From positions 302,850-366,849 of the forward strand of contig OZ246418.1 in assembly GCA_965231155.1 (NCBI GenBank): a DNA stretch of 64,000 nt, given 5' to 3'. The translations under genes were made by a program, and so were the position numbers. The DNA is from an uncultured Candidatus Saccharibacteria bacterium. GTDB taxonomy: Bacteria > Patescibacteriota > Minisyncoccia > UBA6257 > 2-01-FULL-56-20. The notes below the pieces were generated by a model. The model had not been told where the DNA came from. It ran no database searches and saw only the letters and a list, made by a program, of their open reading frames with translations. Of this stretch, positions 1 through 64,000 are shown piece after piece. Each line of letters starts with the position of its first letter. Position 1 is the stretch's first letter.

Positions 1-1
1 A

Positions 2-2050
2 GATGAGTGGAGTAAGGTCTACTGGGATGGAATACTCTCTGGTATTCCAAGTTTTCGTGGTGATGTAGAGATACTCTCCTGGAGCACCTCCGTCCTTCCA
101 GCGCTGGCTCGAGCGATTCTCAAAACTGCCACACCAAAAAATTTAGAGGTCATCTATCGATCACTTTCCCTAGAACGGGCCCGAAGCCTCCACGCTCTTT
201 TAATAGCGAGTGTGCCGGGAAACGATCTGCTCAAAAAAAAGGTGTGGCTCCAGGAGCAGAATCTGAACCTTCTCAAGTTTTTCAACACCAATACTGCCGG
301 CCTCTCTTTCGAAGCGCCAAACGAAAACCTCCTCTCTCGCCAAGGATTCGCACGAGCCCAGGTCTTACCTGAAAACCTTCTTAGCACCCTCTTCTCTGCC
401 GAAGTAGCTGGAAAAATCAGTGAGCTTGGTGGAGACAACAAACTCACCGAAGAACAGACAAGAAACGTAGCAGTAGTTTGTGGTTCGGTTGTCTTGGGGC
501 TTACCAAAATGGCCGATCTCTTGAAAATTGTAAAAGAAAAATGTCACACGGAAGAGTCTTTAAGTGTCATTATTCAAAAATCCCTCGAAGAAAAAATACT
601 TTCCCCTCTTAAGAAAGACATTGACGCCTCAGCTCCGCCAAATCCTTTTGCGGTCGGTGAAAATACATCAGCAACAGAAGGTGGGGGGGTAAACATTAAA
701 CCAGAGGTTCTCCCTACTAGCCCACGTATTCCTGAGGAAGGAAAGAAAAATCCGATCTTCTCTCCGCTTCCCGCAACAAACTCATCAGCAATTCCTCAGA
801 CACTTACCCAAAAAGCAAGCGAGCCATTTTTCAAAAAGTGGACCGGGGAAGAAAACACGAACCAACCGAAAGAAAAAGAGCCTCCAGTTGGACCAAAGAT
901 CATTCAGGAGGAGATGCGAGCACAGTCGTTGTCTGCAGCACCCAAACTAGGTTTCCGCGTATCTAACGATAAACTGGGAGAGGTGCAGGAAAAAGCGGCA
1001 CCTCTCAGAGCCGCCGAACTCACCATGTCAAACTCTTCGGGAGAGGCAGAACCATTAGCATCTTCTTCTCCCCGTGAAACTGGCCAAAAACTAGGTACAC
1101 CCATCTCTCCACTAGGGGCAAAACTCTCTATGGGCGGAGAGGGTTTTCCTAAGACAGCGGGATCCTCTTCTGGGTTTTTAGGGAAAATTCGAAATACTCT
1201 TTCTCTAAACAACACAAAGCCTTCAGAAGTCGCTAGTCAGATCTCAGAGCTAAAAGTTCCATTGCCACCGCCAGAGGCCACTTCGCCTATTTCCAAAATG
1301 GAGACAAAACCAAATGAACCAGTAAAGATTGCAGTTGCTGTTCCAGAAAAAGAAAAAGGATTTATGCCTTCTCAAGCAATACCCCTTTCTCCTGTGGAAA
1401 AAGAACCGGCACCAGTCACCCTTGCGACTTTAGAAGTTAAAAAAGAAACTCTCCAGGAAGCTCCTCTTATCACTGCACCAAAAGAGACTCCACCGCCACC
1501 GCCCTCAAAAATATCGCCTTCACCAACGCCCTTCAAAAATCCAACAGTTTCCGAGTCAGCGCTTCAACCAAAGACTTCTTCTGTAATGCCACGAATCGAC
1601 CTCAGAAAGATGAGCGATATTACTATTGAAAAAGTTCCCGCTCCAAAACCAGAAAGACAACCAGGATTTTTTAGTCGTTTGTTTAAAAAAGAATCGGCTG
1701 GTCAGAAAATTATCGTTAGCCCAGAAATAGAGAAGAAGCCAACACTCTCGCCTACAGCTACTAATACACCGAGAGAAGTGGTGCCACAAGAACACCCTAA
1801 CGCCCCGCTGCCTCCACCGCCACCGGCGCCACTGAAGACTCCTGAACTTCCAAAATCGATTGGAGAAAGTGCGGCTCGTCCTCTTCCCGTCCAAAAAGTT
1901 TCTCCGCTCACTAGCTTCCAGAAAAAACCAGAAGGACAACCTCCTCCACAGAATCCAGCTAAAGTAGTGGAAACAGTTTCTAGCACTCCTCGAGTGGTTA
2001 ACTACAGTGAGTACCCACTGCGAGACAATCCACTAAAACAATCTAATTAG
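2..2050 (+). CDS. Large proline-rich low-complexity protein (likely surface or secreted). The reading frame is open upstream of the track start at 212 (a GTG) all the way to the window edge, so the gene is probably 5'-truncated here.
   Basis: Frame of the 212..2050 ORF has no stop back to nt 2. It contains PPPP/SPSPTP-type Pro/Ser/Thr/Lys-rich segments and has no recognizable catalytic motif. It heads a same-strand array with the T4SS-like genes. Confidence 0.45.
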   Translation, partial: DEWSKVYWDGILSGIPSFRGDVEILSWSTSVLPALARAILKTATPKNLEVIYRSLSLERARSLHALLIASVPGNDLLKKKVWLQEQNLNLLKFFNTNTAGLSFEAPNENLLSRQGFARAQVLPENLLSTLFSAEVAGKISELGGDNKLTEEQTRNVAVVCGSVVLGLTKMADLLKIVKEKCHTEESLSVIIQKSLEEKILSPLKKDIDASAPPNPFAVGENTSATEGGGVNIKPEVLPTSPRIPEEGKKNPIFSPLPATNSSAIPQTLTQKASEPFFKKWTGEENTNQPKEKEPPVGPKIIQEEMRAQSLSAAPKLGFRVSNDKLGEVQEKAAPLRAAELTMSNSSGEAEPLASSSPRETGQKLGTPISPLGAKLSMGGEGFPKTAGSSSGFLGKIRNTLSLNNTKPSEVASQISELKVPLPPPEATSPISKMETKPNEPVKIAVAVPEKEKGFMPSQAIPLSPVEKEPAPVTLATLEVKKETLQEAPLITAPKETPPPPPSKISPSPTPFKNPTVSESALQPKTSSVMPRIDLRKMSDITIEKVPAPKPERQPGFFSRLFKKESAGQKIIVSPEIEKKPTLSPTATNTPREVVPQEHPNAPLPPPPPAPLKTPELPKSIGESAARPLPVQKVSPLTSFQKKPEGQPPPQNPAKVVETVSSTPRVVNYSEYPLRDNPLKQSN

Positions 2051-2110
2051 AATCTGCTTCCGAGGCCTGTTTTTCAGATGAGAATGAGCTAGTATATATA
2101 GGAAGCTCTC

Positions 2111-2635
2111 ATGCAATTTCAAGTTCCACAGTTTATCGAGGGAGAGGATATGATCATCGGCCCACTGAGCCTTCGCCAGTTCGGCTATCTCTGTCTGGCT
2201 GGTGTATTTAGCGCCATCCTCTATCTCACTATCGATCTTATCCCCTGGATACTTTTCTCGGTCGTCCTTTTTGCGATTGCTCTCGTTATTGGTTTTGTAC
2301 AGATTCAGGGACAGAGCATGTTCCGAATTATTGGCGCGTATCTTCGTTACTTCTGGCGTCCTCAGCACTATGTCTGGCAAGCACAGAAGCAAACAGCGAG
2401 TCAAAAAGATGAAGAACTTCGACTACTTGCCCCTCAGGGTTCGCCCCTGGAAAAAGTAGTTCTTGGTCTCTTTCTTCGCCAAAGCTGGCGAGAACTCCAG
2501 ACTGGCGAGACTAATGCAGCAGGGGAGAAAACTCCTGATGAAAAGATTAAAGAAACGGCCAAACAAGAACAGTACAAGATCTTCCGTCGTTTGACCGGAG
2601 AAAGAAATGCGGCCCGAAGGATCGACTATCGTTAG
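2111..2635 (+). CDS. PrgI-family (VirB3-like) T4SS membrane protein
   Basis: N-terminus QVPQFIEGEDMIIGPLSLRQFGYLCLAG is followed by two TM helices and a YxRYFWRPQHYVW-type segment. This matches the conserved pattern of the PrgI/VirB3-analog family of Gram-positive T4SSs. It sits directly upstream of the VirB4 homolog. Confidence 0.6.
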   Translation: MQFQVPQFIEGEDMIIGPLSLRQFGYLCLAGVFSAILYLTIDLIPWILFSVVLFAIALVIGFVQIQGQSMFRIIGAYLRYFWRPQHYVWQAQKQTASQKDEELRLLAPQGSPLEKVVLGLFLRQSWRELQTGETNAAGEKTPDEKIKETAKQEQYKIFRRLTGERNAARRIDYR

Positions 2636-2695
2636 GAGTAGTTTCTCTGGGGTCTGGCGATAGAATAATTAAGGGTTAGCTATTATACTTTAGAC

Positions 2696-3454
2696 ATGCC
2701 TCTTGATGCTCCCGCAAATAGTTTAAACCTCCTGGCCATACAGGAGATTCATCATGACTGTCTCGTCCTTAAAAGTGGCGGCTTGGTTCAGGTGCTTATG
2801 GTTGGAGGTACCAACTTCTCTTTGAAGCCAGAAAGTGAGCAAAATCTTCTCACTGCCTCCTACCAGAGATTTCTTAATAGTCTTGGCTTCCCAATTCAGA
2901 TTATCGTACACTCTCGAAAAGTTAACATCCAAAAATATTTAAGCAATCTAGAGAAACGACAGAATGAGGAGGTGACGCCACTTCTCCAAAGTCAGATATC
3001 GGAGTACCGCCAGTTTGTTGAGTCTTTCGTCAAAGAGAATCCGATTATGACCAAATCTTTCTTCGTGGTCGTTCCTTATTACGGCGCTGGCATCCAAATT
3101 TCTAAAAAAACAAGCGACGAGGCGGGCAAGAAGAAAGAGAAGTCGAGTTCTCCATTCAGCTTCCTTCCTTTCTTCAAGAAAAAAGAAGTGGAGGAAAAAC
3201 CTGTAGATGAGACAGCTCCCCAGGCCGGCGCGAACGAACCAATAGCCGATCTCAGCAAAGAAGAAGAGCAGAACTTTGCCAAGAGCCTTCTCCAGATGAA
3301 ACAACGAGTCAATCACGTAGTCCAAGGACTCGAGGCCATTGGCTTGCCGGTAAAGATACTCAACGACGAACAACTGATTGAACTTCTTTATAACTTCTAC
3401 AATCCAGAAACAACTGAGAAACGAGAAATGTCACTACCCGCTCACGGCGCCTAA
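2696..3454 (+). CDS. VirB4/TrbE-like N-terminal domain, as a separate ORF or 5' fragment of a split or frameshifted virB4
   Basis: The segment LVLKSGGLVQVLMVGGTNFSLKPESEQNLLTASYQRFLNSLGFPIQIIV resembles the N-terminal domain of Gram-positive VirB4 ATPases (PrgJ/TraE type). The ORF ends 2 nt before the ATPase ORF, which is in a different frame. Confidence 0.45.
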   Translation: MPLDAPANSLNLLAIQEIHHDCLVLKSGGLVQVLMVGGTNFSLKPESEQNLLTASYQRFLNSLGFPIQIIVHSRKVNIQKYLSNLEKRQNEEVTPLLQSQISEYRQFVESFVKENPIMTKSFFVVVPYYGAGIQISKKTSDEAGKKKEKSSSPFSFLPFFKKKEVEEKPVDETAPQAGANEPIADLSKEEEQNFAKSLLQMKQRVNHVVQGLEAIGLPVKILNDEQLIELLYNFYNPETTEKREMSLPAHGA

Positions 3455-3456
3455 CT

Positions 3457-5178
3457 ATGTCTGACTATAATTTTGAACACATTAAGAAAATCATCAGCCC
3501 TTCGGGCGCTGAAGTGAGTTCTAATCATCTTAAACTTGGGAGTAAATATCTGAAGACAATGTTTATTCACTCCTACCCTCGCTATCTGGCGACCGGCTGG
3601 TTTGAAGAACTGATCAACCTCCCAAACATTTTTGATATTTCCATCTTCGTTACTCCAGTAGAAACTGGCATCGCTATAAAAAAACTAAGGAAAAAAGCCA
3701 CCCAGCTAGAAGCGGAGCTTAATGACCGGGAAGAAAAGGGATTGGTGCGTGATCCCGTGTTAGAGACCGCCCTCCAGGACGTAGACACGCTTCGAGACTC
3801 ATTACAACAATCGACAGAAAAATTCTTTCAGATTGGTGTCTATCTGACTATCTATGCCGAAAGTCTTGAGGAGCTTTCCCAACTTGAGAGTCAGATTACT
3901 GGCATGATGGAAGCAAAGCTTATCTATATGAAGCACGCTATCTTCCAACAACTTGAAGGATTCTTCTCGATACTGCCATTCGTGGATGATCAGATTAATA
4001 TCACGACGCCAATGAACTCGGCGCCAATCTCTTCCTTCTTTCCATTCGTATCTGAAGATCTCACCTCAGATACTGGCATTATGTATGGCGTGAATCGTCA
4101 CAACAACAACCTCGTTATCTTCGATCGCTTCACGTTAGAGAATGCCAACCAGGTGGTCTTCGCTAAGTCTGGTGGTGGTAAATCCTATTCGACAAAGCTG
4201 GAACTGATCCGCCAGCTAATGATGGGCGTGGAAATCATTGTTATTGATCCAGAAAACGAATACAAGAAACTGGCCGAGGCTTTCGGGGGAAGTTTCTTTA
4301 ATATCTCGCTCTCCTCCCACGAGCATATTAATCCTTTTGATATTCCGATTATTCCCCAGGGGGAGTCTCCCGAGGATGTTCTTCGATCGCACATCGTCAC
4401 GATGGCCGGCCTGATTAAGCTCATGCTCGGAGGCACCGTAACCGCCGAAGAGGATGCCATCATCGACCGAGCGGTCACTGAAACCTACGCCTCTCGAGAA
4501 ATTGTTCCGGGACGTGATTTCTCGAAAGCCGAGCCGCCTCTCTTGGGGGACATGGAAACGGTTCTTAGGAATATGGAGGGTGGTCGACCAATTGCCGAAC
4601 GACTGTATAAGTTCACTCAAGGAAGCTTTGCTGGGTTTATCAACCAACCGACAAACATTGATGTGAACAACCGCCTGATCATCTTTTCTATTCGAGACCT
4701 CGAAGAGGAACTCCGACCAATTGCCATGTATGTCGTTTTAAACTTCATCTGGAATATCGTCCGAGCAGAACTCAAGAAACGTATCATGATGATCGACGAA
4801 GCCTGGATTATGATGAAACACGAAGACAGCGCTTCGTTCTTGTTTGGTCTCGTGAAGCGGGGCAGAAAATATTATTTAGGCATCACCACCATCACACAAG
4901 ACGTCGAAGACTTCCTGCGTTCTCCCTACGGCCGGCCGATTATCACCAACTCCTCCCTCCAGCTCCTTCTGAAACAGGCGCCGGCTTCTATCGATATTGT
5001 CGGGAAAGCATTCGATCTCAATGAAACAGAAAAAAATCTCATCCTCGCTGCCGAAGTAGGTACCGGACTATTCTTTGCCGGCAAGCGTCATGTCGCCATC
5101 CAGATTATTCCTTCTTACTTTGAAGACAAAATCATCACTACCAACCCAAAGGCCCTCCTGGAGGACGAGAAAAAATAG
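3457..5178 (+). CDS. virB4: VirB4/TrbE/CagE-family T4SS ATPase (C-terminal ATPase portion)
   Basis: Walker A motif VFAKSGGGKSYSTK. Hydrophobic stretch ending in Asp (MMIDEAW) consistent with Walker B. Overall VirB4-like C-terminal domain architecture. Length 573 aa, versus ~800 aa for a full VirB4. Confidence 0.85.
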   Translation: MSDYNFEHIKKIISPSGAEVSSNHLKLGSKYLKTMFIHSYPRYLATGWFEELINLPNIFDISIFVTPVETGIAIKKLRKKATQLEAELNDREEKGLVRDPVLETALQDVDTLRDSLQQSTEKFFQIGVYLTIYAESLEELSQLESQITGMMEAKLIYMKHAIFQQLEGFFSILPFVDDQINITTPMNSAPISSFFPFVSEDLTSDTGIMYGVNRHNNNLVIFDRFTLENANQVVFAKSGGGKSYSTKLELIRQLMMGVEIIVIDPENEYKKLAEAFGGSFFNISLSSHEHINPFDIPIIPQGESPEDVLRSHIVTMAGLIKLMLGGTVTAEEDAIIDRAVTETYASREIVPGRDFSKAEPPLLGDMETVLRNMEGGRPIAERLYKFTQGSFAGFINQPTNIDVNNRLIIFSIRDLEEELRPIAMYVVLNFIWNIVRAELKKRIMMIDEAWIMMKHEDSASFLFGLVKRGRKYYLGITTITQDVEDFLRSPYGRPIITNSSLQLLLKQAPASIDIVGKAFDLNETEKNLILAAEVGTGLFFAGKRHVAIQIIPSYFEDKIITTNPKALLEDEKK

Positions 5179-5181
5179 TGT

Positions 5182-6054
5182 ATGGAACGGGTTGAAAATG
5201 TAAGTTATCAGCTTGAAATAGATCAGATTAGAAACGCAACGGAGGCAGCTGCGGAGGAGCTTCGGGAGGAAATCCGGCGCAGCCATCATCCAACCGCCTT
5301 CTTTATCGTACTCTGTGTTGCGCTTCTAAAAGACTTCGGCGAAGGAGTTCTCACTCTTTTTATAATTGGTCTGATTGCTTCTCCTATCCTTGGTTTGGCT
5401 ATTGATCTTTTTTTGCGCCACCTAATGAAAAAATATGGGTGGTTTGAAACAAAAGCAGAGGTGGTGAAAAAAATTAAGTTCGTTTTTTACGGATTGAGTT
5501 TCTTCTTTGACAACCTTCCGGCTATTGGCGCCTTACCTCTTACTACTATTACCGTATTTTATATCCACCATCAAATCAAAAACCGAGGAAAAGAAGCTGT
5601 CGAAGAATTGGCGGAGTTGGAATATAGAATGTCTCAAGAGGTTGAGCGAGTTCGTGAGCAAATCGAGGAAGAAACACGAAGAAGGTCAGTGGAAGAGACG
5701 GAATTTCCTGAGGAGACAGAGTCTGAAACCTCAAGAAAAGAGCAAGCGACCCAATCCAGCGTAGCAATGAGACACCAAGCTGAAGAAACTGGAACGGAGA
5801 AACCAACGAACTCGAGAAATCAAACAGGAGAAAATACAGAAGAAACACCTGAAGAAATATTTATTCCCCAGGAAGTTCGAGATCCTCTTGGTAAACTGAA
5901 GCGAGACTACTTTGAGACATCACCAGACCAACCTCGCGAAACTCCAGAGAAAGATTCTTCCGAAAAAACTGGGAGTACTCCTCATAAGCCAAAATCAAAA
6001 ATGGACTTAACAGTAGAAAACGAAGACCGCTTCAGAAATAATAAAGCTGCCTAA
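5182..6054 (+). CDS. Polytopic membrane protein with a Glu-rich C-terminal tail; possible T4SS channel component (VirB6-like role is my inference)
   Basis: Several hydrophobic helices (FFIVLCVALL, LFIIGLIASPILGLAIDLFL, FVFYGLSFFF) followed by an acidic low-complexity C-terminus. The start is 4 nt after the virB4 stop. Confidence 0.35.
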   Translation: MERVENVSYQLEIDQIRNATEAAAEELREEIRRSHHPTAFFIVLCVALLKDFGEGVLTLFIIGLIASPILGLAIDLFLRHLMKKYGWFETKAEVVKKIKFVFYGLSFFFDNLPAIGALPLTTITVFYIHHQIKNRGKEAVEELAELEYRMSQEVERVREQIEEETRRRSVEETEFPEETESETSRKEQATQSSVAMRHQAEETGTEKPTNSRNQTGENTEETPEEIFIPQEVRDPLGKLKRDYFETSPDQPRETPEKDSSEKTGSTPHKPKSKMDLTVENEDRFRNNKAA

Positions 6055-6056
6055 CA

Positions 6057-7118
6057 ATGTCATCCTTCTTAACAATACTCATCACTCTGACTTTTTTATC
6101 TCCGTTGGTAGTATTTGGTGCAGACTACGAACTCCCCGCTCGTACCGCCTCAGAGACACTGACGCTACTGACTGGAGCCAGTCCAGCACGGGCGGTGAGT
6201 GATCTTTATAATTTTGCCTTAGGCATAGGTGCAATTGCTGCCTTTGGGTTAATCGTCTACTCAGCCCTCCAATACACCACCACAGATAGTCCGGGGAAGA
6301 GACAGGAGGCGCAGGGGAGAATCTTCCAGTCTCTATTAGGTTTGCTTCTTCTTATTGGTGCAACCTTGGTGTTGAGGTTTATTAATCCTGATCTTCCCAA
6401 CCTCAAGAATCCTGAAGCTCCGCAGTTGGAGGCGATACAGCTGGATACCACGTCTGAATCCTACTGGGTTCTCCAGAAATGCCCGGCGCTTCTACAAGAT
6501 TGCTCAAACGACCTCTCGTACGCTTTGGCTAGTGATCGTGGAGAATACAGTTCGAGAGTTTTGTGCGCTGAAGCAGGTAGTAGTACTATTGGTGGTACTG
6601 AACCAGGCTGGTGGCGATGTGTCGAGAGAACAAGGGATACTTCGGGCCTTGGCGGTACAGCGGGACCAGGATGCGAACCTATCCCTAACCCTGGAGTAGG
6701 CTCTGTCCAGTACATAGAGGAAAAGTTAGCAGGCACGCCCTATGCTGGTTGTTTCGGAGATAAGATTGCAAAAGCTTCAGGAATCATTGGCATAGAAAGT
6801 GGCGGGCAAGAAACTATTGAGAGTCGAACTGACAAGTGCAATCCAGCGCCCCCACGCAGTGTTTCTATTGGATTGTTTCAGATTAATCTCAGCGCTCACC
6901 ACCTTGGTTCTTTGCAATGTGCAAATAAGGCTATCCGTGGACAACTCCGAACAAGTCCAAACGACTGCACTATTATTGACGAGGTCCAGTATGGGCTCTG
7001 TCTGGCCGAGGCGAAAAAAGCCACACCAAATATTATTGAAGCTTGCAAGACTTTTAGAATGAAGAATAATTCCTTTCAGCTCTGGGGACCACAAACCAAG
7101 GAGAAGTGTGGAATTTAG
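6057..7118 (+). CDS. Secreted fusion protein with three parts: signal peptide, a two-helix pilin-like module, and a Cys-rich linker leading to a lytic-transglycosylase-like (lysozyme-fold) C-terminal domain
   Basis: N-terminal hydrophobic leader. A 104-aa module (YELPARTASE...APQLEAI) is identical to the paralog at 8319. The C-terminus carries an SLT-like motif pair, IGIESGGQETIESRTD and SIGLFQINLSAHH (compare ES...GLMQ of family-1 lytic transglycosylases). Confidence 0.5.
   Translation: MSSFLTILITLTFLSPLVVFGADYELPARTASETLTLLTGASPARAVSDLYNFALGIGAIAAFGLIVYSALQYTTTDSPGKRQEAQGRIFQSLLGLLLLIGATLVLRFINPDLPNLKNPEAPQLEAIQLDTTSESYWVLQKCPALLQDCSNDLSYALASDRGEYSSRVLCAEAGSSTIGGTEPGWWRCVERTRDTSGLGGTAGPGCEPIPNPGVGSVQYIEEKLAGTPYAGCFGDKIAKASGIIGIESGGQETIESRTDKCNPAPPRSVSIGLFQINLSAHHLGSLQCANKAIRGQLRTSPNDCTIIDEVQYGLCLAEAKKATPNIIEACKTFRMKNNSFQLWGPQTKEKCGI
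6126..6437 (+). repeat. Copy 1 of a 312-bp perfect direct repeat (pilin-like module coding sequence)
   Basis: 100% identical to 8373..8684 by direct comparison of the sequence. Flanking bases differ on both sides. Confidence 0.9.
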
Positions 7119-7150
7119 CTCTTATACCATTTGCGGTATAATACAGTGGT

Positions 7151-7639
7151 ATGAGAAAACAAGTTATCACTCTTGTGGTTATCATTGCCATTTGTCTTGG
7201 TCTCCTTTTTTTCATCATCCAGTTTTCTGAAAAACCAACTAATAACGTTTCTGATGTCGACGATCTCTCTGTTTTAGGAGATCGACCGAATCAAGACGTG
7301 CCAACCGGAAAGACCTTTATAATCCCTACAGAACAAGGCGATGTGATGGTAAAAAACTTTTTCAAAACTGGCCAACCCCTCAAAGGAGAGGAACCCGGGG
7401 TTCTCATAGAAGAAACTCCCGATTACACGATACTTTTTTATACGAAACAAAAAGAGGTGCTTATCTCCCTCACATCAAAACCAGTAATAACCGCGAAACA
7501 GAAAGCCGAAGAAGCCCTTCTTCGTCTTTTGGGCACATCCCAAGAAGATGCTTGCAAACTATTCTCTTCTGTCCGCACCACCGTCTATGTCGATCCAGAC
7601 TTGGCAGGTAGAGAACTTGGGTTAAGTTTCTGTAAATAA
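7151..7639 (+). CDS. Membrane-anchored hypothetical protein (N-terminal TM helix plus ~130-aa domain); possible VirB8-like position
   Basis: N-terminal helix ITLVVIIAICLGLLFFII. In the same strand and array as the T4SS genes. No motif recognised. Confidence 0.3.
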   Translation: MRKQVITLVVIIAICLGLLFFIIQFSEKPTNNVSDVDDLSVLGDRPNQDVPTGKTFIIPTEQGDVMVKNFFKTGQPLKGEEPGVLIEETPDYTILFYTKQKEVLISLTSKPVITAKQKAEEALLRLLGTSQEDACKLFSSVRTTVYVDPDLAGRELGLSFCK

Positions 7640-7644
7640 TAACC

Positions 7645-8322
7645 ATGAAAAAACTTCTCGCTATCTTCACTCTCGTCTTAGCTCTCTCCTTCCAAAGAAC
7701 CGAAGCTGCTGCACCAACCATGTTCCTGACCTGGAGAACGAACACCTATACTCCGAAAGACTATCCCGGAAAGGCCTTGGTTACTCCCGGATCGAATGTC
7801 ATTTTTTCTATAGAAGTACTGCAAGATGGAAAAATTCTCCCTCTAAAGACCATGATGATCCGTTGGTATGTGCAAGGACATCTTTATAAGAGTGGCCTTG
7901 GTCTTCAGTCATTTAATACATCCGCCAAGGTTCTCTCTGGAAATGATCTGAAAGTACGCGTAGAGATTCCGGACCTCCCAGGAGGCCCTCTTTCTAAAAC
8001 TATGCTTCTTCGAGTAACCGATCCAAAAGTGGTTATCGAAGCACCCTTCCCTGGTCTTATAACTCCAATCAAAGATTTCTTCGTCAAAGCAACACCCTAC
8101 TTTTTTTCCGTCCCTTCTGAAAAAAATCTGTCCTATCGCTGGACGGTCAATGGTAATGTCTTGCCCGAAGGATCGGATCCCCAACTAGTTTCTATAACCG
8201 CCAAGAATCTTCGTCAGTCAACCATTCGAACGCTTTCTTTCCAGATATCAGTAAAGAATCCTAATGAGGACTTCGACCAAACCGATGCCATTAAAACAAT
8301 AACCATTAAGGACACGCCATGA
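7645..8322 (+). CDS. Secreted hypothetical protein
   Basis: Signal peptide MKKLLAIFTLVLALSFQRTEAAAP. Its stop overlaps the start of the next gene (ATGA), suggesting translational coupling. Confidence 0.35.
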   Translation: MKKLLAIFTLVLALSFQRTEAAAPTMFLTWRTNTYTPKDYPGKALVTPGSNVIFSIEVLQDGKILPLKTMMIRWYVQGHLYKSGLGLQSFNTSAKVLSGNDLKVRVEIPDLPGGPLSKTMLLRVTDPKVVIEAPFPGLITPIKDFFVKATPYFFSVPSEKNLSYRWTVNGNVLPEGSDPQLVSITAKNLRQSTIRTLSFQISVKNPNEDFDQTDAIKTITIKDTP

Positions 8323-9350
8323 TTTCTACCTTACTTTCCTTTTTGGGCGCGACAAGGGTCTTTGCAGCTCCTTACGAACTCCCCGCTCGTACCGCCTCAG
8401 AGACACTGACGCTACTGACTGGAGCCAGTCCAGCACGGGCGGTGAGTGATCTTTATAATTTTGCCTTAGGCATAGGTGCAATTGCTGCCTTTGGGTTAAT
8501 CGTCTACTCAGCCCTCCAATACACCACCACAGATAGTCCGGGGAAGAGACAGGAGGCGCAGGGGAGAATCTTCCAGTCTCTATTAGGTTTGCTTCTTCTT
8601 ATTGGTGCAACCTTGGTGTTGAGGTTTATTAATCCTGATCTTCCCAACCTCAAGAATCCTGAAGCTCCGCAGTTGGAGGCGATAGGGGTAGCGAGTAGTA
8701 CCGCAGAGGGAGAAACCTCTTATTGGACAATTCAAGTCTGCCCCAAAAGAGAAGATTGTAGTGAAGAAGACTACGAAGACCTCGCCCCTAGAGATGAGGG
8801 CCATTATACCGACAGAAACGCGTGCCTAGGAATGAATACCGCCATTGGCGAAGAACCGGCTCGCTGGCGATGTGTCGAGAGATTTACTGGCCAACCAAGC
8901 GCCCTGGTCCCTATCGATGACAGTGTGGCTCAGCAAAGAGAGGAGGCGGTTCGCGCTCAACTTCGAGGATATGGAATTGAGGTCAACAACAAGGCCTGCG
9001 TCCCTTATACTGCCCGCTACCAGGACGTACCTGGAAGTTGCACAAATGTTGGAGGCCTACCAAACGGAGTTCTTTCAAAACTAGGAGTTCTTAATCCGCA
9101 GTTTCCAATAATCATTACTGGGGGGTCTGAAGCCGGGCATCTCTCTCACGGAGTAGGGGAGCCTTCGGTGGATATAAAACCTGCTCGTCGTAGCTCGCCA
9201 CCATCGGCAGGTTGGTGTGAACTTGAGAGGTTGGTTAAAGAATTAGGGATTGATGAGGCTCGGTCACAGTTTGAGTTACGCGGGGTGCCGCTCGATGCGG
9301 GCTGTAGAGCTAATCCGCCACCAGACCACTATCATGTACGCTTTGATTAA
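8319..9350 (+). CDS. Secreted fusion protein with three parts: signal peptide, a two-helix pilin-like module, and a Cys-rich linker leading to an M15/LAS-type zinc peptidase-like cell-wall hydrolase domain
   Basis: Same 104-aa module as 6057..7118. The C-terminus has SHGVGEPSVDI (compare SxHxxGxAxD) and DHYHVRF (compare EPWHxRY), the two zinc-ligand motifs of VanY/M15 D-Ala-D-Ala carboxypeptidase-like enzymes. Confidence 0.5.
   Translation: MISTLLSFLGATRVFAAPYELPARTASETLTLLTGASPARAVSDLYNFALGIGAIAAFGLIVYSALQYTTTDSPGKRQEAQGRIFQSLLGLLLLIGATLVLRFINPDLPNLKNPEAPQLEAIGVASSTAEGETSYWTIQVCPKREDCSEEDYEDLAPRDEGHYTDRNACLGMNTAIGEEPARWRCVERFTGQPSALVPIDDSVAQQREEAVRAQLRGYGIEVNNKACVPYTARYQDVPGSCTNVGGLPNGVLSKLGVLNPQFPIIITGGSEAGHLSHGVGEPSVDIKPARRSSPPSAGWCELERLVKELGIDEARSQFELRGVPLDAGCRANPPPDHYHVRFD
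8373..8684 (+). repeat. Copy 2 of the 312-bp perfect direct repeat
   Basis: Identical to 6126..6437. Confidence 0.9.
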
Positions 9351-9362
9351 TTATTCGAATCC

Positions 9363-10613
9363 ATGCTAAAACGTCTTTCATTCTTCCTTTCTATATTCTT
9401 GATTATTGGACTGGTTATCGCGATCGGCTGGTTTATCCGCTACCGAAATGCCTCACCCTCTCCAGATGCTACGACTACTCAGCCAGATGACATTCTTCCG
9501 CCTACTGGTCAAAATATCCGACCAGCCACCTCATCGCAGAACAGAAGCTCGAGCTCTCCTTCGATAATCGCTCCAGGAGAAAAACCGTTTGGTATGGTTG
9601 CCGACCAAGAAGTTGCCGCCTACTACCCCTACGCAGACGGCTCAGTCGCTTTCATCCAACCAAGCGGACAGGTGATAAAGATAAGTGGAACCGAGGGAGT
9701 AGTCTTAAGTTCTTTAAATATCTCCGACCTCAGTTATGCTGCCTTTTCTTATGACGGAAAAAGGATTGTGGCCGCTTTTGGAAATCCATTAAACCGCCAG
9801 TTAAGCGTTTTTGATTTAGAAAAAAAATCTTGGAATCCAATATTTGCTCGACCCCTTTCTGCACCTCTTTGGGCGCCTCGCGACTATCGAATCACATTTC
9901 TTACCGCAAATACAAATAATGACCAGATCATTACTGTTGTAGACACTCAACCAAATACCCCAAAAACACAGGAAATCCTCTCTCTTTCCGGACAGGACCT
10001 TGTTCTCTCCTGGAAAAATGATAATGAAATCTTTGTCTCGGAAAAAACAAGCGTCTTTTCTTTAGGAAGTCTTTTTTCTTTGGATATTAGGAAAAATACG
10101 CTTTCCTCACTTATTAAAGACTGGCCTGGCCTAGACTTTTTATGGGACACCACCTCTCAGGCTGGTGTCGCCTTCCAAGCAAATAAGAATAGCGTAGGAG
10201 GAACGATGAGTCTCCTGGGAGAGACGGGGATTGTCGCAAGAAAATTTTCCTTCACCACACTCCCTAAAGAAAAATGTTTCTTTGGTCCCGAGCCTACTCC
10301 ATTAACAACTACGAGTACATCCTCTTCGAGGACTCCACAGAAAAACCCTTCACCAAGAACAAGCCTCCTCTTCTGTGCTGTTCCGAAGAATGCTGACAGC
10401 TTCCTTTCTTCCTATCTACCGGACGCCTATTTCCAAAAAGAAATTATGACCGACGATAATTTGGTCGGAATCAATCTGGAAACGGGAGCGGTAACGGATC
10501 TTTCAAAACCAATAAATGAAGTGGTTGATGCAACTGATCTAAAAGCGAGCCGCACCTACATCTACTTTATAAACAGATATAACAACAAGCTCTACCGACT
10601 TATTCGCGCCTAA
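9363..10613 (+). CDS. Membrane-anchored hypothetical protein with a Ser/Thr-rich linker and a beta-rich (possibly propeller-like) ectodomain
   Basis: N-terminal TM helix FFLSIFLIIGLVIAIGWFI. Last gene of the plus-strand array. No catalytic motif. Confidence 0.35.
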   Translation: MLKRLSFFLSIFLIIGLVIAIGWFIRYRNASPSPDATTTQPDDILPPTGQNIRPATSSQNRSSSSPSIIAPGEKPFGMVADQEVAAYYPYADGSVAFIQPSGQVIKISGTEGVVLSSLNISDLSYAAFSYDGKRIVAAFGNPLNRQLSVFDLEKKSWNPIFARPLSAPLWAPRDYRITFLTANTNNDQIITVVDTQPNTPKTQEILSLSGQDLVLSWKNDNEIFVSEKTSVFSLGSLFSLDIRKNTLSSLIKDWPGLDFLWDTTSQAGVAFQANKNSVGGTMSLLGETGIVARKFSFTTLPKEKCFFGPEPTPLTTTSTSSSRTPQKNPSPRTSLLFCAVPKNADSFLSSYLPDAYFQKEIMTDDNLVGINLETGAVTDLSKPINEVVDATDLKASRTYIYFINRYNNKLYRLIRA

Positions 10614-10622
10614 CAGGAAACG

Positions 10623-11060
10623 TTAGTCGGTAATGGGCTTGATCATCACGTAGCGATCGCGACCGGCACCAAGGCTTTCCGTGGCCACCTCTGGGTGAAG
10701 GGCAAGGGCGGTGTGCACAAGACGACGTTCGTATGAGTTCATTGGGGGGAGTGAAAGAGCATTTTTTGTCGCCAACACCTTCTGGGCTGCTGCTCTAGCT
10801 AACTCAGTAATCAAGGCTTCTCGTTCCCGGCGATAGTTGTTGATGTCGAAGAATATTGGTTGAACGCTATTTTTCTTGGCAACCAACTGAATAATATGAT
10901 TGATGTCTTCAACGAGGCGAGCAATGCCCTCTTTATTCAAGGGTTCAAAATCATCGATCACGGCTGAGCCATGTCGAAACTCCTCGTTTACTTCTATCTT
11001 AAAAGACTTAAACCCAAGACCTTCAAGTAATTTTTTTACGAACACATCCCATTGTTCCAT
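10623..11060 (-). CDS. jag: Jag/KhpB-like R3H-domain RNA-binding protein
   Basis: C-terminal R3H-type motif MNSYERRLVHTALA...GAGRDRYVMIKP. Located downstream of yidC in the conserved rnpA-yidC-jag arrangement. Confidence 0.7.
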   Translation of the reverse strand: MEQWDVFVKKLLEGLGFKSFKIEVNEEFRHGSAVIDDFEPLNKEGIARLVEDINHIIQLVAKKNSVQPIFFDINNYRREREALITELARAAAQKVLATKNALSLPPMNSYERRLVHTALALHPEVATESLGAGRDRYVMIKPITD

Positions 11061-11250
11061 ACTGTTTGTGATACACGATTATTTAGTCGGAGTCAACTAT
11101 TCTCACTTTTGCTTTCTAGGACTGACGTAAAATTCTGACTGAGTTTTCGCCCTCCTCAAGCCGTCGCTTTCCGTAAGGTTCTAGAGAAAAAAGGTTCACG
11201 CTGTGTTTAAGATACTACACAAAGAAACCTATCTGTTTTGCCTACAAGAA

Positions 11251-11949
11251 TCAGACCTTGTCTGACCCTCCCTCCTTAAGTTGACGGTTTACCACAACCT
11301 GTTGGATGAGCGAAAATAGGTTAGAGGTAAGCAGGTAGAGCCAGACGGCTGAAGGGGAGGACCACAAAACCAAAACAATGATAATTGGGCCGATAATCGC
11401 CATCTGTTTACTCATTGCCGTAACATTCTTCTGGACCGAGAGACTCAACTGTGTCTGAATATACTGCAAAAGAGAAGCGATAATAATCAGTACTAAGCTC
11501 TGCGCCTGGAGATCAATGATGCCCAAGAAAGAGTGATTGAACGCAGTTGGAGCGTTGATAAAGGAGTAGAATTCTTTTGCATTCAACGTAGCCGGAGCGC
11601 CATGAAAGATCTGAAAAAGAGGGATAAGGATAAGAATTTGCAAAAAAAGAATGAAAAACATCGAGAAGGGGTTCACCTGATGCTTCTTATAGAGCTCCAT
11701 CTGGGCCCGTCCCTTATTCTCTATATCTCCTTGGTATTCTTTATCAATTTTTTCAAGCTCTGGGCGTAATGTCTGAATGACTGCCTGTTGCCGCATCGCC
11801 TTCTGGAAAAGTGGCAGGAAAATCACCCGGATAATGACGGTGAGCATAATGATCGCAATTCCCAAATCCTTAAAGGCAATTGACTGGTAGAGAAAAACCA
11901 GCGCGTTTATAAGCGGTTGGTAGAGAATAACGTGATAGAGATATCCCAT
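11251..11949 (-). CDS. yidC: YidC/Oxa1-family membrane protein insertase (short form)
   Basis: Polytopic 232-aa protein directly downstream of rnpA. Conserved synteny with rpmH-rnpA-yidC. Confidence 0.75.
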   Translation of the reverse strand: MGYLYHVILYQPLINALVFLYQSIAFKDLGIAIIMLTVIIRVIFLPLFQKAMRQQAVIQTLRPELEKIDKEYQGDIENKGRAQMELYKKHQVNPFSMFFILFLQILILIPLFQIFHGAPATLNAKEFYSFINAPTAFNHSFLGIIDLQAQSLVLIIIASLLQYIQTQLSLSVQKNVTAMSKQMAIIGPIIIVLVLWSSPSAVWLYLLTSNLFSLIQQVVVNRQLKEGGSDKV

Positions 11950-11958
11950 AAGTTTTTT

Positions 11959-12273
11959 TTAAAAGAGGGGGGTTAGCGTTTTTTCTAGACCCTCATTAAT
12001 CATTGCTTTCGTAGCTCCCTCAGCAGGCTTCTGAACAAGGATGAGAATGTCCTTTCCTTTGTTCGGCTTCTGCGCTAACCAAGAAACAACTATTCTTTTT
12101 AGATAGTGCCTTCTGGTAGCCTTCTTAACGGCACTTTTCCCAATAACTACGGCAAACCGGTTATACGGCCAACTATTATCAGAGGCCTTAACACTAAAGA
12201 ACGCGGAACGGAGGCTAAGAGAGCCTCTCTGAGGGAACTCTTTTGCCGGTAACCGCTGTCTTCTTGCCAGCAT
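11959..12273 (-). CDS. rnpA: Ribonuclease P protein component
   Basis: The C-terminal ~105 aa of the 184-aa track ORF ([13 protein letters not shown]...VVIGKSAVKKATRRHYLKRIV) matches RnpA. The start is set at the internal Met, which overlaps the rpmH stop (TAATG). Confidence 0.7.
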   Translation of the reverse strand: MLARRQRLPAKEFPQRGSLSLRSAFFSVKASDNSWPYNRFAVVIGKSAVKKATRRHYLKRIVVSWLAQKPNKGKDILILVQKPAEGATKAMINEGLEKTLTPLF

Positions 12274-12422
12274 TAAAATTTCCGCGCCTTGATGGTGATC
12301 TTCTTTCTGCCCTTTTGCCGACGTCGCTTCAAAACACTCTTTCCGGTAGCCGTTTTTTGACGGGCTCGGAAACCATGTGTCTTCTTCCGCTTCTTCTTTT
12401 TTGGTGAATATGTTTGTGACAT
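12273..12422 (-). CDS. rpmH: 50S ribosomal protein L34
   Basis: Hand translation of the minus strand gives [49 protein letters not shown], 49 aa. This is too short for the ORF track. It shows the characteristic KRTHGFRAR core. Confidence 0.75.
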
Positions 12423-12553
12423 GGTATGACCTTGAGTATAATGGCCTCACATAAGTTATGAACAGGCCATCAACATTTTTTTCTATTCTACTCTTTTGAC
12501 TCGCAGAAGACAAGTATTACAATAAGAGCGCTTCTTATAAACATTTTTAACCT

Positions 12554-13930
12554 ATGAACCTTGAACAGCTATGGCAACTGACGTTAGCAGAGATGGAAGT
12601 ACAACTTTCTCACGCTAACTTTGCAACATGGCTGAAGAAAAGCCAGCTTCTGGAGAATAAGGATGGAACATATTCAATTGGTCTCCCAAATACTTTTGCA
12701 AAAGTGTGGGTTGAGGAGAAATACCACAAAAATCTCTTGGGGATCATGCGTAATTTCGATGATTCCGTTCGTAAACTTGAGTTCACCGTACTCAAAGAAG
12801 ACTCCTCTCAGGAAAAGAAGGCGCCGACTCAAAAAACTCTTCGCCACGATACGACTCCAGTACAACCAATACAAAACAATCGGCTTGATTTTCGTGTTGA
12901 TCCCGACACTAATCTAAACCCTCGCTATACACTCTCTTCTTTTGTGGTTGGTTCCTCAAACGAGCTGGCCTTTGCCGCAGCCGAAGCCATTATTAAGTCA
13001 GTGGGAACAAAATATAATCCCTTCTTTATCTATGGCGGTGTCGGCGTGGGTAAAACTCATCTCATTCAGGCTATTGGGAATGAAATTTATACTCGCTACG
13101 AAAAGAAAATAAAACCTCGTTATGTTTCTTCTGAGAAATTCACTAGTGATGTGGTCTGGGCTATTCGAAACAAACGAATGGAGGATATTAAAAAGAAATA
13201 TCGAGATGTTGATGTGTTGATTATCGACGATATTCAGTTCATTGGTGGCAAGGAAAAAACTGAACAGGAGTTTTTCCATACCTTTAATGCACTCTATGAG
13301 GTTAACAAACAAATTATCATCTCCTCTGATCGACCACCACAATCAATTCCTACGCTCGAGGATCGCCTGCGCTCGCGTTTTGAGGGCGGCCTGATTGCTG
13401 ACATCACCTATCCAGAATATGAGCTTCGCCTGGCCATCGTCAGTGGAAAACTTCAGGAGCTTGGACACAGCCTCTCTCCTCAGGTGGTGGAACTTATCGC
13501 CAAAAAAGTGCGGAAGAATGTGCGCGAGCTTGAAGGAATCCTCACTAAAATAATATTTTATCAAGAGAGTAAGGGAGTAGAAGTAAGCGAAAAGCTTATC
13601 GAGGAGATTATCGATAATTCGATTAATAACTTCTCCCACAAAGTAAGCCCTGAACAAGTACTGAACGCTGTTGCCGAGTTTTTCAACATACAAATGAGCG
13701 ATCTTATTGGTCGCCGAAGACAAAAAGAAGTGGTCGAACCACGACAGATAACCATGTATCTACTTCGGGATATTCTTGGTCTTTCATACCCATACATTGG
13801 GGAAAAGATGGGGAGAGACCACACTACTGCAATTCACGCCTTCGAGAAGATTAACCATGAGGTGAACAAGAATTCTGTGCTCAACCAAAAAATTCTAATG
13901 ATTAAAGATTTAATTAATAAGAATCCATAA
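12554..13930 (+). CDS. dnaA: Chromosomal replication initiator DnaA
   Basis: Walker A GGVGVGKTHL, the AAA+ core, and a C-terminal DnaA-box binding helix-turn-helix. Divergent from rpmH and upstream of dnaN. Confidence 0.95.
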   Translation: MNLEQLWQLTLAEMEVQLSHANFATWLKKSQLLENKDGTYSIGLPNTFAKVWVEEKYHKNLLGIMRNFDDSVRKLEFTVLKEDSSQEKKAPTQKTLRHDTTPVQPIQNNRLDFRVDPDTNLNPRYTLSSFVVGSSNELAFAAAEAIIKSVGTKYNPFFIYGGVGVGKTHLIQAIGNEIYTRYEKKIKPRYVSSEKFTSDVVWAIRNKRMEDIKKKYRDVDVLIIDDIQFIGGKEKTEQEFFHTFNALYEVNKQIIISSDRPPQSIPTLEDRLRSRFEGGLIADITYPEYELRLAIVSGKLQELGHSLSPQVVELIAKKVRKNVRELEGILTKIIFYQESKGVEVSEKLIEEIIDNSINNFSHKVSPEQVLNAVAEFFNIQMSDLIGRRRQKEVVEPRQITMYLLRDILGLSYPYIGEKMGRDHTTAIHAFEKINHEVNKNSVLNQKILMIKDLINKNP

Positions 13931-14049
13931 AGAGGTTCTCCCCGAGTTGTTCGAAAGTTATTCACACAAAAAGATTTAAAAAAGATAGATAACAACAGTA
14001 TTTTTCAAATGTATCCCCTTATTCACAACCCTAATAAACTATAACAATA
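13931..14049. promoter_or_regulatory. Candidate oriC / DnaA-box cluster in the dnaA-dnaN spacer
   Basis: Two TTATTCACA 9-mers at ~13958..13966 and ~14019..14027, each one mismatch from the TTATCCACA consensus. They sit in an AT-rich spacer (aaaaagatttaaaaaagatagataac). Confidence 0.5.
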
Positions 14050-15162
14050 ATGAAATTAATAGTTATTAAAGATAATCTAAAAGAAGCGGTGGGGGCAGCG
14101 GGGCAGATGAAACTAAGCGAGCAGAACCTCCCAATTCTTAAAAATTTTTTATTGTCGGCGGTGGATAATAAAATTTCTATGAAGGCGACGAATTTGGAAA
14201 TTGGAGTGGAGTATTCTATCTCGGGGAAAATTTTAGAGGATGGTGAAATTACTGTTCCGATTTCGGTTTTTTACACGATTATTAATTCACTACAAAGCGA
14301 TCGGATTAATTTAGAAACGAAAGGAACTCAGACAACTATCAAAACTGATAATTATGAAGCGGTTATACAAGGACTTCCGGCTGAAGATTTTCCGATCCTT
14401 CCCGAAGTGAGTGCTAAAGAGCAGTTTTTGGAAATTAAGGGAGGAGTGCTTCGAGAAGCTTTTCAACAAGTTTCCTTGGCTGGGCAGTTCTCGGATCTTC
14501 GGCCAGAGTTGTACAACTTGCTTTTCCACTTCACAACCAGCGATTTGATTTTTGCGGCAACTGATAGTTTCCGTTTGGCCGAAAAGACAATTTCGGCAAC
14601 TTCTTTTTCCACAAATTTTGCCGATGAGTTTAAGTTATTAATTCCACTTCCCACAGTACAGGGATTAATTCCACTCCTTACCGATGAGCCGGTTCAGATC
14701 AGAAAAGACGACCATCAGGTGGTTTTTTCAACAAAGAACTGGAAGATTGTTTCACGTCTCCATACGGGAACTTTTCCACACTATGAACCGATTATCCCCA
14801 GGGAGTTTAAGGCCGAGGTGGTGGTTAATCGAGTGGAGCTTCAGGAGGCTTTAAAGCTGAGTAGCGTATTCGGAGGACAACTCCAGGAGGTTGTTTTGAA
14901 AATGGCTGAGGGACAAAAATCGTTAGAGGTTTTTTCTCAGAATCAGGCAATCGGCCAGAATGCCTATCGGTTAGGTGCAAAAATAAATCAACCATTTTCT
15001 ATGGAGGCAGTTTTTAATTCCCGATATTTAGCCGATGTGCTAAAGGCAATTTCTGGAGAAGAAGTTTTCTTTGGTTTTAACGAAGAAGGAAGGCCAGTAC
15101 TTATCAAGTCACCTCGAGAGGTGTCTTATATTTATATCTTAATGCCAGTACTTAAAGGCTAG
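14050..15162 (+). CDS. dnaN: DNA polymerase III beta sliding clamp
   Basis: 370 aa. Position immediately after dnaA. N-terminus MKLIVIKDNLKEAV is typical of DnaN. Confidence 0.9.
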   Translation: MKLIVIKDNLKEAVGAAGQMKLSEQNLPILKNFLLSAVDNKISMKATNLEIGVEYSISGKILEDGEITVPISVFYTIINSLQSDRINLETKGTQTTIKTDNYEAVIQGLPAEDFPILPEVSAKEQFLEIKGGVLREAFQQVSLAGQFSDLRPELYNLLFHFTTSDLIFAATDSFRLAEKTISATSFSTNFADEFKLLIPLPTVQGLIPLLTDEPVQIRKDDHQVVFSTKNWKIVSRLHTGTFPHYEPIIPREFKAEVVVNRVELQEALKLSSVFGGQLQEVVLKMAEGQKSLEVFSQNQAIGQNAYRLGAKINQPFSMEAVFNSRYLADVLKAISGEEVFFGFNEEGRPVLIKSPREVSYIYILMPVLKG

Positions 15163-17308
15163 GCGCAGTGGAGGTTGGCGCAGAGAAGAGAGGAGTGCTC
15201 TGAGGGAAGGTTGTTTTGAACCAGTTTTGAATTCCTAGTTCCCAATTAGAGAACTGAGAATCGTCTGCTGGAATAGCTGGCGGTGGGCCGTTTGGATTGT
15301 TTCGGTCTACGTAGTAAAGAATGGTGTGGATCTGATTGTCGATAATATACTGTCCTTTGAGAATTGGTTTTTCAACAATTACTGGATCGGGACGATTGAA
15401 GCTCTCTACGGGGAATTCCTTTAGAGCCTCTCTCATAAAACTACTCCACATTGGAATGGCGGCAAGAATACTTGAACCACTTCGTTGCATTGGCGCGTTA
15501 TCGTTATTTCCAGCCCAGACGCCAGTTACTAGGTTTGGAGCGTACCCGAGAGCCCAGGCATCTCGGTAGTCGTTGCTTGTTCCGGTTTTTAAGGCAACAT
15601 CATAACCAGGGAAGATGGTGAGGTTAACGCTATTTTGTAATAGCCCAGAACGAGCTGAAACGTCACTGAGGACGTCGTTTGTGAGGCGGGGGTACTGTGG
15701 GTCAATCACGGTCGTTGCGACGTCCTTATATGCCTCTAATTGTTTATTGTTACTGTCGCGCACTTCGAGAATAATTGCTTGTTCGTGTTTCGCTCCTTCT
15801 TGTGCCAGCACTGAGTAGGCTTGCACAAGATCAATTAATCGAACCTCGCCACCACCTAAGACCAGAGAGAGTCCATAACGTGCTGGGTCGGTTAATGTTT
15901 TGAGTCCGAAGGCGTAGGTGTTTTTAAGAACATTCTCCATGCCGGCTAAGTAAAGCATTTTTACAGCCGGAATGTTTATTGATTGAGCGAGGGCGAGGCG
16001 GAGCGAGATTGGTCCTCGGAACAGGAGATCGTAGTTTTGTGGGTGGAAGCATCTCGTATCTTCACTACTAAAATCTGGCACAGAGGGACAGCCTGAATTT
16101 ACACTGAATTCGGTAGGGACATCAAAGAGGACTGTATCAGGAGAGAAGCCTCTCTGAAAACCAGTCATATAGACAAAAGGCTTGAGTGTTGAACCAGGTT
16201 GACGTAGTCCCTGTACCGCGGCATTAAAGTTTCCTTCCGCATCTTTTTCGAAATAATCATACGAACCAACAAGGGCTAGGATCTGTCCTGTTTTTGGATC
16301 CTGAGCAATAAGCGCCCCATTTTTTCCTTTGTATAGTTTTCGATTATTATCCACGCCGTCCTTCACTGATTTTTCAGCAATTTCCTGAAGCTTCCAGTTT
16401 AGGGTGGTAACTACTTTGAGTCCGCCTTTTTGGACAAATTCTTCGCCATATTTATTGATTAAATAATCCTGAACCATCATCACGAAGTGAGGTGCTTTGA
16501 GTCCTTCTGAGGGAGTAGCAATTTCTAGTTTTTCTTTAAGAGCGGCTTCAAGTTCTTGATCGGAAATTTTTCCTAGAGAGTGTAGTTTTTTAAGAATAAA
16601 CTGTTGACGAGTAATAAGTTCTTTGTAGTGGCTGCCCCAAGGAGAGTACCGACTTGGCGCTTTAGGGAGAGCGGCTAAAAGAGCGGATTCAGCGAGCGAG
16701 AGATCTTTTACTGACTTACTAAAGTACAGCTGACTGGCCGACTCAACGCCATAGGCGGTAGGTCCATAGGGGATTTCGTTAAGATAAAGTTCTAGAATTT
16801 TGTCTTTGGAATAGAAGTTACTCAGGCGGATAGCCAAGAGCAACTCTTTGATTTTTCTAGAGATGGTTTTGTCCGGAGTTAAAAAGGCGTTTTTAACAAG
16901 CTGTTGAGCAATTCCCGAACCACCCTGGACATAACTTCCGCTTCTCAGATTTGCAAAAACGGCGCGTACGATTGCCTGCCAGTCGAAGCCAGGTTGGGTA
17001 TAGAAATTTTCATCCTCAACTGCCACCGTGGCTTCTTTGAGATGACTAGGAATTTCCGCTAAGGGAACTACTGTTCTTTTTTGTCCGGCACTGATTTCAT
17101 ATAAGAGAACTTTTCCCTCTCGATCGAAAATTTTTGTTGACTGGGGAACTTGGCGATTTTCTATCTGACTGAGACTTGGGATGTCTTTGGCGAAATAAAG
17201 AAGGATAATTACACCACTTGCGACGGCGAGAAGAAGGAGACTACTGGCCCACACCAGCACCTTTTTTCGTGGCCAGTGCGCTACTTTTTTTATTTTTTGG
17301 TGAATCAT
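15152..17308 (-). CDS. Class A penicillin-binding protein (bifunctional transglycosylase/transpeptidase, PBP1A-type)
   Basis: GT51 motif QGGSGIAQQLVKN. N-terminal TM anchor. C-terminal transpeptidase domain. 718 aa. Confidence 0.9.
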   Translation of the reverse strand: MIHQKIKKVAHWPRKKVLVWASSLLLLAVASGVIILLYFAKDIPSLSQIENRQVPQSTKIFDREGKVLLYEISAGQKRTVVPLAEIPSHLKEATVAVEDENFYTQPGFDWQAIVRAVFANLRSGSYVQGGSGIAQQLVKNAFLTPDKTISRKIKELLLAIRLSNFYSKDKILELYLNEIPYGPTAYGVESASQLYFSKSVKDLSLAESALLAALPKAPSRYSPWGSHYKELITRQQFILKKLHSLGKISDQELEAALKEKLEIATPSEGLKAPHFVMMVQDYLINKYGEEFVQKGGLKVVTTLNWKLQEIAEKSVKDGVDNNRKLYKGKNGALIAQDPKTGQILALVGSYDYFEKDAEGNFNAAVQGLRQPGSTLKPFVYMTGFQRGFSPDTVLFDVPTEFSVNSGCPSVPDFSSEDTRCFHPQNYDLLFRGPISLRLALAQSINIPAVKMLYLAGMENVLKNTYAFGLKTLTDPARYGLSLVLGGGEVRLIDLVQAYSVLAQEGAKHEQAIILEVRDSNNKQLEAYKDVATTVIDPQYPRLTNDVLSDVSARSGLLQNSVNLTIFPGYDVALKTGTSNDYRDAWALGYAPNLVTGVWAGNNDNAPMQRSGSSILAAIPMWSSFMREALKEFPVESFNRPDPVIVEKPILKGQYIIDNQIHTILYYVDRNNPNGPPPAIPADDSQFSNWELGIQNWFKTTFPQSTPLFSAPTSTAPSL

Positions 17309-17399
17309 GGTTTCTTTTTATTATACTTCGCTTCCTTAGACGTGCGAAGCGCCGAGGGATTCTCGGCGCTTTTGCAAAACTGCTATAAAAAGATGAAGG

Positions 17400-17585
17400 C
17401 TAAAGAGATTCTTCCTCTTCGAATCCTTCAACGGGGTCTTCTTCGGCTGGAAGTCCAACCTCCTCAAAATCATCCTCATCACTTATTTCGGAGACAGTAT
17501 CTCCGAGGCCAGGCTCAAGCAGTTCTCCGGACAGTTCTTCCGCTTCGGTTTCTGAGGGAAGAGCAAAATCGTCAAATTGTTCCAT
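17400..17585 (-). CDS. Small highly acidic protein (61 aa). May not be a real gene.
   Basis: An Asp/Glu-rich ORF lying between PBP1A and ruvC on the same strand. No homology is recognisable. Confidence 0.2.
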   Translation of the reverse strand: MEQFDDFALPSETEAEELSGELLEPGLGDTVSEISDEDDFEEVGLPAEEDPVEGFEEEESL

Positions 17586-17714
17586 GCATCAGTAGTGTCT
17601 AGCGACCTTTTAAGATTTATTTTTTCAGTTTCTTGTTTCAAGAAGATTTTCTCAAAACAAAAAACGTTTTCCATCACTTATTTGGCAGTAAGTATACGGA
17701 AGGTGAAGTGAGTG

Positions 17715-18200
17715 TCAAGGTGTGGACAATGACATTTTTGTTTCAAAACTACAACAGAGTGCAATTGCCAGTGCATCCCAGGCATCATCAATGAGTTTTA
17801 GTTCTTTTTGTTGAAGAATAAGTCCAACCATTTTCTCTACGGCTTTTTTATTAGATAGGCCATAGCCGGTGATACGACTTTTTATTTCGTTAGGAGAGAA
17901 CTCTTTAATGGGCAATTTTGCTTCAGCCAGCGTCATTAGAATTACACCGCGTGTTTGACCAACGGCGATACCAGTGGTTTGGTTACGAACGAAATAAAGT
18001 TTTTCAATGCTGGCAATTTCTGGTTTGAATTCTTTAATTATTTTTTGGAGTTCTTGTTTTGTTTCAAGAAGCGCACCAATATCGTCTTTGCTTTTTATTT
18101 TAAGGAGACCAGCGGTGATAAAAGAAAGTTTCTGGCCCTTTTTTTCAATTAGGCCATAGCCAATGCGTCGTGATCCCGGATCGATGCCTAAGATAATCAT
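17715..18200 (-). CDS. ruvC: Holliday junction resolvase RuvC
   Basis: MIILGIDPGSRRIGYGLIE at the N-terminus. 161 aa. Confidence 0.9.
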   Translation of the reverse strand: MIILGIDPGSRRIGYGLIEKKGQKLSFITAGLLKIKSKDDIGALLETKQELQKIIKEFKPEIASIEKLYFVRNQTTGIAVGQTRGVILMTLAEAKLPIKEFSPNEIKSRITGYGLSNKKAVEKMVGLILQQKELKLIDDAWDALAIALCCSFETKMSLSTP

Positions 18201-18748
18201 TCTGCGTCTGGGGTATTAACATAGATAGCATGAATGTCATCGTGATCGTCAACTGCTTCTATCAATCGTTCAAGCTTAGTAGCACCTTCAGCGCTCACCG
18301 CTTGCGGGAACTTTGCTTTCCAATTACGCTCTCCCTTTTCATCTGTTGTTTGTTCGAAGGCCCACCGGACGCTTCCTGACTCCGCCCATTTTCCTTCGTG
18401 GTCATGGAGAATCTTTTTCACCTCAGCTACGGTGCGGTTGCGATTATCGGTGATGGCTTCAATAAGAATTGCTGATCCGCCTGGTCCATAGGATTCAAAG
18501 ATCAGCTCCTCGAGTACTGCACTTTTATCAGCCGCTTTTTTGATCGCTCGTTCGATATTGTCATTCGGCATCTGGAATTCACGCGCTTTATCGATAGCTG
18601 AGCGGAGACGAGGATTGAACTGGGGGTTTGGTTCGGTTTTAGCCGCTGCGGTAATCGCCGCGCCGAGCTTAGAGAAAAGCTGTCCCCGTTTTTTATCGGT
18701 GATGCCTTTTTGGTGTTTGATCTGACTCCACTTAGAGTGTCCGGACAT
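18197..18748 (-). CDS. yebC: YebC/PmpR-family DNA-binding regulator
   Basis: MSGHSKWSQIKHQKG motif. The start is taken at this internal Met rather than the longer track ORF. Confidence 0.85.
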   Translation of the reverse strand: MSGHSKWSQIKHQKGITDKKRGQLFSKLGAAITAAAKTEPNPQFNPRLRSAIDKAREFQMPNDNIERAIKKAADKSAVLEELIFESYGPGGSAILIEAITDNRNRTVAEVKKILHDHEGKWAESGSVRWAFEQTTDEKGERNWKAKFPQAVSAEGATKLERLIEAVDDHDDIHAIYVNTPDAE

Positions 18749-18850
18749 ACCTTTTATACTAGATTTTGTTTGCGTGTGGTCAAGTCTCTCGGGAAAGAAA
18801 AAGAGCCTTGCATTCCCGAAGGAAGGCAAGGCTCTGAAATGAAAATGGTA

Positions 18851-19285
18851 TTACCAACGTCTCCATCCTCGACTTCTGCCGACGTAGATGCTGACCCTCG
18901 GGGAAGCGTAGTATCCTCCCCAGCCTCCCCGACGGAATGCGCAGTGGCCGACCTGGGTCTGTCGGTCGAGTTCTTCCCGGGTGACTATCCAGGCCTCTCG
19001 TTGGCCCGGATAGGAGGGACAGTACTTGCGTACCGCCGTTCCGTGGGGGCTAGAAGCGACCAGCGTCAGCTCAGTAGGCGAATTACCTTCAACAGTAGCC
19101 GACTGGCCACTGGAGATGGTAATCCGTTCATCGCCGACGATCCCCAGCGCCATCGGGGCGCCGGTTTGGTTTTCTACCTGGACGACGAGAGTCGCCAGAA
19201 GAGATGATCCACCTCCTTCGGTGATGCGCTGGGTGGCACATCCCGAAAGAAGAAGACACAAGCCAATCAGAATTTTTAGGGCCAT
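18851..19285 (-). CDS. Putative lipoprotein
   Basis: MALKILIGLCLLLSGCATQ, a lipobox LSGC with Cys at +1. Confidence 0.4.
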   Translation of the reverse strand: MALKILIGLCLLLSGCATQRITEGGGSSLLATLVVQVENQTGAPMALGIVGDERITISSGQSATVEGNSPTELTLVASSPHGTAVRKYCPSYPGQREAWIVTREELDRQTQVGHCAFRRGGWGGYYASPRVSIYVGRSRGWRRW

Positions 19286-19423
19286 CTCGCCCTCCTTTCG
19301 TATTTGTGGGAGTTACTGTTTACATTATCACATTATTTTTGTAAGTAGTCAATAGTACTATAGCAAAGAATATTTTTTCGAGAAACGGATATTCATTGTA
19401 GGAAAACTCTTTTAGAACTAAAA

Positions 19424-21109
19424 TTGAACTACATGGTTCTTCAGCCAAGAGATATTCAACAGAAAGTTTCTCAGATTCGTCGCGAGGCGGAGGAGCGAGC
19501 GGCTCAGGCGCGTGCTAAGCAGGCCGGCGTTGGATATGTCGATGTTCGGAAATCGCCGACTTCTTTAGATGCGCTGAAACTTTTAACCGAAGAGCAGTCC
19601 AGAAAAGCTCAGGCGGTAGTCATTCAGAAAGGAAATGGCACAGCTGCCTTAGCCGCCTATGATCCGAAGAGTGAAGAGGTGGCGGGAGTTCTTAAGATTA
19701 TTGAAGAGAAGGGATTTAAGGTGAAACTTTTTACGGTTTCTGAAGACAGTCTTGAGGAGGTGTGGAAGATGTATCGTTTCGTGTCTCAGGAGGTAAAAGA
19801 TATTACAGGGAATGTTGAGGTTACGAAGGATAATTTTGAAGAGACCAAGGCGCGACTGAAGGATTTTCACGGAGTAGAAAAAGAGTTTGCCGATTTAGAT
19901 TATGACAATATTCCAACCACTAAGTTTTTTGAGTTGGTGCTGATTGGTGCGATTACTTCGCGTGCTTCAGATATTCACTTGGAGGCCGAAGAGAAGGGTG
20001 CGCGTTTTCGGTATCGTATCGATGGCGTGTTGCACGATGTTTCGGCCAAAGTGCCAACGAGAAATTATGAAAATATTGTGACGCGAGTGAAGTTGCTCTC
20101 GGGATTAAAGTTAAACATTAAAACAGAAACACAGGACGGACGTTTCACAATTCGTTTAGCTGAAAAAGATATTGAGATGCGCGTGTCGATTATTCCTTCT
20201 CAGTACGGAGAGACGATCGTGATGCGTATTTTGGATCCGGCTGGTATTAACGTGACTTTGGCTCAGCTTGGTTTTCGAGCAGATGATCTGGAGTTGGTAC
20301 AGCATGAGCTGAACCGCCCGAATGGACTGATTTTAAATACTGGCCCAACCGGTTCGGGAAAAACAACAACGCTGTATACTTTTTTGCGTACGGTCAGCAG
20401 CCCAGAGATGAAGGTAATTACTATTGAGGATCCGGTGGAGTATCACCTGCCGGGGATTTCTCAGACGCAGACCGATCCCAAGGCGGGATATACATTTGCC
20501 AGTGGTCTGAAGGCAATTCTCCGACAGGATCCGGATATAATTCTCGTTGGTGAAATTCGTGATTTAGAGACGGCGGAGATTGCTATGAACGCCTCGCTCA
20601 CCGGTCACTTGGTGTTTTCCACACTTCATACAAATGATGCCTTAGGAGCAGTGCCTCGTTTTGTGGACTTAGGTGTAAAACCAGCAATCTTGGGGCCGGG
20701 CTTGAGTTTGGTTATTGCGCAGCGTTTAGTTCGAAAGCTTTGTGAGAAGTGTAAAAAACTGACCACCCCAACCGAGGAGATGGTTCAGAAGATAAAAGTT
20801 TTTTTGGAGAAACTTCCAAAACGAGTAGCTCGCGAACCGTATCAGGATTTCAAGATTTATGAACCGGCTGGCTGTGACGCGTGTGGCAACTTTGGATACA
20901 AGGGTCGTGTGGGTATCTATGAGTTCTTTCGCAATACGCCAGAACTTCAGGAGCTAATCGCTCAAGGAGTTTCTGTGGTGGCGCTTCGTAAAGAAGCGGT
21001 CCGTCAGGAGATGATCTTTTTACAACAGGATGGGATTTTGAAAGTACTTCAGGGTATGACTACGTTTTCTGAAGTGGAGGACGTGACTGGCGAGATCGAG
21101 TGGACATAG
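19424..21109 (+). CDS. GspE/PilB-family secretion or type IV pilus assembly ATPase
   Basis: Walker A GPTGSGKTTTLYT. C-terminal tetracysteine (CEKCKK...CDACGN). GspE N-terminal-like domain. No pilC/pilM/pilin genes adjacent. Confidence 0.85.
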   Translation: MNYMVLQPRDIQQKVSQIRREAEERAAQARAKQAGVGYVDVRKSPTSLDALKLLTEEQSRKAQAVVIQKGNGTAALAAYDPKSEEVAGVLKIIEEKGFKVKLFTVSEDSLEEVWKMYRFVSQEVKDITGNVEVTKDNFEETKARLKDFHGVEKEFADLDYDNIPTTKFFELVLIGAITSRASDIHLEAEEKGARFRYRIDGVLHDVSAKVPTRNYENIVTRVKLLSGLKLNIKTETQDGRFTIRLAEKDIEMRVSIIPSQYGETIVMRILDPAGINVTLAQLGFRADDLELVQHELNRPNGLILNTGPTGSGKTTTLYTFLRTVSSPEMKVITIEDPVEYHLPGISQTQTDPKAGYTFASGLKAILRQDPDIILVGEIRDLETAEIAMNASLTGHLVFSTLHTNDALGAVPRFVDLGVKPAILGPGLSLVIAQRLVRKLCEKCKKLTTPTEEMVQKIKVFLEKLPKRVAREPYQDFKIYEPAGCDACGNFGYKGRVGIYEFFRNTPELQELIAQGVSVVALRKEAVRQEMIFLQQDGILKVLQGMTTFSEVEDVTGEIEWT

Positions 21110-21156
21110 TGTGTATGAGAAATACGGGTTTCTTTTAGTATTTCTCATACACACTA
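21109..21156. terminator. Bidirectional hairpin terminator between pilB (+) and the GFA-family gene (-)
   Basis: 18-bp perfect inverted repeat agtgtgtatgagaaatac / gtatttctcatacacact with a 12-nt loop. Confidence 0.6.
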
Positions 21157-21182
21157 TGTCCACTACTAAAGAGGAGGGGGGG

Positions 21183-21524
21183 TTAGAGATCTTTTCCGTT
21201 ATAAGGGGTGAGCGTGAGTTCGGAAATATTGATTCCGTCTAAACAGCGGACGTTGATAGAGACTTTTGGAAAGGTGACTCCTTCGGCAAACGACTGGACG
21301 CCACATATTCGACAAAAGAGATGGCGAATCATTTTTTTATTAAAATTGTATTCAGTTAATTGATCGGCACCAGAAAGGAGTCTGAATTTATCTTTATCAA
21401 CAAACCCAAGAAGGAGACCCTTCTTTTCACAGTGGGAGCAGTTGCAAACAAGAATTTTTTCGAGATCCATTTCCACTTCATATCGAACTGCACCACAATG
21501 GCAACCACCAGAGTATGTTTTCAT
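21183..21524 (-). CDS. GFA-family (glutathione-dependent formaldehyde-activating / CENP-V-like) zinc-binding protein
   Basis: CHCGAVRYE...CNCSHC...CRICG cysteine pattern. Only the 3' 113 codons of the 415-aa track ORF are taken as real. An alternative start lies 39 nt upstream. Confidence 0.6.
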   Translation of the reverse strand: MKTYSGGCHCGAVRYEVEMDLEKILVCNCSHCEKKGLLLGFVDKDKFRLLSGADQLTEYNFNKKMIRHLFCRICGVQSFAEGVTFPKVSINVRCLDGINISELTLTPYNGKDL

Positions 21525-21606
21525 GTTCTTATGGTATAGCGATTTCTTTTTTTCTACTACCATGGCTTGCTTTATATCTGATAAGAGTCTAGTGTAGAAA
21601 CCATAT

Positions 21607-22209
21607 ATGGCATTTTTTAAAAAACCAGGAGGATTTGGAGGTGGGCGAGGCGGTGATCGTGGGAACGATCGTGGGTCAAGTCGTTTTGGCGACAAACCAC
21701 GCTTTGGCGATAGGAAGCCGAGTTTTGGTGGTAAGCCAGGTGGGTTTCGAGGCGGGGATGACCGTGGGGGATTTGGGGGCCGACCGCCAGTACAACTTTT
21801 TAAGGCAACTTGCGCTGAGTGTGGAAATTCCTGTGAGGTGCCTTTCCGTCCATCAGGCGAGAAGCCAGTGTATTGCAACAACTGTTTCACCGGCAACAAG
21901 GATCGCGACGGTGGTCGTAGTTTTGAGAAGCGAGACTTTAAGCCACGAGATTCTTTTGCACCGGCCTCGTCAGCACCAGACAAGCGAATTGATGAGATAA
22001 AGAAACAGTTAGATGTGATGCAGGCGAAGATAAACGATATCTTGCAGATGCTCACCGTGTATAAGATTGATGAGGCGAGTAAGCGCCAGCCTGTCGTAGA
22101 ACCAAAGAAAAAAGTGGTGCCTATGTCTGCGCCGACTCTTACTCTAAAGAAGAAGGTGGTTGCGAGTGTAGTTACACCAAAAAAGAAAACTACTCCAAAG
22201 AAGAAGTAA
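21607..22209 (+). CDS. Gly/Arg-rich protein with a CxxC-x17-CxxC zinc ribbon and a Lys-rich tail
   Basis: FGG/RGG-type repeats, then CAECGNSCEVPFRPSGEKPVYCNNCF, then a coiled-coil segment, then KKKVV...PKKK. Confidence 0.45.
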   Translation: MAFFKKPGGFGGGRGGDRGNDRGSSRFGDKPRFGDRKPSFGGKPGGFRGGDDRGGFGGRPPVQLFKATCAECGNSCEVPFRPSGEKPVYCNNCFTGNKDRDGGRSFEKRDFKPRDSFAPASSAPDKRIDEIKKQLDVMQAKINDILQMLTVYKIDEASKRQPVVEPKKKVVPMSAPTLTLKKKVVASVVTPKKKTTPKKK

Positions 22210-22233
22210 GAGGGTGGGTTAGTATTTTTCCTG

Positions 22234-22740
22234 ATGCAAGTTCCCTGGCGACGATCAGACAAATTCAAAAAACCGGACCAAGGTCCGGTATACCTCACTT
22301 CCGAGGGACACGAGCGTCTTAAAAAAGAACTTCTTGAGTTGAAAAAGATTCTTCCCGCACGGATTGCCGAAACCGCTCGGACGGCGGCGTATGGTGATCG
22401 TTCAGATAATGCCGAATACAAACAGGCCAAAGGCGCGCTTCGTTGGACGAACTATCGAATTTTGGAAATTGAGGATCAGTTGAAACGAGTTTCTGTTATT
22501 GAAGTTGGTAAAAATAGGACTGGTCTAATTCGTCTCGGTTCAATCGTTACCTTAGAGACCAAGAGTAGGGACAAAAAAATTTTCCAAATAGTTGGAGACA
22601 AGGAAACAAGGCCTGAGCAGGGACGGATCTCTTATGAATCTCCGTTGGGAAGTTTATTAATGAACAAAAAAATTGGCGACATAGTTTTTCTTGAGACGAC
22701 TCACGGTACGCAGCAATTTCGTATTGTTGGGATAGGATAG
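22234..22740 (+). CDS. greA: Transcription elongation factor GreA
   Basis: LTSEGHERLKKEL...GDRSDNAEYKQAK...SYESPLGSLLMNKKIGD match GreA signature regions. Confidence 0.8.
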   Translation: MQVPWRRSDKFKKPDQGPVYLTSEGHERLKKELLELKKILPARIAETARTAAYGDRSDNAEYKQAKGALRWTNYRILEIEDQLKRVSVIEVGKNRTGLIRLGSIVTLETKSRDKKIFQIVGDKETRPEQGRISYESPLGSLLMNKKIGDIVFLETTHGTQQFRIVGIG

Positions 22741-22746
22741 ATTCTT

Positions 22747-23172
22747 TTGAGGAAGCTTTTGTTGTGTTTTGTTATACTGTTTCATATGAATGAAGACAAG
22801 CATCCTTTTGCTTTCTCCTTGGGAAGGTTTTTCTCTGGGCTGGTAGTGGGATGGGGCATACCACTTTTGCTGGCAGCTTTTTTAGGAAAGATAAGTGGCG
22901 AGTCGTTTGGATTATTTGTATTTTTGCCAAGCGGTTTTTTTTATAGTTTCACAGTTTTCTTTTTTCTCTTTATAACGAAGTGGTTCAAGAGTGGAAAGTT
23001 GCCGTTGTTTTATCTAGGGACTATTATTTCTTGTTTTTCTCTCCTTCCTATGATCTTGGCTACTTTCTTTGGGCCGGGTGATGAAGGTGTAATAGTCACC
23101 CATCTTGTTTCCTTGCTCAGGCTGGCTATAGTGTATCCGTTCGAGGCATTACTTAAGTTTGTTTTTAGGTAG
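22747..23172 (+). CDS. Hypothetical membrane protein
   Basis: Multiple hydrophobic helices. No motif. Confidence 0.3.
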   Translation: MRKLLLCFVILFHMNEDKHPFAFSLGRFFSGLVVGWGIPLLLAAFLGKISGESFGLFVFLPSGFFYSFTVFFFLFITKWFKSGKLPLFYLGTIISCFSLLPMILATFFGPGDEGVIVTHLVSLLRLAIVYPFEALLKFVFR

Positions 23173-23209
23173 ATTGTTCTTTAAAAGTATTTCTTCTATT
23201 ATCACGAAT

Positions 23210-23905
23210 ATGATTAAGGGCATCGCATTTGATCTCGAGGGGACGGTGGTAGATGTGGAGGCGGCGCACCATCAAGGACATTTTGTGGCAGCACGGGAGG
23301 TGGGGGTGGAGCTTGATTTAGATTCGGCGCTAGAGAAGCTTCCTCATTTTATTGGCGGTCCGGATGATCGGATTGCCGAGGAGATTCTGGCGCTTTCTCC
23401 GCAGAAAGATTCGATTACCGCTGAACAGATTTTAGTGCGGGATAAGTACTGGTATGAGATATATCTCAAAGAACTGCCAGTGGCGCCCCGACCAGGATTT
23501 TTGAGAGTTTTTAACGAGCTAAAGGAGCATGGCTTTTTGGTGAGTATCGGATCGTTAACGGCTGAGATTCAGGCCACTTTTCTTCTCGATCAGTCAGGAC
23601 TGAAGCAACTTTTTGGAGCAGAGAACATTGTTCTTCGTGAACATGTGGAAAATATGAAACCAGCTCCTGATGTTTTTTTGAAGACTGCGGCGATTATGGG
23701 GCTTGATCCTAAGGAACAGTTAGTTTTTGAGGACTCGTCAAATGGCGTGCGCGCCGCTCGGGCGGCGGGGTCGATAGCAATCGGGATGCCGGTCTACAAT
23801 CGCCCGGAAACAGTCCAGGCACTGACCGAGGCTGGGGCGTCCAAAATATTTACTTCCTGGGAGGAGATAAATATAGAGGAGTTGATTCGAGAACTTTCGT
23901 CCTAG
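23210..23905 (+). CDS. HAD-superfamily hydrolase (beta-phosphoglucomutase-like subfamily)
   Basis: Motif I IAFDLEGTVVD at the start (internal Met chosen). Later EDSSNGVRAARAAG, a motif III/IV-like region. Confidence 0.7.
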   Translation: MIKGIAFDLEGTVVDVEAAHHQGHFVAAREVGVELDLDSALEKLPHFIGGPDDRIAEEILALSPQKDSITAEQILVRDKYWYEIYLKELPVAPRPGFLRVFNELKEHGFLVSIGSLTAEIQATFLLDQSGLKQLFGAENIVLREHVENMKPAPDVFLKTAAIMGLDPKEQLVFEDSSNGVRAARAAGSIAIGMPVYNRPETVQALTEAGASKIFTSWEEINIEELIRELSS

Positions 23906-23908
23906 GTT

Positions 23909-24919
23909 CTACTCTGAGATAAGGACGGTGTTGCCTGTGGGTACAAACTGAAAATGTTCTTCTTTGAACTTGCGGAGCGCTTTTCTAATGGCACGGTGTT
24001 TTGAAGGAGGGGCGAGGAAGAACATAAATCCGCCGCCACCGGCTCCACTGACGCGGCCACCCCAAGCTCCCGCTTTTTTGGCTCGAGCGTACATAGTTTC
24101 AAGATGAGGAGTGGTTACGCCAGCCGTCAGATTTTTCTTTACTACCCACTCTTCTTCTAGGATTTCCGCAAAACGTTTGAGATTTCCACCTTTAAGGGCC
24201 TTAATCGCTGGCGGAATAAGAGCGGCCATTTGTTGGAGATAGGAGAAGTTATCTTTGTGTTTCTTTTTTTGCGCGCCAAGGATGGTAGTCGCGGAGTGAC
24301 CGTGGCCGGTATTAAAGACCAGGAAGTGCTTATAGAAATCTTTTGCAGCGTTTTGAGAGAGTTTAATTTCAGTGCGTTCGACGTAGCCGTCTTTTTTAAA
24401 AACCAGATAGTTGATTGCTCCAAAGGCGGCGCCATACTGATCCTGTTTGCCGATGGGCTCCTTGAGGATGTTAATTTCTAAATGAGAGGCGGCTTCGGCG
24501 AGTTCGCGAGGAGAGGGTTTTTTGCCGAGAAGAGTGGAGAGGGCAGAGATGATGGCTACACTGAAGCTGCTCGAGGAGCCGAGACCGGCGCTGCCGTGGA
24601 GATCAGCCAGAGAGATAATCTCGATGTTTTTTTTGATTCCGGCTTCGATTAACGCAGCCTGAGTCCGGGAACGGGGAAGTTTTTCCGCAGAAGAGACCTC
24701 TTTGATATCTTCATAGATAAAGCGGACTTTTGGTTCCTCGATTCTTCGCACGAGAACATAAATGTACTTATTGATTCCGGCGTTCAAGACGCGGCCGGTG
24801 GCGCGGGTATAAAAGGAAGCCATGTCGGTGCTGCCACCCAAGAACTCTAGGCGGAGAGGTACCCTCACTAGTGCCAGCTTTTTAGTTGTCGATTTTTTTC
24901 TTTGTTTCGCTTTTCTCAT
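23909..24919 (-). CDS. GHMP-family sugar kinase
   Basis: RLEFLGGSTD N-terminal motif and the GLGSSSSFSVAIISAL phosphate-binding motif. Confidence 0.7.
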   Translation of the reverse strand: MRKAKQRKKSTTKKLALVRVPLRLEFLGGSTDMASFYTRATGRVLNAGINKYIYVLVRRIEEPKVRFIYEDIKEVSSAEKLPRSRTQAALIEAGIKKNIEIISLADLHGSAGLGSSSSFSVAIISALSTLLGKKPSPRELAEAASHLEINILKEPIGKQDQYGAAFGAINYLVFKKDGYVERTEIKLSQNAAKDFYKHFLVFNTGHGHSATTILGAQKKKHKDNFSYLQQMAALIPPAIKALKGGNLKRFAEILEEEWVVKKNLTAGVTTPHLETMYARAKKAGAWGGRVSGAGGGGFMFFLAPPSKHRAIRKALRKFKEEHFQFVPTGNTVLISE

Positions 24920-25538
24920 AGCTCCATTATTTTACCACTTAATTAGTGGAAGATTCATAGGTGAAGTTGTCATAATATACAAAAATACCAGACGGATGTC
25001 TGGTAGAAGTAAAAACAGTCTTTCATCTGGGGGTAATCCTGCAAGCAGGAGAGTCTTTTCTAAAATAAATTTTAGAAAAGGTTAGAAGTGCTCCGAGGAG
25101 AGATTTCGCCGAAGCCAAACCGTCCTAAGACTAAGAGCAATTCCCGCCCCCTTATATAAAGAAAGGATTAGTTTCCTTATATAAGGGGGCCACCCCCAGA
25201 TGAAAAACCACTTTTCAGTTGTTGGCCCATTATAGCAGACATTCCCAATTTGTCAATACCTAGGGAATTCGGCTCGTTTCGGGGAGGATAACAGGGTTCA
25301 ATAATGCCCTAGTCGGTAAAAGCCGTCAAGGAGGGGTCTGGATAACAAGTGTATATGTTTTTTTGGGGCTATTTTTAAGACTCGGATGAAATATTGCTAT
25401 ATTTCTCCTTTGCTCCTGCCGTCGCAGTCCGCAAGGTCTTAAAAAAATAGCCCAGAAAAACAAGGGAGGGGAGGGATAGATAAAATGTATATACAAATTG
25501 GCAGGTTTTTGAGGGCTGGTTTACAATTCTGGCTATAG

Positions 25539-26540
25539 ATGACTACGAAACCAAATCCAGAAGAAAATATTGATTCCAGTGTTGATCAAGCTCTTCGGCC
25601 ACAGAAGTGGGCGGAGTATGTTGGTCAGGAGAAGATTAAGGAAAATCTGCGGATTATGATTGAGGCGGCCAAACAGCGGGGAGAGTCGGCAGACCATCTT
25701 TTGTTTTCTGGTCAGGCGGGTTTGGGAAAGACCACCCTGGCGAACTTGGTGGCGATGGAGCTGGGGAGTGGTTTGCGAATTACTTCTGGTCCGGCACTAG
25801 AGAAGATGGGTGATCTGGCAGCGATCTTAACCAACTTAGAAGCCGGGGATGTGCTTTTTATAGATGAAGCGCATCGCATGAACCGGATGATTGAGGAGGT
25901 GTTGTATCCAGCCATGGAGAGTCGGAAGTTACACCTGATGATTGGTAAGGGTCCGGCGGCGCGGAGTATTACTTTAGACTTACCGGCATTTACATTAATT
26001 GCGGCGACGACGCGAGAGAGTTTGTTGTCTGGTCCGCTTCGCTCGCGTTTCGGGGCAACGTTTCGGTTGGAGTATTACACGCCGGATGATGTTTCTACTA
26101 TTATTACCCGTTCCGCCGGTATTCTGAAGGTAAGGATTAATGAAAAAGCGGTGGAGATTCTTTCTCGAGCTTCTCGAGGAACTCCGCGATTGGCGAATCG
26201 TTTGTTACGACGCGCCCGCGACTACATGCAGGTGCAGGGTGAGTCGGAAATTACGGAGAAAATTGCGCGAGACACGTTGCAACTTTTAGAGATTGACGAG
26301 ATGGGACTTGAGCCACACGACCGGAAGATTTTGGAAGCGATTATTAATAAGTTCAGTGGTGGGCCAGTGGGATTAGGAACCTTGGCGGCGGCGCTTACGG
26401 AAGATCGTGGCACTCTTGAGGAAATCTTTGAACCATATTTAATGAAAATTGGATTTTTACAGCGCACGCCAGCTGGACGCATAGTTTTGCCTCCTGCCTA
26501 CGAGCATCTTAAAATTCGTCGCCACGGGGAGTTGTTATAA
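25539..26540 (+). CDS. ruvB: Holliday junction branch migration helicase RuvB
   Basis: LRPQKWAEYVGQE...GQAGLGKTTLA Walker A, DEAHRM Walker B, and a C-terminal winged helix. Confidence 0.95.
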   Translation: MTTKPNPEENIDSSVDQALRPQKWAEYVGQEKIKENLRIMIEAAKQRGESADHLLFSGQAGLGKTTLANLVAMELGSGLRITSGPALEKMGDLAAILTNLEAGDVLFIDEAHRMNRMIEEVLYPAMESRKLHLMIGKGPAARSITLDLPAFTLIAATTRESLLSGPLRSRFGATFRLEYYTPDDVSTIITRSAGILKVRINEKAVEILSRASRGTPRLANRLLRRARDYMQVQGESEITEKIARDTLQLLEIDEMGLEPHDRKILEAIINKFSGGPVGLGTLAAALTEDRGTLEEIFEPYLMKIGFLQRTPAGRIVLPPAYEHLKIRRHGELL

Positions 26541-26546
26541 GTTCTG

Positions 26547-27131
26547 ATGTTGCAGATTAGCGAGTGGTTGCCAAATCCAAAAGGTGTCGATTCCAAAGGG
26601 GAGTGGGTGGAGCTTCAGAATGGTAATACGACTTCCATCAACACGGCGGGGTGGGTTCTGAAAAATGAAAAAGGCGTGGGGTTTGTGTTGTCAGGTAGAA
26701 CGCTTTCTCCGGGGAATTTTTTGGTAATAAAGAAGCCTGAACTTTCTCTGTCACTTCGGAATTCAAATGGTGGTCTCGGTCTTTTTGATAGTTCTGGCAC
26801 ACTTGTTGATCAGATAAAGTTTTTAGGAACAGCGCCAGAAGGAAAAAGTTTCGGAAGGACTTCTCTGGGCAATTCCTGGATGACGCCAACGCCGGGAACT
26901 CCTAATCAAACTGCCAGTTCTTCTCTTACCGCCTCTGTCTTACCCCTCGAAAAGCCAATACACGATCCGTCTTTCCCCATAATTTCCTTTGTTTTCTTCC
27001 CTATTTTCATAACCGCCTTCCTTCTCTATACTGTTAAACAAGATGAAGTCTTATCCAAGCTCCTCCTTGAAGGAAACAGGCCAGATCGTGAAGACGAAGG
27101 TCTTGCCTATACTCTCAAAAAAGAAGAGTAA
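26547..27131 (+). CDS. Lamin-tail-domain (LTD) protein with a C-terminal TM segment
   Basis: ISEWLPNPKG...EWVELQN...AGWVL pattern typical of LTD domains. Hydrophobic C-terminal helix. The 3' end overlaps the tsaE track ORF. Confidence 0.5.
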   Translation: MLQISEWLPNPKGVDSKGEWVELQNGNTTSINTAGWVLKNEKGVGFVLSGRTLSPGNFLVIKKPELSLSLRNSNGGLGLFDSSGTLVDQIKFLGTAPEGKSFGRTSLGNSWMTPTPGTPNQTASSSLTASVLPLEKPIHDPSFPIISFVFFPIFITAFLLYTVKQDEVLSKLLLEGNRPDREDEGLAYTLKKEE

Positions 27132-27492
27132 GAAGGCCACGATTTTGGCGCTCACGGGCGACTTGGGGTCAGGCAAAACGGCTCTTACTCGGAGTCTTTT
27201 GAGAAATCTTGGTGTGAGAGGCCGGGTGACGAGTCCGACGTTTACTCTTATCCGTCACTATCGACTGAATAAAACAGCGCCTTTTACGGATGCCTATCAT
27301 ATGGATTGTTATCGTTTACGGAAGCCAGAAGAACTTCTTGTGCTGGGGTTCGAAGAGATTATTAATAATCCGAGCAATTTAGTAATTATCGAATGGCCAG
27401 AGTTGATGAAAAGCTACTTGTCCAAACAATCGACCGTAGAATTTTCTTTAGAACACGGCAAAGGAAAAAGTGAGCGGATTATACGTATATGA
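27043..27492 (+). CDS. tsaE: tRNA threonylcarbamoyladenosine biosynthesis protein TsaE
   Basis: P-loop LTGDLGSGKTALTR and TSPTFTL motif. The true start may lie downstream of the track start, given the ~90-nt overlap with the previous ORF. Confidence 0.75.
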   Translation: MKSYPSSSLKETGQIVKTKVLPILSKKKSKKATILALTGDLGSGKTALTRSLLRNLGVRGRVTSPTFTLIRHYRLNKTAPFTDAYHMDCYRLRKPEELLVLGFEEIINNPSNLVIIEWPELMKSYLSKQSTVEFSLEHGKGKSERIIRI

Positions 27493-28250
27493 AACTTATT
27501 TCGTTAAATATGTGGGCAGGAACTGTGTATGAGCCTCTCGTCAGGTTTATTAAAGAAGAAAGTATTAATACTGACATTTTTTGTTTTCAGGAGGTGCTGT
27601 TTGGTGATTCACCAGAATTCCTTCCAAAAACGAAAGCTCGGATAAACATTTTTCACGAAATAGAAAACGAATTAACGGACTTCACTTCATATACTCACTA
27701 TGCACCAACTGAATTTTTTCAGGACGAATCTTTACGGGGCGTGCGAATGGGGCAGGCAATCTTTGTGAGAAAATCGATTCTAGTCGATAGTTCCGGAGGA
27801 TTTCAGACGTATACTAAAGAAATTCCAAGCATGGAACTTGGTGGAAAAGCAACCGGAAATTGCCAGTGGATACATATTGGAGGGGATAACAAATTTCTTG
27901 TCGGGAACGTGCATGGTATGTGGCAGAGAGGAATAGGCAAGGCAGATACGCCAGAACGTATTGAACAGTCACAGATACTCAAAAACTTCCTAGCTAATTA
28001 TTCCGATAAAAAAATCTTGTGTGGGGACTTTAATCTTCTTCCGGACAGTAAAAGTGTCGCTATTATATCTGAAGGCATGAAGAATCTTATTCAGGAACAT
28101 GGCATCACTTCAACTCGTAGTGAATTTTATGAAAAACCAGATCGGTATGCAGACTATATATTCACCTCACCTGATACCTCGGTGTCTAGCTTTGTAGTTT
28201 CTCCTGCTGTTGTTTCTGATCATCTACCATTACTTTTGGAATTCAACTAG
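27489..28250 (+). CDS. Endonuclease/exonuclease/phosphatase (EEP) family protein
   Basis: MKLISLNMWAG N-terminus, internal GDFN, and a C-terminal SDHLP motif, consistent with the EEP fold. Confidence 0.65.
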   Translation: MKLISLNMWAGTVYEPLVRFIKEESINTDIFCFQEVLFGDSPEFLPKTKARINIFHEIENELTDFTSYTHYAPTEFFQDESLRGVRMGQAIFVRKSILVDSSGGFQTYTKEIPSMELGGKATGNCQWIHIGGDNKFLVGNVHGMWQRGIGKADTPERIEQSQILKNFLANYSDKKILCGDFNLLPDSKSVAIISEGMKNLIQEHGITSTRSEFYEKPDRYADYIFTSPDTSVSSFVVSPAVVSDHLPLLLEFN

Positions 28251-28252
28251 TT

Positions 28253-30742
28253 ATGAAAACACTTTTACTTATTGACTCGCATTCGCTCATTCATCGGGCG
28301 TATCATGCGTTGCCACCGATGACCTCGCCTGAAGGAACGCCAGCGCAGGCGCTCTATGGCCTTTCCAGCATTCTTTTAAAGATTCAGAAGGAGGATAAGC
28401 CAGATTATATCGCAGCCCTTTTTGATCGGCCGGAGCCGACATTTCGTAAAGAGAAATATGACGATTATAAGGCACAACGACCAAAGGCGGCCGATGAGCT
28501 GATTAGTCAGTTAATAGAAGCGCGTAATTTGTTTCAGGCCTTTGGCGTTCCGACTTTCGACTGCCCGAAGTTTGAGGCCGACGACTTAATCGTGACTTTC
28601 GCGAAGAGGTATGCGAAAGAAAAGAATTTGAGAGTGGTAATTCTCACGGGAGATTTGGATACATTGCAGATTGTGGACGGAGAGAAGATTGTGGTGAAGG
28701 TTTTAAAGAAGGGAGTCTCAGAAACGCTCACCTATAATGAAGCGGCAGTGAAGGAGCGGTATCAACTTTTGCCGAAACAGTTACTCGATTACAAGGCGTT
28801 GGTTGGCGACACTTCTGATAATGTGAAGGGTGTGCCGGGGATTGGGCCGAAGACGGCGACGGACTTATTGCTTCGATATGGAAGTCTGGAGGGTATTTTG
28901 AAAAGCAAGGATAAGAAGGATAAAAAAGCTCAGTTTATTCAGGCGCATGAAGCGGAGGCGCGCACGTCGTATGATTTAGTGTGGTTACGAAGTGATGCGC
29001 CGATCAAGATGCCTCAGTTAGAGGAGTTGACGTGTGCGCCAGACGCAGAGGTGATAAAAAAATACTTTGAAAAGTTTGGGTTTGGTAGTTTGTTGCGACG
29101 GATGGGCGCTGAGGAGGTGAAGAAGGCCGAGCCAAAGAGTCGTATCTCCCCGGCCGCCACGCTTTTTTCACAGATTCCTACGCCAACCAAGGCGACGAGT
29201 ACTGATGAAGCGATTTATTTTTTCTCGCCTGATTCAACCGCGACACTTACCGAACTGCGTTCTAAAAAAATAAAAATTGGGTTTGATCTGAAATATGCGA
29301 TTGAGAAGATTCGGTATACTGGCGGTGAGATTCGGCAACCATATTTTGATTTAGGCGTGGCGTTCTGGCTGACCGCGCCGGACTATAAAGCATATGATGC
29401 CGAGTCATTTTTTCAGAAGTTTTTTAAACGCTCGTTTCAGAAGACTGAAGCGGATCTGGTTTTAGCGAAAAATACGTTAGAAAAGAAACTAGCCGAGGAA
29501 GAACTGACCTATGTGTTCGAGGAGATTGAGATGCCGGTTCTGGACATCCTGGCGGATATGGAACGTTGGGGAATTACTACCAACGCCAGCGTGCTTCAGA
29601 AGGTGGAGGCGAAGATGACGAAGGTGATTGAGGGTTTAGAGAAGAAGATCTATGAGTCGGCGGGACGGGAGTTTAATATAAACTCTTCTTCGCAGTTGGG
29701 GGAGATTATTTTTGACACATTGGAATTGCATTTGCCGAGGAGTGTGAAAACTCCAGGCGGAGCGCGTTCAACGAAGGCGGAGGTGCTTGAGCTTTTAAAA
29801 GAGGCGCATCCGATTATTCCGGCCATTCTCGAGTATCGGGAGTTATTTAAGTTGAAAACGACGTATACGTCATCATTGCAAAAGCATATTCAGAGTGATG
29901 GACGTTTGCATACCGACTATATCCAGACTGGCGCCGGAACGGGTCGACTGAGTTCTGCGGCGCCTAACTTGCAGAACATTCCTCGAGAATCATTGTGGTC
30001 CCCGGAGATTCGGACAGCGTTTGAGGCGAGTAAGGGATATTCGTTGGTAGCTTTTGACTACTCGCAGATTGAGTTGCGACTTCTTGCGGCGCTCAGCGAG
30101 GACGAGGCGCTGATTCGGGCGTTTCGGGAAGGACAGGACATTCACACGCTTACCGCGTCGAAGGTGTTCGGACTCACACCCGCGGAGGTGAAGCCGGACG
30201 TACGACGGGTGGCGAAGATCTTAAACTTTGGGTTGATCTATGGAATGGGACCGCGGGCATTCGCGAAGACGAGCGGTTTTTCTCAGAGTGAGGCAGTGCA
30301 GTTTATTAAGACATATTTTGAAGCGTTTCCTCGAGTGCGGGAGTTTCAGGAAAAAGTGAAGGAGGAGGCGCGGACATTTGGCTATGTGAAAACACTGACC
30401 GGGCGACGACGGTATTTTCCGGACATCCATTCTTCTGGGCCACAGTTTATGGCGGCGGCCGAGCGTGAAGCGATGAATCATCCGCTTCAAGGCCTTGATG
30501 CGGATATTAATAAGTTGGCAATGATCAAAGTTGCCAACTGGCTTAAAGAAAAAGAGTACTGGGGTAATGAGGTGAAACTGCTTTTAGCGATTCACGACGA
30601 ATTGCTGTTCGAAATTCGCGATGATATGATGAGTGAGATCGTGCCTGTGATTCAGCGGTTAATGGAAGAGTCTTATGCACTTTCTGTGCCGTTAGTCGTC
30701 CAGGTATCTTCCGGAAAAAACTGGGGATCTTTAAAGGCTTAG
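28253..30742 (+). CDS. polA: DNA polymerase I
   Basis: N-terminal 5'-3' exonuclease domain. C-terminal family A polymerase motifs (RRxAKxxNFGxxYG motif B; HDELLFE motif C). 829 aa, with a short and probably inactive 3'-5' exonuclease region. Confidence 0.95.
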   Translation: MKTLLLIDSHSLIHRAYHALPPMTSPEGTPAQALYGLSSILLKIQKEDKPDYIAALFDRPEPTFRKEKYDDYKAQRPKAADELISQLIEARNLFQAFGVPTFDCPKFEADDLIVTFAKRYAKEKNLRVVILTGDLDTLQIVDGEKIVVKVLKKGVSETLTYNEAAVKERYQLLPKQLLDYKALVGDTSDNVKGVPGIGPKTATDLLLRYGSLEGILKSKDKKDKKAQFIQAHEAEARTSYDLVWLRSDAPIKMPQLEELTCAPDAEVIKKYFEKFGFGSLLRRMGAEEVKKAEPKSRISPAATLFSQIPTPTKATSTDEAIYFFSPDSTATLTELRSKKIKIGFDLKYAIEKIRYTGGEIRQPYFDLGVAFWLTAPDYKAYDAESFFQKFFKRSFQKTEADLVLAKNTLEKKLAEEELTYVFEEIEMPVLDILADMERWGITTNASVLQKVEAKMTKVIEGLEKKIYESAGREFNINSSSQLGEIIFDTLELHLPRSVKTPGGARSTKAEVLELLKEAHPIIPAILEYRELFKLKTTYTSSLQKHIQSDGRLHTDYIQTGAGTGRLSSAAPNLQNIPRESLWSPEIRTAFEASKGYSLVAFDYSQIELRLLAALSEDEALIRAFREGQDIHTLTASKVFGLTPAEVKPDVRRVAKILNFGLIYGMGPRAFAKTSGFSQSEAVQFIKTYFEAFPRVREFQEKVKEEARTFGYVKTLTGRRRYFPDIHSSGPQFMAAAEREAMNHPLQGLDADINKLAMIKVANWLKEKEYWGNEVKLLLAIHDELLFEIRDDMMSEIVPVIQRLMEESYALSVPLVVQVSSGKNWGSLKA

Positions 30743-30752
30743 TTACTGAGGG

Positions 30753-32120
30753 TTGTTAGATTTTTTATACATGAATTCTTTTTTTGAAAATTTCAGAAAT
30801 GCTTTTCGTCCAGAAGTAATCGCTCGCCCAGAAGGACGCCTGATTCTTTTTGTGTTGGTATTCTTCCTGGCGCTTTTAGGAGTGAGCGTGGTCTATTTCC
30901 CATTGCCATTAGTGCTTGCTTCCGGAGCGCTTTTTTTGCTGGCAAGTTTTACCTACTTCTTCCTTTTAGGAAAGTTGACTGGCGTGAAGCAGGATACACA
31001 AGCGGAGCGAGGAGAGTTAAAGGGAATTCTTTTAAATCTTGAGGATGCGCTTTTGGTCTACGACAAAGACTTCAAGATTATTTTCTTTAATCCCGCAGCG
31101 GAAAAACTTTTTAGAATTAAGAGGGAGGAGGTGGTAGGCAAGGTGGTGACTCCTCAGGACGTGGGTAAGGAGGCAATGAGATTGCTGGTCCAGGTGGTCT
31201 TTACCTCGCTTGCTCCAGTGATGGTCAGTCGTTCTGAGGCAGGGTCATATCCTCAGATTACCGATCTTTCTTGGGATGATCCATTTATTAGTTTACGTAC
31301 TTCGACCATGCCTCTCCGTGACGAGACAGGTGGCGTGGTCGGGTTTATGAAGATTGTGAAAGATCGGACACGGGAGATTTCTTTAATTAAATCGAAAAAC
31401 GAATTTATCGCGGTGGCTTCGCATCAACTGCGAACGCCAGTTACGAATATTAAGTGGTCGCTCGAGGCGTTGTCTGGTGAAACTGGGTTGTCTGATGCGG
31501 CGAAAGGCTTTTTGGGAAGTGCCATGGAAGGAGCAAAGTTGCTTTCGGCAGTTGTAGAGGATCTTCTGTCGACGAGCAAGATTGAGGATGGTCGGTTTGG
31601 CTACGAGATAAAAGAGACTGATTTAATTGAGTTCGTTTCGCAGATTTTACCACTGGCACTTTCTGAAGCAGAGCAGGTGGGGGTGAAGTTGTATTTTGAT
31701 CGACCGACCGAAGTGTTGCCGAAGGTGTTTATTGATCCAGCAAAGATCACTATGGTGTTCGAGAATCTTTTGGATAACGCATTGCGTTACAACGTCAAAG
31801 AGGGACAGGTGACGGTGAAGTTGGCGAAAGATCCGGCCAAACCATTTATCGAAGTCCAGATTAAAGATACCGGCGTGGGTATTCCTCCTTCGGCAGCCGA
31901 AAAATTGTTTACCAAGTTTTTCCGAGCCGAAAATGTAGTGAAATCACAAACTACTGGCACTGGCTTAGGTTTATATATCGTAAAAAATATTATTCAGGCC
32001 CACGGCGGAAAAATCTGGGTGGAGTCCGAGGAGAACCGCGGAACGACCATGCATTTCACTTTACCAACTGATCGCTCGGCGGTACCGACACATGAAGTGC
32101 CGTTGGATTTGATTGCTTAG
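30753..32120 (+). CDS. Sensor histidine kinase (two TM helices, PAS-like, HisKA, HATPase)
   Basis: H-box ASHQLRTPVT. N, G1 and G2 boxes (DNALRY, DTGVGI, GTGLGL). No response regulator adjacent. Confidence 0.85.
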   Translation: MLDFLYMNSFFENFRNAFRPEVIARPEGRLILFVLVFFLALLGVSVVYFPLPLVLASGALFLLASFTYFFLLGKLTGVKQDTQAERGELKGILLNLEDALLVYDKDFKIIFFNPAAEKLFRIKREEVVGKVVTPQDVGKEAMRLLVQVVFTSLAPVMVSRSEAGSYPQITDLSWDDPFISLRTSTMPLRDETGGVVGFMKIVKDRTREISLIKSKNEFIAVASHQLRTPVTNIKWSLEALSGETGLSDAAKGFLGSAMEGAKLLSAVVEDLLSTSKIEDGRFGYEIKETDLIEFVSQILPLALSEAEQVGVKLYFDRPTEVLPKVFIDPAKITMVFENLLDNALRYNVKEGQVTVKLAKDPAKPFIEVQIKDTGVGIPPSAAEKLFTKFFRAENVVKSQTTGTGLGLYIVKNIIQAHGGKIWVESEENRGTTMHFTLPTDRSAVPTHEVPLDLIA

Positions 32121-32146
32121 GGTGTTTTGAGATATCCTCCGAGCAT

Positions 32147-32995
32147 ATGCCGGAACTGCCAGAGGTAGAAACAATTAGAAGAGACTTAGAGAAGAAGCTC
32201 GTTGGCCAGACGATCCGTCGGGCAGAGATTCTGTCCTTTAATCGAGTCAGTCCAAAGGATCTGGCTAAGAGGTTGGTTGGTTTTCAAGTGCTGAAGGTTT
32301 CGCGTCGGGCAAAGTTATTGGCACTCGAAGGAAAGAACGATTTCCTTTTGTTTCATTTGAAGATGACAGGACAGATGGTTCTGAGACATAAGAAAGAAAT
32401 TGTGTTTGGTGGACATCCCATTGCAGGACTTGCTGAGTTGCCGAATAAATATACTCGAGCGATTTTTCATTTTAAAAATGGTGACACACTTTATTTCAAT
32501 GACTTGCGGAAGTTCGGGTATATCAAGTTGGTTTCGAAAAGAGAAGCAGAAGAGATTTTTAGTACATATGGTCCTGAGCCATTAGAAAAAGAATTTACGT
32601 ATAAACGATTTTTAGAAATTGTCGGCACCCGAAAAACAAGCAAGCTCAAACCGTTTCTTTTAGACCAGACAAAGATTGGTGGTTTGGGAAATATATATGT
32701 AGACGAGGCGTGTTTTATGTCTGGCATTCGACCAACAAGGCGAGTAGAAAGCTTGACCAGCGCCGAGAAGGAGAAGCTTTGGAAGGCGATTCGGGCGGTG
32801 CTCGCGAAGTCAGTTAAGCATCGGGGAACTTCGTTCAATAGCTATGTAGATAGCGATGGAAAAACTGGTGGTTTCTGGAAATATTTGCATGTGTATGGGA
32901 AGAAGGGGGAGTTGTGCAAGAGGTGTAAACACAATATTATCTACACAAAGCTGGCTGGTCGGGGGACGCACTACTGCCCTTACTGCCAGAAGTAG
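32147..32995 (+). CDS. mutM: Formamidopyrimidine-DNA glycosylase
   Basis: MPELPEVE N-terminus with catalytic Pro2/Glu3. C-terminal CxxC-x16-CxxC zinc finger. Confidence 0.9.
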   Translation: MPELPEVETIRRDLEKKLVGQTIRRAEILSFNRVSPKDLAKRLVGFQVLKVSRRAKLLALEGKNDFLLFHLKMTGQMVLRHKKEIVFGGHPIAGLAELPNKYTRAIFHFKNGDTLYFNDLRKFGYIKLVSKREAEEIFSTYGPEPLEKEFTYKRFLEIVGTRKTSKLKPFLLDQTKIGGLGNIYVDEACFMSGIRPTRRVESLTSAEKEKLWKAIRAVLAKSVKHRGTSFNSYVDSDGKTGGFWKYLHVYGKKGELCKRCKHNIIYTKLAGRGTHYCPYCQK

Positions 32996-33027
32996 CTCGT
33001 TGCTTCGATTGGCTAAACTTACTGCAA

Positions 33028-33807
33028 ATGATCCTTTCTCTTATTGGTCCAGATGATTATCGTCGCGAAAAGCGTCGTCGATTTTTAGTGGAGGAATTTC
33101 GGAAGAAGTATGGGTTACATGGAGTGGAGAAGTTTGTGGTCTCTAGTAAAGAAGGGCGAGAGAAGTTCCATGAATTGGTTATCTCGCCTTCGCTTTTCAG
33201 TCCGAAGCGGTTGGCGGTTTTAGAAGGAGTGTTTGAGGTGGAGGATAAGGAGTTTCTGTCTGACCTGAAACGAGTGGCCGTAGATCCAACGATGTGGGTG
33301 TTTGTTTCCGAAAGAGACAAGGTGCCGGCAGTTTTTAAGTTTATTACCAAAGCGCCTACTACCGTCGAAGAGTTTTCGTTTCTTGAAGGTGAGGCGTGGA
33401 AGAAGTTTGTGTTTGATGAGGCGAAGTCTCGAGAAGTGGTTTTTGATCAGGAGGCTTTTCGAGTTTTTCTTCGTAGCTATGAGAATGATACCTGGCGAAT
33501 GGCGACGGAGCTGGACCGCCTCGCTTCAAAGGGGGGAGTGATTTCAATAAATGATCTCAATTCTTTGGATGGTCAAACAGTGTTTAACTTGTGGGGGGCA
33601 CTGAACCAGTTGCGCGGATCTGTTCTCTCGCAACGTCTATACACGTTGGAGAAAATTTTTATGAACCAGGAGCCGGCAGCGAAGATTTTTAACATTATGG
33701 CAGCTCAGGCTGGCGGAGAGACTCCTCGGTTTGCAGAGTATGATGTCGCCATTAAGTCGGGTAAGCTAGAGTACGAAGAAGTATTGCTTGATTTTGTTTT
33801 GCGTTGA
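33028..33807 (+). CDS. Hypothetical protein; possibly a DNA polymerase III delta-like clamp-loader subunit (weak)
   Basis: The size and position next to repair genes are suggestive. No clear motif. Confidence 0.25.
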   Translation: MILSLIGPDDYRREKRRRFLVEEFRKKYGLHGVEKFVVSSKEGREKFHELVISPSLFSPKRLAVLEGVFEVEDKEFLSDLKRVAVDPTMWVFVSERDKVPAVFKFITKAPTTVEEFSFLEGEAWKKFVFDEAKSREVVFDQEAFRVFLRSYENDTWRMATELDRLASKGGVISINDLNSLDGQTVFNLWGALNQLRGSVLSQRLYTLEKIFMNQEPAAKIFNIMAAQAGGETPRFAEYDVAIKSGKLEYEEVLLDFVLR

Positions 33808-33832
33808 AGAGCGTGATATATATAATAGAACT

Positions 33833-34123
33833 ATGAGTGAAGGACACGGACATGGAGGACACGAGGCGCATGGTGGTGGACGTGAAGCACACGGCCACGA
33901 GTCTAAGGATTCATACGTAGGGAAAATGGTTGAGAAGTTGAGAAAGAAACTATCAGTAACCAGTCTTTTGAATAAGGTTTTTCGATCATTTCCTCTAAAG
34001 AATACGCCCTTGGGATGGCTTTGGAACTATGAGTCGGGCTGGAGTCCTGATAATCACGGGAAGGGCCATGGTGGCGGACACGGAGACGCACATGGTGGTG
34101 ATCATGGAGGAGGGCACCATTAA
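33833..34123 (+). CDS. Small His/Gly-rich putative metal-binding protein
   Basis: MSEGHGHGGHEAHGGGREAHGHE at the N-terminus and HGKGHGGGHGDAHGGDHGGGHH at the C-terminus. The start is set at the Met preceded by tatataatag. Confidence 0.45.
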   Translation: MSEGHGHGGHEAHGGGREAHGHESKDSYVGKMVEKLRKKLSVTSLLNKVFRSFPLKNTPLGWLWNYESGWSPDNHGKGHGGGHGDAHGGDHGGGHH

Positions 34124-34143
34124 GGGAAATCAAAAAACGGCGC

Positions 34144-34404
34144 TTAGGCCGTTTTTAGTTTCTTGGAGAGTCTTGATTTCATGCGACTGGCGGCATTTGG
34201 CTTGATAGTCTTCTTTTTTGCCGCTTTGTCTAATACCTGAAAGACCTGCGGGAGCTTCTCTTTAGCCTTGGTCCAGTCCTTGGCGGTCACGAGTTTGCGA
34301 AACTCCTTAACTGCTTTTTTGTAGGTATCTTTGGTCTTTATATTAAGCGCCCGACGGGTTTTGCTTTGTCGGAGGGCCTTTTTTGCTGAAGAAGTTTTTG
34401 GCAT
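34144..34404 (-). CDS. rpsT: 30S ribosomal protein S20
   Basis: MPKTSSAKKALRQSKTRRALN..., 87 aa taken from the internal Met of the track ORF. Confidence 0.8.
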   Translation of the reverse strand: MPKTSSAKKALRQSKTRRALNIKTKDTYKKAVKEFRKLVTAKDWTKAKEKLPQVFQVLDKAAKKKTIKPNAASRMKSRLSKKLKTA

Positions 34405-34502
34405 ATCTAATATATAGGTAGGGAGTGTATCAGTTTTACCACAGTCCGTCAATGCTGGTTTTTTGGCTTTGGGCTCGAGGAATACCCTGGTATAATAGGC
34501 TG

Positions 34503-35081
34503 GTGCTTTATAGTATCTCTGGAACATTAAAGTTGAAAGAGGGGAGTCTGGCGGTAGTTGAGACGGGTGGCGTGGCTTTTAAGGTTTTGACCAGCGCTCA
34601 GACGTTGAACCTTTTGCCGACAGTCGGTAGCCAGGTATTTCTTTTTACCCATCTTCATATGAGGGATGATGCTTTGGAGTTGTATGGTTTTTCTTCGACT
34701 GAGGAGTTGCGGTTTTTTGAACTTCTCATCTCTGTCTCTGGAGTCGGACCCAAGTCGGCCCTAGCGATTCTCGGTGTTTCCGATCTTCATTCTTTAGGGG
34801 CAGCTATTCAGGAGGGACGACCAGATCTTTTGACGCAGGTTTCTGGAGTGGGGAGAAAGACGGCTGAACGAATCATTGTGGAGCTACGAAGCAAGGTGGT
34901 GGTCAGCCAGTCGGCAAAGACAGTGGAAGGAATGGACTCCGATACTGATGTGCTGGATATGTTGGTAAGCTTGGGATACCGTCGTGATCAGGCGGCCCAA
35001 GCCCTGAGGGGTCTCGAAGAGAAAGTCCAGGGAACTGAGGCGCGACTGAAAATGGCATTAAAGATTCTCAGCGGAAAATGA
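34503..35081 (+). CDS. ruvA: Holliday junction DNA helicase RuvA
   Basis: GVAFKV...GFSSTEELRFFELLISVSGVGPKSALAIL (helix-hairpin-helix motifs). Probable GTG start at 34503. The track ORF begins at 34425 with no canonical RuvA N-terminus. Confidence 0.75.
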   Translation: MLYSISGTLKLKEGSLAVVETGGVAFKVLTSAQTLNLLPTVGSQVFLFTHLHMRDDALELYGFSSTEELRFFELLISVSGVGPKSALAILGVSDLHSLGAAIQEGRPDLLTQVSGVGRKTAERIIVELRSKVVVSQSAKTVEGMDSDTDVLDMLVSLGYRRDQAAQALRGLEEKVQGTEARLKMALKILSGK

Positions 35082-35125
35082 TCTGTGCGGTATACTTAAT
35101 TGCGTAACTGTTTTACATTAACACT

Positions 35126-36472
35126 ATGAAACTAACTTTTTGTGGGGGAGCGGGTGTGGTCACTGGTGCGAACTATCTTTTGGAATCTGGCAACACGAAG
35201 ATTCTTGTTGATTGTGGATTGGAACAGGGCGGGTCGTTTGTGGAAAAGAAAAACTTTGAACCATTTCCTTATGATCCGGCGACGATTACGGCGGTCTTTA
35301 TTACTCACGCCCATATTGATCACACCGGACTTTTACCGAAACTCTACAAAGATGGTTTTCGTGGGACGGTTTATTCGACGCCTCCGACAAAGGATTTTGC
35401 CGAACTTCTCCTTCTTGATTCGGAGCACATTCTTGGGCTTGAGGCCGAGCGCACGGGGCACTCGCCACTATATGGAACAGATGACATTGAAGGCATTATG
35501 AGTCACTGGAAGGGTATGCAGTACCATGAGGCTGTAAGCATAGGGGATTTTGAGGTGGAGCTTTTTGATGCCGGACACATCTTGGGTTCAGCGTTTATTC
35601 GAGTGAAGGCGGAGGGCAAGAAGGTGGTCTTCTCCGGAGATCTTGGAAATTATCCCGCGCCAGTTATTAAGCCAACCGAGTTTATTGATGAAGCGGACTA
35701 CTGTTTAATTGAGTCAACTTATGGAGGGCGTATTCATGAGGATTCAAGTCAGAGGGAACTTTCGTTAGAGCGGGCTATTGAAGATACTGTACGAGCTGGT
35801 GGAGTGCTCTTAATTCCAGCTTTTGCGTTAGAGCGGACACAGGAGTTGCTCTACCAATTAAATGATTTAGTAGAAGGTGGTCGAGTGCCTCGGGTGGCGA
35901 TGTATGTCGATAGTCCGTTAGCCATCAAGCTCACCACAATTTATAGAAAGTATCCAAAATATTTCAACAAAGAGACGCAGGAGCAGGTTCATGGTGGCGA
36001 CGATATTCTTAATTTTCCTGGACTTCGTTTTACCTTGACGCCTGAGGAGTCAAAGGAGATTAATACTGCACCGACTCCAAAGGTGATTATTGCTGGTTCG
36101 GGTATGTCTCATGGTGGACGCATCTTGCATCACGAGATCCGGTATCTTTCCGATGAGAAGAATATGCTTTTGATTATCGGTTATCAGGCCCGTGGTTCTA
36201 TGGGGCGACGATTGCTTGAGGGCGCTTCTTCAGTAAACATTTTTGGTGAACATGTGCCGGTTCGTTGTCAGGTTCGTTCGGTGTCTGCCTACTCAGCGCA
36301 TGCCGATCAGCCTCGACTAGTGAACTGGTTAAAGCCGATGCAAACTTCTTTAAAAAAGGTTTTCTTGATTCAGGGAGAGGAAGAGCAGAGTCTGGCATTA
36401 GGCGAGAAGGTAAGGGCTGAGCTTGGTCTTGAGGCTATTATCCCAAAGATGGGAGACTCGTTTGAGCTTTAG
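35126..36472 (+). CDS. Metallo-beta-lactamase-fold / beta-CASP ribonuclease (RNase J/CPSF-like)
   Basis: ITHAHIDHTG (HxHxDH). beta-CASP region with conserved His near the C-terminus (SAYSAHAD). Confidence 0.8.
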   Translation: MKLTFCGGAGVVTGANYLLESGNTKILVDCGLEQGGSFVEKKNFEPFPYDPATITAVFITHAHIDHTGLLPKLYKDGFRGTVYSTPPTKDFAELLLLDSEHILGLEAERTGHSPLYGTDDIEGIMSHWKGMQYHEAVSIGDFEVELFDAGHILGSAFIRVKAEGKKVVFSGDLGNYPAPVIKPTEFIDEADYCLIESTYGGRIHEDSSQRELSLERAIEDTVRAGGVLLIPAFALERTQELLYQLNDLVEGGRVPRVAMYVDSPLAIKLTTIYRKYPKYFNKETQEQVHGGDDILNFPGLRFTLTPEESKEINTAPTPKVIIAGSGMSHGGRILHHEIRYLSDEKNMLLIIGYQARGSMGRRLLEGASSVNIFGEHVPVRCQVRSVSAYSAHADQPRLVNWLKPMQTSLKKVFLIQGEEEQSLALGEKVRAELGLEAIIPKMGDSFEL

Positions 36473-36503
36473 TTTTTTGGTTTCTTAAAAAATATTTTCT
36501 GGA

Positions 36504-37607
36504 ATGACACAACCTTCTTTTTTCTTCCGCGGGTCGGCAATGGTTTTGGCAGCCACTATGGGTGTGGGTATTTTTGCCTTGCCGTATGTAGTTCAGCAGT
36601 CTGGTTGGCTGACCAGTCTCATCTACTTTTGTCTCATGACCCTGGTGATTATTCAGGTGCATTCCTGGTACTGGCGAGTGCTTGAGCGAGCAGAGGGACA
36701 GCGACTTCTTGGTCTTGTGCATCGTTATGGTGGTCGTGTTCTTTTTCTGATCGCCTTTCTTTCTATTGTTCTTGGTCTTCTCTTAGTTTTACTTGCCTAC
36801 ATGGCGATGGCCGGATCATTTTTTTCACTTCTTTTTCCTGCACAGAATCCAGCCATTGGAGTTCTGATTGTTTGGGTTCTTGGATCCCTCCCTCTCTTAA
36901 TGGGAGTCCGTCGGATGATGACCCTTGAGTTTTTTGGCGTGGTGGCGATGCTCGCGATTCTTCTTGGTTTGTTTTGTTTAGCTTTGTTTGAGAGGGGGTC
37001 TTTTCCACTCCTGCCGGCAGTGACGAAAGATTTTCTTCTCCCGTTTGGACCGTTCCTTTTTGCACTTGCTGGCTGGACAGCACTTGAGCCAACCTATGAT
37101 ACCGAGGAGCGAAAGAAGTTGGGCGATGGTTTCCGGGGGGTGGCCTGGGGTACCGTTTTTTCCGTTTTCTTTTACGCCGTTTTCATCGCGTCGATGTTCC
37201 TTCTGGCTACGGAAATTACTCCTGATACCGCTTCAGGATTAGCAGCCTGGCCACTTTGGGAGCGATCACTGCTTAGTTTTTTTGGACTAATTCTCATCGT
37301 GAAATCGTTTGTAATTGTGGCCTGGGAGGTACACACAGCGCTTGATCGAGACCTGAGTCTTGGCCGAGGTTCTTTTTTGATTCCCATGCTTGTTCCCATC
37401 ACCCTTTTCTTTCTCGGCTTCAACAACTTTCTTGTGGCAGTCAGTTTGGCGGGAGGACTTTTTCTTAGCCTTCAGTATCTCTCAATTATTTTCGTAGCCC
37501 ATAGAACTTTGCAGTTTTCAAAGAGAGAAAAATTCTTGACCGGACTCATTTCTTTTGTATTTGCCTTGGCTGCGATTTACGAAGTCTTTGTGTTTCTTCT
37601 GAAATAA
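36504..37607 (+). CDS. Polytopic membrane protein; putative amino-acid transporter
   Basis: ~10 predicted TM helices. The N-terminus resembles amino-acid permease family openings (AATMGVGIFALPYVV). Confidence 0.4.
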   Translation: MTQPSFFFRGSAMVLAATMGVGIFALPYVVQQSGWLTSLIYFCLMTLVIIQVHSWYWRVLERAEGQRLLGLVHRYGGRVLFLIAFLSIVLGLLLVLLAYMAMAGSFFSLLFPAQNPAIGVLIVWVLGSLPLLMGVRRMMTLEFFGVVAMLAILLGLFCLALFERGSFPLLPAVTKDFLLPFGPFLFALAGWTALEPTYDTEERKKLGDGFRGVAWGTVFSVFFYAVFIASMFLLATEITPDTASGLAAWPLWERSLLSFFGLILIVKSFVIVAWEVHTALDRDLSLGRGSFLIPMLVPITLFFLGFNNFLVAVSLAGGLFLSLQYLSIIFVAHRTLQFSKREKFLTGLISFVFALAAIYEVFVFLLK

Positions 37608-37616
37608 TACTCTCGG

Positions 37617-37688
37617 TGCCCTCGGCAGGAATCGAACCTGCACCACCTCCTTCGGAGGGAGATATTCTATCCATTGAACTACGAGGGC
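37617..37688 (-). tRNA. tRNA-Arg (anticodon CCG)
   Basis: Hand-folded cloverleaf: acceptor GCCCTCG/CGAGGGC, anticodon loop CTCCGAA, T-loop GGTTCGATTCC. CCA is not encoded. Confidence 0.8.
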
Positions 37689-37733
37689 TAGTTGTCCTAA
37701 TATACCTGTCTTTTTCAGTTTGCTCAATGAGTA

Positions 37734-37765
37734 ATAAAAAACACCGAGTATTCGGTGTTTTTTGT
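37734..37765. terminator. Bidirectional rho-independent terminator
   Basis: aaaaa-acaccga-gtat-tcggtgt-tttttt between rpsA and tRNA-Arg. Confidence 0.6.
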
Positions 37766-37786
37766 AGGAAGTACTTTTCCTGAGAC

Positions 37787-38911
37787 TTACTTCTTCAGCT
37801 TCAGAGAGATTCTCTTTTCTTCAGTTTTCACTGAGTCGATAATAAACGAGTGCTTCTGATCAAGGACGAGGGCTTTTTTCATTTCATCAACACCACCGAA
37901 CTCAGAAACGTGAATCATTCCCTGGAGTCCGTGGTCGAGATTGATGATGGCACCATACTGGTTGAACTGATAGACCGAACCAGAGACATCCTGACCAGCG
38001 GTGAAAAGTTTTTCGGCATCTTTCCAAGGATCTTCCTGGAGAGCTTTTAAGGAAAGGAAGAGACGATCCTCTTTGATATCGATAATCTTTGCTTCGATAA
38101 CTTCGTTTACCTGGACGATTTCTTTAGGGTTACCAACGATGCGGTGACTGAGCTCGGAGATGTGAATCAAGCCTTCCACTCGTGGGTTGTCGACGAAGCG
38201 GATGAAGACGCCGAAGTTGGCAAGGCTAGTGACGAGCACTTTGACCAACTGGCCAACCTGGTACTGAGAGACCAACTCTTTCATATTTGAAGCCAAGGTT
38301 TCGCGCTCGGAGATGATGAGCTTGCCCAGGCGGGGATTGATATCGATAACCTTAACGCTCAACTCCTGACCAATGAACTTCTTGAGTTCCTCGCCGATCT
38401 TTTGTTTGTCGCCATCTTCTATTTTTGGATAGTTTTCAGCGGAGAGCTGGGAGACTGGCAAAAAGGCCTTGAGATCAAAAAGACTCGCGGTCAGTCCGCC
38501 GGTATTTGAACCATCAATTTTTACTTTGATGACTGCGCCTTCTTCCTGGACTTCTTTAATCTTCTGCCAGAGCTGCTGCTTGCCGGCTTCGGCCAGGGAG
38601 ATTTCGATGTAGCCCTGTTTGTTCTCGAGAGAGAGAATCTTTGCTGGAATTTTGTCTCCTGGCTTGGCTTTCTTGAGGAGTTCTTTGGCGTTACCAATTT
38701 CTCCACCAGAGACGACACCAGTGCCAAAACGACCAAGATCAAAGAATACACCACGAGAGTTCTTGCTGAGGAACTCGGCATCGACGACTTCACCTTCCTT
38801 TATATACTTCACAGCCTGGAGCTGATTTTTGAGGAGTTGTGCCATTGTTGGTGGCTGGCTGGCTTTGGCGTCCTCGGTCGCGGTATTAATCTTTGTTTCT
38901 TCGTTTGACAT
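37787..38911 (-). CDS. rpsA: 30S ribosomal protein S1 (short four-S1-domain form)
   Basis: Repeated S1 domain pattern (GxV.G.V..i..fGaFV.l). 374 aa. Confidence 0.8.
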   Translation of the reverse strand: MSNEETKINTATEDAKASQPPTMAQLLKNQLQAVKYIKEGEVVDAEFLSKNSRGVFFDLGRFGTGVVSGGEIGNAKELLKKAKPGDKIPAKILSLENKQGYIEISLAEAGKQQLWQKIKEVQEEGAVIKVKIDGSNTGGLTASLFDLKAFLPVSQLSAENYPKIEDGDKQKIGEELKKFIGQELSVKVIDINPRLGKLIISERETLASNMKELVSQYQVGQLVKVLVTSLANFGVFIRFVDNPRVEGLIHISELSHRIVGNPKEIVQVNEVIEAKIIDIKEDRLFLSLKALQEDPWKDAEKLFTAGQDVSGSVYQFNQYGAIINLDHGLQGMIHVSEFGGVDEMKKALVLDQKHSFIIDSVKTEEKRISLKLKK

Positions 38912-38973
38912 GTCGTTTTTAGATGGGTTGTAGTATAGGCGAGCCCTCTTGATAAATCAAGGGCTCTCGCTTT

Positions 38974-39594
38974 TTGTTATTCCTTGATTTGTTGAAAATG
39001 GAGTTGGTTTTGAGTATACTGATGGGCGTGATAATTACCTATTTCGGTGAACAGTGCTTCCGCGTGGAAAGTGGGAGTACTAGTATTTTAGTTGATCCAA
39101 CGAGTAATCGTCTGAAGGCGGATATTACCCTGCGTACTTCCGCAGCTCCTGATGTGTTGCCGGCCGAGCAGACCGATATTGTCTTTCCAGGTGAGTATGA
39201 GATCGGAGGAATCGAAATTCGAGGATTTCAGGTGGCCGGGGAATCAGACGCCAAAATCCTTCGTACGATATACGAAATAATTTGGGAGGGGATTCGTTTG
39301 GTATTTCCAGGTGCGCTTAAGGAGGCGATACCAGCCGAGATTATTGATCAGTTTGGCGAAACAGATGTGTTGTTTGTACCGACCGGTGGTGAGTATCTTT
39401 CTCCAGAAGCCGCAGTTTCTTTGGTCAAGAAAATCGACCCCAAGTTTATTATTCCTTTTGGCGCGAAGGCCGGAGGTGAGTTTTTGAAAAAAATTGGACA
39501 GTCAGCAGAAACTCAGGAGAAATTAGTGTTCAAGAAAAAAGAGTTGGAGGAGATTGAGCAAAAAGTAGTACTTCTTTCCTCATATGGCGGATAG
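38974..39594 (+). CDS. Hypothetical protein; possible degenerate MBL-fold hydrolase
   Basis: ITYFGEQCFRVESGSTSILVDP resembles the first beta-strands of MBL-fold proteins, but no HxHxDH motif is present. Confidence 0.3.
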   Translation: MLFLDLLKMELVLSILMGVIITYFGEQCFRVESGSTSILVDPTSNRLKADITLRTSAAPDVLPAEQTDIVFPGEYEIGGIEIRGFQVAGESDAKILRTIYEIIWEGIRLVFPGALKEAIPAEIIDQFGETDVLFVPTGGEYLSPEAAVSLVKKIDPKFIIPFGAKAGGEFLKKIGQSAETQEKLVFKKKELEEIEQKVVLLSSYGG

Positions 39595-39910
39595 CACACT
39601 TTTTAGTGGACAACAGTTTTTGAATAATTTGCAGGCTGCCGATCATCGTCGGAAACAGCGTTTTGTTGTCTTCGCGAGCATGTTTTTTGTGACACTCGTG
39701 ATTTTTGTCTGGTTTTCTTCCCCGTTTTTTTTCAAGAATGGTATGGCGCGAGTCGAGGGCATGGTGGAGCCTGATTTCTCACTCTGGCAAACAGTAAAAA
39801 GTGGGAGTATGCTGATGACTCAGAATCTAACCGAACAGGTTCGTTCGATTAAAAATCCTTTTGCGGTAGCCGAGAAGAACTATATTATTACGCCTTCAGC
39901 AACACAGTAA
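39584..39910 (+). CDS. Small membrane protein, hypothetical
   Basis: Single TM helix (VVFASMFFVTLVIFVWF). Overlaps the previous gene by 11 nt. Confidence 0.3.
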   Translation: MADSTLFSGQQFLNNLQAADHRRKQRFVVFASMFFVTLVIFVWFSSPFFFKNGMARVEGMVEPDFSLWQTVKSGSMLMTQNLTEQVRSIKNPFAVAEKNYIITPSATQ

Positions 39911-39916
39911 TTTATT

Positions 39917-42364
39917 ATGTCTAAGATAGAAAAAAGAGAAATAACTGGAGAGCTCCAAGATTCCTATTTGGAGTACGCCATGTCCGTCATCATTACGCGC
40001 GCTTTGCCGGACGTGCGAGACGGTATGAAGCCAGTGCATCGTCGTATTCTTTGGGATATGTGGGATAGTGGTTTGACCTATCAGGCGAAGACTCGAAAAT
40101 CTGCGAACGTGGTTGGTCAGGTATTAGGCCGGTACCATCCTCATGGCGACTCTTCTGTCTATGACGCCATGGTTCGTATGGCTCAGGATTTTTCTTTGCG
40201 CTATCCGTTAGTCTTGGGACAGGGAAACTTTGGTTCGATTGATGGTGATGGTCCCGCTGCCTATCGTTATACCGAAGCTAAACTGGCGAAGATTTCTTCC
40301 GAGGTACTGCTTGATATCGACAAGGAAACTGTAGACTGGCGTCCAAACTATGATGGCACCCGAGAGGAGCCAAGTGTTTTGCCAGCCAAACTACCAAACC
40401 TTCTCTTGAATGGTACGGTTGGTATTGCTGTTGGTATGGCGACGAATATTCCACCGCACAATCTTTCCGAAGTGTGCGATGCGACGTTACATTTAATCGA
40501 CGATCCGGATTCAACTGGGGAGGATCTTTTGCAGTTTGTTCAGGGACCAGACTTTCCAACTGGGGGAATTATTTTTGATAAAAAAGCTATTCGAGAAGCC
40601 TATCTTACCGGCAAGGGGAAGATTACCACTCGTGCCAAGGCGGAGATTGAGGAACGAAAAGGGAAGGGTTTTGATATTATAATTACCGAAATTCCGTATC
40701 AGGTGAACAAGTCTGACTTAGTGCAGAAGATGGCCGCTTTGGTGACGGATAAAAAGATCGAGGGTGTTCGTGATTTGCGTGATGAGTCAGACAAGGAAGG
40801 TTTGCGTATTGTAGTAGAGCTGAAGAATGATGCACCACCACAGAAGATTTTAAACCAGCTGTACTTACATACCGATCTGCAGAAGGATTTTCACTTGAAT
40901 ATGATTGCTCTGGCCAAGGGGATTGAGCCACGACTTTTTTCGCTCAAAGAAATTTTAGAGGCGTATCTTGAACACCGTAAAGAAGTTGTTCGTCGCCGGA
41001 CGATGTTTGATCTGAAGAAGGCCGAAGAGCGAGCGCACATTCTTGAGGGCTTAGCTCTGGCGCTTGGTTCTATCGACAAGGTCATCGCCATTATTAAGAA
41101 ATCTAAGGACAAGGAAGAGGCTCACCAGAACTTGCGTAAGACATTCAAGTTCAGCGATCTTCAGGCCAGCGCAATTTTAGAAATGCGTCTGCACGCTTTG
41201 GCTCGTTTGGAAAAAGAAAAGATTGATGCCGAACTCAAGGAGAAGCTGGCGCTGATTAAAGAACTAAATCTTATTCTGAAGAGCCCTGCGAGAATTTTAA
41301 AGATTATCAAAGACGAGTTGATAGAGTTGAAAGCCAAATATGGAGATGCGCGTCGCACCAAGGTGGTTGCTGGAGGATTATCTGCCTTCAACGAAGAGGA
41401 TCTGATTCCTGAGGAGCAGACAATCATCACTCTTTCTGCTGGTGGGTATATCAAGCGAGTAACCCCTGACACCTTCAAGGTGCAGCGACGCGGTGGAAAA
41501 GGTTTGATTGGTTCTGATGTGGCGGATGAGGACTTCCTTTCTCACTTTGTAACTGCCAGTACTCATGATTCTATTCTTTTCTTCACCGATCGCGGACGTG
41601 TGTTCCAGACTAAGGTCTATGAAATTCCTGTGGGCAGTCGTATTGCCAAGGGCCGCGCGATCCATAATTTCTTAGAACTTTCCTCCGAGGAGAAGGTCAG
41701 CGCTATTGTTACCTATAAGGAAGGCAGTGCTAAAGAAACAGCTGATAATCCAAAGCACTTGGTGATGACTACGAAAAACGGTTTGATTAAGCGCACGCCA
41801 CTTGAGGACTTTAAGAATATTCGTCGAACTGGCATTATCGCTATTTCGTTACAGAAAGGTGATGCCCTTCGTTGGGTTCGTCCTTCGCTTGGTAGTGATG
41901 AGATTATCATGGTCACCAAACAGGGTCAGTCGATTCGCTTCAAGGAGAATCAGGTTCGTTCTATGGGACGCACGGCGGCCGGTGTTCGTGGCATTCGTTT
42001 GAAGAGTAAGGATGAAGTGGTCGGTTTTGATATTATTGCTGCACTGAACAAAGGAAAAGCAGAAGAAGTGAACTTCTTGGTAGTTATGGAGCATGGTTTT
42101 GCCAAGCAGACGCCACTCTCCGACTACCGCCTTCAGAATCGTGGTGGGGGAGGTATTCGAACGGCGAAGATTACACCAAAGACGGGTGCTTTGGTTGCTG
42201 GGCAAATTATCTCTGAAGCAACTGAACTCCTCGCACTTTCTGAAAAAGGACAGATTATCCGAACCTTGCTTGAGAGTATTCGAACAGCTAGCCGTGGGAC
42301 TCAGGGAGTCCGCATTATGAGTGTGGCTGATAAGGACAGAGTGGCTGGTATTGTACTTATTTAA
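39917..42364 (+). CDS. gyrA: DNA gyrase subunit A
   Basis: [26 protein letters not shown] with the active-site Tyr region. C-terminal beta-pinwheel repeats. 815 aa. Confidence 0.95.
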
Positions 42365-42434
42365 GTCAGTATTCTAGAGATCAACTGCGTGAACTAGAGA
42401 CACCTTTTTCAAGGGCTGGTATACTTAATGACAT

Positions 42435-43721
42435 ATGCAATTTTCTAAAAGACAGATCTTTTTAGTTATCTCTCTGATCGCGGGTATTGGAATAACAATT
42501 TTTCTTTTGTATTCCAGCATAAAAACTGAGGATACTGGCCCTGGTTCTATTAACGCAGCGAAAAGGACAAATAAGTTGGTGGTGTGGGGAGTGGATGATT
42601 CGAGCGCTTTCGCCACGATTAAAAAGAATTTTGAAGCTACCTATAAAGACGCGTCTGTAAATTATGTGCAACTTGATGAGGCGGTTATTCAGAGTCAGTT
42701 AGTGCAGGCACTGGCCAACAATCAAGGTCCGGATGTAATTATGATTAAAAACCGGACGCTGGCGAGACAGAAAAACTTTTTAGCACCAGCACCGGCCACG
42801 AAGATGAGCCTATCTCGATTCCGAGGTCTTTTTCCTACCGTAGCCGAACAGGATTTCACCGATTCAGGTCGTCAGATTTATGCTCTGCCTTTGTCTATTG
42901 ATACCCTGGCCTTAATTTACAACAAAGATTTTTTTGATCAGGCGAGAATTATTCAGCCTCCAGCGACGTGGACGGAGTTGGCGGATATCGTTCCTCAGTT
43001 GGTAAAACCGGGGAAGGGAGGACAGTTTGATCGATCAGCCGTTGCTCTTGGTGGTTCGAATAAGTCGATGACGAATGCCGGTGATGTCCTGACACTTCTT
43101 TTCATGCAGAGCGGCGCACGACTTGCTTCGGGTGAATTGGGAGTTGATGGACCTGGTCGTAAGGCTCTCAATTTCTATCTTCAGTTCTCTAATCCTCGAT
43201 CGTTGGCCTATACCTGGAATGATCTCCAGTCTAATGATCTTCAGAGTTTCGCTAACCTTCGAGCTGCTATGGTTATTGCGTACAAGAGACAGATCCCTTT
43301 TATCACCAATCAGAATAGTTTTGTGAACTATGGGATCGCATCAGTTCCTCAGTTGAGTACAGACAGAGTTGATTATGCAAATAGTTGGGGGCTGGCCGTT
43401 ACTCGAAATAGTCGCTTTTCGGCGAGAGCTTGGGATTTTGTAGTCTATGCAACAACGGTACAGCAGAATGCTCAGGCGTATAGCCAGGCGACAAAACTTC
43501 CTCCAGCGCTTCGAGAGCTTTTGGCCACCAACTATAACGATCCTGAACTTGGTGTGTTTGCTCAGCAGGCCCTCACCGCTCGTTCTTGGAACTCTCCCGA
43601 CGAAAAGCAAACGAGAGATATCTTCTCCGGCATGGTTGATTCTTATCTGACTGGACAGATGGATCAGGAGTCAGCGCTTGGTCGAGCACAAAATATACTG
43701 TCTCAAATATTTAGAAAATAA
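42435..43721 (+). CDS. ABC transporter substrate-binding protein (family 1, sugar-type)
   Basis: N-terminal TM/signal anchor, then KLVVWGVDDS...YVQLDEAVIQSQL, typical of extracellular solute-binding proteins. Confidence 0.75.
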   Translation: MQFSKRQIFLVISLIAGIGITIFLLYSSIKTEDTGPGSINAAKRTNKLVVWGVDDSSAFATIKKNFEATYKDASVNYVQLDEAVIQSQLVQALANNQGPDVIMIKNRTLARQKNFLAPAPATKMSLSRFRGLFPTVAEQDFTDSGRQIYALPLSIDTLALIYNKDFFDQARIIQPPATWTELADIVPQLVKPGKGGQFDRSAVALGGSNKSMTNAGDVLTLLFMQSGARLASGELGVDGPGRKALNFYLQFSNPRSLAYTWNDLQSNDLQSFANLRAAMVIAYKRQIPFITNQNSFVNYGIASVPQLSTDRVDYANSWGLAVTRNSRFSARAWDFVVYATTVQQNAQAYSQATKLPPALRELLATNYNDPELGVFAQQALTARSWNSPDEKQTRDIFSGMVDSYLTGQMDQESALGRAQNILSQIFRK

Positions 43722-43725
43722 GACT

Positions 43726-44238
43726 ATGTTCTTGAAGCCATACTTTCTTTTTGTCGGAGTTCTCTTGGTTTTTGTTCTAACTCTTTCCATTCCTCAGGCG
43801 GCGCTTGCTGCAGGCGCGAATCAGTGCAAAGTAGAAACTCCCCAGTTCTTACCAGGCGGATACTGGGGTCAGAATCCGCCACTCCTTCCTTGTGGAATAG
43901 GTCCGATTGAAACACGAGTGGATTGTTTGGAGTGTGGCCTTTGTGGTCTTCTGATGCTGGGGCAGCGAATAATCTACCTCATGTTGAGCTTTCTTTTCTT
44001 CGTGGTGGCACCTATTCGATTTATTTGGGGAGGGTTTCTTATTCTTGTCTCTCGTGGATCAAGCGAAACCGTCGCGCAGGGGAGAAAGATGATATATTAC
44101 ACCGTGATCGGCCTAATGATTGGTCTGGGAGCGTTTCTCATCGTCCAGACATTTCTCTGGCTTCTTGGTAATCTGGGTGGCGATCAGATCGGCTGGCCCG
44201 ATATAAAATGTCAACGGAACATTCGCCCATTGAGTTGA
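43726..44238 (+). CDS. Pilin-like paralog 1 (VirB2/TrbC-like T4SS pilin candidate)
   Basis: Signal peptide, Cys-rich N-terminal region, and a C-terminal two-helix module (LLMLGQRIIYLMLSFLFFVV...SRGSSETVAQGRKMIYYTVIGLMIGLGAFLIV) with the same pattern as paralogs 2-8. Start set at the internal Met (MFLKPYF). Confidence 0.6.
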   Translation: MFLKPYFLFVGVLLVFVLTLSIPQAALAAGANQCKVETPQFLPGGYWGQNPPLLPCGIGPIETRVDCLECGLCGLLMLGQRIIYLMLSFLFFVVAPIRFIWGGFLILVSRGSSETVAQGRKMIYYTVIGLMIGLGAFLIVQTFLWLLGNLGGDQIGWPDIKCQRNIRPLS

Positions 44239-44272
44239 GGGTGTTTTATTCTCTGAAAATTGATTACAATGT

Positions 44273-44677
44273 GTGCATAAAGAAAATATGAAAAGTTTAC
44301 TGCCTGGAGCCGGATTAGTTTTTCTTCTGATAGTAGTCGCAATGCCACTGCACGTTCTTGGAGTGGGACCAGGAGATCCCGGCGATGGCACGATTAGTCT
44401 CGCCGATCCCTTTAACTGTAGTACTGCTACTTCTGATGCCCCTTGCTTGATTCAGGTTCTAGGAGGAATCATCGGTCGCTTCAGTCAGATCGTGGTGCCT
44501 GTTCTTGTGGCAATGATTTTGTACGGAGGATTTCAGATGATGGCTGCCCGGGGCAGTACTGAGAAGTATGGTGCAGGAAAGAAGACTATCACTTACGCCG
44601 TCATTGGTTTTGCGGTCATCCTGGTCTCTCAGGGGATTGGATATATCTTGATTGATCTCCTTACGAGGCGAGCCTGA
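44273..44677 (+). CDS. Pilin-like paralog 2
   Basis: Signal peptide. C-terminal module VLGGIIGRFSQIVVPVLVAMILYGGFQMMAARGSTEKYGAGKKTITYAVIGFAVILV. Confidence 0.6.
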   Translation: MHKENMKSLLPGAGLVFLLIVVAMPLHVLGVGPGDPGDGTISLADPFNCSTATSDAPCLIQVLGGIIGRFSQIVVPVLVAMILYGGFQMMAARGSTEKYGAGKKTITYAVIGFAVILVSQGIGYILIDLLTRRA

Positions 44678-44760
44678 GGATTTTTGATTTTGCTTCTTGA
44701 TATGCTATACTCTTTAAACATATAAAAGGTCGGTATTTCCTTATATTATTTTCAATTGTA

Positions 44761-45144
44761 ATGACAAAGAACTTTAAAATTACCTTAGGAGCAGCTTCGA
44801 CAGCTTTGGTGTCTTTGGTGCCAATGGCTACTTCGTTTGCCTTCGTGACCGCTACTTTGCCAACGTTTACTCAGGTTGAGGCGCCAAAGGGTGGTAACGA
44901 GATTACTTCCTTCAATGGCATCTTGGCTATCTTAGTAACCATTTTGGGTTACGTCCAAGCTTTGTTCTGGATTGCCGCTGTGTTTACTGGTCTCTATGCC
45001 GCTTTCATGTACCTCACTGCTGGTGGTGAAGGAGAAAAAATCTCCAAAGCTAACCAGATGTTGATCTACACTGTTGTCGCGGTTATCGTGGCTGTTATCG
45101 CTTACTCGATCCCGGCGTTCGTGAAGACGACTATCCAGTCATAG
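44761..45144 (+). CDS. Pilin-like paralog 3
   Basis: C-terminal module YVQALFWIAAVFTGLYAAFMYLTAGGEGEKISKANQMLIYTVVAVIVAVIAYSIP. Confidence 0.6.
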   Translation: MTKNFKITLGAASTALVSLVPMATSFAFVTATLPTFTQVEAPKGGNEITSFNGILAILVTILGYVQALFWIAAVFTGLYAAFMYLTAGGEGEKISKANQMLIYTVVAVIVAVIAYSIPAFVKTTIQS

Positions 45145-45166
45145 TATCTTTAGAGATTATCTCTAC

Positions 45167-45195
45167 AAAAAAGACCCTTTTTGGGTCTTTTTTGT
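45167..45195 (+). terminator. Rho-independent terminator after pilin paralog 3
   Basis: aaaaaagaccc-ttttt-gggtct-tttttg. Confidence 0.6.
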
Positions 45196-45317
45196 TTCCA
45201 CTTTTTGATTCACAACGAAGCTCCTAACTGGCCTCCCATTATGCCTCTTGGATATGGGAGGGCAGTTAGGAGCGAGTCACTTGTTGCTTTTTTTGTCTTA
45301 CGGTAGAATAAATACTA

Positions 45318-45665
45318 ATGAGAACTTATGCGTCTATTCTGTTTTTCATAATTCTTGGTGCGCCGTTAGTTTCTTTTGCAGTTGCAGTACCCACTTGTGG
45401 TCCTAGTACTTCTCCTCTCTGCAATGTGGATGATGTCATTAGCTTAATTACCGCATTGGTGAATTATATGCAGGTCGTGTTTTGGATTTTGGCGGCAGCC
45501 TCAGGGCTCTATGCAGGGATACTGTATCTTCGGAGTGGTGGTAAGCCAGAAATGTTAAAGAGTGCCGAGAAACAACTTATCTATACAGTAGTGGCGGTCG
45601 CTGTAGCCGTCATGGCATACGGCATTCCTAAGCTTGTCGATAGTTTCTTACGTCTTCGCGCTTAG
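45318..45665 (+). CDS. Pilin-like paralog 4
   Basis: C-terminal module YMQVVFWILAAASGLYAGILYLRSGGKPEMLKSAEKQLIYTVVAVAVAVMAYGIP. Confidence 0.6.
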   Translation: MRTYASILFFIILGAPLVSFAVAVPTCGPSTSPLCNVDDVISLITALVNYMQVVFWILAAASGLYAGILYLRSGGKPEMLKSAEKQLIYTVVAVAVAVMAYGIPKLVDSFLRLRA

Positions 45666-45677
45666 CTTGATCTTTTT

Positions 45678-46229
45678 ATGAACCTACAAGAGGTCATCCA
45701 GGTAAAGAAAGTGTCCTCGGTAGTATCTTTCCCGATTGTTTTTTCTTTCATTTTTTTTATAATCTTTTCTTCCGGAGCTTTTCCAGTTGCCAGAGCAGAC
45801 TATCGTTGCGAAATTGCCGGTCCAAGCTTTGGCAATGTGTATGGGAGTGCAATTGATTGCTCAACGAGCTGTGGTGGTGTATGTGCGTCAGTTCCTGGTG
45901 GGGGAGGATCTTCGGGTGGTTCCGGGTTCACTCCGAGATATCCAACCTCTCGGTTGCCAGAAGGTGGTAATGCACCCGTAACAAATGCCGGACAAGTTTT
46001 GGATGTCGTAGTAAATATGTTGAACTTTGCGCAGGCCGTGTTTTGGGTGATGGCCGCCGGCTTTGGTCTCTATGGCGCCTACCTCTATCTTTTCTCGCAG
46101 GGAAACAAGGAGAGTGTTACTCAGGCCAAGAATATGATGGTGTATACTGTAGTAGCAGTGATGATTGCCATAATTTCGTACGGTATCCCTGCAATTATTA
46201 ATAATTTTGTGGCAATTAGTACTTCTTAA
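45678..46229 (+). CDS. Pilin-like paralog 5
   Basis: Cys-rich N-terminal region (ADYRCEIAG...CSTSCGGVCAS) plus C-terminal module FAQAVFWVMAAGFGLYGAYLYLFSQGNKESVTQAKNMMVYTVVAVMIAIISYGIP. Confidence 0.6.
   Translation: MNLQEVIQVKKVSSVVSFPIVFSFIFFIIFSSGAFPVARADYRCEIAGPSFGNVYGSAIDCSTSCGGVCASVPGGGGSSGGSGFTPRYPTSRLPEGGNAPVTNAGQVLDVVVNMLNFAQAVFWVMAAGFGLYGAYLYLFSQGNKESVTQAKNMMVYTVVAVMIAIISYGIPAIINNFVAISTS
46053..46136 (+). repeat. 84-bp identical tract, copy 1 (inside pilin paralog 5)
   Basis: Identical to 46444..46527 by direct comparison; encodes AAGFGLYGAYLYLFSQGNKESVTQAKNM. Confidence 0.85.
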
Positions 46230-46230
46230 T

Positions 46231-46620
46231 ATGAAAAATTATTATAAATTAGTCGGTTTCTTGGGAGGAGTTGTTTCTTTGGGTGGTGTTTTCGTGAGTG
46301 CCACAACGGTTCAAGCAGTTTGGAATCAGTATCCAACGTTTAGCGATCCACCGAGAGGGAATGCGCCGATTACCAGCGTCAATGATTCTTTGAATATTAT
46401 TGTGAATATTATCGACTTTGCGCAGGTTGCGTTTTTCATTCTCGCCGCCGGCTTTGGTCTCTATGGCGCCTACCTCTATCTTTTCTCGCAGGGAAACAAG
46501 GAGAGTGTTACTCAGGCCAAGAATATGTTTATTTATATGGCCGTTGCCATCTTTGTGGCTATTATTGCCTATGGAATCCCTTCTATCGTTGTAAACTTTG
46601 TAGACATAAGTATTTCTTAA
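46231..46620 (+). CDS. Pilin-like paralog 6
   Basis: The track ORF starts at 46207 and overlaps paralog 5, so the start is taken at MKNYYKLV just after that gene's stop. The C-terminal module is nearly identical to paralog 5. Confidence 0.55.
   Translation: MKNYYKLVGFLGGVVSLGGVFVSATTVQAVWNQYPTFSDPPRGNAPITSVNDSLNIIVNIIDFAQVAFFILAAGFGLYGAYLYLFSQGNKESVTQAKNMFIYMAVAIFVAIIAYGIPSIVVNFVDISIS
46444..46527 (+). repeat. 84-bp identical tract, copy 2 (inside pilin paralog 6)
   Basis: Identical to 46053..46136. Confidence 0.85.
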
Positions 46621-46623
46621 ATC

Positions 46624-47220
46624 ATGATACTCAAACAAGAGATTCGTCTAATAGTTTGTGGAGTATTCCTTTCTTTTGCTTTTTTAGTTTTCCTGGGAGT
46701 AACTGCCCCTCAACTAGCCCGAGCCGATTTTGTGTGTGAGGCGTATGGTACTCGAGTAAGCGATGAGGTTGCTTGTAATCACGACTGTCCAGATGCTTGT
46801 GTGCCAGTCGGTCGTTCTGGAGGAAGTGTGGCAACTCCTCCTTCATCAGCACCAGCATCGACGCCAGCACCTTCTCGAACTCCTTCAAGGACTGCGCCGG
46901 GAGTGAATCGTTTTGCCAATGAAAATACCCCATACCCTCATAATGTTGCCGACCAGATTCCTCGAGGGGGCCCAATTAGTGATGTGGATAGTTTTTTGTA
47001 TATTCTTACGGCGATTATTGAGTTTGCGGAAGCAATATTTTGGATTCTCGCCGTTGGCTTCGGTCTCTATGGCGCCTATCTGTATCTCTTCTCTCAGGGA
47101 AATTCAGAAAAGGCGGGGCAGGCCAGGAAGATATTTATATATGCAGCCATTGCTTCACTTTTAGCCATTGTGTCGTACGGCATTCCTGGTCTTGTTGAAA
47201 GTTTTGTCTTAGGATATTAA
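46624..47220 (+). CDS. Pilin-like paralog 7
   Basis: Cys-rich N-terminal region (ADFVCEAYG...CNHDCPDACVP), a Pro/Ser/Thr linker, and C-terminal module FAEAIFWILAVGFGLYGAYLYLFSQGNSEKAGQARKIFIYAAIASLLAIVSYGIP. Confidence 0.6.
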   Translation: MILKQEIRLIVCGVFLSFAFLVFLGVTAPQLARADFVCEAYGTRVSDEVACNHDCPDACVPVGRSGGSVATPPSSAPASTPAPSRTPSRTAPGVNRFANENTPYPHNVADQIPRGGPISDVDSFLYILTAIIEFAEAIFWILAVGFGLYGAYLYLFSQGNSEKAGQARKIFIYAAIASLLAIVSYGIPGLVESFVLGY

Positions 47221-47738
47221 TGCAAACTATGAATATTTTTAAAAGAATAGGACTGTCGGTTTCTTTGCTTTTGATTGTTATTACGACATTTGCGCCAATA
47301 TCTGCAGGGGCTATTTCTCGTTCTCGTCCGGGAGAGAGTCGAGTTTGTTTTGGGGTGGGTAATACGATAATCGATCTGAGCGGTCTTCCTTGTTTTGCGG
47401 GAATCTGTCTTCAGGCTGATCTTGAAGATGGTTGTCGAAGACTTGGTGGAACGTATGGAGTGATGCCTCAGTATACCGGTCCAGCGAGAACCAATGCGCC
47501 AGTTCAAGACGTCAATGATTTCCTTCAGATTCTTACCGACCTGGTGAGACTTGCCCAGATGGTCTTTTGGATTTTTGCAGTCGGCTTTGGTCTCTATGCT
47601 GCCTATCTTTATCTCTTTTCTGGAGGGAGTAAGGAGAGTGTTAGCCAGGCGCACAAGATGTTGATTTATACTGCCGTGGCATCATTAGTGGCAATTCTTG
47701 CGTACGGTATTCCGGGAATCATCGACAGCTTCTTCTAA
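47220..47738 (+). CDS. Pilin-like paralog 8
   Basis: C-terminal module LAQMVFWIFAVGFGLYAAYLYLFSGGSKESVSQAHKMLIYTAVASLVAILAYGIP. Confidence 0.6.
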   Translation: MQTMNIFKRIGLSVSLLLIVITTFAPISAGAISRSRPGESRVCFGVGNTIIDLSGLPCFAGICLQADLEDGCRRLGGTYGVMPQYTGPARTNAPVQDVNDFLQILTDLVRLAQMVFWIFAVGFGLYAAYLYLFSGGSKESVSQAHKMLIYTAVASLVAILAYGIPGIIDSFF

Positions 47739-47761
47739 AATAGATTTTTGAGAGAAAGAAA

Positions 47762-47800
47762 AAAGGCCATCGCTCGGGGGTTACCCAGGCGATGGCCTTT
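47762..47800. terminator. Bidirectional hairpin terminator closing the pilin array
   Basis: 12-bp perfect inverted repeat aaaggccatcgc / gcgatggccttt, preceded by an A-run and followed by T-rich sequence. Confidence 0.6.
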
Positions 47801-47820
47801 GTATTTACCTGCAATGTGCT

Positions 47821-48255
47821 TTAACGGGGGAGTATGGAAACGGTAACTGGTTTGTTACCGTTCTTACTCCCGTCGTTCCGAAACCGAATCGCCGTAATCC
47901 GGCTTTTCGGTCTTGTGACTTTTTCCGGTTCGTAGAGAACCGCTGAGCTGTCGGGTGGCTCGCTTTCGTAGTATCTCACGACCCCTACTGGCAGGTCGTG
48001 GTCGATCCAGAATCGACCTGGGGGCATGAGGACCTTCCCGGTCTCGCACTCTCCAAGGACCGGAATGATGATTTTCCCGCCTCCGGCAGCCTGGATCTCT
48101 CGGACGTAGTCCCACTCTTTGCCGCAGCGAAGAGTGATGACTAGCTGTTGTTTCGGTGGCGGTGCCTCCTCTTTGTGGAGCAGGAGGATGGCCACCACGA
48201 TGGCGATTGTAATGACGACCGGAATGGCCGCCAGCTTCTTTTGCTGAGCAGTCAT
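47821..48255 (-). CDS. Membrane-anchored protein co-transcribed downstream of the SPFH gene; possible NfeD-like partner (weak)
   Basis: N-terminal TM helix LAAIPVVITIAIVVAILL plus a ~110-aa soluble domain. Its start overlaps the SPFH stop. Elevated GC. Confidence 0.35.
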   Translation of the reverse strand: MTAQQKKLAAIPVVITIAIVVAILLLHKEEAPPPKQQLVITLRCGKEWDYVREIQAAGGGKIIIPVLGECETGKVLMPPGRFWIDHDLPVGVVRYYESEPPDSSAVLYEPEKVTRPKSRITAIRFRNDGSKNGNKPVTVSILPR

Positions 48256-49268
48256 TATCTCCTCTCTCCTCTCATGAGGATCTCCTCAAGACTTCTCGCC
48301 CCGATAGCCTTCTCGAGCACCAGAGCGAATCCACCGATCGCCTGGACTAGCCCAGGAATCGTGAATCCCTTGCCTTCGCGAGTGGCCTTCCATTCCATCA
48401 CGATTCGAAGAGCTTCCGGGAGTGAAATATCCTGTCCAAGATTCTGAGCGACCTGGACGATCTGTTGGGCCTTGAGTAGATCAGTCTCTTGCTCGTAGGC
48501 CTCACCTCGCCGTTCCTCTTCCTCGACGGCGTGTCTCTCCGCGGCCTTAGCGAGGTCTCCTTCTGGAGCGATCTCGCCGATGTTGAGCCGTTTGATGATG
48601 ATGCCGAGCGATTCTTTGCAGAGTCGCCCGTTACCATTCATCGCCTCGACCATTTGTTCGTCGGTTATGTCTCCGACGATGGCCCGCAAGATTTGCTTGA
48701 TACCTTCTGTTTTTGTGGACGTCATGGTTTCCCATGTCATCCCTTCACCGAAGGCCCAGGTCCGGAGTTGCTGGCGAACGACGTCGGCGAGGATGTTGCT
48801 CACGCCAACCTCACCACCATTATCGAGATAGGTGATGGTGTTGCCTGGATCAGGAACCCAGGTCAACGACGTCGGCACCTTGACCTCGGCTCCGTCTCTC
48901 ACTCGGACCTTTTCGTCAGGAAGATCCTGGTTGACGGCCTGAACTTTGATGGGGATGAAGTCAAAAAAGAACGCTGGGAAGAATCGGAGTCCTTCCTTTT
49001 TTGTTCTCTTCAACCTTCTTCCCAGAAAGGTCACCTGTCCGACATGGGGCGGATTCGCCTCGATGGTTTTGAGGCTTAGGATGGCGTAGAACGCTGGGAG
49101 GTTGATTCCCAGCACAACGAAAAGAATTCTTGCCAAGAGAAGACTTCCGGTTGCCCAGAACATTCCTCCGGCAATTACACCACTGATGGTCACACAGGTG
49201 ACCAACAGGAAGAAGAAGATTAAGAACTCTCCTCCGTTCAGGGTTTCATCTTCCCTCCACCATTTCAT
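48255..49268 (-). CDS. SPFH/band-7 (flotillin/stomatin-like) membrane protein
   Basis: Two N-terminal TM helices followed by an SPFH-like region (VNQDLPDEKVRVRDGAEVKVPTSLTWVPDPGNTITYL...ADVVRQQLRTWAFG) and a coiled-coil Glu/Ala-rich C-terminus. Start set at the internal Met (MKWWRED). Confidence 0.65.
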   Translation of the reverse strand: MKWWREDETLNGGEFLIFFFLLVTCVTISGVIAGGMFWATGSLLLARILFVVLGINLPAFYAILSLKTIEANPPHVGQVTFLGRRLKRTKKEGLRFFPAFFFDFIPIKVQAVNQDLPDEKVRVRDGAEVKVPTSLTWVPDPGNTITYLDNGGEVGVSNILADVVRQQLRTWAFGEGMTWETMTSTKTEGIKQILRAIVGDITDEQMVEAMNGNGRLCKESLGIIIKRLNIGEIAPEGDLAKAAERHAVEEEERRGEAYEQETDLLKAQQIVQVAQNLGQDISLPEALRIVMEWKATREGKGFTIPGLVQAIGGFALVLEKAIGARSLEEILMRGERR

Positions 49269-49496
49269 GGCATGTCTCCTTCCGCGCTTTATGCGCATTG
49301 TTTTCAGTTGTCGAAATGTCCCACTGGGACGAACCGCAGGGACCATCCCTTTGGAACATTTACTGTTTATTATTATAACACTGATAAATAGATTAGTCAA
49401 ACACAGCATTTTCATTCTTTTCTTCTCGGAAAAGCGAGTTTTTTAGGTAAATAAAAACCCCGATAAAACTAGGTTTTATGGGGTTGATTGGGTTTG

Positions 49497-49537
49497 CCTA
49501 GGGTGTCGATCACTTTCGTGACGACACCCTAGGGCTT
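49497..49537. terminator. Hairpin terminator downstream of the GC-rich minus-strand gene
   Basis: 12-bp inverted repeat cctagggtgtcg / cgacaccctagg with a 14-nt loop. Confidence 0.5.
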
Positions 49538-49549
49538 GGCCGAGGCGAG

Positions 49550-50065
49550 CTACTGGAGCTCGGCCTCGGTGAAGTTGAAGGACTTGGCCTCGGTAACGAC
49601 TTTCGCCACCTCTCCCTTCACGGGAGACTTCTTCGCGGCCGCGTAGCGGTCGCGAAGATCGGCGAGGATGACCTGGCGGAAGCTGTCGAGGTCGCTGGCG
49701 CCGGGGATGTTCTCAACATCCTTCTTCCCGGCTTCCAGAATCCGCACGATGCGATCCACGATCGCGCGGGTCGAGCCGAACGAGATCGTCGTCGACCCAT
49801 TGACGCAGACCTCGGCGCGGTCGTCACCCCTGCTTTCCAGCAGGATGACCAGATCGCCGACGATAGCCTTACCATCGGTTTCTTCCGGGGGGGTCGACTC
49901 CCACGGCGTTTTCGCCGTCCAGCCGCGGAGCGCCTTGCAGAGCTCCGAAACGGGTGCGACCGTCTTGCCGTTGATGCCGTCCCGCAACGCTTTGTCAGCG
50001 TGCGCGGTGGCAGCGGTCAGAGTGATAGCCAAACCAATGGCCAGGGTTGTGACGAGCTTCGTCAT
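49550..50065 (-). CDS. Secreted hypothetical protein encoded by a strongly GC-rich gene
   Basis: Signal peptide MTKLVTTLAIGLAITLTAATAHA. The coding sequence is visibly above 60% GC with GC-rich third positions, which also creates spurious overlapping ORFs in other frames. Confidence 0.5.
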   Translation of the reverse strand: MTKLVTTLAIGLAITLTAATAHADKALRDGINGKTVAPVSELCKALRGWTAKTPWESTPPEETDGKAIVGDLVILLESRGDDRAEVCVNGSTTISFGSTRAIVDRIVRILEAGKKDVENIPGASDLDSFRQVILADLRDRYAAAKKSPVKGEVAKVVTEAKSFNFTEAELQ

Positions 50066-50259
50066 GGTAGTCTCCTTCTTCTTTCCCCTTATCAGTTGCT
50101 CCCCTTGCGGTGGAGTGCCTCGGGTTTGATTACTTCACAGCTGAAAATATATTAACCCATATATCACTATTTGTCAATAGCAAGGGATAAACCCTTCATT
50201 TTTTTCTAGGGAAAAGGGGATTGCCGGGGTCGTAAAAATAAGGCAAAATCTAGGTTATT

Positions 50260-50341
50260 GGGCAGGTGGCGAAATTGGCAGACGCACTGGCTTTAGGAGC
50301 CAGCGCCGCAAGGCATGAGGGTTCAAGTCCCTCCCTGCCCA
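50260..50341 (+). tRNA. tRNA-Leu (anticodon TAG), type II with long variable arm
   Basis: Acceptor GGGCAGG/CCTGCCC, anticodon loop TTTAGGA, variable arm CGCCGCAAGGCAT, T-loop GGTTCAAGTCC. Confidence 0.8.
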
Positions 50342-50351
50342 CACAAACTAT

Positions 50352-51413
50352 ATGAAAAAAATCATTCATCCCTGGCAGACTATCGTGTGGGTGTGTTGCA
50401 TCGGAACGGCGGCGCTGACTTCGATTCTGGCCATCGTTGGTCCCGTGGCCGATGAGTCTGATTTCTTCTCTTACTATATGAGACTGGCCGTTGGGCCACT
50501 TCTTGATGCCCTCGTGATGTTCTTTAATTTTTTCCTTGTGGCATCTTTGGTCTATGGGGCTTTTTATTTCTTCTATTCAGCTTTTTATATCAAGCGCGAT
50601 CCTTTTCAGTTTTTTTCGCGGAGGTTTTTAACTGATACCTTTTGGGCTGGCCTTCGGGAGTTATGGGCGATTATCACTCTCGTTTTGCCAATAGTCGCCA
50701 CCCTGCTTTTTGTGAGTATGAGTATGTCGTATATCAACCCAGTGAATGCTACTCGATTGATAGATATTGAGGTGTTGCGTTGGGATTCGTTCCTGTTTGG
50801 AAGCTATCCCTTTATCCAGTGGCAGGGGTTGGCCTACCCAGATCTATTTATTCAGGCGGTGAACTTTTCTTTTATGTACCTTCCGCTCTTTCTGATTGGT
50901 TTTTCTTTTTATGTGTTCTTTTGGCAACGGAAGGTTTTTGGGGAGATGGCCGCAGTGTTTTGTCTAAATCTCGTTTTGATGATTTTTTTCTGGCAGATAT
51001 TTCCGGTGATGAGTCCACACGATCGTTTCATTGATAATGTGTACGAACTGCCTGTCCCTTCAGCCATCGAAGAGCAATTGGCTTCAAATTATCATCCGCA
51101 TCCACTCATCCAGCAGTTCTTAGATCAGATGAGGGATAATAAAAATAGGAGTTTGAATGGTACGATGCCGACTTCAACCTTGCCGAGTGCTCACGTGGCT
51201 TGGGCAACCCTGTTAGTCTATTACGCCTATCGGACACGGAAGTGGTCGCTGGTTCTTTTCCTGCCGGTGGCAATATTTTCTAGCATTGGTACGTTTCTTT
51301 TTGCCCAGCATTATGTGGTGGACGTGCCAGCCGGAGTGGCAGTGCTTGCCCTGTCGGTTTTCTTGGTTCGACTCGCGGACAGAGCCTCACTTCCTCAAAC
51401 AAGATTTATCTAG
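50352..51413 (+). CDS. PAP2-superfamily membrane phosphatase/phosphotransferase-like protein
   Basis: Polytopic. C-terminal motifs PSAHVAW (compare PSGH) and FAQHYVVD (compare SRxxxxxHxxxD). Confidence 0.55.
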   Translation: MKKIIHPWQTIVWVCCIGTAALTSILAIVGPVADESDFFSYYMRLAVGPLLDALVMFFNFFLVASLVYGAFYFFYSAFYIKRDPFQFFSRRFLTDTFWAGLRELWAIITLVLPIVATLLFVSMSMSYINPVNATRLIDIEVLRWDSFLFGSYPFIQWQGLAYPDLFIQAVNFSFMYLPLFLIGFSFYVFFWQRKVFGEMAAVFCLNLVLMIFFWQIFPVMSPHDRFIDNVYELPVPSAIEEQLASNYHPHPLIQQFLDQMRDNKNRSLNGTMPTSTLPSAHVAWATLLVYYAYRTRKWSLVLFLPVAIFSSIGTFLFAQHYVVDVPAGVAVLALSVFLVRLADRASLPQTRFI

Positions 51414-52297
51414 TCGAGAGAGAGGGCAGGGGAGTAGTCGCCAATCTTTTCGAAATGAAAATTATCCAGAGTAGGAGCGATTTTTTCCATCAATTTTTGA
51501 GCTTCTGCTAGTTCATTTTCTAAATCAGCCAGATTGCCAATTTGGCCACTGATAAAGACGAGAAGCTCTTGGTTAACGATTTCAATATCGTATTTTAGGT
51601 TGTGGTCGAGAAGATAGGCTAGGAGGTCTGGACTGAAAATTTGGTGTGCTTCGATTTCGTATTTTCTCGGCGCGTACAGTGCAAACTTCTTTTCGAACTC
51701 TTCGGGAAGGGAGATTTTTTCGCCAATACTTCGGTTAAACCAATCCTTCTTATAATCAAGGTAGAAGTGAGGGAAGCGCCCGTTAAAGGTAAAACCAAAA
51801 ACGGTATATAGGTGGGTTTGTTTGTGTTTTCCAGAACCAGTGGTGAATGTGTAGCTAAAAATTCTCAAAGGATGATTTCCTATTGTACCAGAGAGAAAAT
51901 GGGTGATAGATTCGCTATGTCCTTGATCGAACATAAACGCTTTTTCTTTACTGTAGTCGGCGGCAGGCGTGTATGACAAATCATGTTTTTTGGCGAATTG
52001 TTGCCAGAAGATAGTTTCTATCATACTTCGTGCAATACCATAGAGAAGAAGTAGGACTATAAAAGGGAGGGCGATGATAATGCCAGGCCAAGCCCCGTCA
52101 GTATTTTCCAGAGGGAGAATGACGAAGAAGGTAAGACTGGCCCAGACAAGTAATCCAAGACAGACAAGAGCCCAGTATTTTTTAAGAATGCTTAAAAGAA
52201 GGACTTGGGCGCTTTTTGATACATCTGAAACAGGAAGGTCGTAGGAAAATCCTGAGGTGGCTTGAGTTGGCTCGGTTTCGACTGCTTCGTCTATCAT
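51410..52297 (-). CDS. Hypothetical membrane protein
   Basis: Two TM helices near the N-terminus and a large soluble domain. No motif. Confidence 0.35.
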   Translation of the reverse strand: MIDEAVETEPTQATSGFSYDLPVSDVSKSAQVLLLSILKKYWALVCLGLLVWASLTFFVILPLENTDGAWPGIIIALPFIVLLLLYGIARSMIETIFWQQFAKKHDLSYTPAADYSKEKAFMFDQGHSESITHFLSGTIGNHPLRIFSYTFTTGSGKHKQTHLYTVFGFTFNGRFPHFYLDYKKDWFNRSIGEKISLPEEFEKKFALYAPRKYEIEAHQIFSPDLLAYLLDHNLKYDIEIVNQELLVFISGQIGNLADLENELAEAQKLMEKIAPTLDNFHFEKIGDYSPALSLD

Positions 52298-52301
52298 TCT
52301 G

Positions 52302-52373
52302 TGCCGCGGGAGGGAATTGAACCCCCGACGCCAGCCTCTTCAGGGCTGCGCTCTACCACTGAGCTACCGCGGC
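52302..52373 (-). tRNA. tRNA-Phe (anticodon GAA)
   Basis: Reverse complement GCCGCGGTAGCTCAGTGGTAGAGCGCAGCCCTGAAGAGGCTG...GGTTCAATTCCC...CCGCGGCA; anticodon loop CTGAAGA. Confidence 0.8.
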
Positions 52374-52498
52374 GATACTACATAATGTAGCCGAATTCTT
52401 CTGAATATTCAATGTAGTGCCCTCGGTAGGAAGGCTCCGCTATTCCTACCTTAGCTCCTTAATCAAAAATAAGCCTCACGGCTTATTTTTGCTCTCGG

Positions 52499-52570
52499 TG
52501 CCCTCGGTAGGAATCGAACCTACATTAAGGGATTAGAAGTCCCTCGTTCTATCCATTGAACTACGGGGGC
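52499..52570 (-). tRNA. tRNA-Arg (anticodon TCT)
   Basis: Reverse complement GCCCCCGTAGTTCAATGGATAGAACGAGGGACTTCTAATCCCT...GGTTCGATTCC...CGAGGGCA; one C-A mismatch in the acceptor stem. Confidence 0.7.
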
Positions 52571-52646
52571 GTTGTTTTCGCCTCGCTCCCATTGTATGCT
52601 GGCCCCAGCGGTTATTCAACTGAATTCAAGAGAAAGGAGGCGGCAT

Positions 52647-53273
52647 ATGCTCGCCACTCATTTCGCGAAGTGTGAGGGTATTTTTTGCCGATGCGAAGTT
52701 CGGCGGTATGGCCTGGCGCTGTTCGTTGCTTCTCTAACGTTCTTGGTTGAGTTGGTTGGAAGCTACATCACTAATAGCGTCAGTCTACTTTCGGACGCCG
52801 TTCATCTCTTCACCGACTGTGTTGATCTGATGATCGGCCTATGGGTCAGCACCCTGGTCTGGTATCGCAGTCTTCACGAGAAGACCACCCGAGCCGAGGG
52901 AGGAATACTCAGTTCTTGTTTGCTCTTCGGCTTGGTCGGGTTCATTCTGTGGGAGAGTATTCCTCGACTTTTTCATCCCGAAGAGGTGTCTTCGATACCA
53001 ATGCTCATCATCGCAACAGCTGGTCTCTTGGGCAACGTCATCCAGCTGAAGATCATTGAAGCAGGGGAGGACAATCATCGGACACAAAAGTCGTTGATCC
53101 TTCACTTTGCGAGTGACGTGTTGATCTCGGTCGCCGTAATTCTTGGTGGACTTGCCACCTATTTCCTTGGGTGGCTTGTCGTCGATCCGATCATCTCGAT
53201 AGCTGTCGCCGTCTTCATCGGCTGGAAGAGCGCACAGCTCTTTCGTGACTCTTGGAGAGAGCTTTTTCCCTAA
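52647..53273 (+). CDS. Cation diffusion facilitator (CDF) family metal efflux protein, TM domain only
   Basis: HLFTDCVD and HFASDVLIS (HxxxD motifs in TM2 and TM5). Start set at the internal Met because the track start abuts the tRNA. Confidence 0.6.
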   Translation: MLATHFAKCEGIFCRCEVRRYGLALFVASLTFLVELVGSYITNSVSLLSDAVHLFTDCVDLMIGLWVSTLVWYRSLHEKTTRAEGGILSSCLLFGLVGFILWESIPRLFHPEEVSSIPMLIIATAGLLGNVIQLKIIEAGEDNHRTQKSLILHFASDVLISVAVILGGLATYFLGWLVVDPIISIAVAVFIGWKSAQLFRDSWRELFP

Positions 53274-53319
53274 CCCTTCCCATTCGAAGGGTTTTTTAAT
53301 AAGATGAAACGAGCTTAAT

Positions 53320-53390
53320 CGGGCTGTAGTATACCGGTAGTACGCCTGCTTTGGGAGCAGGTAGACAGGGTTCAATTCCCTGCAGCCCGA
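53320..53390 (+). tRNA. tRNA-Pro (anticodon TGG)
   Basis: Acceptor CGGGCTG/CAGCCCG, anticodon loop TTTGGGA, T-loop GGTTCAATTCC. Confidence 0.8.
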
Positions 53391-53405
53391 CAGATAGTGA
53401 TACAA

Positions 53406-53480
53406 GCGCCCTTAGCTCAGTGGTAGAGCGACTCGTTTACACCGAGTAGGCCGTGGGTTCAATCCCTACAGGGCGCACCA
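53406..53480 (+). tRNA. tRNA-Val (anticodon TAC), CCA encoded
   Basis: GCGCCCTTAGCTCAGTGGTAGAGCGACTCGTTTACACCGAGT...GGTTCAATCCC...AGGGCGCACCA. Confidence 0.85.
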
Positions 53481-53482
53481 TT

Positions 53483-54874
53483 ATGAAGTCTTTGTTTTCA
53501 GGGACCGCTTCTCGAATCTTTTCCTCCAGAGGGACATTCTTCTTTTTTCTAGTTGGTGCACTATTCTCCTTTTTTCTTTGGCAACAAAATATATCTTCAT
53601 CATTCTTTTATGATGAAGCAGTATATGTGAATCTCGCCGAGCATCCTTTCCGTAGTGATTATTACGCAGACAAGATCTTCTTTCGCCATCCACCCCTTTA
53701 TTATCTAATTCTTTCGGCAGTAGGTATTTTTTCTGGTTTCGGTGAGGTAGTAATGAGATTTCCTTCGTTGGTATTCTCTTTCTTCTCAATGGTCATACTT
53801 TATTTTTTGGGCAGGAGATTGCACTCTCCTGCTTTTGGTGTAGTGGTTAGCTCACTTCTTCTCCTTAGCACCCTCCAACAACAGTATGCCCAGGCAGCGA
53901 CTATGTATGCGCTTACGACGCTTTTGGTCACGATCTGTATCTATGGGCTTGTTGCCCGTCGCTATGCAGTAATGTGGGGAGCTTTTTTTGGAGCCCTTTT
54001 TTCTCATTTCTTTGCCTTTCTTCTCCTCGTTCCTATTATTATGGAGAATCGTTTTTTGAGTCACCTTAAAGAGAAGGCTTCATTCAAGATAAAAGTCATC
54101 TTTGGCATAAGCTTGTTTTTCCTTTTGCCGATTCTTCTGCCCGGTGCTTCATTCCATCTCTCTCGTGTCAGTTTTGATTACTGGTGGTTCCAACTTCTCA
54201 ATCTTTATTTTTCCCTTTCTCCAGTGCTTCTGGCTGGCTTTCTTTTTTATAGTTCTAGAAACAACAAGAACGAGCAAACTACCCCACTTATTTTTCTGTG
54301 TGTTTCATTCTTAATTTTCTCAGTTATCTTGCCTCCTTTTGTTCGTTATCTTGCCATCTTTTATCCGATCTTTCTTGCGCTCGGTACGTTGGGGGTTTGG
54401 AAGTTGATTCAGGAGGTTTTTTCCAGGGGAGATACTGGCCAGAAAATGATTTTTGGTATTCTTTTTGTTGCAACCTGCGTGCTTACATTTCCTGCGGGCA
54501 GTTTCGGAATCTATCCATTACAACACTCACCCATGATGGACATTGGAGATACTATTCACACGGAGAGCTGGCGGGAGATTGTTGCTGTTATGGCCAGTTC
54601 CGGTGGGGGGAGTGTGATGACCTCCCGTGTCGTGCCTTTTAAATATTATGCCGATAAGAGTGGCTTGCAGTATGTAGTAAGCGCTGAAGCAAAAGATTGG
54701 AACGAAACAGTATTTCGGGATCGGGTGTCTCGGGGCCTGGATAACTGGATAATTCTCCAATCCCTTTTTATTCCACAACGTTTCTATGATTTTCTCGAAG
54801 GGAGCTCACTGTATGAGCGTTATGCCGATTTTCCTTACTCGACTCTTTATCGAAAAAAGAACCTCGCTCAATAG
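53483..54874 (+). CDS. GT39/GT83-like (PMT/ArnT-type) polyprenyl-phosphate-sugar dependent glycosyltransferase
   Basis: Polytopic. FYDEAVYVNLAEHPF...FFRHPPLYYL is typical of the first periplasmic loop of ArnT/PMT-family enzymes. Start set at MKSLF, directly after tRNA-Val. Confidence 0.6.
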   Translation: MKSLFSGTASRIFSSRGTFFFFLVGALFSFFLWQQNISSSFFYDEAVYVNLAEHPFRSDYYADKIFFRHPPLYYLILSAVGIFSGFGEVVMRFPSLVFSFFSMVILYFLGRRLHSPAFGVVVSSLLLLSTLQQQYAQAATMYALTTLLVTICIYGLVARRYAVMWGAFFGALFSHFFAFLLLVPIIMENRFLSHLKEKASFKIKVIFGISLFFLLPILLPGASFHLSRVSFDYWWFQLLNLYFSLSPVLLAGFLFYSSRNNKNEQTTPLIFLCVSFLIFSVILPPFVRYLAIFYPIFLALGTLGVWKLIQEVFSRGDTGQKMIFGILFVATCVLTFPAGSFGIYPLQHSPMMDIGDTIHTESWREIVAVMASSGGGSVMTSRVVPFKYYADKSGLQYVVSAEAKDWNETVFRDRVSRGLDNWIILQSLFIPQRFYDFLEGSSLYERYADFPYSTLYRKKNLAQ

Positions 54875-54877
54875 TTT

Positions 54878-55798
54878 TTATTTTCTGCGTTTGCCGTGGA
54901 AGGCGCTATGAATTTCTTTGAGTTCTTTGTTGGTGAGATGGGTGTAGGTTTGAGTGGTGGTGATATTGGCGTGACCAAGTAAGGACTGTACTGAGCGCAG
55001 ATCAGCACCGTTGATTAAGAGGTCGGTGGCGAAAAGGTGGCGGAGTTGGTGAGGGTGGAGGCGTTTGGCGATACCGGCTTTGCGAGCCCAGAAGTCTACT
55101 AAGCGTTCGACGGCACGTGGCTGGATACGTCCAGTGATTTTTGGCTTTGCGCTTTTAGAAAAACTGACGAACATAGCATCTTCAGTATCGCCACGTAGTT
55201 TGAGATAGGTTTTGAGGGTGTTTCTGGCACCCTCGGATAAGAAGACGACACGAAGTTTGTTGCCCTTTCCACGGATAGTGAATTCGCCGCGATCGAGATC
55301 GATATCCCGGTTCAGGGAACAGAGTTCGGCTAGGCGGAGGCCGGTGGAGAAGAGGGTCTCTAGGATCGCTTTATCGCGGAGGGTTTTTATGTCGGTGGCT
55401 TGAGGAGCGGCGAGGAGTCGTTCGAGATCTTTGTATTCGATAATATCGATCTGTCGTTCGGGAATTTTGGGAAGTTCAATTTTTTCTGCGGCCAGGCTTT
55501 GAATATCTCTTTTGGCAAGATATTTCAGGAAGTTGCGAAGAGCGATCAGATAGTAGCTTTGGGTGATCTTCTTCATTTCGCCACCCTTCGGGGAGGTAGG
55601 GCGTCGTGCCAGGCCAATACGGAACTTGCGGACTATCTCTTCGGTAATCTGGTGCGGTGATTTCACGCCAGAAAACTTTATGAATTCTTTGAGATATCGT
55701 TCATAGTTCTCTCGGGTTTTTGGTGAGCGATTTTTTTCGATCTCTAAATAGTCGAGATATTCATTAAGGAGTTTCTGGACATCAGGCATACTGTTCAT
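54878..55798 (-). CDS. xerC: Tyrosine site-specific recombinase (XerC/XerD family)
   Basis: C-terminal catalytic motifs RAVERLVDFW...HQLRHLFAT...LGHANITTTQTYTHL (the R, H-x-x-R and Y of the catalytic pentad). N-terminal SAM-like domain. Confidence 0.85.
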   Translation of the reverse strand: MNSMPDVQKLLNEYLDYLEIEKNRSPKTRENYERYLKEFIKFSGVKSPHQITEEIVRKFRIGLARRPTSPKGGEMKKITQSYYLIALRNFLKYLAKRDIQSLAAEKIELPKIPERQIDIIEYKDLERLLAAPQATDIKTLRDKAILETLFSTGLRLAELCSLNRDIDLDRGEFTIRGKGNKLRVVFLSEGARNTLKTYLKLRGDTEDAMFVSFSKSAKPKITGRIQPRAVERLVDFWARKAGIAKRLHPHQLRHLFATDLLINGADLRSVQSLLGHANITTTQTYTHLTNKELKEIHSAFHGKRRK

Positions 55799-55915
55799 TC
55801 TAGCATTTTATTGTGCGACAGATGAGGTTTTCTCTGGAGATGTTTTTTCAAGTCCATCTTTAACTCTCAGTTTCTTTGTGTTTTAATCCAACCAGCTTTT
55901 TAGGAAGGGGAGCTT

Positions 55916-56617
55916 ATGAGCGAATTAGACCCTCTTGTGAGAAAGTTCCAAGTAGCCTTCGCTCGAAGAGCGAGGGGTTTAGGACGGAGGATTGCGAAAG
56001 ATCCCTCCATGGAAATTTCTGAAATCTGTAGGCTCGTTGACTGTTTACACGAGTTTATTGAGGGGATTAATAACATTTCAGCTCAGGATAACGTACTGCG
56101 GAATATCCTCATTGTGTCTTCGGTGAGAGCGCTTTGCGAACTGATTCCGGACACTGTGAGTGGTTTTTCAGTGGCGCTGGCCTTCTGCCGAAGAATCTCT
56201 TGCTACCGAGAGGATCAGGTTCTCGCAAAAGAATCTCGAGATGCACGGCTGACTCGACTGGGTCGGACAGCGTATATAAGGAGGTTGATTCGACGACGAA
56301 AATCTTCTTTGCAACTCGAACTTTTTGCCGAAGAGATTCCAGCTATTCCTTTGCCTCCAACGAAGACGGTGATGAGAAAGACCATTCTCGTTAGTGGCAT
56401 CAGGAATAGAGGAGCCACCCCTTTTCGGGCCATTGTTTTTTGGAAGGGCAACTTGAGTTCAAAAACTCACTATGCTGGTATTCCGGAGGTGACAACTCTT
56501 CTTGCCGCTAAGGTTGCCCGCGTGCTTACTCCTCTTTTGGGAGAACTTTCTGGAGAGACGCTTCGTCGTCCGACTACCAGAACTCGGCGGCGTCTTTCGG
56601 AGGAGTTGGCTGCTTAA
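55916..56617 (+). CDS. Arg-rich hypothetical protein
   Basis: Basic protein with no TM and no motif recognised. Divergent from the xer-like gene. Confidence 0.3.
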   Translation: MSELDPLVRKFQVAFARRARGLGRRIAKDPSMEISEICRLVDCLHEFIEGINNISAQDNVLRNILIVSSVRALCELIPDTVSGFSVALAFCRRISCYREDQVLAKESRDARLTRLGRTAYIRRLIRRRKSSLQLELFAEEIPAIPLPPTKTVMRKTILVSGIRNRGATPFRAIVFWKGNLSSKTHYAGIPEVTTLLAAKVARVLTPLLGELSGETLRRPTTRTRRRLSEELAA

Positions 56618-56834
56618 GACTTTTCACTTTCGAAGGAGTATTGCACATGCAAGCTCCTTTTTTTATTCCTTTTTCAATTTTTTTCGTAAATAACGAGAAG
56701 ATTCTTCCTCAGAGAATCTCACGCAGTTTAGTGAGTCGAGTGAATTAGAGGTCTAGCACGATTTTAATGTCGCTTCCGGAAAGAAAACTCGTAGCTCTTG
56801 CCTTTTTGTCGGACTTAGTGTACTATGGACCGAT

Positions 56835-57098
56835 ATGTTGACTAAAAGAGTCAAAGCCAAAGTGGCCAAAGAGGTCGAACGTCACGATAAGGACACCGGT
56901 TCTGCCGAGGTCCAGGTGGCTGTTTTGAGTCGTCAGATTGAAGAGCTGACTGCTCATCTTAAGAAGCATCGCAAGGATAACCACTCCCGTCGCGGTCTTT
57001 TGAAGATGGTCAATCAGCGTCGCCGACTCATGGCGTACCTGAAGCGTCGCGAACCTAAAATCTACGAGAAGACTTCTAAGAAGTTTGGCATCAAGTAG
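56835..57098 (+). CDS. rpsO: 30S ribosomal protein S15
   Basis: GSAEVQVAVLSRQIEELTAHLKKHRKDNHSRRGLLKMVNQRRRLMAYL. Confidence 0.9.
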   Translation: MLTKRVKAKVAKEVERHDKDTGSAEVQVAVLSRQIEELTAHLKKHRKDNHSRRGLLKMVNQRRRLMAYLKRREPKIYEKTSKKFGIK

Positions 57099-57232
57099 TA
57101 GTTTTTGGTTGCAAAATTTCTGATTGCTACCTTATATTCTCCACACTTTCCCCGATGTATAATCAGTACATCTCGGTTGGGGTATCGAGATAAGCTCCGC
57201 ATTCATTTTTTAAAAATCGAAACGATCATTTT

Positions 57233-57766
57233 ATGAAACCGAGGAGTTCTTTCGAAAATCAGCGAGTTGGTATCTTTATTGATGTACAAAATCTGTACCA
57301 TTCGGCCAAGAACTTGTATCACGGTCGGGTGAACTACCCAGAGCTTATTCGTCATCTGGTGGGTGAGCGACAACTTATTCGGGCGATGGCCTATGTGGTA
57401 AAGAGCGAGATTGGTGCTGATGCACCGAAGGGGAAGACAGGAGAGTCTTCTTTTTTTGAGGCGTTAGAAAAAGCTGGTCTTGAGTTGCGGTGTAAGGATT
57501 TGCAAGTCTATCCCGACGGCCTCAAGAAAGCCGACTGGGATGTCGGCATGGCCGTAGACGCCATTCGTATGTCATCTTTTCTTGATGTGGTGATTCTGGT
57601 GACAGGTGATGGAGACTTTCTTCCGTTAGTGGATTACTTGAAGTGGGGGCAGGGGAGGTATGTGGAAGTAGCAGCGTTTGAGGGAAGTGCTTCTGCGAAG
57701 CTTCAGGTGGCGCCAGATCAGTTCATCAACTTAGCGAGGATCCCCCGGATTATCATAAGAAAATAA
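57233..57766 (+). CDS. NYN/LabA-like (PIN-fold) domain protein
   Basis: VGIFIDVQNLYHSAK...VVILVTGDGDFLPLVDYLK, the conserved Asp-containing NYN motifs. Confidence 0.7.
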   Translation: MKPRSSFENQRVGIFIDVQNLYHSAKNLYHGRVNYPELIRHLVGERQLIRAMAYVVKSEIGADAPKGKTGESSFFEALEKAGLELRCKDLQVYPDGLKKADWDVGMAVDAIRMSSFLDVVILVTGDGDFLPLVDYLKWGQGRYVEVAAFEGSASAKLQVAPDQFINLARIPRIIIRK

Positions 57767-57785
57767 TATAAATTAATTATCAACT

Positions 57786-59891
57786 ATGGCTCGAAATAAA
57801 AAACAGTTTTCAATCGAAGTTGGCGGAAAAACATTAACCCTTGAGGTCTCGTCTTTAGCCGAACAGGCGAATGCCGCAGTCTTGGCAAAATATGGAGAGA
57901 CAATCGTCCTTGCCACTGTGGTTATGGGACGGGCCGATTCTTCGGCTGACTACATGCCTCTTCGCGTAGACTACGAAGAAAAGTTTTATGCTGCCGGAAA
58001 GATTCTCGGTAGTCGTTTTATGCGTCGTGAGAGCCGTCCTTCTGAAGATGCCATTCTCACTGGCCGATTGATTGATCGAGTGCTTCGTCCATTATTCGAC
58101 AATCGAATTCGTCGAGATATCCAGATTGTCACGACGGTACTTTCTTATGACGATGAGAACATTCCTGATTTTGTCGGCTTGATGGCTGCTTCGACTGCCT
58201 TGCATATTTCTGATGTGCCGTGGGCTGGTCCAGTGGCTGGTGTGCGTATCATGGAGACCGCTGGTCAGATAGTTATTAACCCCACCAACGCTCAGATAGA
58301 AGCTCCGGGACGGGTGTTTGAGAGTTTTGTGGCTGGGCCAAAGGGTACTATTAACATGATTGAGTTGGCCGGCAATGAAGCGCCGGAAGAAAAAGTAATG
58401 TCCGCTTTCGCTACTGCCCAGAACGAAATTGATCGATTAGCTGATTTTATTGAAGGTATTCGCACGGAGATTGGGAAACCAAAGGCAGAAGTGAAGTTGG
58501 CTGAACCAGACGAAGTGTTGAAGAAGGCGGTGGCTGATTTTATTTCACCTCGGATTCGCGAGGCAGTCTTTCATTCTCGAGATCCCAAGGAACATGGAAA
58601 AATTGGAGTTCTGAAGCACGAACTTTTTGAACACCTCAAGGAGACATTGGTGGTTCAGGGGGTGGCAGTGAATTTTAAGGCCGCTGATTTTTTGTACGAG
58701 GAAGCAGTGAACGATCTTGTACACGAAGAAGCAATTAAAAATGAGAAGCGTCCTGATGGTCGGCGACTCGATGAAGTTCGAGAGCTAAGCGCCGAAGTTG
58801 GACTTTTTGAACGTACTCACGGTTCAGCGCTTTTCGTGCGAGGCAGTACGCAGGCGTTGGCGGTAGTCACTTTAGCACCTCCGGGGAACGAGCAGATGAT
58901 TGAGACCATGGAAACAACCGAACGTCGTCACTTTTTACTGCACTATAACTTCCCGCCATTTTCTGTTGGCGAAGTCGGACCATTTCGTGGGCCGGGACGT
59001 CGAGAGATTGGCCATGGAGCGTTAGCCAACAAAGCAGTGCAGGCGGTGATTCCTACAGTAGAGGAGTTCCCGTATACCATCCGTGTGGTTTCTGAGGTAA
59101 TGTCTTCGAACGGCTCTTCCTCAATGGCCACTACCTGTGCCACGATTCTGTCTTTGATGGATGCTGGAGTACCGATTAAAAAACCAGTAGCCGGCATTGC
59201 CATGGGCTTGATGACTGATGAGGCAGGAAACTTCAAAGTCCTAACCGATATTCAGGGGCCAGAGGATCATCATGGTGATATGGATTTCAAAGTGGCTGGT
59301 ACTGATGCCGGGGTGACGGCGGTACAGCTCGATGTGAAGTTCCGTGGAGTTACCAAGGAGATGATTCAGGCGACGCTCGCTCAGGCGAAACAGGCCCGAC
59401 TTCATATTATGGAGACGATGACAAAGACGATCTCAGCTTCTCGCCCTGCACTTTCCAAGTACGCGCCGATTATTCAGATGATCCGCATCAACCCAGATAA
59501 GATTGGTATGGTGATTGGTCCTGGCGGAAAGATGATTAATGGTCTGATCAAGACGTACGAGTTGGTGGCTATTGATATCGAAGAGGATGGTCGCGTCTAT
59601 ATTTCCGCGAACACTCCTGAAAAAGTGGCTAAGGTAGTTGCCGAGATTCAGGGACTAACCAAAGAGTATTTGGTTGGCGATATTATCGAAGGAACTATTA
59701 TCAAAATTCTCGATTTCGGAGCGATTGTTGATCTGGGCGGTGGTCGCGATGGTATGATCCACGTTTCTGAGCTCAAGGAGGGTTTTGTAAAAGTGGTGAC
59801 TGATGTTGTGAAAGAAGGGGACTTTGTGCGGGCTAAGGTGATCAAAGTTGATCCAGAAGGCAAGATCGGTTTGTCGCTGAAACAGCTCTAA
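57786..59891 (+). CDS. pnp: Polynucleotide phosphorylase
   Basis: Two RNase PH domains plus KH and S1 domains. 701 aa. Confidence 0.95.
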   Translation: MARNKKQFSIEVGGKTLTLEVSSLAEQANAAVLAKYGETIVLATVVMGRADSSADYMPLRVDYEEKFYAAGKILGSRFMRRESRPSEDAILTGRLIDRVLRPLFDNRIRRDIQIVTTVLSYDDENIPDFVGLMAASTALHISDVPWAGPVAGVRIMETAGQIVINPTNAQIEAPGRVFESFVAGPKGTINMIELAGNEAPEEKVMSAFATAQNEIDRLADFIEGIRTEIGKPKAEVKLAEPDEVLKKAVADFISPRIREAVFHSRDPKEHGKIGVLKHELFEHLKETLVVQGVAVNFKAADFLYEEAVNDLVHEEAIKNEKRPDGRRLDEVRELSAEVGLFERTHGSALFVRGSTQALAVVTLAPPGNEQMIETMETTERRHFLLHYNFPPFSVGEVGPFRGPGRREIGHGALANKAVQAVIPTVEEFPYTIRVVSEVMSSNGSSSMATTCATILSLMDAGVPIKKPVAGIAMGLMTDEAGNFKVLTDIQGPEDHHGDMDFKVAGTDAGVTAVQLDVKFRGVTKEMIQATLAQAKQARLHIMETMTKTISASRPALSKYAPIIQMIRINPDKIGMVIGPGGKMINGLIKTYELVAIDIEEDGRVYISANTPEKVAKVVAEIQGLTKEYLVGDIIEGTIIKILDFGAIVDLGGGRDGMIHVSELKEGFVKVVTDVVKEGDFVRAKVIKVDPEGKIGLSLKQL

Positions 59892-59915
59892 GCATCTTTT
59901 GATAGTGGGTGATTT

Positions 59916-59946
59916 CGAAAAATGGGAGACATCTCCCATTTTTTGT
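59916..59946 (+). terminator. Rho-independent terminator after pnp
   Basis: aaaaatgggaga-cat-ctcccatttttt followed by a T-run. Confidence 0.6.
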
Positions 59947-59970
59947 TTGTTTTGAGGTACAATATTTCAT

Positions 59971-60957
59971 ATGGCTGACGATAATTCACAAAATCCATTT
60001 GCCAACATTCCTCAGTCGCCAACGATTGAGGTGCGGACTTTGCGTTCCGACGTGCAATCAATGAGCGATTCGGGAGGAGTTTCTATGCAGGTTGAGGAGG
60101 TTCGCGAGATGATTGGAAGAAAGGTGGCGGCGGAGAAATCTGCTCGCCAAGGAGGGAGTAATTTTCTTTTTACGATTATTGTTCTAGTCCTTATTATTCT
60201 CATCGCTGCCTTGGGGGTTGGGTTTGTGATGAGTACGGGAGCCGTTTCTTCTTTTTCTTTTGTTAAGAACCTTCTTCCGGGGAGCGCGACGACCACAACT
60301 ACTACTTCGACACCTGTCCCGGATTATGTTCCGTCTTCAGCGGTGAAGGATTTCGATCCGTATGCCGACATTGAAGAGATCCGGTTTTGGCGTATTCCTG
60401 CGGACACTCAGATAGATATCAAACTGAGTCGTGAAGCGGCGGTGACGGCAGAGGATTTACTGACCTTCCAACAGAAGGTGGCGGGAAAGATACAGGAACT
60501 TCCGGCTTCCGCTCGTTTTGTAGAGATTCGCTTGCGGAAGGATGGGGATAGGCCAGCTGATGGTTTGGTTTTCTCGTCGCTCACTGGTATCCGTATTTTT
60601 AACGACACATTTTTCTCTGAGAACTTCGAGCCAAACATCACGGCTTTTGTCTATCGAGACAAAAAAGGAAGCTGGCCGGGCTATGTCTTTAAGCTTCTCC
60701 CGAATAAGAGTTCGAAAACCCTTACCCCTGAGGTACAACTTTTAGAGCGTTCCTCCACGCTCACTTCTTTATTCTTAGAATCTCCAGGTTCGTCTCGTGG
60801 TCTTTTTAAGGATGGTACGCAACTGAATATTCCCACACGAGAACAGGAGTATACGATGCCTGGGGCAACTATCGGCTATGGTTGGCAGGATCGGTACTTT
60901 GTAATAAGCACCTCGGTAGATGGACTGAAGGAGGCCCTTCGTCGATTGCTCGGATAG
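59971..60957 (+). CDS. Hypothetical single-pass membrane protein
   Basis: TM helix FLFTIIVLVLIILIAALGVGFV, a Thr-rich linker and a large ectodomain. Confidence 0.35.
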   Translation: MADDNSQNPFANIPQSPTIEVRTLRSDVQSMSDSGGVSMQVEEVREMIGRKVAAEKSARQGGSNFLFTIIVLVLIILIAALGVGFVMSTGAVSSFSFVKNLLPGSATTTTTTSTPVPDYVPSSAVKDFDPYADIEEIRFWRIPADTQIDIKLSREAAVTAEDLLTFQQKVAGKIQELPASARFVEIRLRKDGDRPADGLVFSSLTGIRIFNDTFFSENFEPNITAFVYRDKKGSWPGYVFKLLPNKSSKTLTPEVQLLERSSTLTSLFLESPGSSRGLFKDGTQLNIPTREQEYTMPGATIGYGWQDRYFVISTSVDGLKEALRRLLG

Positions 60958-60969
60958 AGTTGCGTCTGC

Positions 60970-62040
60970 CTACTCTGCTTTTTCTTCAACCTCGCCAATG
61001 GTTGGACCGTTGGCGTTGAAATGAGTTTCAAAGGCCACGGCGGTCGCTTTCTCGATTTCTTTCAAGAGCTTCTTATCGTTCTTCACTTTTTCGGCCACGT
61101 TTGTAATACCACTTCCTAGTCGTTCGCCATTAAAGGAGTAGCTGGCACCAGACTTGGTGATTGTGCCGTACTTGAGGCCAGTGTTTAAGACATCAGATTC
61201 GTATAGGATTCCTCGGCCATAGCCAATATCGAACTCGGCGGCGCGGAATGGGGGAGCAACTTTATTCTTTACTACTTTCACTTTGGTGCGGTTACCAATA
61301 ACATCCTCGCCTTTTTTAACCTGAGCGATACGTCGGACATCAAGACGCACTGAGGCAGCAAACTTGAGTGCCATACCACCTGGCGTGGTTTCTGGATTGC
61401 CAAACATAATACCGATTTTCATTCTGATCTGGTTGATGAAAATAATGAGCGTACCACTTCTGGCGGCGAGCGCGGTCAGTTTACGAAGGGCCTGAGACAT
61501 CATGCGAGCTTGACGGCCGACATGCTGAGCACCCATCTCGCCTTCAATTTCCGCCTTCGGAGTGAGGGCGGCCACGGAGTCGACGACTACCACGGAAATA
61601 ATTTGTGAGCGCACTAAGCTTTCTAAAATGTTTAAGGCCTCCTCGCCACTTTCTGGCTGGGAGATTAAAAGTTCGTTGGTGTTTACACCAATGCGTTTGG
61701 CATACTCTGGATCCAAGGCGTGCTCGGCATCGATATAGGCAGTTTTCCCGCCCTGCTTCTGGGCTTCAGCCACGACATGTAAGGCGAGTGTTGTTTTTCC
61801 GCTGGACTCTGGACCAAAAACTTCGACCACGCGACCACGAGGCATACCACCCACGCCGAGTGCCAGATCGAGAGAGAAGGAGCCAGTGGGAATCACCGAG
61901 ACATCGACGTGTGGTGCTTCGCCGAGCATCATAATAGCGCCGTCCCCAAACTTATCCTGGAGATCTTTAATAAGACTAGTAAGTTCGCTTTTATTACTTT
62001 TCTTTTCTTTTTCTTCTTTGTTTTTTGCCATATCGCTCAT
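60970..62040 (-). CDS. recA: Recombinase RecA
   Basis: Walker [10 protein letters not shown], the L1/L2 loop regions, and [20 protein letters not shown]. Confidence 0.95.
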
Positions 62041-62150
62041 TGTATCACAAGGATTTTTTGATCCATAAAATGTATATAATCTTCGACGTGCTCTTATAGT
62101 AAGTCAGGGGATTATGTTGTCAATAGATGCCAACATAAACAAATTCTCGT

Positions 62151-62948
62151 CTAAAGACGAGAGGAGGTTTCCTTCTTGGTGCTGGTAGATCCTTCATTCC
62201 TAGTTGTAGAGGCTTTTTCGGTTGAGGAGGTGGTATCTTCTGTTGAGGAGGTGTTTCTGATAATAGGATCTGCGCCAGGGGAGTAGATCACCTGTCGGAG
62301 TACTCGAATCTCTCGGCCCAAGAACTTCTTAGCTTTGAGTTCGATCGTGTTCATCCCTTCCTGAAGATCGATATTTTTCTGCCAGACGCCATCCTGCTCG
62401 AGCGGTACACGTTCGCCATTTACAAAAAATTCGTCGCCATTTTTAACCGAGCCGATGATGGTGACCGGAGTGACGCTGACGGTGCTGACTGCTTCGGAAG
62501 GGAAGCCGATATCGAGACTTGGTTGCCCAACAATTTCTGGGAGACGGAAGAGAAGGTAGATTCCTATGATGAATGCTAGGACGCCGATCCAGATTATTTT
62601 TTTCTTTGAGGAGAAGTTGCTTAGTCTCTGAGGGAAGCGATCGTTCTGTGTTTCATCAACGGCCAGTTCATCAACGCGGATACGGTCCCAGAGTGCCTGT
62701 CCGTCAAAATCGAGCACCTCGCCAACAACCGCCATATAACTTCTGAGATAGGGTGCAGGGGGAAGCTTTTCGAGATTTCCTCCGGCCATATGTTCGAGGT
62801 GTTTGATGGCAATACCAGAAACATCAGCCAGCTTTTGCAGGGTTATTCCTTTGCGCTTGAGCCCTTCGTTGATAAGCAGAGCCAGCAAGGCTTCTGGGTG
62901 GGCGGTGTGTTCTATTTCAGGATTTTGTTCGGTAGCTCGGGCCATAGC
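62151..62948 (-). CDS. rodZ: RodZ-like cytoskeletal protein (HTH, TM, and a C-terminal domain)
   Basis: N-terminal helix-turn-helix (GITLQKLADVSGIAIKHLEHM), a central TM helix, and a Ser/Thr-rich C-terminus. Start set at MARATEQ. Confidence 0.5.
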   Translation of the reverse strand, partial: AMARATEQNPEIEHTAHPEALLALLINEGLKRKGITLQKLADVSGIAIKHLEHMAGGNLEKLPPAPYLRSYMAVVGEVLDFDGQALWDRIRVDELAVDETQNDRFPQRLSNFSSKKKIIWIGVLAFIIGIYLLFRLPEIVGQPSLDIGFPSEAVSTVSVTPVTIIGSVKNGDEFFVNGERVPLEQDGVWQKNIDLQEGMNTIELKAKKFLGREIRVLRQVIYSPGADPIIRNTSSTEDTTSSTEKASTTRNEGSTSTKKETSSRL

Positions 62949-63045
62949 CCTTAGCTTACTAAACCCTGTTGGGGAAATCCAATTCCTACAAAACATCACC
63001 TCTTTCGGCTACACCTCCTAAAAGGGCTTGGGCTTCACTTGTAAA

Positions 63046-64000
63046 TTAACTTTCGTGGCCAAAGCCTTCGTCGAACTTATCCATCAAAATCTCGCGAGGC
63101 TTAGCACCATCACCAGGACCAATGAGGCCATTTTCTTCCATCAGATCCAAGAGTCGGGCAGCGCGGGCATAACCAACTTTGAGGCGTCGCTGGAGAAGTG
63201 AGGCAGAAGCTTTACCGGCTTCAGTGACGATTTTGACTGCTTCATTATAGAGCTCGTCGTCGGTGCCACCATTGCTATCCATAAAGCTGTCGAAAACATC
63301 TCTTTTTTCGGAAGTGCCACCACCGTTATTTTCATCAAATGGCACATCACTCTCGTCTGCTTCGCCGTTATGTTCGCGAATAAAGTTGGCCACCTTGTGA
63401 ATCTCTTCTTCGGTGATATAGGTACCTTGGATTCTTTTTGGCTTGGAGTATTCAGAGGAGATGAAAAGAAGGTCGCCACCACCGAGCAGTTTTTCAGCAC
63501 CAGCGGTATCTAAGATTGTGCGTGAGTCGATCTGGCTCGCTACCTGCAAGGCGATGCGACTGGTGATGTTAGCTTTGATAAGACCAGTAATGACTTCAAC
63601 GGAAGGACGTTGAGTGGAGAGGATGAGATGGATACCGACGGCGCGGGCCATCTGAGAAAGACGGATGATAAACCCTTCAACCTCTCGGCCATAGGTGGTC
63701 ATCAGATCGGCGACTTCATCAACCACAATAACGACAAATGGTAATTTTTCTTCGTCACTGGCTTTGGCGTTGAAACTCTTCAGATCACGACAGCCGGCTT
63801 TCTGAAGTTGATCGTAGCGACCATCCATTTCGTTCACGGCCCAGCGGAAAACCGAGAGGGCTTTTTTGTTCTGAGTGATGACTGGTCCGACGAGATGGGG
63901 AATACCTTCATACATAGAAAGCTCCACGCGTTTTGGATCAATCATGATCATCTTCAGATCGGCGGGCGAGTTTTTATACAGTAATGAGGTGATGATCGAC
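63046..64000 (-). CDS. ftsK: DNA translocase FtsK/SpoIIIE, C-terminal part (gene continues past the window end)
   Basis: VVIVVDEVADLM (Walker B), STQRPSV, and a gamma-domain-like C-terminus. The frame is open to the window edge. Confidence 0.85.
   Translation of the reverse strand, partial: SIITSLLYKNSPADLKMIMIDPKRVELSMYEGIPHLVGPVITQNKKALSVFRWAVNEMDGRYDQLQKAGCRDLKSFNAKASDEEKLPFVVIVVDEVADLMTTYGREVEGFIIRLSQMARAVGIHLILSTQRPSVEVITGLIKANITSRIALQVASQIDSRTILDTAGAEKLLGGGDLLFISSEYSKPKRIQGTYITEEEIHKVANFIREHNGEADESDVPFDENNGGGTSEKRDVFDSFMDSNGGTDDELYNEAVKIVTEAGKASASLLQRRLKVGYARAARLLDLMEENGLIGPGDGAKPREILMDKFDEGFGHES

Follow-up and report, generated by a model that had tools for sequence, protein, structure and literature searches.

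Eight tandem genes at the gyrA locus of a Saccharibacteria genome probably encode VirB2-like type IV secretion pilins

A stretch of 64,000 nucleotides from an uncultured Candidatus Saccharibacteria bacterium (GCA_965231155.1 OZ246418.1:302850-366849), referred to here as the window, contains a tandem run of small genes that raises two questions: whether they encode pilins of a type IV secretion system (T4SS), and whether the copies are continually diversified or kept as they are. The genome is a very small one and belongs to the Patescibacteria (CPR). An earlier note on this DNA had described eight consecutive plus-strand genes for proteins of 115-198 aa, and all eight ORFs (W1-W8) are found as neighbours at 43726-47738, where it had placed them (Table 1). 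W2 has an alternative start codon, GTG at 44273, which gives 134 aa; its ortholog in the related genome L007 begins at the equivalent ATG. W6 has a possible alternative start, TTG at 46207, which gives 137 aa. W4 is the first gene of a tightly packed run that extends to W8, and the stop codon of W7 overlaps the start codon of W8 (TAATG). The terminator-like hairpin downstream of W3 is read straight from the sequence and is missing from the list given by the consensus scan. The strong hairpin between W3 and W4 occurs once in the window and folds as RNA at -42.1 kcal/mol (z = -6.45); it could serve as a second terminator or as an RNA element.

Table 1. Positions of the array genes, the T4SS cluster and associated elements, counted from the first nucleotide of the window
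Feature	Position	Strand	Description and basis
PrgI / VirB3-like protein	2111..2635	+	PF12666 32.1 bits, above its cut-off
TrsD-like protein, then VirB4 ATPase	2696..5178	+	TrsD-like 2696-3454, VirB4 3457-5178; Pfam and NCBIfam
Pilin module + SLT / lysozyme-like C-terminal domain (VirB1-like)	6057..7118	+	PF18895 30.7 bits
Pilin module + different C-terminal domain	8319..9350	+	PF18895 30.6 bits; LAS/M15-like H...D / HxH motif
W1, candidate pilin paralog type 1	43726..44238	+	170 aa ORF; PF18895 19.2 bits, E 0.0013
W2, candidate pilin paralog type 2	44288..44677	+	129 aa from ATG; PF18895 40.3 bits
W3, candidate pilin paralog type 3	44761..45144	+	127 aa, without cysteines; ORF and PF18895
Terminator-like hairpin 3' of W3	45167..45193	+	GACCC-TTTTT-GGGTC between A-run and T-run
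Strong hairpin between W3 and W4	45220..45273	+	20-bp arms, then T-rich stretch; inverted repeat I2
W4, candidate pilin paralog type 4	45318..45665	+	115 aa, 2 Cys; ORF, PF18895, module tree
W5, candidate pilin paralog	45678..46229	+	183 aa, N-terminal 4-Cys cassette
Gene-conversion tract, W5 copy	46053..46136	+	exact 84-bp identity with 46444-46527
W6, candidate pilin paralog	46231..46620	+	129 aa from ATG, without cysteines
Gene-conversion tract, W6 copy	46444..46527	+	exact 84-bp identity with 46053-46136
W7, candidate pilin paralog	46624..47220	+	198 aa, 4-Cys cassette, Pro/Ser/Thr-rich linker
W8, candidate pilin paralog	47220..47738	+	172 aa, 4 Cys

Each of the eight proteins consists of a Sec-type signal peptide, a variable segment that often contains paired cysteines, and a conserved helical hairpin of ~80 aa. 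This C-terminal module is alignable across all copies, with G, E, Y and I invariant, and the consensus given by the earlier note is close to that obtained from the alignment. Signal peptides were judged by a heuristic based on the n, h and c regions and the -3/-1 rule. By this heuristic, all eight N-termini look Sec-like and cleavable, as had been claimed: each has a basic n-region (+1 to +2), a hydrophobic h-region of 13-21 residues and at least one site that fits the -3/-1 small-residue rule. The candidate cleavage sites, marked by a slash, are ALA/A in W1, VLG/V in W2, SFA/F in W3, SFA/V or AVA/V in W4, ARA/D in W5, VQA/V in W6, ARA/D in W7 and AGA/I in W8. The number of cysteines is even (2, 4 or 6) in six of the eight mature proteins and zero in W3 and W6, and W3, W4 and W6 have nearly no ectodomain. 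W1 is peculiar in that it has an extra insertion in the hairpin, a CxxCxxC motif at the start of the module and a C-terminal tail with Cys. AlphaFold2 confidently predicts the hairpin (pLDDT 83) as two helices of 35-39 residues, at residues 4-38 and 44-82, connected by a short G..E..K/R loop. The layout of a T4SS pilin, with a signal peptide, two hydrophobic helices and a short polar loop, is thus present according to the hydrophobic segments, the AlphaFold2 model and the signal-peptide heuristic.

PF18895 (T4SS_pilin) is the only family matched by all eight copies in a Pfam search. W2 alone exceeds the curated cut-off of 26.6 bits by itself, and the other seven copies, with 11.2-22.8 bits (E 1e-4 to 0.4), stay below it but align to almost the full length of the model. 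Because all eight copies match one Pfam family, the pattern cannot be put down to chance. A search with a profile built from the eight modules yields 42,540 representative proteins at E<=1e-3. When 40 family members, W1-W8 among them, are sampled, 37 match PF18895 (best E 3.5e-17) and seven match PF04956 (TrbC/VirB2; best E 2.5e-6). The likeness to VirB2/TrbC is weak when the 40-member alignment is compared by hhalign with seven plasmid-borne MPF_T proteins annotated as VirB2/TrbC (P 0.024, probability 2%), and the register is collinear. No solved pilin is found among the matches of PDB sequence or fold searches, in which a helical hairpin is too generic to be diagnostic. NF045849, the family of Mycoplasma ICE protein Mbov_0395, gives weak full-model matches to six of the eight copies and to both fusion proteins described below (9-26 bits), all below the 40-bit cut-off; W2 scores best at 26 bits, and the remaining copies score 9-17 bits or do not match. 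The earlier reading of the array as VirB2/TrbC-like T4SS pilins is supported by the presence of PF18895 in every copy and by the literature, in which such arrays are called VirB2-like pilins. The Pfam match anticipated by that reading is found in all eight copies for PF18895, but directly in none of them for PF04956 (E<=1).

A VirB3/TrsD/VirB4 type IV secretion cluster is located beside dnaA and the replication origin, 38 kb upstream of the array. The TrsD-like protein matches NF041427 TrsD (E 3.8e-9), and VirB4 matches NF045971, the VirB4-like CD1110 family, at 388 bits against a cut-off of 325. This T4SS is similar to the machinery that single-membrane (monoderm) bacteria use for conjugation. 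The array and virB4 are not neighbours, which counts against a pilin function. The module of the array is echoed in the two proteins encoded at 6057 and 8319, as had been noticed earlier: PF18895 sits N-terminally in both of them, above its curated cut-off (Table 1). The protein at 6057..7118 contains ES...GLFQIN motifs, visible in the alignment, and matches PF18896 (SLT_3) weakly (E 0.066), and its homologs P0182 and P0184 match this family above the cut-off. The LAS/M15-like motif of the protein at 8319..9350 is read by eye in the alignment, and its C-terminal domain matches no Pfam or NCBIfam family that backs this motif. Both proteins may be wall-hydrolase-like, judging from motifs and weak or transitive Pfam matches. 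Their earlier description as hydrolase fusions therefore stands for the fusion to the module, but only at this level for the hydrolase.

In related genomes, the array follows gyrA and a solute-binding protein gene in the same order, with 3-14 modules and conserved synteny. According to the module tree, the paralog types are positional orthologs across these genomes, and an ortholog of each type is found even where GyrA is only about 87% identical. The comparison of paralog content across genomes proposed earlier thus gives an array conserved at the gyrA locus, with types orthologous by position. The orthologs of W1, the oldest type in the tree, are 59-80% identical to it. The W3 module is 99% identical to that of L007_3, with dN/dS of 0.01. 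Orthologs of W5 are L007_5 and P0041, and this type is absent from L008 and L009, whose seven-gene arrays are complete. The module evolves under strong purifying selection (dN/dS 0.01-0.06), as compared with 0.08-0.58 for the N-terminal part, which evolves 5-15 times faster than the core. In one relative, seven modules are fused at the same locus into a single "poly-pilin" of 606 aa. Single polypeptides with 2-10 modules are encoded in relatives, with up to ten at other loci.

These results suggest that the eight genes probably encode variant two-helix VirB2-like T4SS pilins, which would build a filament or conduit on the cell surface at host contact. By analogy with the established biology of VirB2 and TraA, each pilin would pass through the Sec pathway and be cut by signal peptidase I, and would then lie in the membrane, its two ends on the outer side and its basic loop on the inner. 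A VirB4-driven machine would extract the pilins into a filament or conduit where the host cell is contacted, with the variable, disulfide-bonded N-terminal segments presumably pointing outward in the assembled structure. A somewhat unlikely alternative is that the hairpin is a mere two-pass membrane anchor, so that the proteins stay in the membrane and never polymerise into a pilus; they would then display variable adhesin- or receptor-like ectodomains or be membrane parts of the T4SS channel. The same module carries the wall-hydrolase-like domains at 6057 and 8319, and the polypeptides of relatives with 2-10 modules resemble polytopic membrane proteins, both of which fit an anchor. The conjugation systems of monoderms are normally without pili (PMC12102498), a T4SS pilus of Patescibacteria has never been seen, a review granting them only the 'potential' to make one (PMC12857230), and the likeness to canonical VirB2 is statistically weak. 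However, helices of the predicted length extend well past a membrane span, their conserved amphipathic N-terminal extension is like that of conjugative pilins, and W3, W4 and W6 have almost no ectodomain to show. The TrbC/VirB2 matches of seven of the 40 family members and the published view of these proteins as pilins likewise argue against an anchor.

Recombination between the copies is shown by the 84-bp tract shared by W5 and W6 and by the shuffling of a 4-Cys cassette. As reported earlier, copies 5 and 6 are identical at every position of this tract, and the identity ends exactly at the tract limits. The 28 codons of the tract contain 0 synonymous and 0 nonsynonymous differences (pS = 0), whereas the W5 and W6 modules differ outside the tract with pS of 0.65 and pN of 0.33. 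Protein constraint therefore cannot explain the tract, and the proposed gene conversion is supported. Short-read contigs begin inside the W6 tract, at 46444 in L002 and at 46498 in L001 and L003, and a W5/W6 hybrid contig is present in another sample. An independent identical tract of 71 nt is found in L015, so that core-module tracts occur in two separate genomes. The 4-Cys N-terminal cassette is on a type-2 pilin in L006 and on types 5 and 7 here, which indicates that it has moved between paralog types.

All of these exchanges, together with the fast evolution of the N-terminal regions and an analogy raised in PMC12102498, would fit an antigenic- or phase-variation system, in which gene conversion keeps making new surface variants with which to track hosts or escape defences. 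Such a system is nevertheless very unlikely. All eight genes are complete, each having its own start codon, signal peptide and full module, and no silent cassette is found among them. The W5/W6 tract covers helix 1 and the loop and reaches into the start of helix 2, which is the conserved core and not the variable part, suggesting that the copies are homogenised rather than diversified. Each type has its positional ortholog in genomes as distant as those mentioned above, and dN/dS does not reach 1 in the N-terminal parts either. The 'diversification' of subunits proposed by the earlier note is therefore overstated, with stable types and constrained cores. Still less probable, to the point of being negligible, is that these are small membrane proteins unrelated to secretion (holin-, bacteriocin-, immunity-like or DUF) which share a hydrophobic hairpin, as the weak sub-threshold matches to DUF3180, FixQ and DMAC1 might suggest, because these matches are scattered, below cut-offs and different from copy to copy, whereas PF18895 is common to all eight, the module is also found within the T4SS cluster, and no holin or bacteriocin family, the non-pilin outcome considered earlier, is matched by any copy (Pfam and NCBIfam, E<=1).

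The pilin copies are probably non-redundant, because every type persists as an ortholog of its own; they could be major, minor, tip or base subunits, or host-specific alternatives, and do not look like interchangeable variation cassettes. It is conceivable, but distinctly unlikely, that they form an ordered multi-component T4SS filament or conduit with a defined place for each paralog type, of which the poly-pilins would be a covalently concatenated assembly. If so, a bacterium with a single membrane would have a conjugative-type pilus that is heteropolymeric and partly concatenated, an architecture that is not known for any T4SS.

The proteins of the array share with VirB2, TrbC and TraA (PF04956 and relatives) a signal peptide, an amphipathic N-terminal helix, two hydrophobic helices, a short basic loop, a similar core size and a genome with VirB3 and VirB4. 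They differ from them in that PF04956 is not matched directly and profile-profile support is weak, that the mature N-terminal extensions reach about 80 residues with cysteine pairs, and that the organism is single-membraned. The virB2 paralogs of Bartonella and Anaplasma phagocytophilum, cited as an analogy in PMC12102498, are likewise tandem divergent T4SS pilin copies of a host-dependent bacterium. However, they belong to diderm MPF_T systems that face an animal immune system, whereas the partner here is presumably another microbe and the copies are orthologs conserved by position, on which purifying selection acts. In Neisseria pilE/pilS, sequence is likewise transferred non-reciprocally from one tandem pilin paralog to another, but this is an unrelated protein family (type IV pilus, not T4SS), in which silent truncated donors convert variable regions, whereas the copies here are complete and the tract is in the conserved core. 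Mbov_0395 is, like the proteins of the array, a small two-helix protein that belongs to the T4SS of a bacterium lacking a wall or having a single membrane, but it is encoded by a single-copy gene on a mobile element and not by a chromosomal array.

The closest systems are the pilin arrays of Patescibacteria described in 2023-2025 (reviewed in PMC12857230): the T4SS locus SEML1_0006-0019 of Southlakia epibionticum ML1, in which the pilin series is essential (PMC10633639), the array of N. lyticus TM7x, and 441 VirB2-like arrays of 2-11 genes in 383 Patescibacteria assemblies (PMC12102498). The array here resembles them in its small, Sec-exported two-helix PF18895 proteins in tandem with low identity between copies, and in its tie to a relaxase-poor, monoderm-type T4SS near dnaA. 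It differs in its location at gyrA and a solute-binding protein gene, 38 kb from virB4 and outside the T4SS cluster. The W5 and W6 modules, with 64% identity and the exact 84-bp tract, also exceed the maximum of 54% reported between copies (PMC12102498). PMC12102498 makes no mention of positional orthology, of conversion tracts or of fused poly-pilins. Because tandem VirB2-like arrays of Patescibacteria are already published, this array is a clear new example of them and no new kind of system, to which it adds a conserved locus, positional orthology with selection, identical tracts, cassette movement and a fused poly-pilin.

The array consists of eight consecutive plus-strand genes, as an earlier note on this DNA had claimed, and open reading frames of 115-198 amino acid residues (W1-W8, in gene order) are confirmed within 43726-47738. 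The N-termini of all eight proteins have a basic n-region, a hydrophobic stretch of 13-21 residues and at least one site that fits the -3/-1 small-residue rule. By this heuristic, their layout is that of a predicted Sec signal peptide, in agreement with the earlier assignment, with cleavage predicted after ALA, SFA, ARA, VQA or AGA. Six of the eight mature proteins contain 2, 4 or 6 cysteines. Alignment of the eight copies also bears out the conserved C-terminal module, which extends over approximately 80 residues with the consensus ...FWIxAxGFGLYGAYLYLFSxGxxExVxQAxKMxIYTVVA..AYGIP..., with invariant residues G, E, Y and I, and with pairwise identities from 16% to 64%. All eight genes are oriented away from the origin. 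The gaps between W4 and W8 are 12 bases or less each, the start of W8 overlaps the stop of W7, and W3 is followed by a simple terminator-like hairpin and then by a stable 20-bp hairpin. The array is therefore probably transcribed as at least two units. A consensus promoter and terminator scan yields sites no more numerous than in shuffled sequence and misses both hairpins after W3.

Positions of the features discussed (start positions only where so indicated)
Feature	Position	Remarks
T4SS cluster, monoderm type	212-10613	directly upstream of rnpA-yidC-dnaA
612-aa protein and several further proteins, all without family assignment	within 212-10613	T4SS cluster
PrgI/VirB3-like protein	start 2111	T4SS cluster; separate gene
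TrsD-like protein	start 2696	T4SS cluster; separate gene
VirB4	start 3457	NCBIfam CD1110 family, 388 bits; separate gene adjacent to TrsD-like gene
Pilin-module fusion 6057	6057..7118 (+)	PF18895 at N-terminus above cut-off; C-terminus SLT/lysozyme-like
Pilin-module fusion 8319	8319..9350 (+)	PF18895 at N-terminus above cut-off; C-terminus with LAS/M15-like motif
PilB/GspE-type ATPase gene	19424-21109	T2SSE, 386 bits
Solute-binding protein SBP_bac_1	42435-43721	immediately 5' of array
Pilin array W1-W8	43726-47738 (+)	W1 43726-44238; W8 47220-47738
Terminator-like hairpin	45167-45193	3' of W3; read by eye
Very stable hairpin	45220-45273	between W3 and W4; 20-nt arms, one mismatch, 14-nt loop; -42 kcal/mol, z -6.45; unique within window
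4-Cys cassette	45800-45880 (W5), 46735-46800 (W7), L006:10539-11111	just after signal peptide
Identical 84-bp tract	46053-46136 (W5), 46444-46527 (W6)	
SPFH/Band_7 gene	48255-49415 (-)	just downstream of array

The relation of the module to T4SS pilins suggested in the earlier note is supported by the Pfam search, in which all eight copies have a single family in common, PF18895 ("Type IV secretion system pilin"). W2 scores 40.3 bits, above the curated cut-off of 26.6, and the other seven score 11-23 bits across almost the full model. An exhaustive profile search that starts from the eight modules yields 42,540 protein representatives at E<=1e-3. When 40 members of this family, the eight window copies included, are sampled, PF18895 is matched by 37 (best E 3.5e-17) and PF04956 (TrbC/VirB2) also by seven; PF04956 matches none of W1-W8. 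In the AlphaFold2 model, the module folds into a hairpin whose long helices span residues 4-38 and 44-82 (mean pLDDT 83). Direct links between the module and classical pilins are weak: hhalign against seven annotated VirB2/TrbC proteins from plasmids gives P 0.011-0.024, with a collinear register at P 0.024, the sequence profile gives only chance-level matches (E>=0.2) to all PDB chains, and PDB sequence and fold searches with the module detect nothing specific. The similarity of W1-W8 to the "pilin-like conjugal transfer protein" of Mycoplasma ICE is below the NCBIfam threshold, and NCBIfam gives no matches other than such sub-threshold ones. A holin- or bacteriocin-like identity, which the earlier note had named as the refuting case, is without support, because W1-W8 match no such family in Pfam or NCBIfam.

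The window is the part of a Patescibacteria chromosome that surrounds the origin. The genes rnpA, yidC, dnaA and dnaN are located at approximately 11.2-15.2 kb, where the GC skew changes sign. The array proteins are found on an NCBI contig of 808,089 bp. The T4SS cluster contains the pilin module in two fusion proteins, 6057 and 8319, and no relaxase or coupling protein is recognised among its scanned genes. The earlier note regarded these proteins as hydrolase fusions that share the module. The module is present in both, whereas "hydrolase" holds only through motifs and homologs. The C-terminus of 6057 has the lytic-transglycosylase motifs ES...GLFQIN and a weak SLT_3 match, and its homologs exceed the SLT_3 cut-off. 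The C-terminus of 8319 is unlike that of 6057, with an H...D / HxH motif, read by eye, that is typical of LAS/M15 peptidases. Foldseek with the full-length AlphaFold2 model of 6057 (pLDDT 72) and PDB sequence searches for the fusions do not confirm a lysozyme fold, and the fold search with the full-length model confirms the C-terminal assignment of neither protein. The hydrolase reading is therefore based on the motifs and on the SLT_3 matches of the homologs. The genome also contains a PilB/GspE-type ATPase gene, which shows that, apart from the T4SS pilin array, it encodes machinery for type IV pili or for type II secretion.

A distance of 38 kb separates virB4 from the start of the array, which is flanked by gyrA and a solute-binding protein gene on one side and by an SPFH protein gene on the other. 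The G+C content of 48001-50000, over the SPFH/Band_7 gene, is 0.55, as compared with approximately 0.45 elsewhere. The solute-binding protein is membrane-anchored, has no adjoining ABC permease or ATPase, and occupies this position in all the relatives examined. A functional link between this protein and the array is not adopted, because the S1 protein, the metallo-beta-lactamase-fold protein, gyrA and the solute-binding protein are all syntenic, so that adjacency is unspecific evidence.

The top matches of the exhaustive profile search are mostly multi-module proteins, with up to ten modules in 966 residues, to which a ranking by total score gives an advantage. Among these, P0026 is a 606-residue protein with one signal peptide and seven PF18895 modules (L025:8001-9821). 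It is encoded in the syntenic gyrA/solute-binding-protein locus of a relative (array L025:7005-12262). At this locus, relatives fuse up to seven copies into one protein. Together with the seven single-module pilin genes on the flanks of the P0026 gene, the array has 14 modules, and the four mutually very similar 106-aa genes downstream of the fusion look like recent duplicates. The open reading frame of P0026 is uninterrupted in the standard code and is present on four contigs from ENA, Logan and JGI assemblies. Such concatenation is topologically consistent, because a hairpin starts and finishes on one side of the membrane.

By analogy with VirB2/TraA biology, each pilin would be exported by the Sec pathway, its signal peptide would be cleaved, and it would be inserted into the membrane so that the two termini are exposed outside and the basic G..E..K/R loop faces the cell interior. 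Extraction and assembly that depend on VirB4 may then produce a surface filament or conduit for host contact, in which the variable N-terminal segments would be directed outward. The main rival is that the hairpin is a membrane anchor only and forms no filament. This rival is favoured by the presence of the same module in the hydrolase fusions, by the existence of multi-module proteins, and by the fact that no T4SS pilus has been observed in Patescibacteria. However, the helices are long, with a conserved amphipathic extension, and an ectodomain is almost absent in three copies, and the anchor is considered rather improbable. Thus, of the earlier claim that W1-W8 are pilus subunits, the protein family is supported, but pilus formation itself is unproven.

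When the loci of relatives are retrieved with the neighbouring solute-binding protein as query, the gene order S1 protein, metallo-beta-lactamase-fold protein, gyrA, solute-binding protein and pilin array is found to be common to related genomes from metagenomes. The labels of these genomes are Patescibacteria, Parcubacteria or Paceibacterota, their GyrA proteins are 68-88% identical to that of the window, and their arrays contain 3, 4, 5 or 7 modules. In the module tree, the modules cluster by array position, not by genome. Paralog types 1 and 2 are present in all these relatives, and separate orthologs of each of types 3 and 4, as well as of types 6, 7 and 8, are present in L008 and L009, which are closer relatives. 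The complete arrays of these two lack a counterpart of W5, the orthologs of which are L007_5, on a truncated contig, and P0041. The dN/dS values of the W1-W4 modules against L007, the closest relative, are 0.01-0.06. The dN values of their N-terminal parts are 5-15 times higher than those of the modules, but dN/dS is still below 1. The paralog copies are thus old, individually conserved and constrained, and therefore distinct roles are favoured over free-running variation; together with the sequence exchange between copies and the fusions at this locus, these results argue for non-redundant subunits. The diversification proposed earlier is overstated: the types are stable positional orthologs with constrained cores. 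These comparative data are useful for the design of experiments with single pilin types, and with fused and split versions as constructs.

The identity between copies 5 and 6 reported earlier is exact over 84 bp and ends precisely at the positions in the table. This tract contains no differing site in 28 codons, whereas the remaining W5/W6 module has 0.65 synonymous difference per site. The identity therefore reflects recent sequence transfer rather than protein constraint, and supports the earlier proposal of gene conversion. In the distant relative L015, a 71-nt exact match between two modules (L015:13814-13884 and L015:14222-14292) is an independent case of homogenisation between neighbouring copies. 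A 4-Cys cassette (C-x12-16-C-x3-C-x3-4-C), which matches no Pfam family, occurs in the window on types 5 and 7, in each case with its signal peptide. In the relative L006, the cassette is carried by a type-2 pilin and is closest to that of W7 (41% over 92 aa), with E-values that are only indicative because the database is tiny. This suggests that the N-terminal part has been exchanged between paralog types. Within the 84-bp tract, several short-read contigs of the same sample series (SRR142713xx) are interrupted: the first base of L002 is exactly 46444, that of both L001 and L003 is 46498, and a further contig ends at approximately 46082. The 946-nt contig L029, assembled from short reads of a different sample in this series, matches 45339-46136 and 46415-46675 (L029:1-946), so that the head of W5 is joined through the tract to the tail of W6 and on into W7 (P0001). 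L029 represents either a genuine recombinant with a 391-bp deletion or a chimera of the assembly. Because identical tracts break short-read assemblies, metagenome-assembled genomes probably show arrays smaller than they are. Antigenic variation by a cassette-type system is unlikely, because every copy is a complete gene, the tract falls in the conserved core, and the paralog types are stable across species.

The interpretation of W1-W8 in the earlier note agrees with the current published view. Patescibacteria require contact with a host cell, and theirs is the T4SS first shown to be essential for growth of a bacterium (PMC10633639, PMC12857230). In Southlakia epibionticum, the one cultivated species tested (PMC10633639, PMC12857230), the predicted pilin series encoded within the T4SS cluster was found to be essential (Wang et al. 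2023, PMC10633639). A 2025 review counts six divergent VirB2-like pilins there and names a pilus only as possible (PMC12857230). With PF04956 and PF18895 as queries against 3,035 Patescibacteria genomes, Quinonero-Coronel et al. (2025) detected 441 VirB2 arrays of 2-11 pilin genes each across 383 assemblies, with a mean pilin identity of 25% and a maximum of 54% (PMC12102498). They likened these arrays to the virB2 paralogs of Bartonella and Anaplasma, and their paper makes no mention of pilin fusions or gene conversion (PMC12102498). Arrays of this kind are already known, and the present locus is a clean, fully assembled example of them. The more unusual results are the fusion of pilins into poly-pilins in relatives and the positional orthology, which is stable.

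Follow-up and report, generated by a model that had tools for sequence, protein, structure and literature searches.

A GC-rich segment beside tRNA-Leu(TAG) in a Saccharibacteria contig: probably two transcription units at a conserved chromosomal junction rather than one imported island

Results

We found that a GC-rich segment of ~2.3 kb, lying next to tRNA-Leu(TAG) in the window (the whole 64,000-nucleotide stretch of DNA that was analyzed), probably comprises two transcription units, each independent of the other, located at a conserved junction of the chromosome, and is not one imported island. One unit encodes an SPFH/Band-7 protein and a small membrane-protein partner, and the other an orphan exported protein, p171 (Table 1). 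The first-pass annotation had read the whole segment as horizontally acquired. That reading mostly fails: the SPFH and partner genes are syntenic in relatives, and p171 alone looks like a lineage-specific gain. Comparison with the relative L001 indicates that the GC-richness of the segment is old, predating the split of the two genomes.

Table 1. Features of the GC-rich segment and the adjoining block (positions in the window).
Feature	Position	Strand	Evidence
GyrA, precedes SBP_bac_1	39917-42364
SBP_bac_1, precedes pilin array	42435-43721
Eight-gene VirB2-like (T4SS_pilin) array, convergent with the partner gene	43678-47738	+	PF18895
Bidirectional intrinsic terminator hairpin between last pilin gene and partner	47762-47800	both	Inverted repeat and fold
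Partner, 144 aa; N-terminal TM helix and all-beta domain with two Cys	47821-48255	-	ORF
SPFH/Band-7 membrane scaffold protein, 337 aa	48255-49268	-	PF01145 match and homologue alignment
SPFH promoter and structured ~100-nt leader	49269-49400	-	Promoter scan, fold
Two hairpins after p171	49449-49533	-	Fold of 49440-49552
p171, orphan exported protein, 171 aa	49550-50065	-	ORF; GC 0.63, GC3 0.82
p171 own sigma-70-like promoter, TTGACA-17-TAATAT	50149-50177	-	Promoter scan 10/12; conserved in L001
tRNA-Leu(TAG), divergent from SPFH side, left anchor of block	50260-50342	+	ARAGORN, Rfam

Conserved gene order

Judged by gene order, tRNA-Leu(TAG), the SPFH gene, the small TM partner, the VirB2-like pilin array, SBP and GyrA are a conserved block, carried by many related, Patescibacteria-like contigs whose GC spans 0.31-0.58. 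The tRNA gene reported earlier at 50260 was located there by both programs used, and in 12 other loci (L006, L007, L010, L016, L017, L019, L020, L021, L026, L030, L031 and L036) a tRNA-Leu(TAG) precedes SPFH by 117-725 bp. SPFH followed by a small TM ORF and convergent pilins, often with SBP/GyrA, recurred across 13 other loci (L006, L007, L008, L010, L016, L017, L019, L021, L026, L033, L036, L042 and L043), and pilins were found in 13 of the 18 loci with sufficient downstream sequence. The first-pass annotation proposed checking whether the segment is absent from the syntenic site of relatives and took conserved synteny of the three genes as the observation that would speak against import; SPFH and partner, two of the three, are present at that site in many relatives.

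All eight ORFs of the pilin array were paralogous by phmmer. PF18895 matched six of the eight, one of them (44273-44677) at 40.3 bits against a cut-off of 26.6 and the other five below threshold. The array is the same in L001, and many relatives have fewer copies. L001 shares ~80% DNA identity with the window (GyrA, 98% at the amino acid level) and the tRNA and all three genes, with their promoters and hairpins, occupy the same places there, at unchanged GC. Only 1.4 kb of sequence is available for L044, a further locus with p171, and its gene downstream of p171 ends before the SPFH domain.

SPFH identities order the relatives as XerC and GyrA do, the window SPFH is sister to the clade of L010, L016, L006, L008 and L007, and the ratio of window-to-clade distance to within-clade distance was ~1.3 for both XerC and SPFH; this congruence is coarse because species markers are few (GyrA, SBP and XerC on 5-7 loci).

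The SPFH gene and its partner

The SPFH/band-7 identity proposed earlier was borne out by Pfam, in which PF01145 scored 43.2 bits against a gathering cut-off of 23.6 (E = 5.7e-11, residues 72-263), and the same family is precomputed on all six other homologues returned (P0004-P0009). The homologue alignment showed segments of hydrophobic residues at the N-terminus and a helical, charged stretch, ERRGEAYEQETDLLKAQQ, at which solved stomatin structures gave a weak match (E = 0.0025-0.005), and the protein has a conserved C-terminal motif of the IIMEWKATREGKGFTIPG type. A match to phrog_200 (E = 5.9e-12) was rejected as a sign of phage, as it reflects the shared SPFH domain only, and no SPFH relatives were found in IMG/VR. 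By homology, the protein belongs to a divergent clade that is seen solely in Patescibacteria-like contigs; the window protein is 88% identical to that of L001 and 45% identical to the next sampled relative, with none sampled between. We placed the SPFH start at 49268, rather than at 49415 or 49346, because the upstream extension shifts frame between the window and L001 despite near-identical DNA.

The start codon of the partner overlaps the SPFH stop codon (ATGA at 48255), which couples the two genes translationally. The position directly after SPFH is taken by an ORF of 119-218 aa in 17 other distinct loci, and 15 of these 17 ORFs end in a similar C-terminal motif. Direct comparison of the window partner to those of other loci (hmmsearch E = 0.064; hhalign probability 51-64%) is no more than suggestive of homology. 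The AF2 model of the partner, of low confidence (pLDDT 52), has a TM helix and nine strands. A search of Pfam gave no NfeD (PF01957) match at E <= 1, the sole match being a chance one to TIR_2 (E = 0.03), and NCBIfam gave no match. Measured against L001, dN/dS was 0.09 for SPFH, 0.27 for the partner and 0.21 for p171, which argues that all three genes are real.

The orphan gene p171

The p171 protein has an alpha/beta body, two invariant Cys and a predicted Sec-type signal peptide whose end falls between AHA and DK; the AF2 model of p171 is of low confidence (pLDDT 51). It belongs to no family in Pfam, NCBIfam, PHROG or PADLOC. An exhaustive search of 1.84 billion representative proteins returned two relatives only, P0002 (67% BLASTP identity) and P0012 (38%), both of which sit at the same locus as in the window, so that a donor is not identifiable. 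A high-GC host had been suggested as donor; no p171 homologue outside the lineage turned up among these proteins, phages or plasmids. A phage or plasmid origin was also discarded, since IMG/VR, INPHARED phages and PLSDB plasmids held no p171 relatives and PADLOC gave no matches.

The window, L001 and L044 are the only loci with p171 in the slot that separates tRNA-Leu from SPFH. In nine loci this gap is 117-212 bp long, and in L036 it is 437 bp, with no credible gene in any of them. In L008, L010 and L035 it is filled by an unrelated family of 118-125 aa, whose homology to p171, plausible by eye, was rejected at an hhalign probability of 0.1%. As p171 is missing from the same slot in at least ten other lineages, it looks like a lineage-specific addition in a variable slot.

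We also searched for traces of integration. There was no recombinase within 47800-50260. The nearest tyrosine recombinase, and the sole one, is an XerC-like gene (54878-55798) on the far side of the tRNA, 4.5 kb off, 68-70% identical to the XerC that flanks the same block in relatives. Neither tRNA end recurs within the window as an att repeat at <=3 mismatches, no target-site repeats were found, and the segment lies on the 5' side of tRNA-Leu, not the 3' side. A deviating composition, a tRNA-island feature that is present, has been stable over dS ~1.

Promoters, leader and hairpins

Two hairpin terminators had been described as bounding the segment. The one at 47762-47800 stands: it has a 17-nt inverted repeat (88% complementary), fold z-scores of -4.8 and -4.3 on the two strands and a post-stem U-run on each, and it is read as bidirectional because U/A runs flank both sides. 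The other, at 49497-49533, is a real hairpin (16 bp, GC-rich, GAAA loop) but lacks a U-tract; a second hairpin at 49449-49485 has the canonical terminator form with a U-run and is the probable terminator of p171. The minus-strand fold of 49440-49552 has an energy of -46.9 kcal/mol (z = -7.5). L001 retains both hairpins despite changed stem sequence, and in L044 a GAAA-loop hairpin likewise follows the p171 homologue.

The SPFH promoter, TTGACT-17-TATAAT with a TG (49400-49372), made 11 of 12 matches in the promoter scan. The predicted 5' ends of the two transcripts fall at ~49365 for SPFH and ~50142 for p171. Its leader is 100% identical to that of L001 across ~90 nt, against ~80% for coding DNA, and folds with z = -3.1; Rfam holds no family for it. 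L044 has a related motif, whose outer helix differs in sequence yet still pairs. A hidden RNA gene in the GC-rich DNA was dismissed, as Rfam found tRNAs only and a low-threshold scan gave chance matches.

Base composition

The compositional claims of the first-pass annotation were largely reproduced. Whole-window GC was 0.462 (claimed, ~46%), that of 47821-49268 was 0.543 (~55%) and that of 49550-50065 was 0.630 (over 60%). No window of equal length outside 47800-50130 matched either interval, the highest values elsewhere being 0.506 and 0.574, respectively. By gene, GC was 0.56 for the partner, 0.54 for SPFH and 0.63 for p171, compared with 0.46±0.03 in the 61 other ORFs. Third codon positions were GC-rich as described, with GC3 of 0.655, 0.624 and 0.820 in the same order versus 0.456±0.059 (z = 3.4, 2.8 and 6.1), and GC1 and GC2 rose only slightly. 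GC-richness is not uniform across the segment, in that the spacer at 49269-49549, which contains the SPFH promoter, has a GC of 0.44.

The GC3 excess persisted when the three genes were compared with minus-strand genes alone (GC3 ~0.47). Strand bias was considered as the cause of the T3-to-C3 shift and accounts for part of the C3 excess; GC3 of SPFH and partner was still 0.15-0.19 higher than in other minus-strand genes. NNC was strongly favored over NNT in the three genes (ATC 0.73 vs 0.33, TAC 0.86 vs 0.33, TTC 0.79 vs 0.38). A-ending codons were kept in SPFH and partner and depleted in p171 (A3 = 0.06), whose codon table resembles that of high-GC genomes in general.

The two spurious ORFs reported at 49618-49875 and 49668-50129 were both present in the ORF list. 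An antisense shadow ORF is the usual artefact of a GC3-rich gene because the wobble position is common to both frames. We rejected the idea that p171 is constrained by a gene overlapping it in antisense, given that the wobble position is shared with the antisense ORF and that dS of p171 is high.

Age of the GC-richness

Four-fold sites that differ between the window and L001 made up 48% in p171 and 47% in GyrA. In both genomes the GC4 of p171 was nonetheless 0.85, with nine S-to-W and nine W-to-S differences, a state that passive amelioration cannot produce. Under a neutral decay model fitted on flanking genes, the ancestral GC4 of p171 would have been an impossible 1.25, and decay from an ancestor of 100% GC would predict a present value of 0.72 (P = 0.013 per genome). 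In L044, in which p171 is 38% identical, GC3 was 0.72 for p171 and 0.63 for the next gene.

For SPFH and partner the same model gave ancestral GC4 values of ~0.73 and ~0.87, which are arithmetically possible, so that these two genes could conceivably have been replaced by a GC-richer allele not long before the window and L001 separated. Their dS between the window and L001 was 0.65-0.70, compared with 1.0-1.7 in the flanks.

Discussion

We favor the following account of the segment. The SPFH-partner bicistron (49268 to 47821), with its own promoter and leader and a shared bidirectional terminator, would be ancestral and vertically inherited in a Patescibacteria-like clade, always with tRNA-Leu(TAG) on one side and the VirB2-like pilin array on the other. 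Stomatin, HflK/C and flotillin serve as analogues for the SPFH protein, which most likely assembles into a large ring- or cage-like oligomer at the cytoplasmic membrane. Its single-pass partner would expose a disulfide-bonded beta domain outside the cell, at a ratio to SPFH fixed by translational coupling. Gene order suggests that the pair may organize or quality-control the membrane pool of pilin subunits. The p171 gene would be a monocistronic exported-protein gene, gained in the stem of the window/L001/L044 lineage. The GC-richness would be a long-standing, gene-specific state and not the fading scar of a recent transfer. In p171 a fixation bias would actively maintain it, whether through selection on synonymous GC or through gene conversion biased toward GC.

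An alternative that we regard as unlikely is that p171, SPFH and partner were replaced in situ by alleles of a GC-richer, L044-like relative of the same clade. Not long before the window and L001 diverged, homologous recombination anchored in the conserved tRNA and flanks would have exchanged the stretch that runs from tRNA-Leu as far as the 47762-47800 terminator. Such an event would count as horizontal transfer, from a relative and not from a host. The L044 contig has a GC of 0.57 and an intergenic spacer of 0.52, and it carries p171, the GAAA hairpin and the same type of promoter and leader. The ancestral GC4 values implied for SPFH and partner come near that of p171, and the lowered dS of the two genes relative to the flanks agrees with replacement, as does the finding that SPFH GC3 departs by >0.1 from its neighbors, in both directions, in 47% of clade loci, compared with 6% for other ORFs. 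However, SPFH distance ranks and ratios agree with XerC and GyrA, the spacer inside the block is native-like, and the closest sampled possible donor has only 45% SPFH identity. Gene-specific equilibria account for the four-fold S/W class mismatches no less well than decay does. The p171 gene lacks any amelioration, so that a maintaining force is needed anyway, and the same force could explain all three genes.

Codon adaptation, in which high expression of the three genes brings translational selection for codons ending in C or G and hence the GC3 excess, seems to us quite improbable. The preference for NNC over NNT, the A-ending codons kept in SPFH and partner, the strong consensus promoters on both units and the lowered dS of SPFH and partner all fit it. 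So does ribosomal protein S1 (37787-38911), whose GC3 of 0.557 is the second-highest among well-supported genes outside the segment, after a cation-efflux gene (52572-53273; 0.585). The pilin genes, whose products are likely abundant, have an ordinary GC3 (0.33-0.54), however, and in L006, on a contig with rpoC, rpsF, ssb and recA, no gene has a lower GC3 than SPFH. The low A3 of p171 resembles a general high-GC codon table, not NNY tuning, and strong translational selection is unexpected in tiny-genome symbionts.

That the whole segment is a foreign island inserted at tRNA-Leu and derived from an unrelated organism of high GC, for instance a host, is extremely improbable and for SPFH and partner already contradicted: the compositional outlier is genuine and adjoins a tRNA gene, and p171 has codon usage typical of high-GC genomes, but synteny of SPFH, partner and tRNA extends over a clade of widely varying GC, SPFH relationships agree with XerC and GyrA, integrase and att repeat are missing, the segment occupies the wrong side of the tRNA, the two separate transcription units have native-type AT-rich promoters, p171 lacks homologues outside the lineage, and composition has not changed over dS ~1. 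With no p171 donor and GC-richness at steady state, recent import from a high-GC host is unsupported for p171 as well.

Returning to the account that we favor, we tentatively add two linked readings, which we put forward as a possibility rather than as an expectation. One is that a few genes for small exported or membrane proteins in an AT-leaning tiny genome may have GC-rich synonymous equilibria of their own (GC4 of 0.85 versus 0.43 in neighbors); this would result either from selection acting on the mRNA or from a recombination hot spot next to tRNA-Leu with GC-biased gene conversion. The other is that the VirB2-like pilin array has the SPFH-partner pair as its dedicated accessory, one not described before. 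If the first reading is true, compositional outliers in such genomes are unreliable as markers of transfer.

It is routine to score a GC outlier beside a tRNA gene as horizontally acquired, and here that rule misclassifies an ancestral syntenic operon. Even for p171, which is truly lineage-specific, the GC signal is no clock of recent arrival, and caution is warranted for transfer scans in reduced genomes. The conserved block is found in a clade of ultra-small bacteria in which pilin arrays are thought to be important for epibiotic life, and the SPFH-partner pair offers a concrete candidate membrane-scaffold partner for VirB2-like pilins.

The segment resembles tRNA-linked genomic islands in its atypical GC beside a tRNA gene and in the lineage-restricted cargo p171. 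It differs from them in lacking an integrase and a direct repeat of the tRNA end, in its 5' location and in that most of it is ancestral and syntenic. Like HflK/HflC-FtsH cages, the proposed oligomeric SPFH assembly would enclose or regulate membrane clients; unlike that system, the window has a single SPFH gene, no adjacent FtsH and no NCBIfam HflK/HflC match.

SPFH operons with an NfeD partner include QmcA-YbbJ and YqiK-YqiJ of E. coli, FloT-NfeD of B. subtilis and PH1511-PH1510 of Pyrococcus. Like stomatin-type SPFH/NfeD operons, the unit in the window is a two-gene operon that joins an N-terminally anchored SPFH/Band-7 protein to a small membrane protein with a beta-rich soluble part, and the genes are tightly coupled, in the window translationally. 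Unlike NfeD, the window partner has no PF01957 match and consists of a single TM helix and a beta domain that contains Cys and is probably extracytoplasmic. The window SPFH differs from known stomatins in its distinctive C-terminal motif and has weak similarity to those with solved structures (E ~0.003). Unlike SPFH/NfeD operons, the pair is fixed beside a VirB2-like pilin array.

VirB2 arrays in Patescibacteria comprise 2-11 variable VirB2 paralogues in tandem (PMC12102498). The words SPFH, band 7, stomatin, gyrA and tRNA are absent from that paper, and further full-text searches of the literature found nothing. The constant SPFH-partner pair and tRNA-Leu at the array end seem to be previously undescribed, and the eight-gene pilin array that they adjoin in the window fits the VirB2-like arrays of that paper.

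A GC-rich segment in two pieces

The first-pass annotation had described three minus-strand genes as a GC-rich segment, and this was borne out: in both GC and GC at third codon positions (GC3), SPFH, its partner and p171 lie above the 61 other ORFs of the window (GC 0.461±0.033, GC3 0.456±0.059; window GC 0.462), and in a sliding scan of the window no equally long stretch elsewhere attained the segment's GC. GC at first and second codon positions is barely above that of the other ORFs. A strand artefact was ruled out as the source of the GC3 excess, other minus-strand genes having a GC3 of ~0.47. A spacer of native-like composition splits the segment into two GC-rich pieces; the tRNA-Leu(TAG) next to it and the shadow ORFs are present as described.

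The sole other place in the window nearing the GC of the segment is a second small islet. Its ORF carries a lipoprotein-type signal (LLLSGC), has no Pfam match and is flanked by genes for a YebC-like protein and a PilB/T2SSE ATPase. This islet hints at a possible class-wide GC-richness of small exported-protein genes in the genome.

Features of the segment, its surroundings and the compared loci (window coordinates unless a contig is named)
Feature	Position	Strand	Length	GC	GC3	Remark
Partner gene	47821-48255	minus	144 aa	0.561	0.655	
SPFH gene	48255-49268	minus	337 aa	0.535	0.624	
p171 gene	49550-50065	minus	171 aa	0.630	0.820	
Spacer	49269-49549			0.44		
SPFH promoter	49400..49372	minus				TTGACT-17-TATAAT, near-consensus, inside spacer
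SPFH leader	49269-49400	minus				
Likely p171 terminator	49449-49485					second hairpin with U-run
GAAA-loop hairpin	49497-49533					GC-rich, no U-tract
p171 promoter	50177..50149	minus				TTGACA-17-TAATAT
tRNA-Leu(TAG)	50260-50342					
XerC orthologue	54878-55798					
Pilin array	43678-47738					eight VirB2-like paralogues
VirB4-like ATPase gene	3457-5178					
GC-rich islet	18825-19285			0.57-0.65		
Islet ORF	18851-19285	minus	144 aa			
L005 locus	3923-10771 (L005)					
SPFH leader in relatives	about 1330-1500 (L001); about 810-950 (L044)					
Slot-family genes	7447-7803 (L010); 67-441 (L008); 3-263 (L035)					

Gene products and signals

The reading of the SPFH protein as a flotillin-like membrane scaffold is upheld at the level of family by a match to PF01145 (SPFH/Band-7; 43.2 bits, cut-off 23.6), and solved stomatin structures match it only weakly. 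We placed its start codon at 49268 because the DNA just upstream is near-identical in L001, a contig of a relative (Logan SRR29305604), yet the reading frame there is different. The partner start overlaps the SPFH stop by ATGA. In a low-confidence predicted model, the partner has a single N-terminal TM helix followed by a domain rich in beta structure that contains two Cys; the protein matched no family in Pfam or NCBIfam, NfeD included. p171 has a Sec-type signal peptide (ending …TAATAHA ahead of DK) and two invariant Cys, and searches of Pfam, NCBIfam, PHROGs and PADLOC gave it no family match. Compared with L001, dN/dS was 0.09 for SPFH, 0.27 for the partner and 0.21 for p171, indicating purifying selection on all three, which are therefore real genes.

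SPFH and p171 each have a promoter of their own. Two hairpins had been taken for strong terminators; both exist, but the one with the GAAA loop lacks a U-tract, and p171 is likely terminated by a further hairpin with a U-run at 49449-49485.

SPFH and its partner are syntenic across relatives

L001 is ~80% identical to the window in DNA, with a GyrA protein 98% identical, and shares its gene order (GyrA, the SBP_bac_1 gene SBP, eight pilins, partner, SPFH, p171, tRNA-Leu, PAP2), its promoters and hairpins, and a like GC excess (0.56, 0.52 and 0.61 on a contig of GC 0.47). The pilin pairs diverge unevenly between the two (68-96% amino acid identity, dN/dS 0.04-0.18).

A protein search and one metagenome scan yielded distant SPFH homologues with 26-45% identity, on contigs whose GC ranges from 0.31 to 0.58. 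In 17 other distinct loci a small TM ORF of 119-218 aa is tightly coupled behind SPFH, and convergent VirB2-like pilins come next in 13 of 18 loci when the count is restricted to those with at least 1.5 kb of sequence downstream. Beyond the pilins, contigs that are long enough carry SBP_bac_1 and GyrA (L007, L010, L026 and L036); L017 carries SBP only, the contig ending there. On the other side, 117-725 bp separate SPFH from an upstream tRNA-Leu(TAG) in L006, L007, L010, L016, L017, L019, L020, L021, L026, L030, L031 and L036. VirB2 arrays of this kind have been described for Patescibacteria (PMC12102498), and the window's gene context as a whole suggests a member of Patescibacteria/CPR. In the window, a VirB4-like ATPase gene lies far from the array; the source contig measures 808 kb.

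A XerC-type recombinase is often found just past the tRNA in relatives, and the window has the orthologue. In L006, L007 and L019 it follows closely on tRNA-Leu; in the window about 4.5 kb lie between (span 50260-55798), holding PAP2_3, a DUF3137-like gene, tRNAs Phe, Arg, Pro and Val, a cation-efflux gene and a PMT_2-like gene. PAP2 adjoins the tRNA in L026, as in the window.

The SPFH of the window is sister to those of L010, L016, L006, L008 and L007, the ratio of window-to-clade to within-clade distance is ~1.3 for XerC and SPFH alike, and GyrA yields the same nearest relative as SPFH. L005, a contig of a Saccharibacteria MAG, carries at the corresponding locus GyrA, SBP, two pilin-like genes, PAP2 and tRNA-Leu(TAG); SPFH and partner were not found there, and the pair was either gained after that branch or lost within it. 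By profile methods the partner is only marginally related to those of other loci (hmmsearch E = 0.064, hhalign probability 51-64%), although a C-terminal pattern common to them, together with their position and architecture, supports homology.

The segment had been proposed as a single island acquired at the tRNA from a high-GC donor. For SPFH and partner this is not supported: they are syntenic across relatives, an outcome that the first-pass annotation had itself named as refuting the proposal, and are ancestral residents of this junction, with the marginal profile evidence for the partner's cross-locus homology. The usual marks of an island are lacking: no integrase adjoins the segment, which is on the 5' side of tRNA-Leu, and neither end of the tRNA is repeated in the window.

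p171 occupies a variable slot

The conserved synteny does not extend to p171. A k-mer-seeded search of 5.8 billion proteins returned only p171 itself and the L001 copy, and one further relative, P0012 (38% identity), came from searching 1.84 billion cluster representatives exhaustively with HMMER. IMG/VR, INPHARED phages and PLSDB plasmids contained none. P0012 is encoded on L044, a 1.4-kb contig of GC 0.57, where its gene is followed by a GAAA-loop hairpin, a terminator, a promoter, a leader resembling that of the window's SPFH and the beginning of a gene for a membrane protein, the contig ending before SPFH identity could show.

Nine other loci leave 117-212 bp between tRNA-Leu and SPFH, and L036 leaves 437 bp; none of these slots contains a credible gene. 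In L008, L010 and L035 the slot is filled by another small protein (118-125 aa, of native GC and lacking a signal peptide) with the motif EDIEGAVxSLLGSK…C…IIGV…ILQKMI; kinship with p171 was ruled out, hhalign finding none. p171 thus appears to be specific to its lineage, filling a slot whose content varies, and its gain predates the divergence of window, L001 and L044. Horizontal acquisition is supported for p171 in a weak form only, as a gain specific to the lineage for which no donor can be identified; a well-sampled high-GC host is unlikely as the source, since the databases contain no homologue.

GC-rich synonymous sites persist

At four-fold sites, compared in codons with the same residue in window and L001, the two differ by 48% in p171, 47% in GyrA and 51% in SBP. 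GC at these sites (GC4) is nevertheless 0.85 for p171 in both, with 9 changes from G/C to A/T, 9 in reverse, and 14 of 32 exchanging G and C. We modeled neutral decay as a two-state process fitted on 672 flanking four-fold sites (equilibrium GC4 0.43, per-lineage decay factor 0.515). Under it p171 would require an ancestral GC4 of 1.25; starting from 1.0, the predicted present value is 0.72, and the observed 0.85 has P = 0.013 in each genome. Because neutral decay fails to reach the observed value, the GC-richness of p171 is upheld by some bias or repeatedly renewed. Fading after an import does not explain the GC excess.

For SPFH and partner the model allows ancestral GC4 of 0.73 and 0.87, and thus permits that the pair may have been replaced by a GC-rich version shortly before the split of window and L001. 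Arithmetic on the four-fold counts gives mismatches between the G/C and A/T classes of 0.31 and 0.25, against 0.36 and 0.33 expected from gene-specific equilibria and about 0.38-0.39 from decay; gene-specific equilibria fit at least as well. Across 17 loci among L006-L043, SPFH GC3 is more than 0.1 off its neighbours in 47%, in both directions, compared with 6% of 107 other ORFs and 0% of GyrA, SBP and XerC. This discordance points to cassette exchange among relatives or gene-specific set points. Codon adaptation is a partial candidate: NNC codons are strongly preferred, SPFH and partner retain A-ending codons, and rpsA ranks second in GC3 among well-supported genes outside the segment. It breaks down in L006, where SPFH ranks lowest in GC3 on a contig with rpoC, rpsF, ssb and recA, and it does not account for the general depletion of A-ending codons in p171. 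What remains unusual is that GC-rich synonymous sites persist in these genes of an AT-leaning small genome.

The SPFH leader

Over ~90 nt the leader of SPFH shows 100% identity between window and L001 (coding DNA ~80%), and it folds as a hairpin of two tiers (z = -3.1). In L044 the inner GGAUGG/CCGUCC helix is retained, and the outer helix differs but still pairs. No Rfam family matched, and the leader may be a regulatory RNA element. In L008, L010, L017, L021, L024, L026 and others, a TTGAC-N17-TATAAT promoter stands 100-170 nt upstream of SPFH, and the leader, which recurs in this form and is unlike that of the window, contains a short hairpin and then TTTAAAAA.

Proposed role and relation to known systems

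SPFH proteins form large rings or cages attached to the membrane, which corral membrane proteins as their clients. Stomatin, HflK/C and flotillin are the established cases, and each solved stomatin entry matched by the window's SPFH comprises 16 chains. By analogy, the SPFH-partner pair would build such a ring or cage, with the single-pass partner as stoichiometric subunit or client, and the pair's invariant place where the pilin array ends would reflect handling of the membrane pool of VirB2-like pilins. p171 would be an exported accessory protein, probably disulfide-bonded and independently transcribed. Fixation of the pair beside Patescibacterial pilin arrays seems not to have been described previously in the literature; the pair itself is a known kind of operon, here fixed beside a pilin array.
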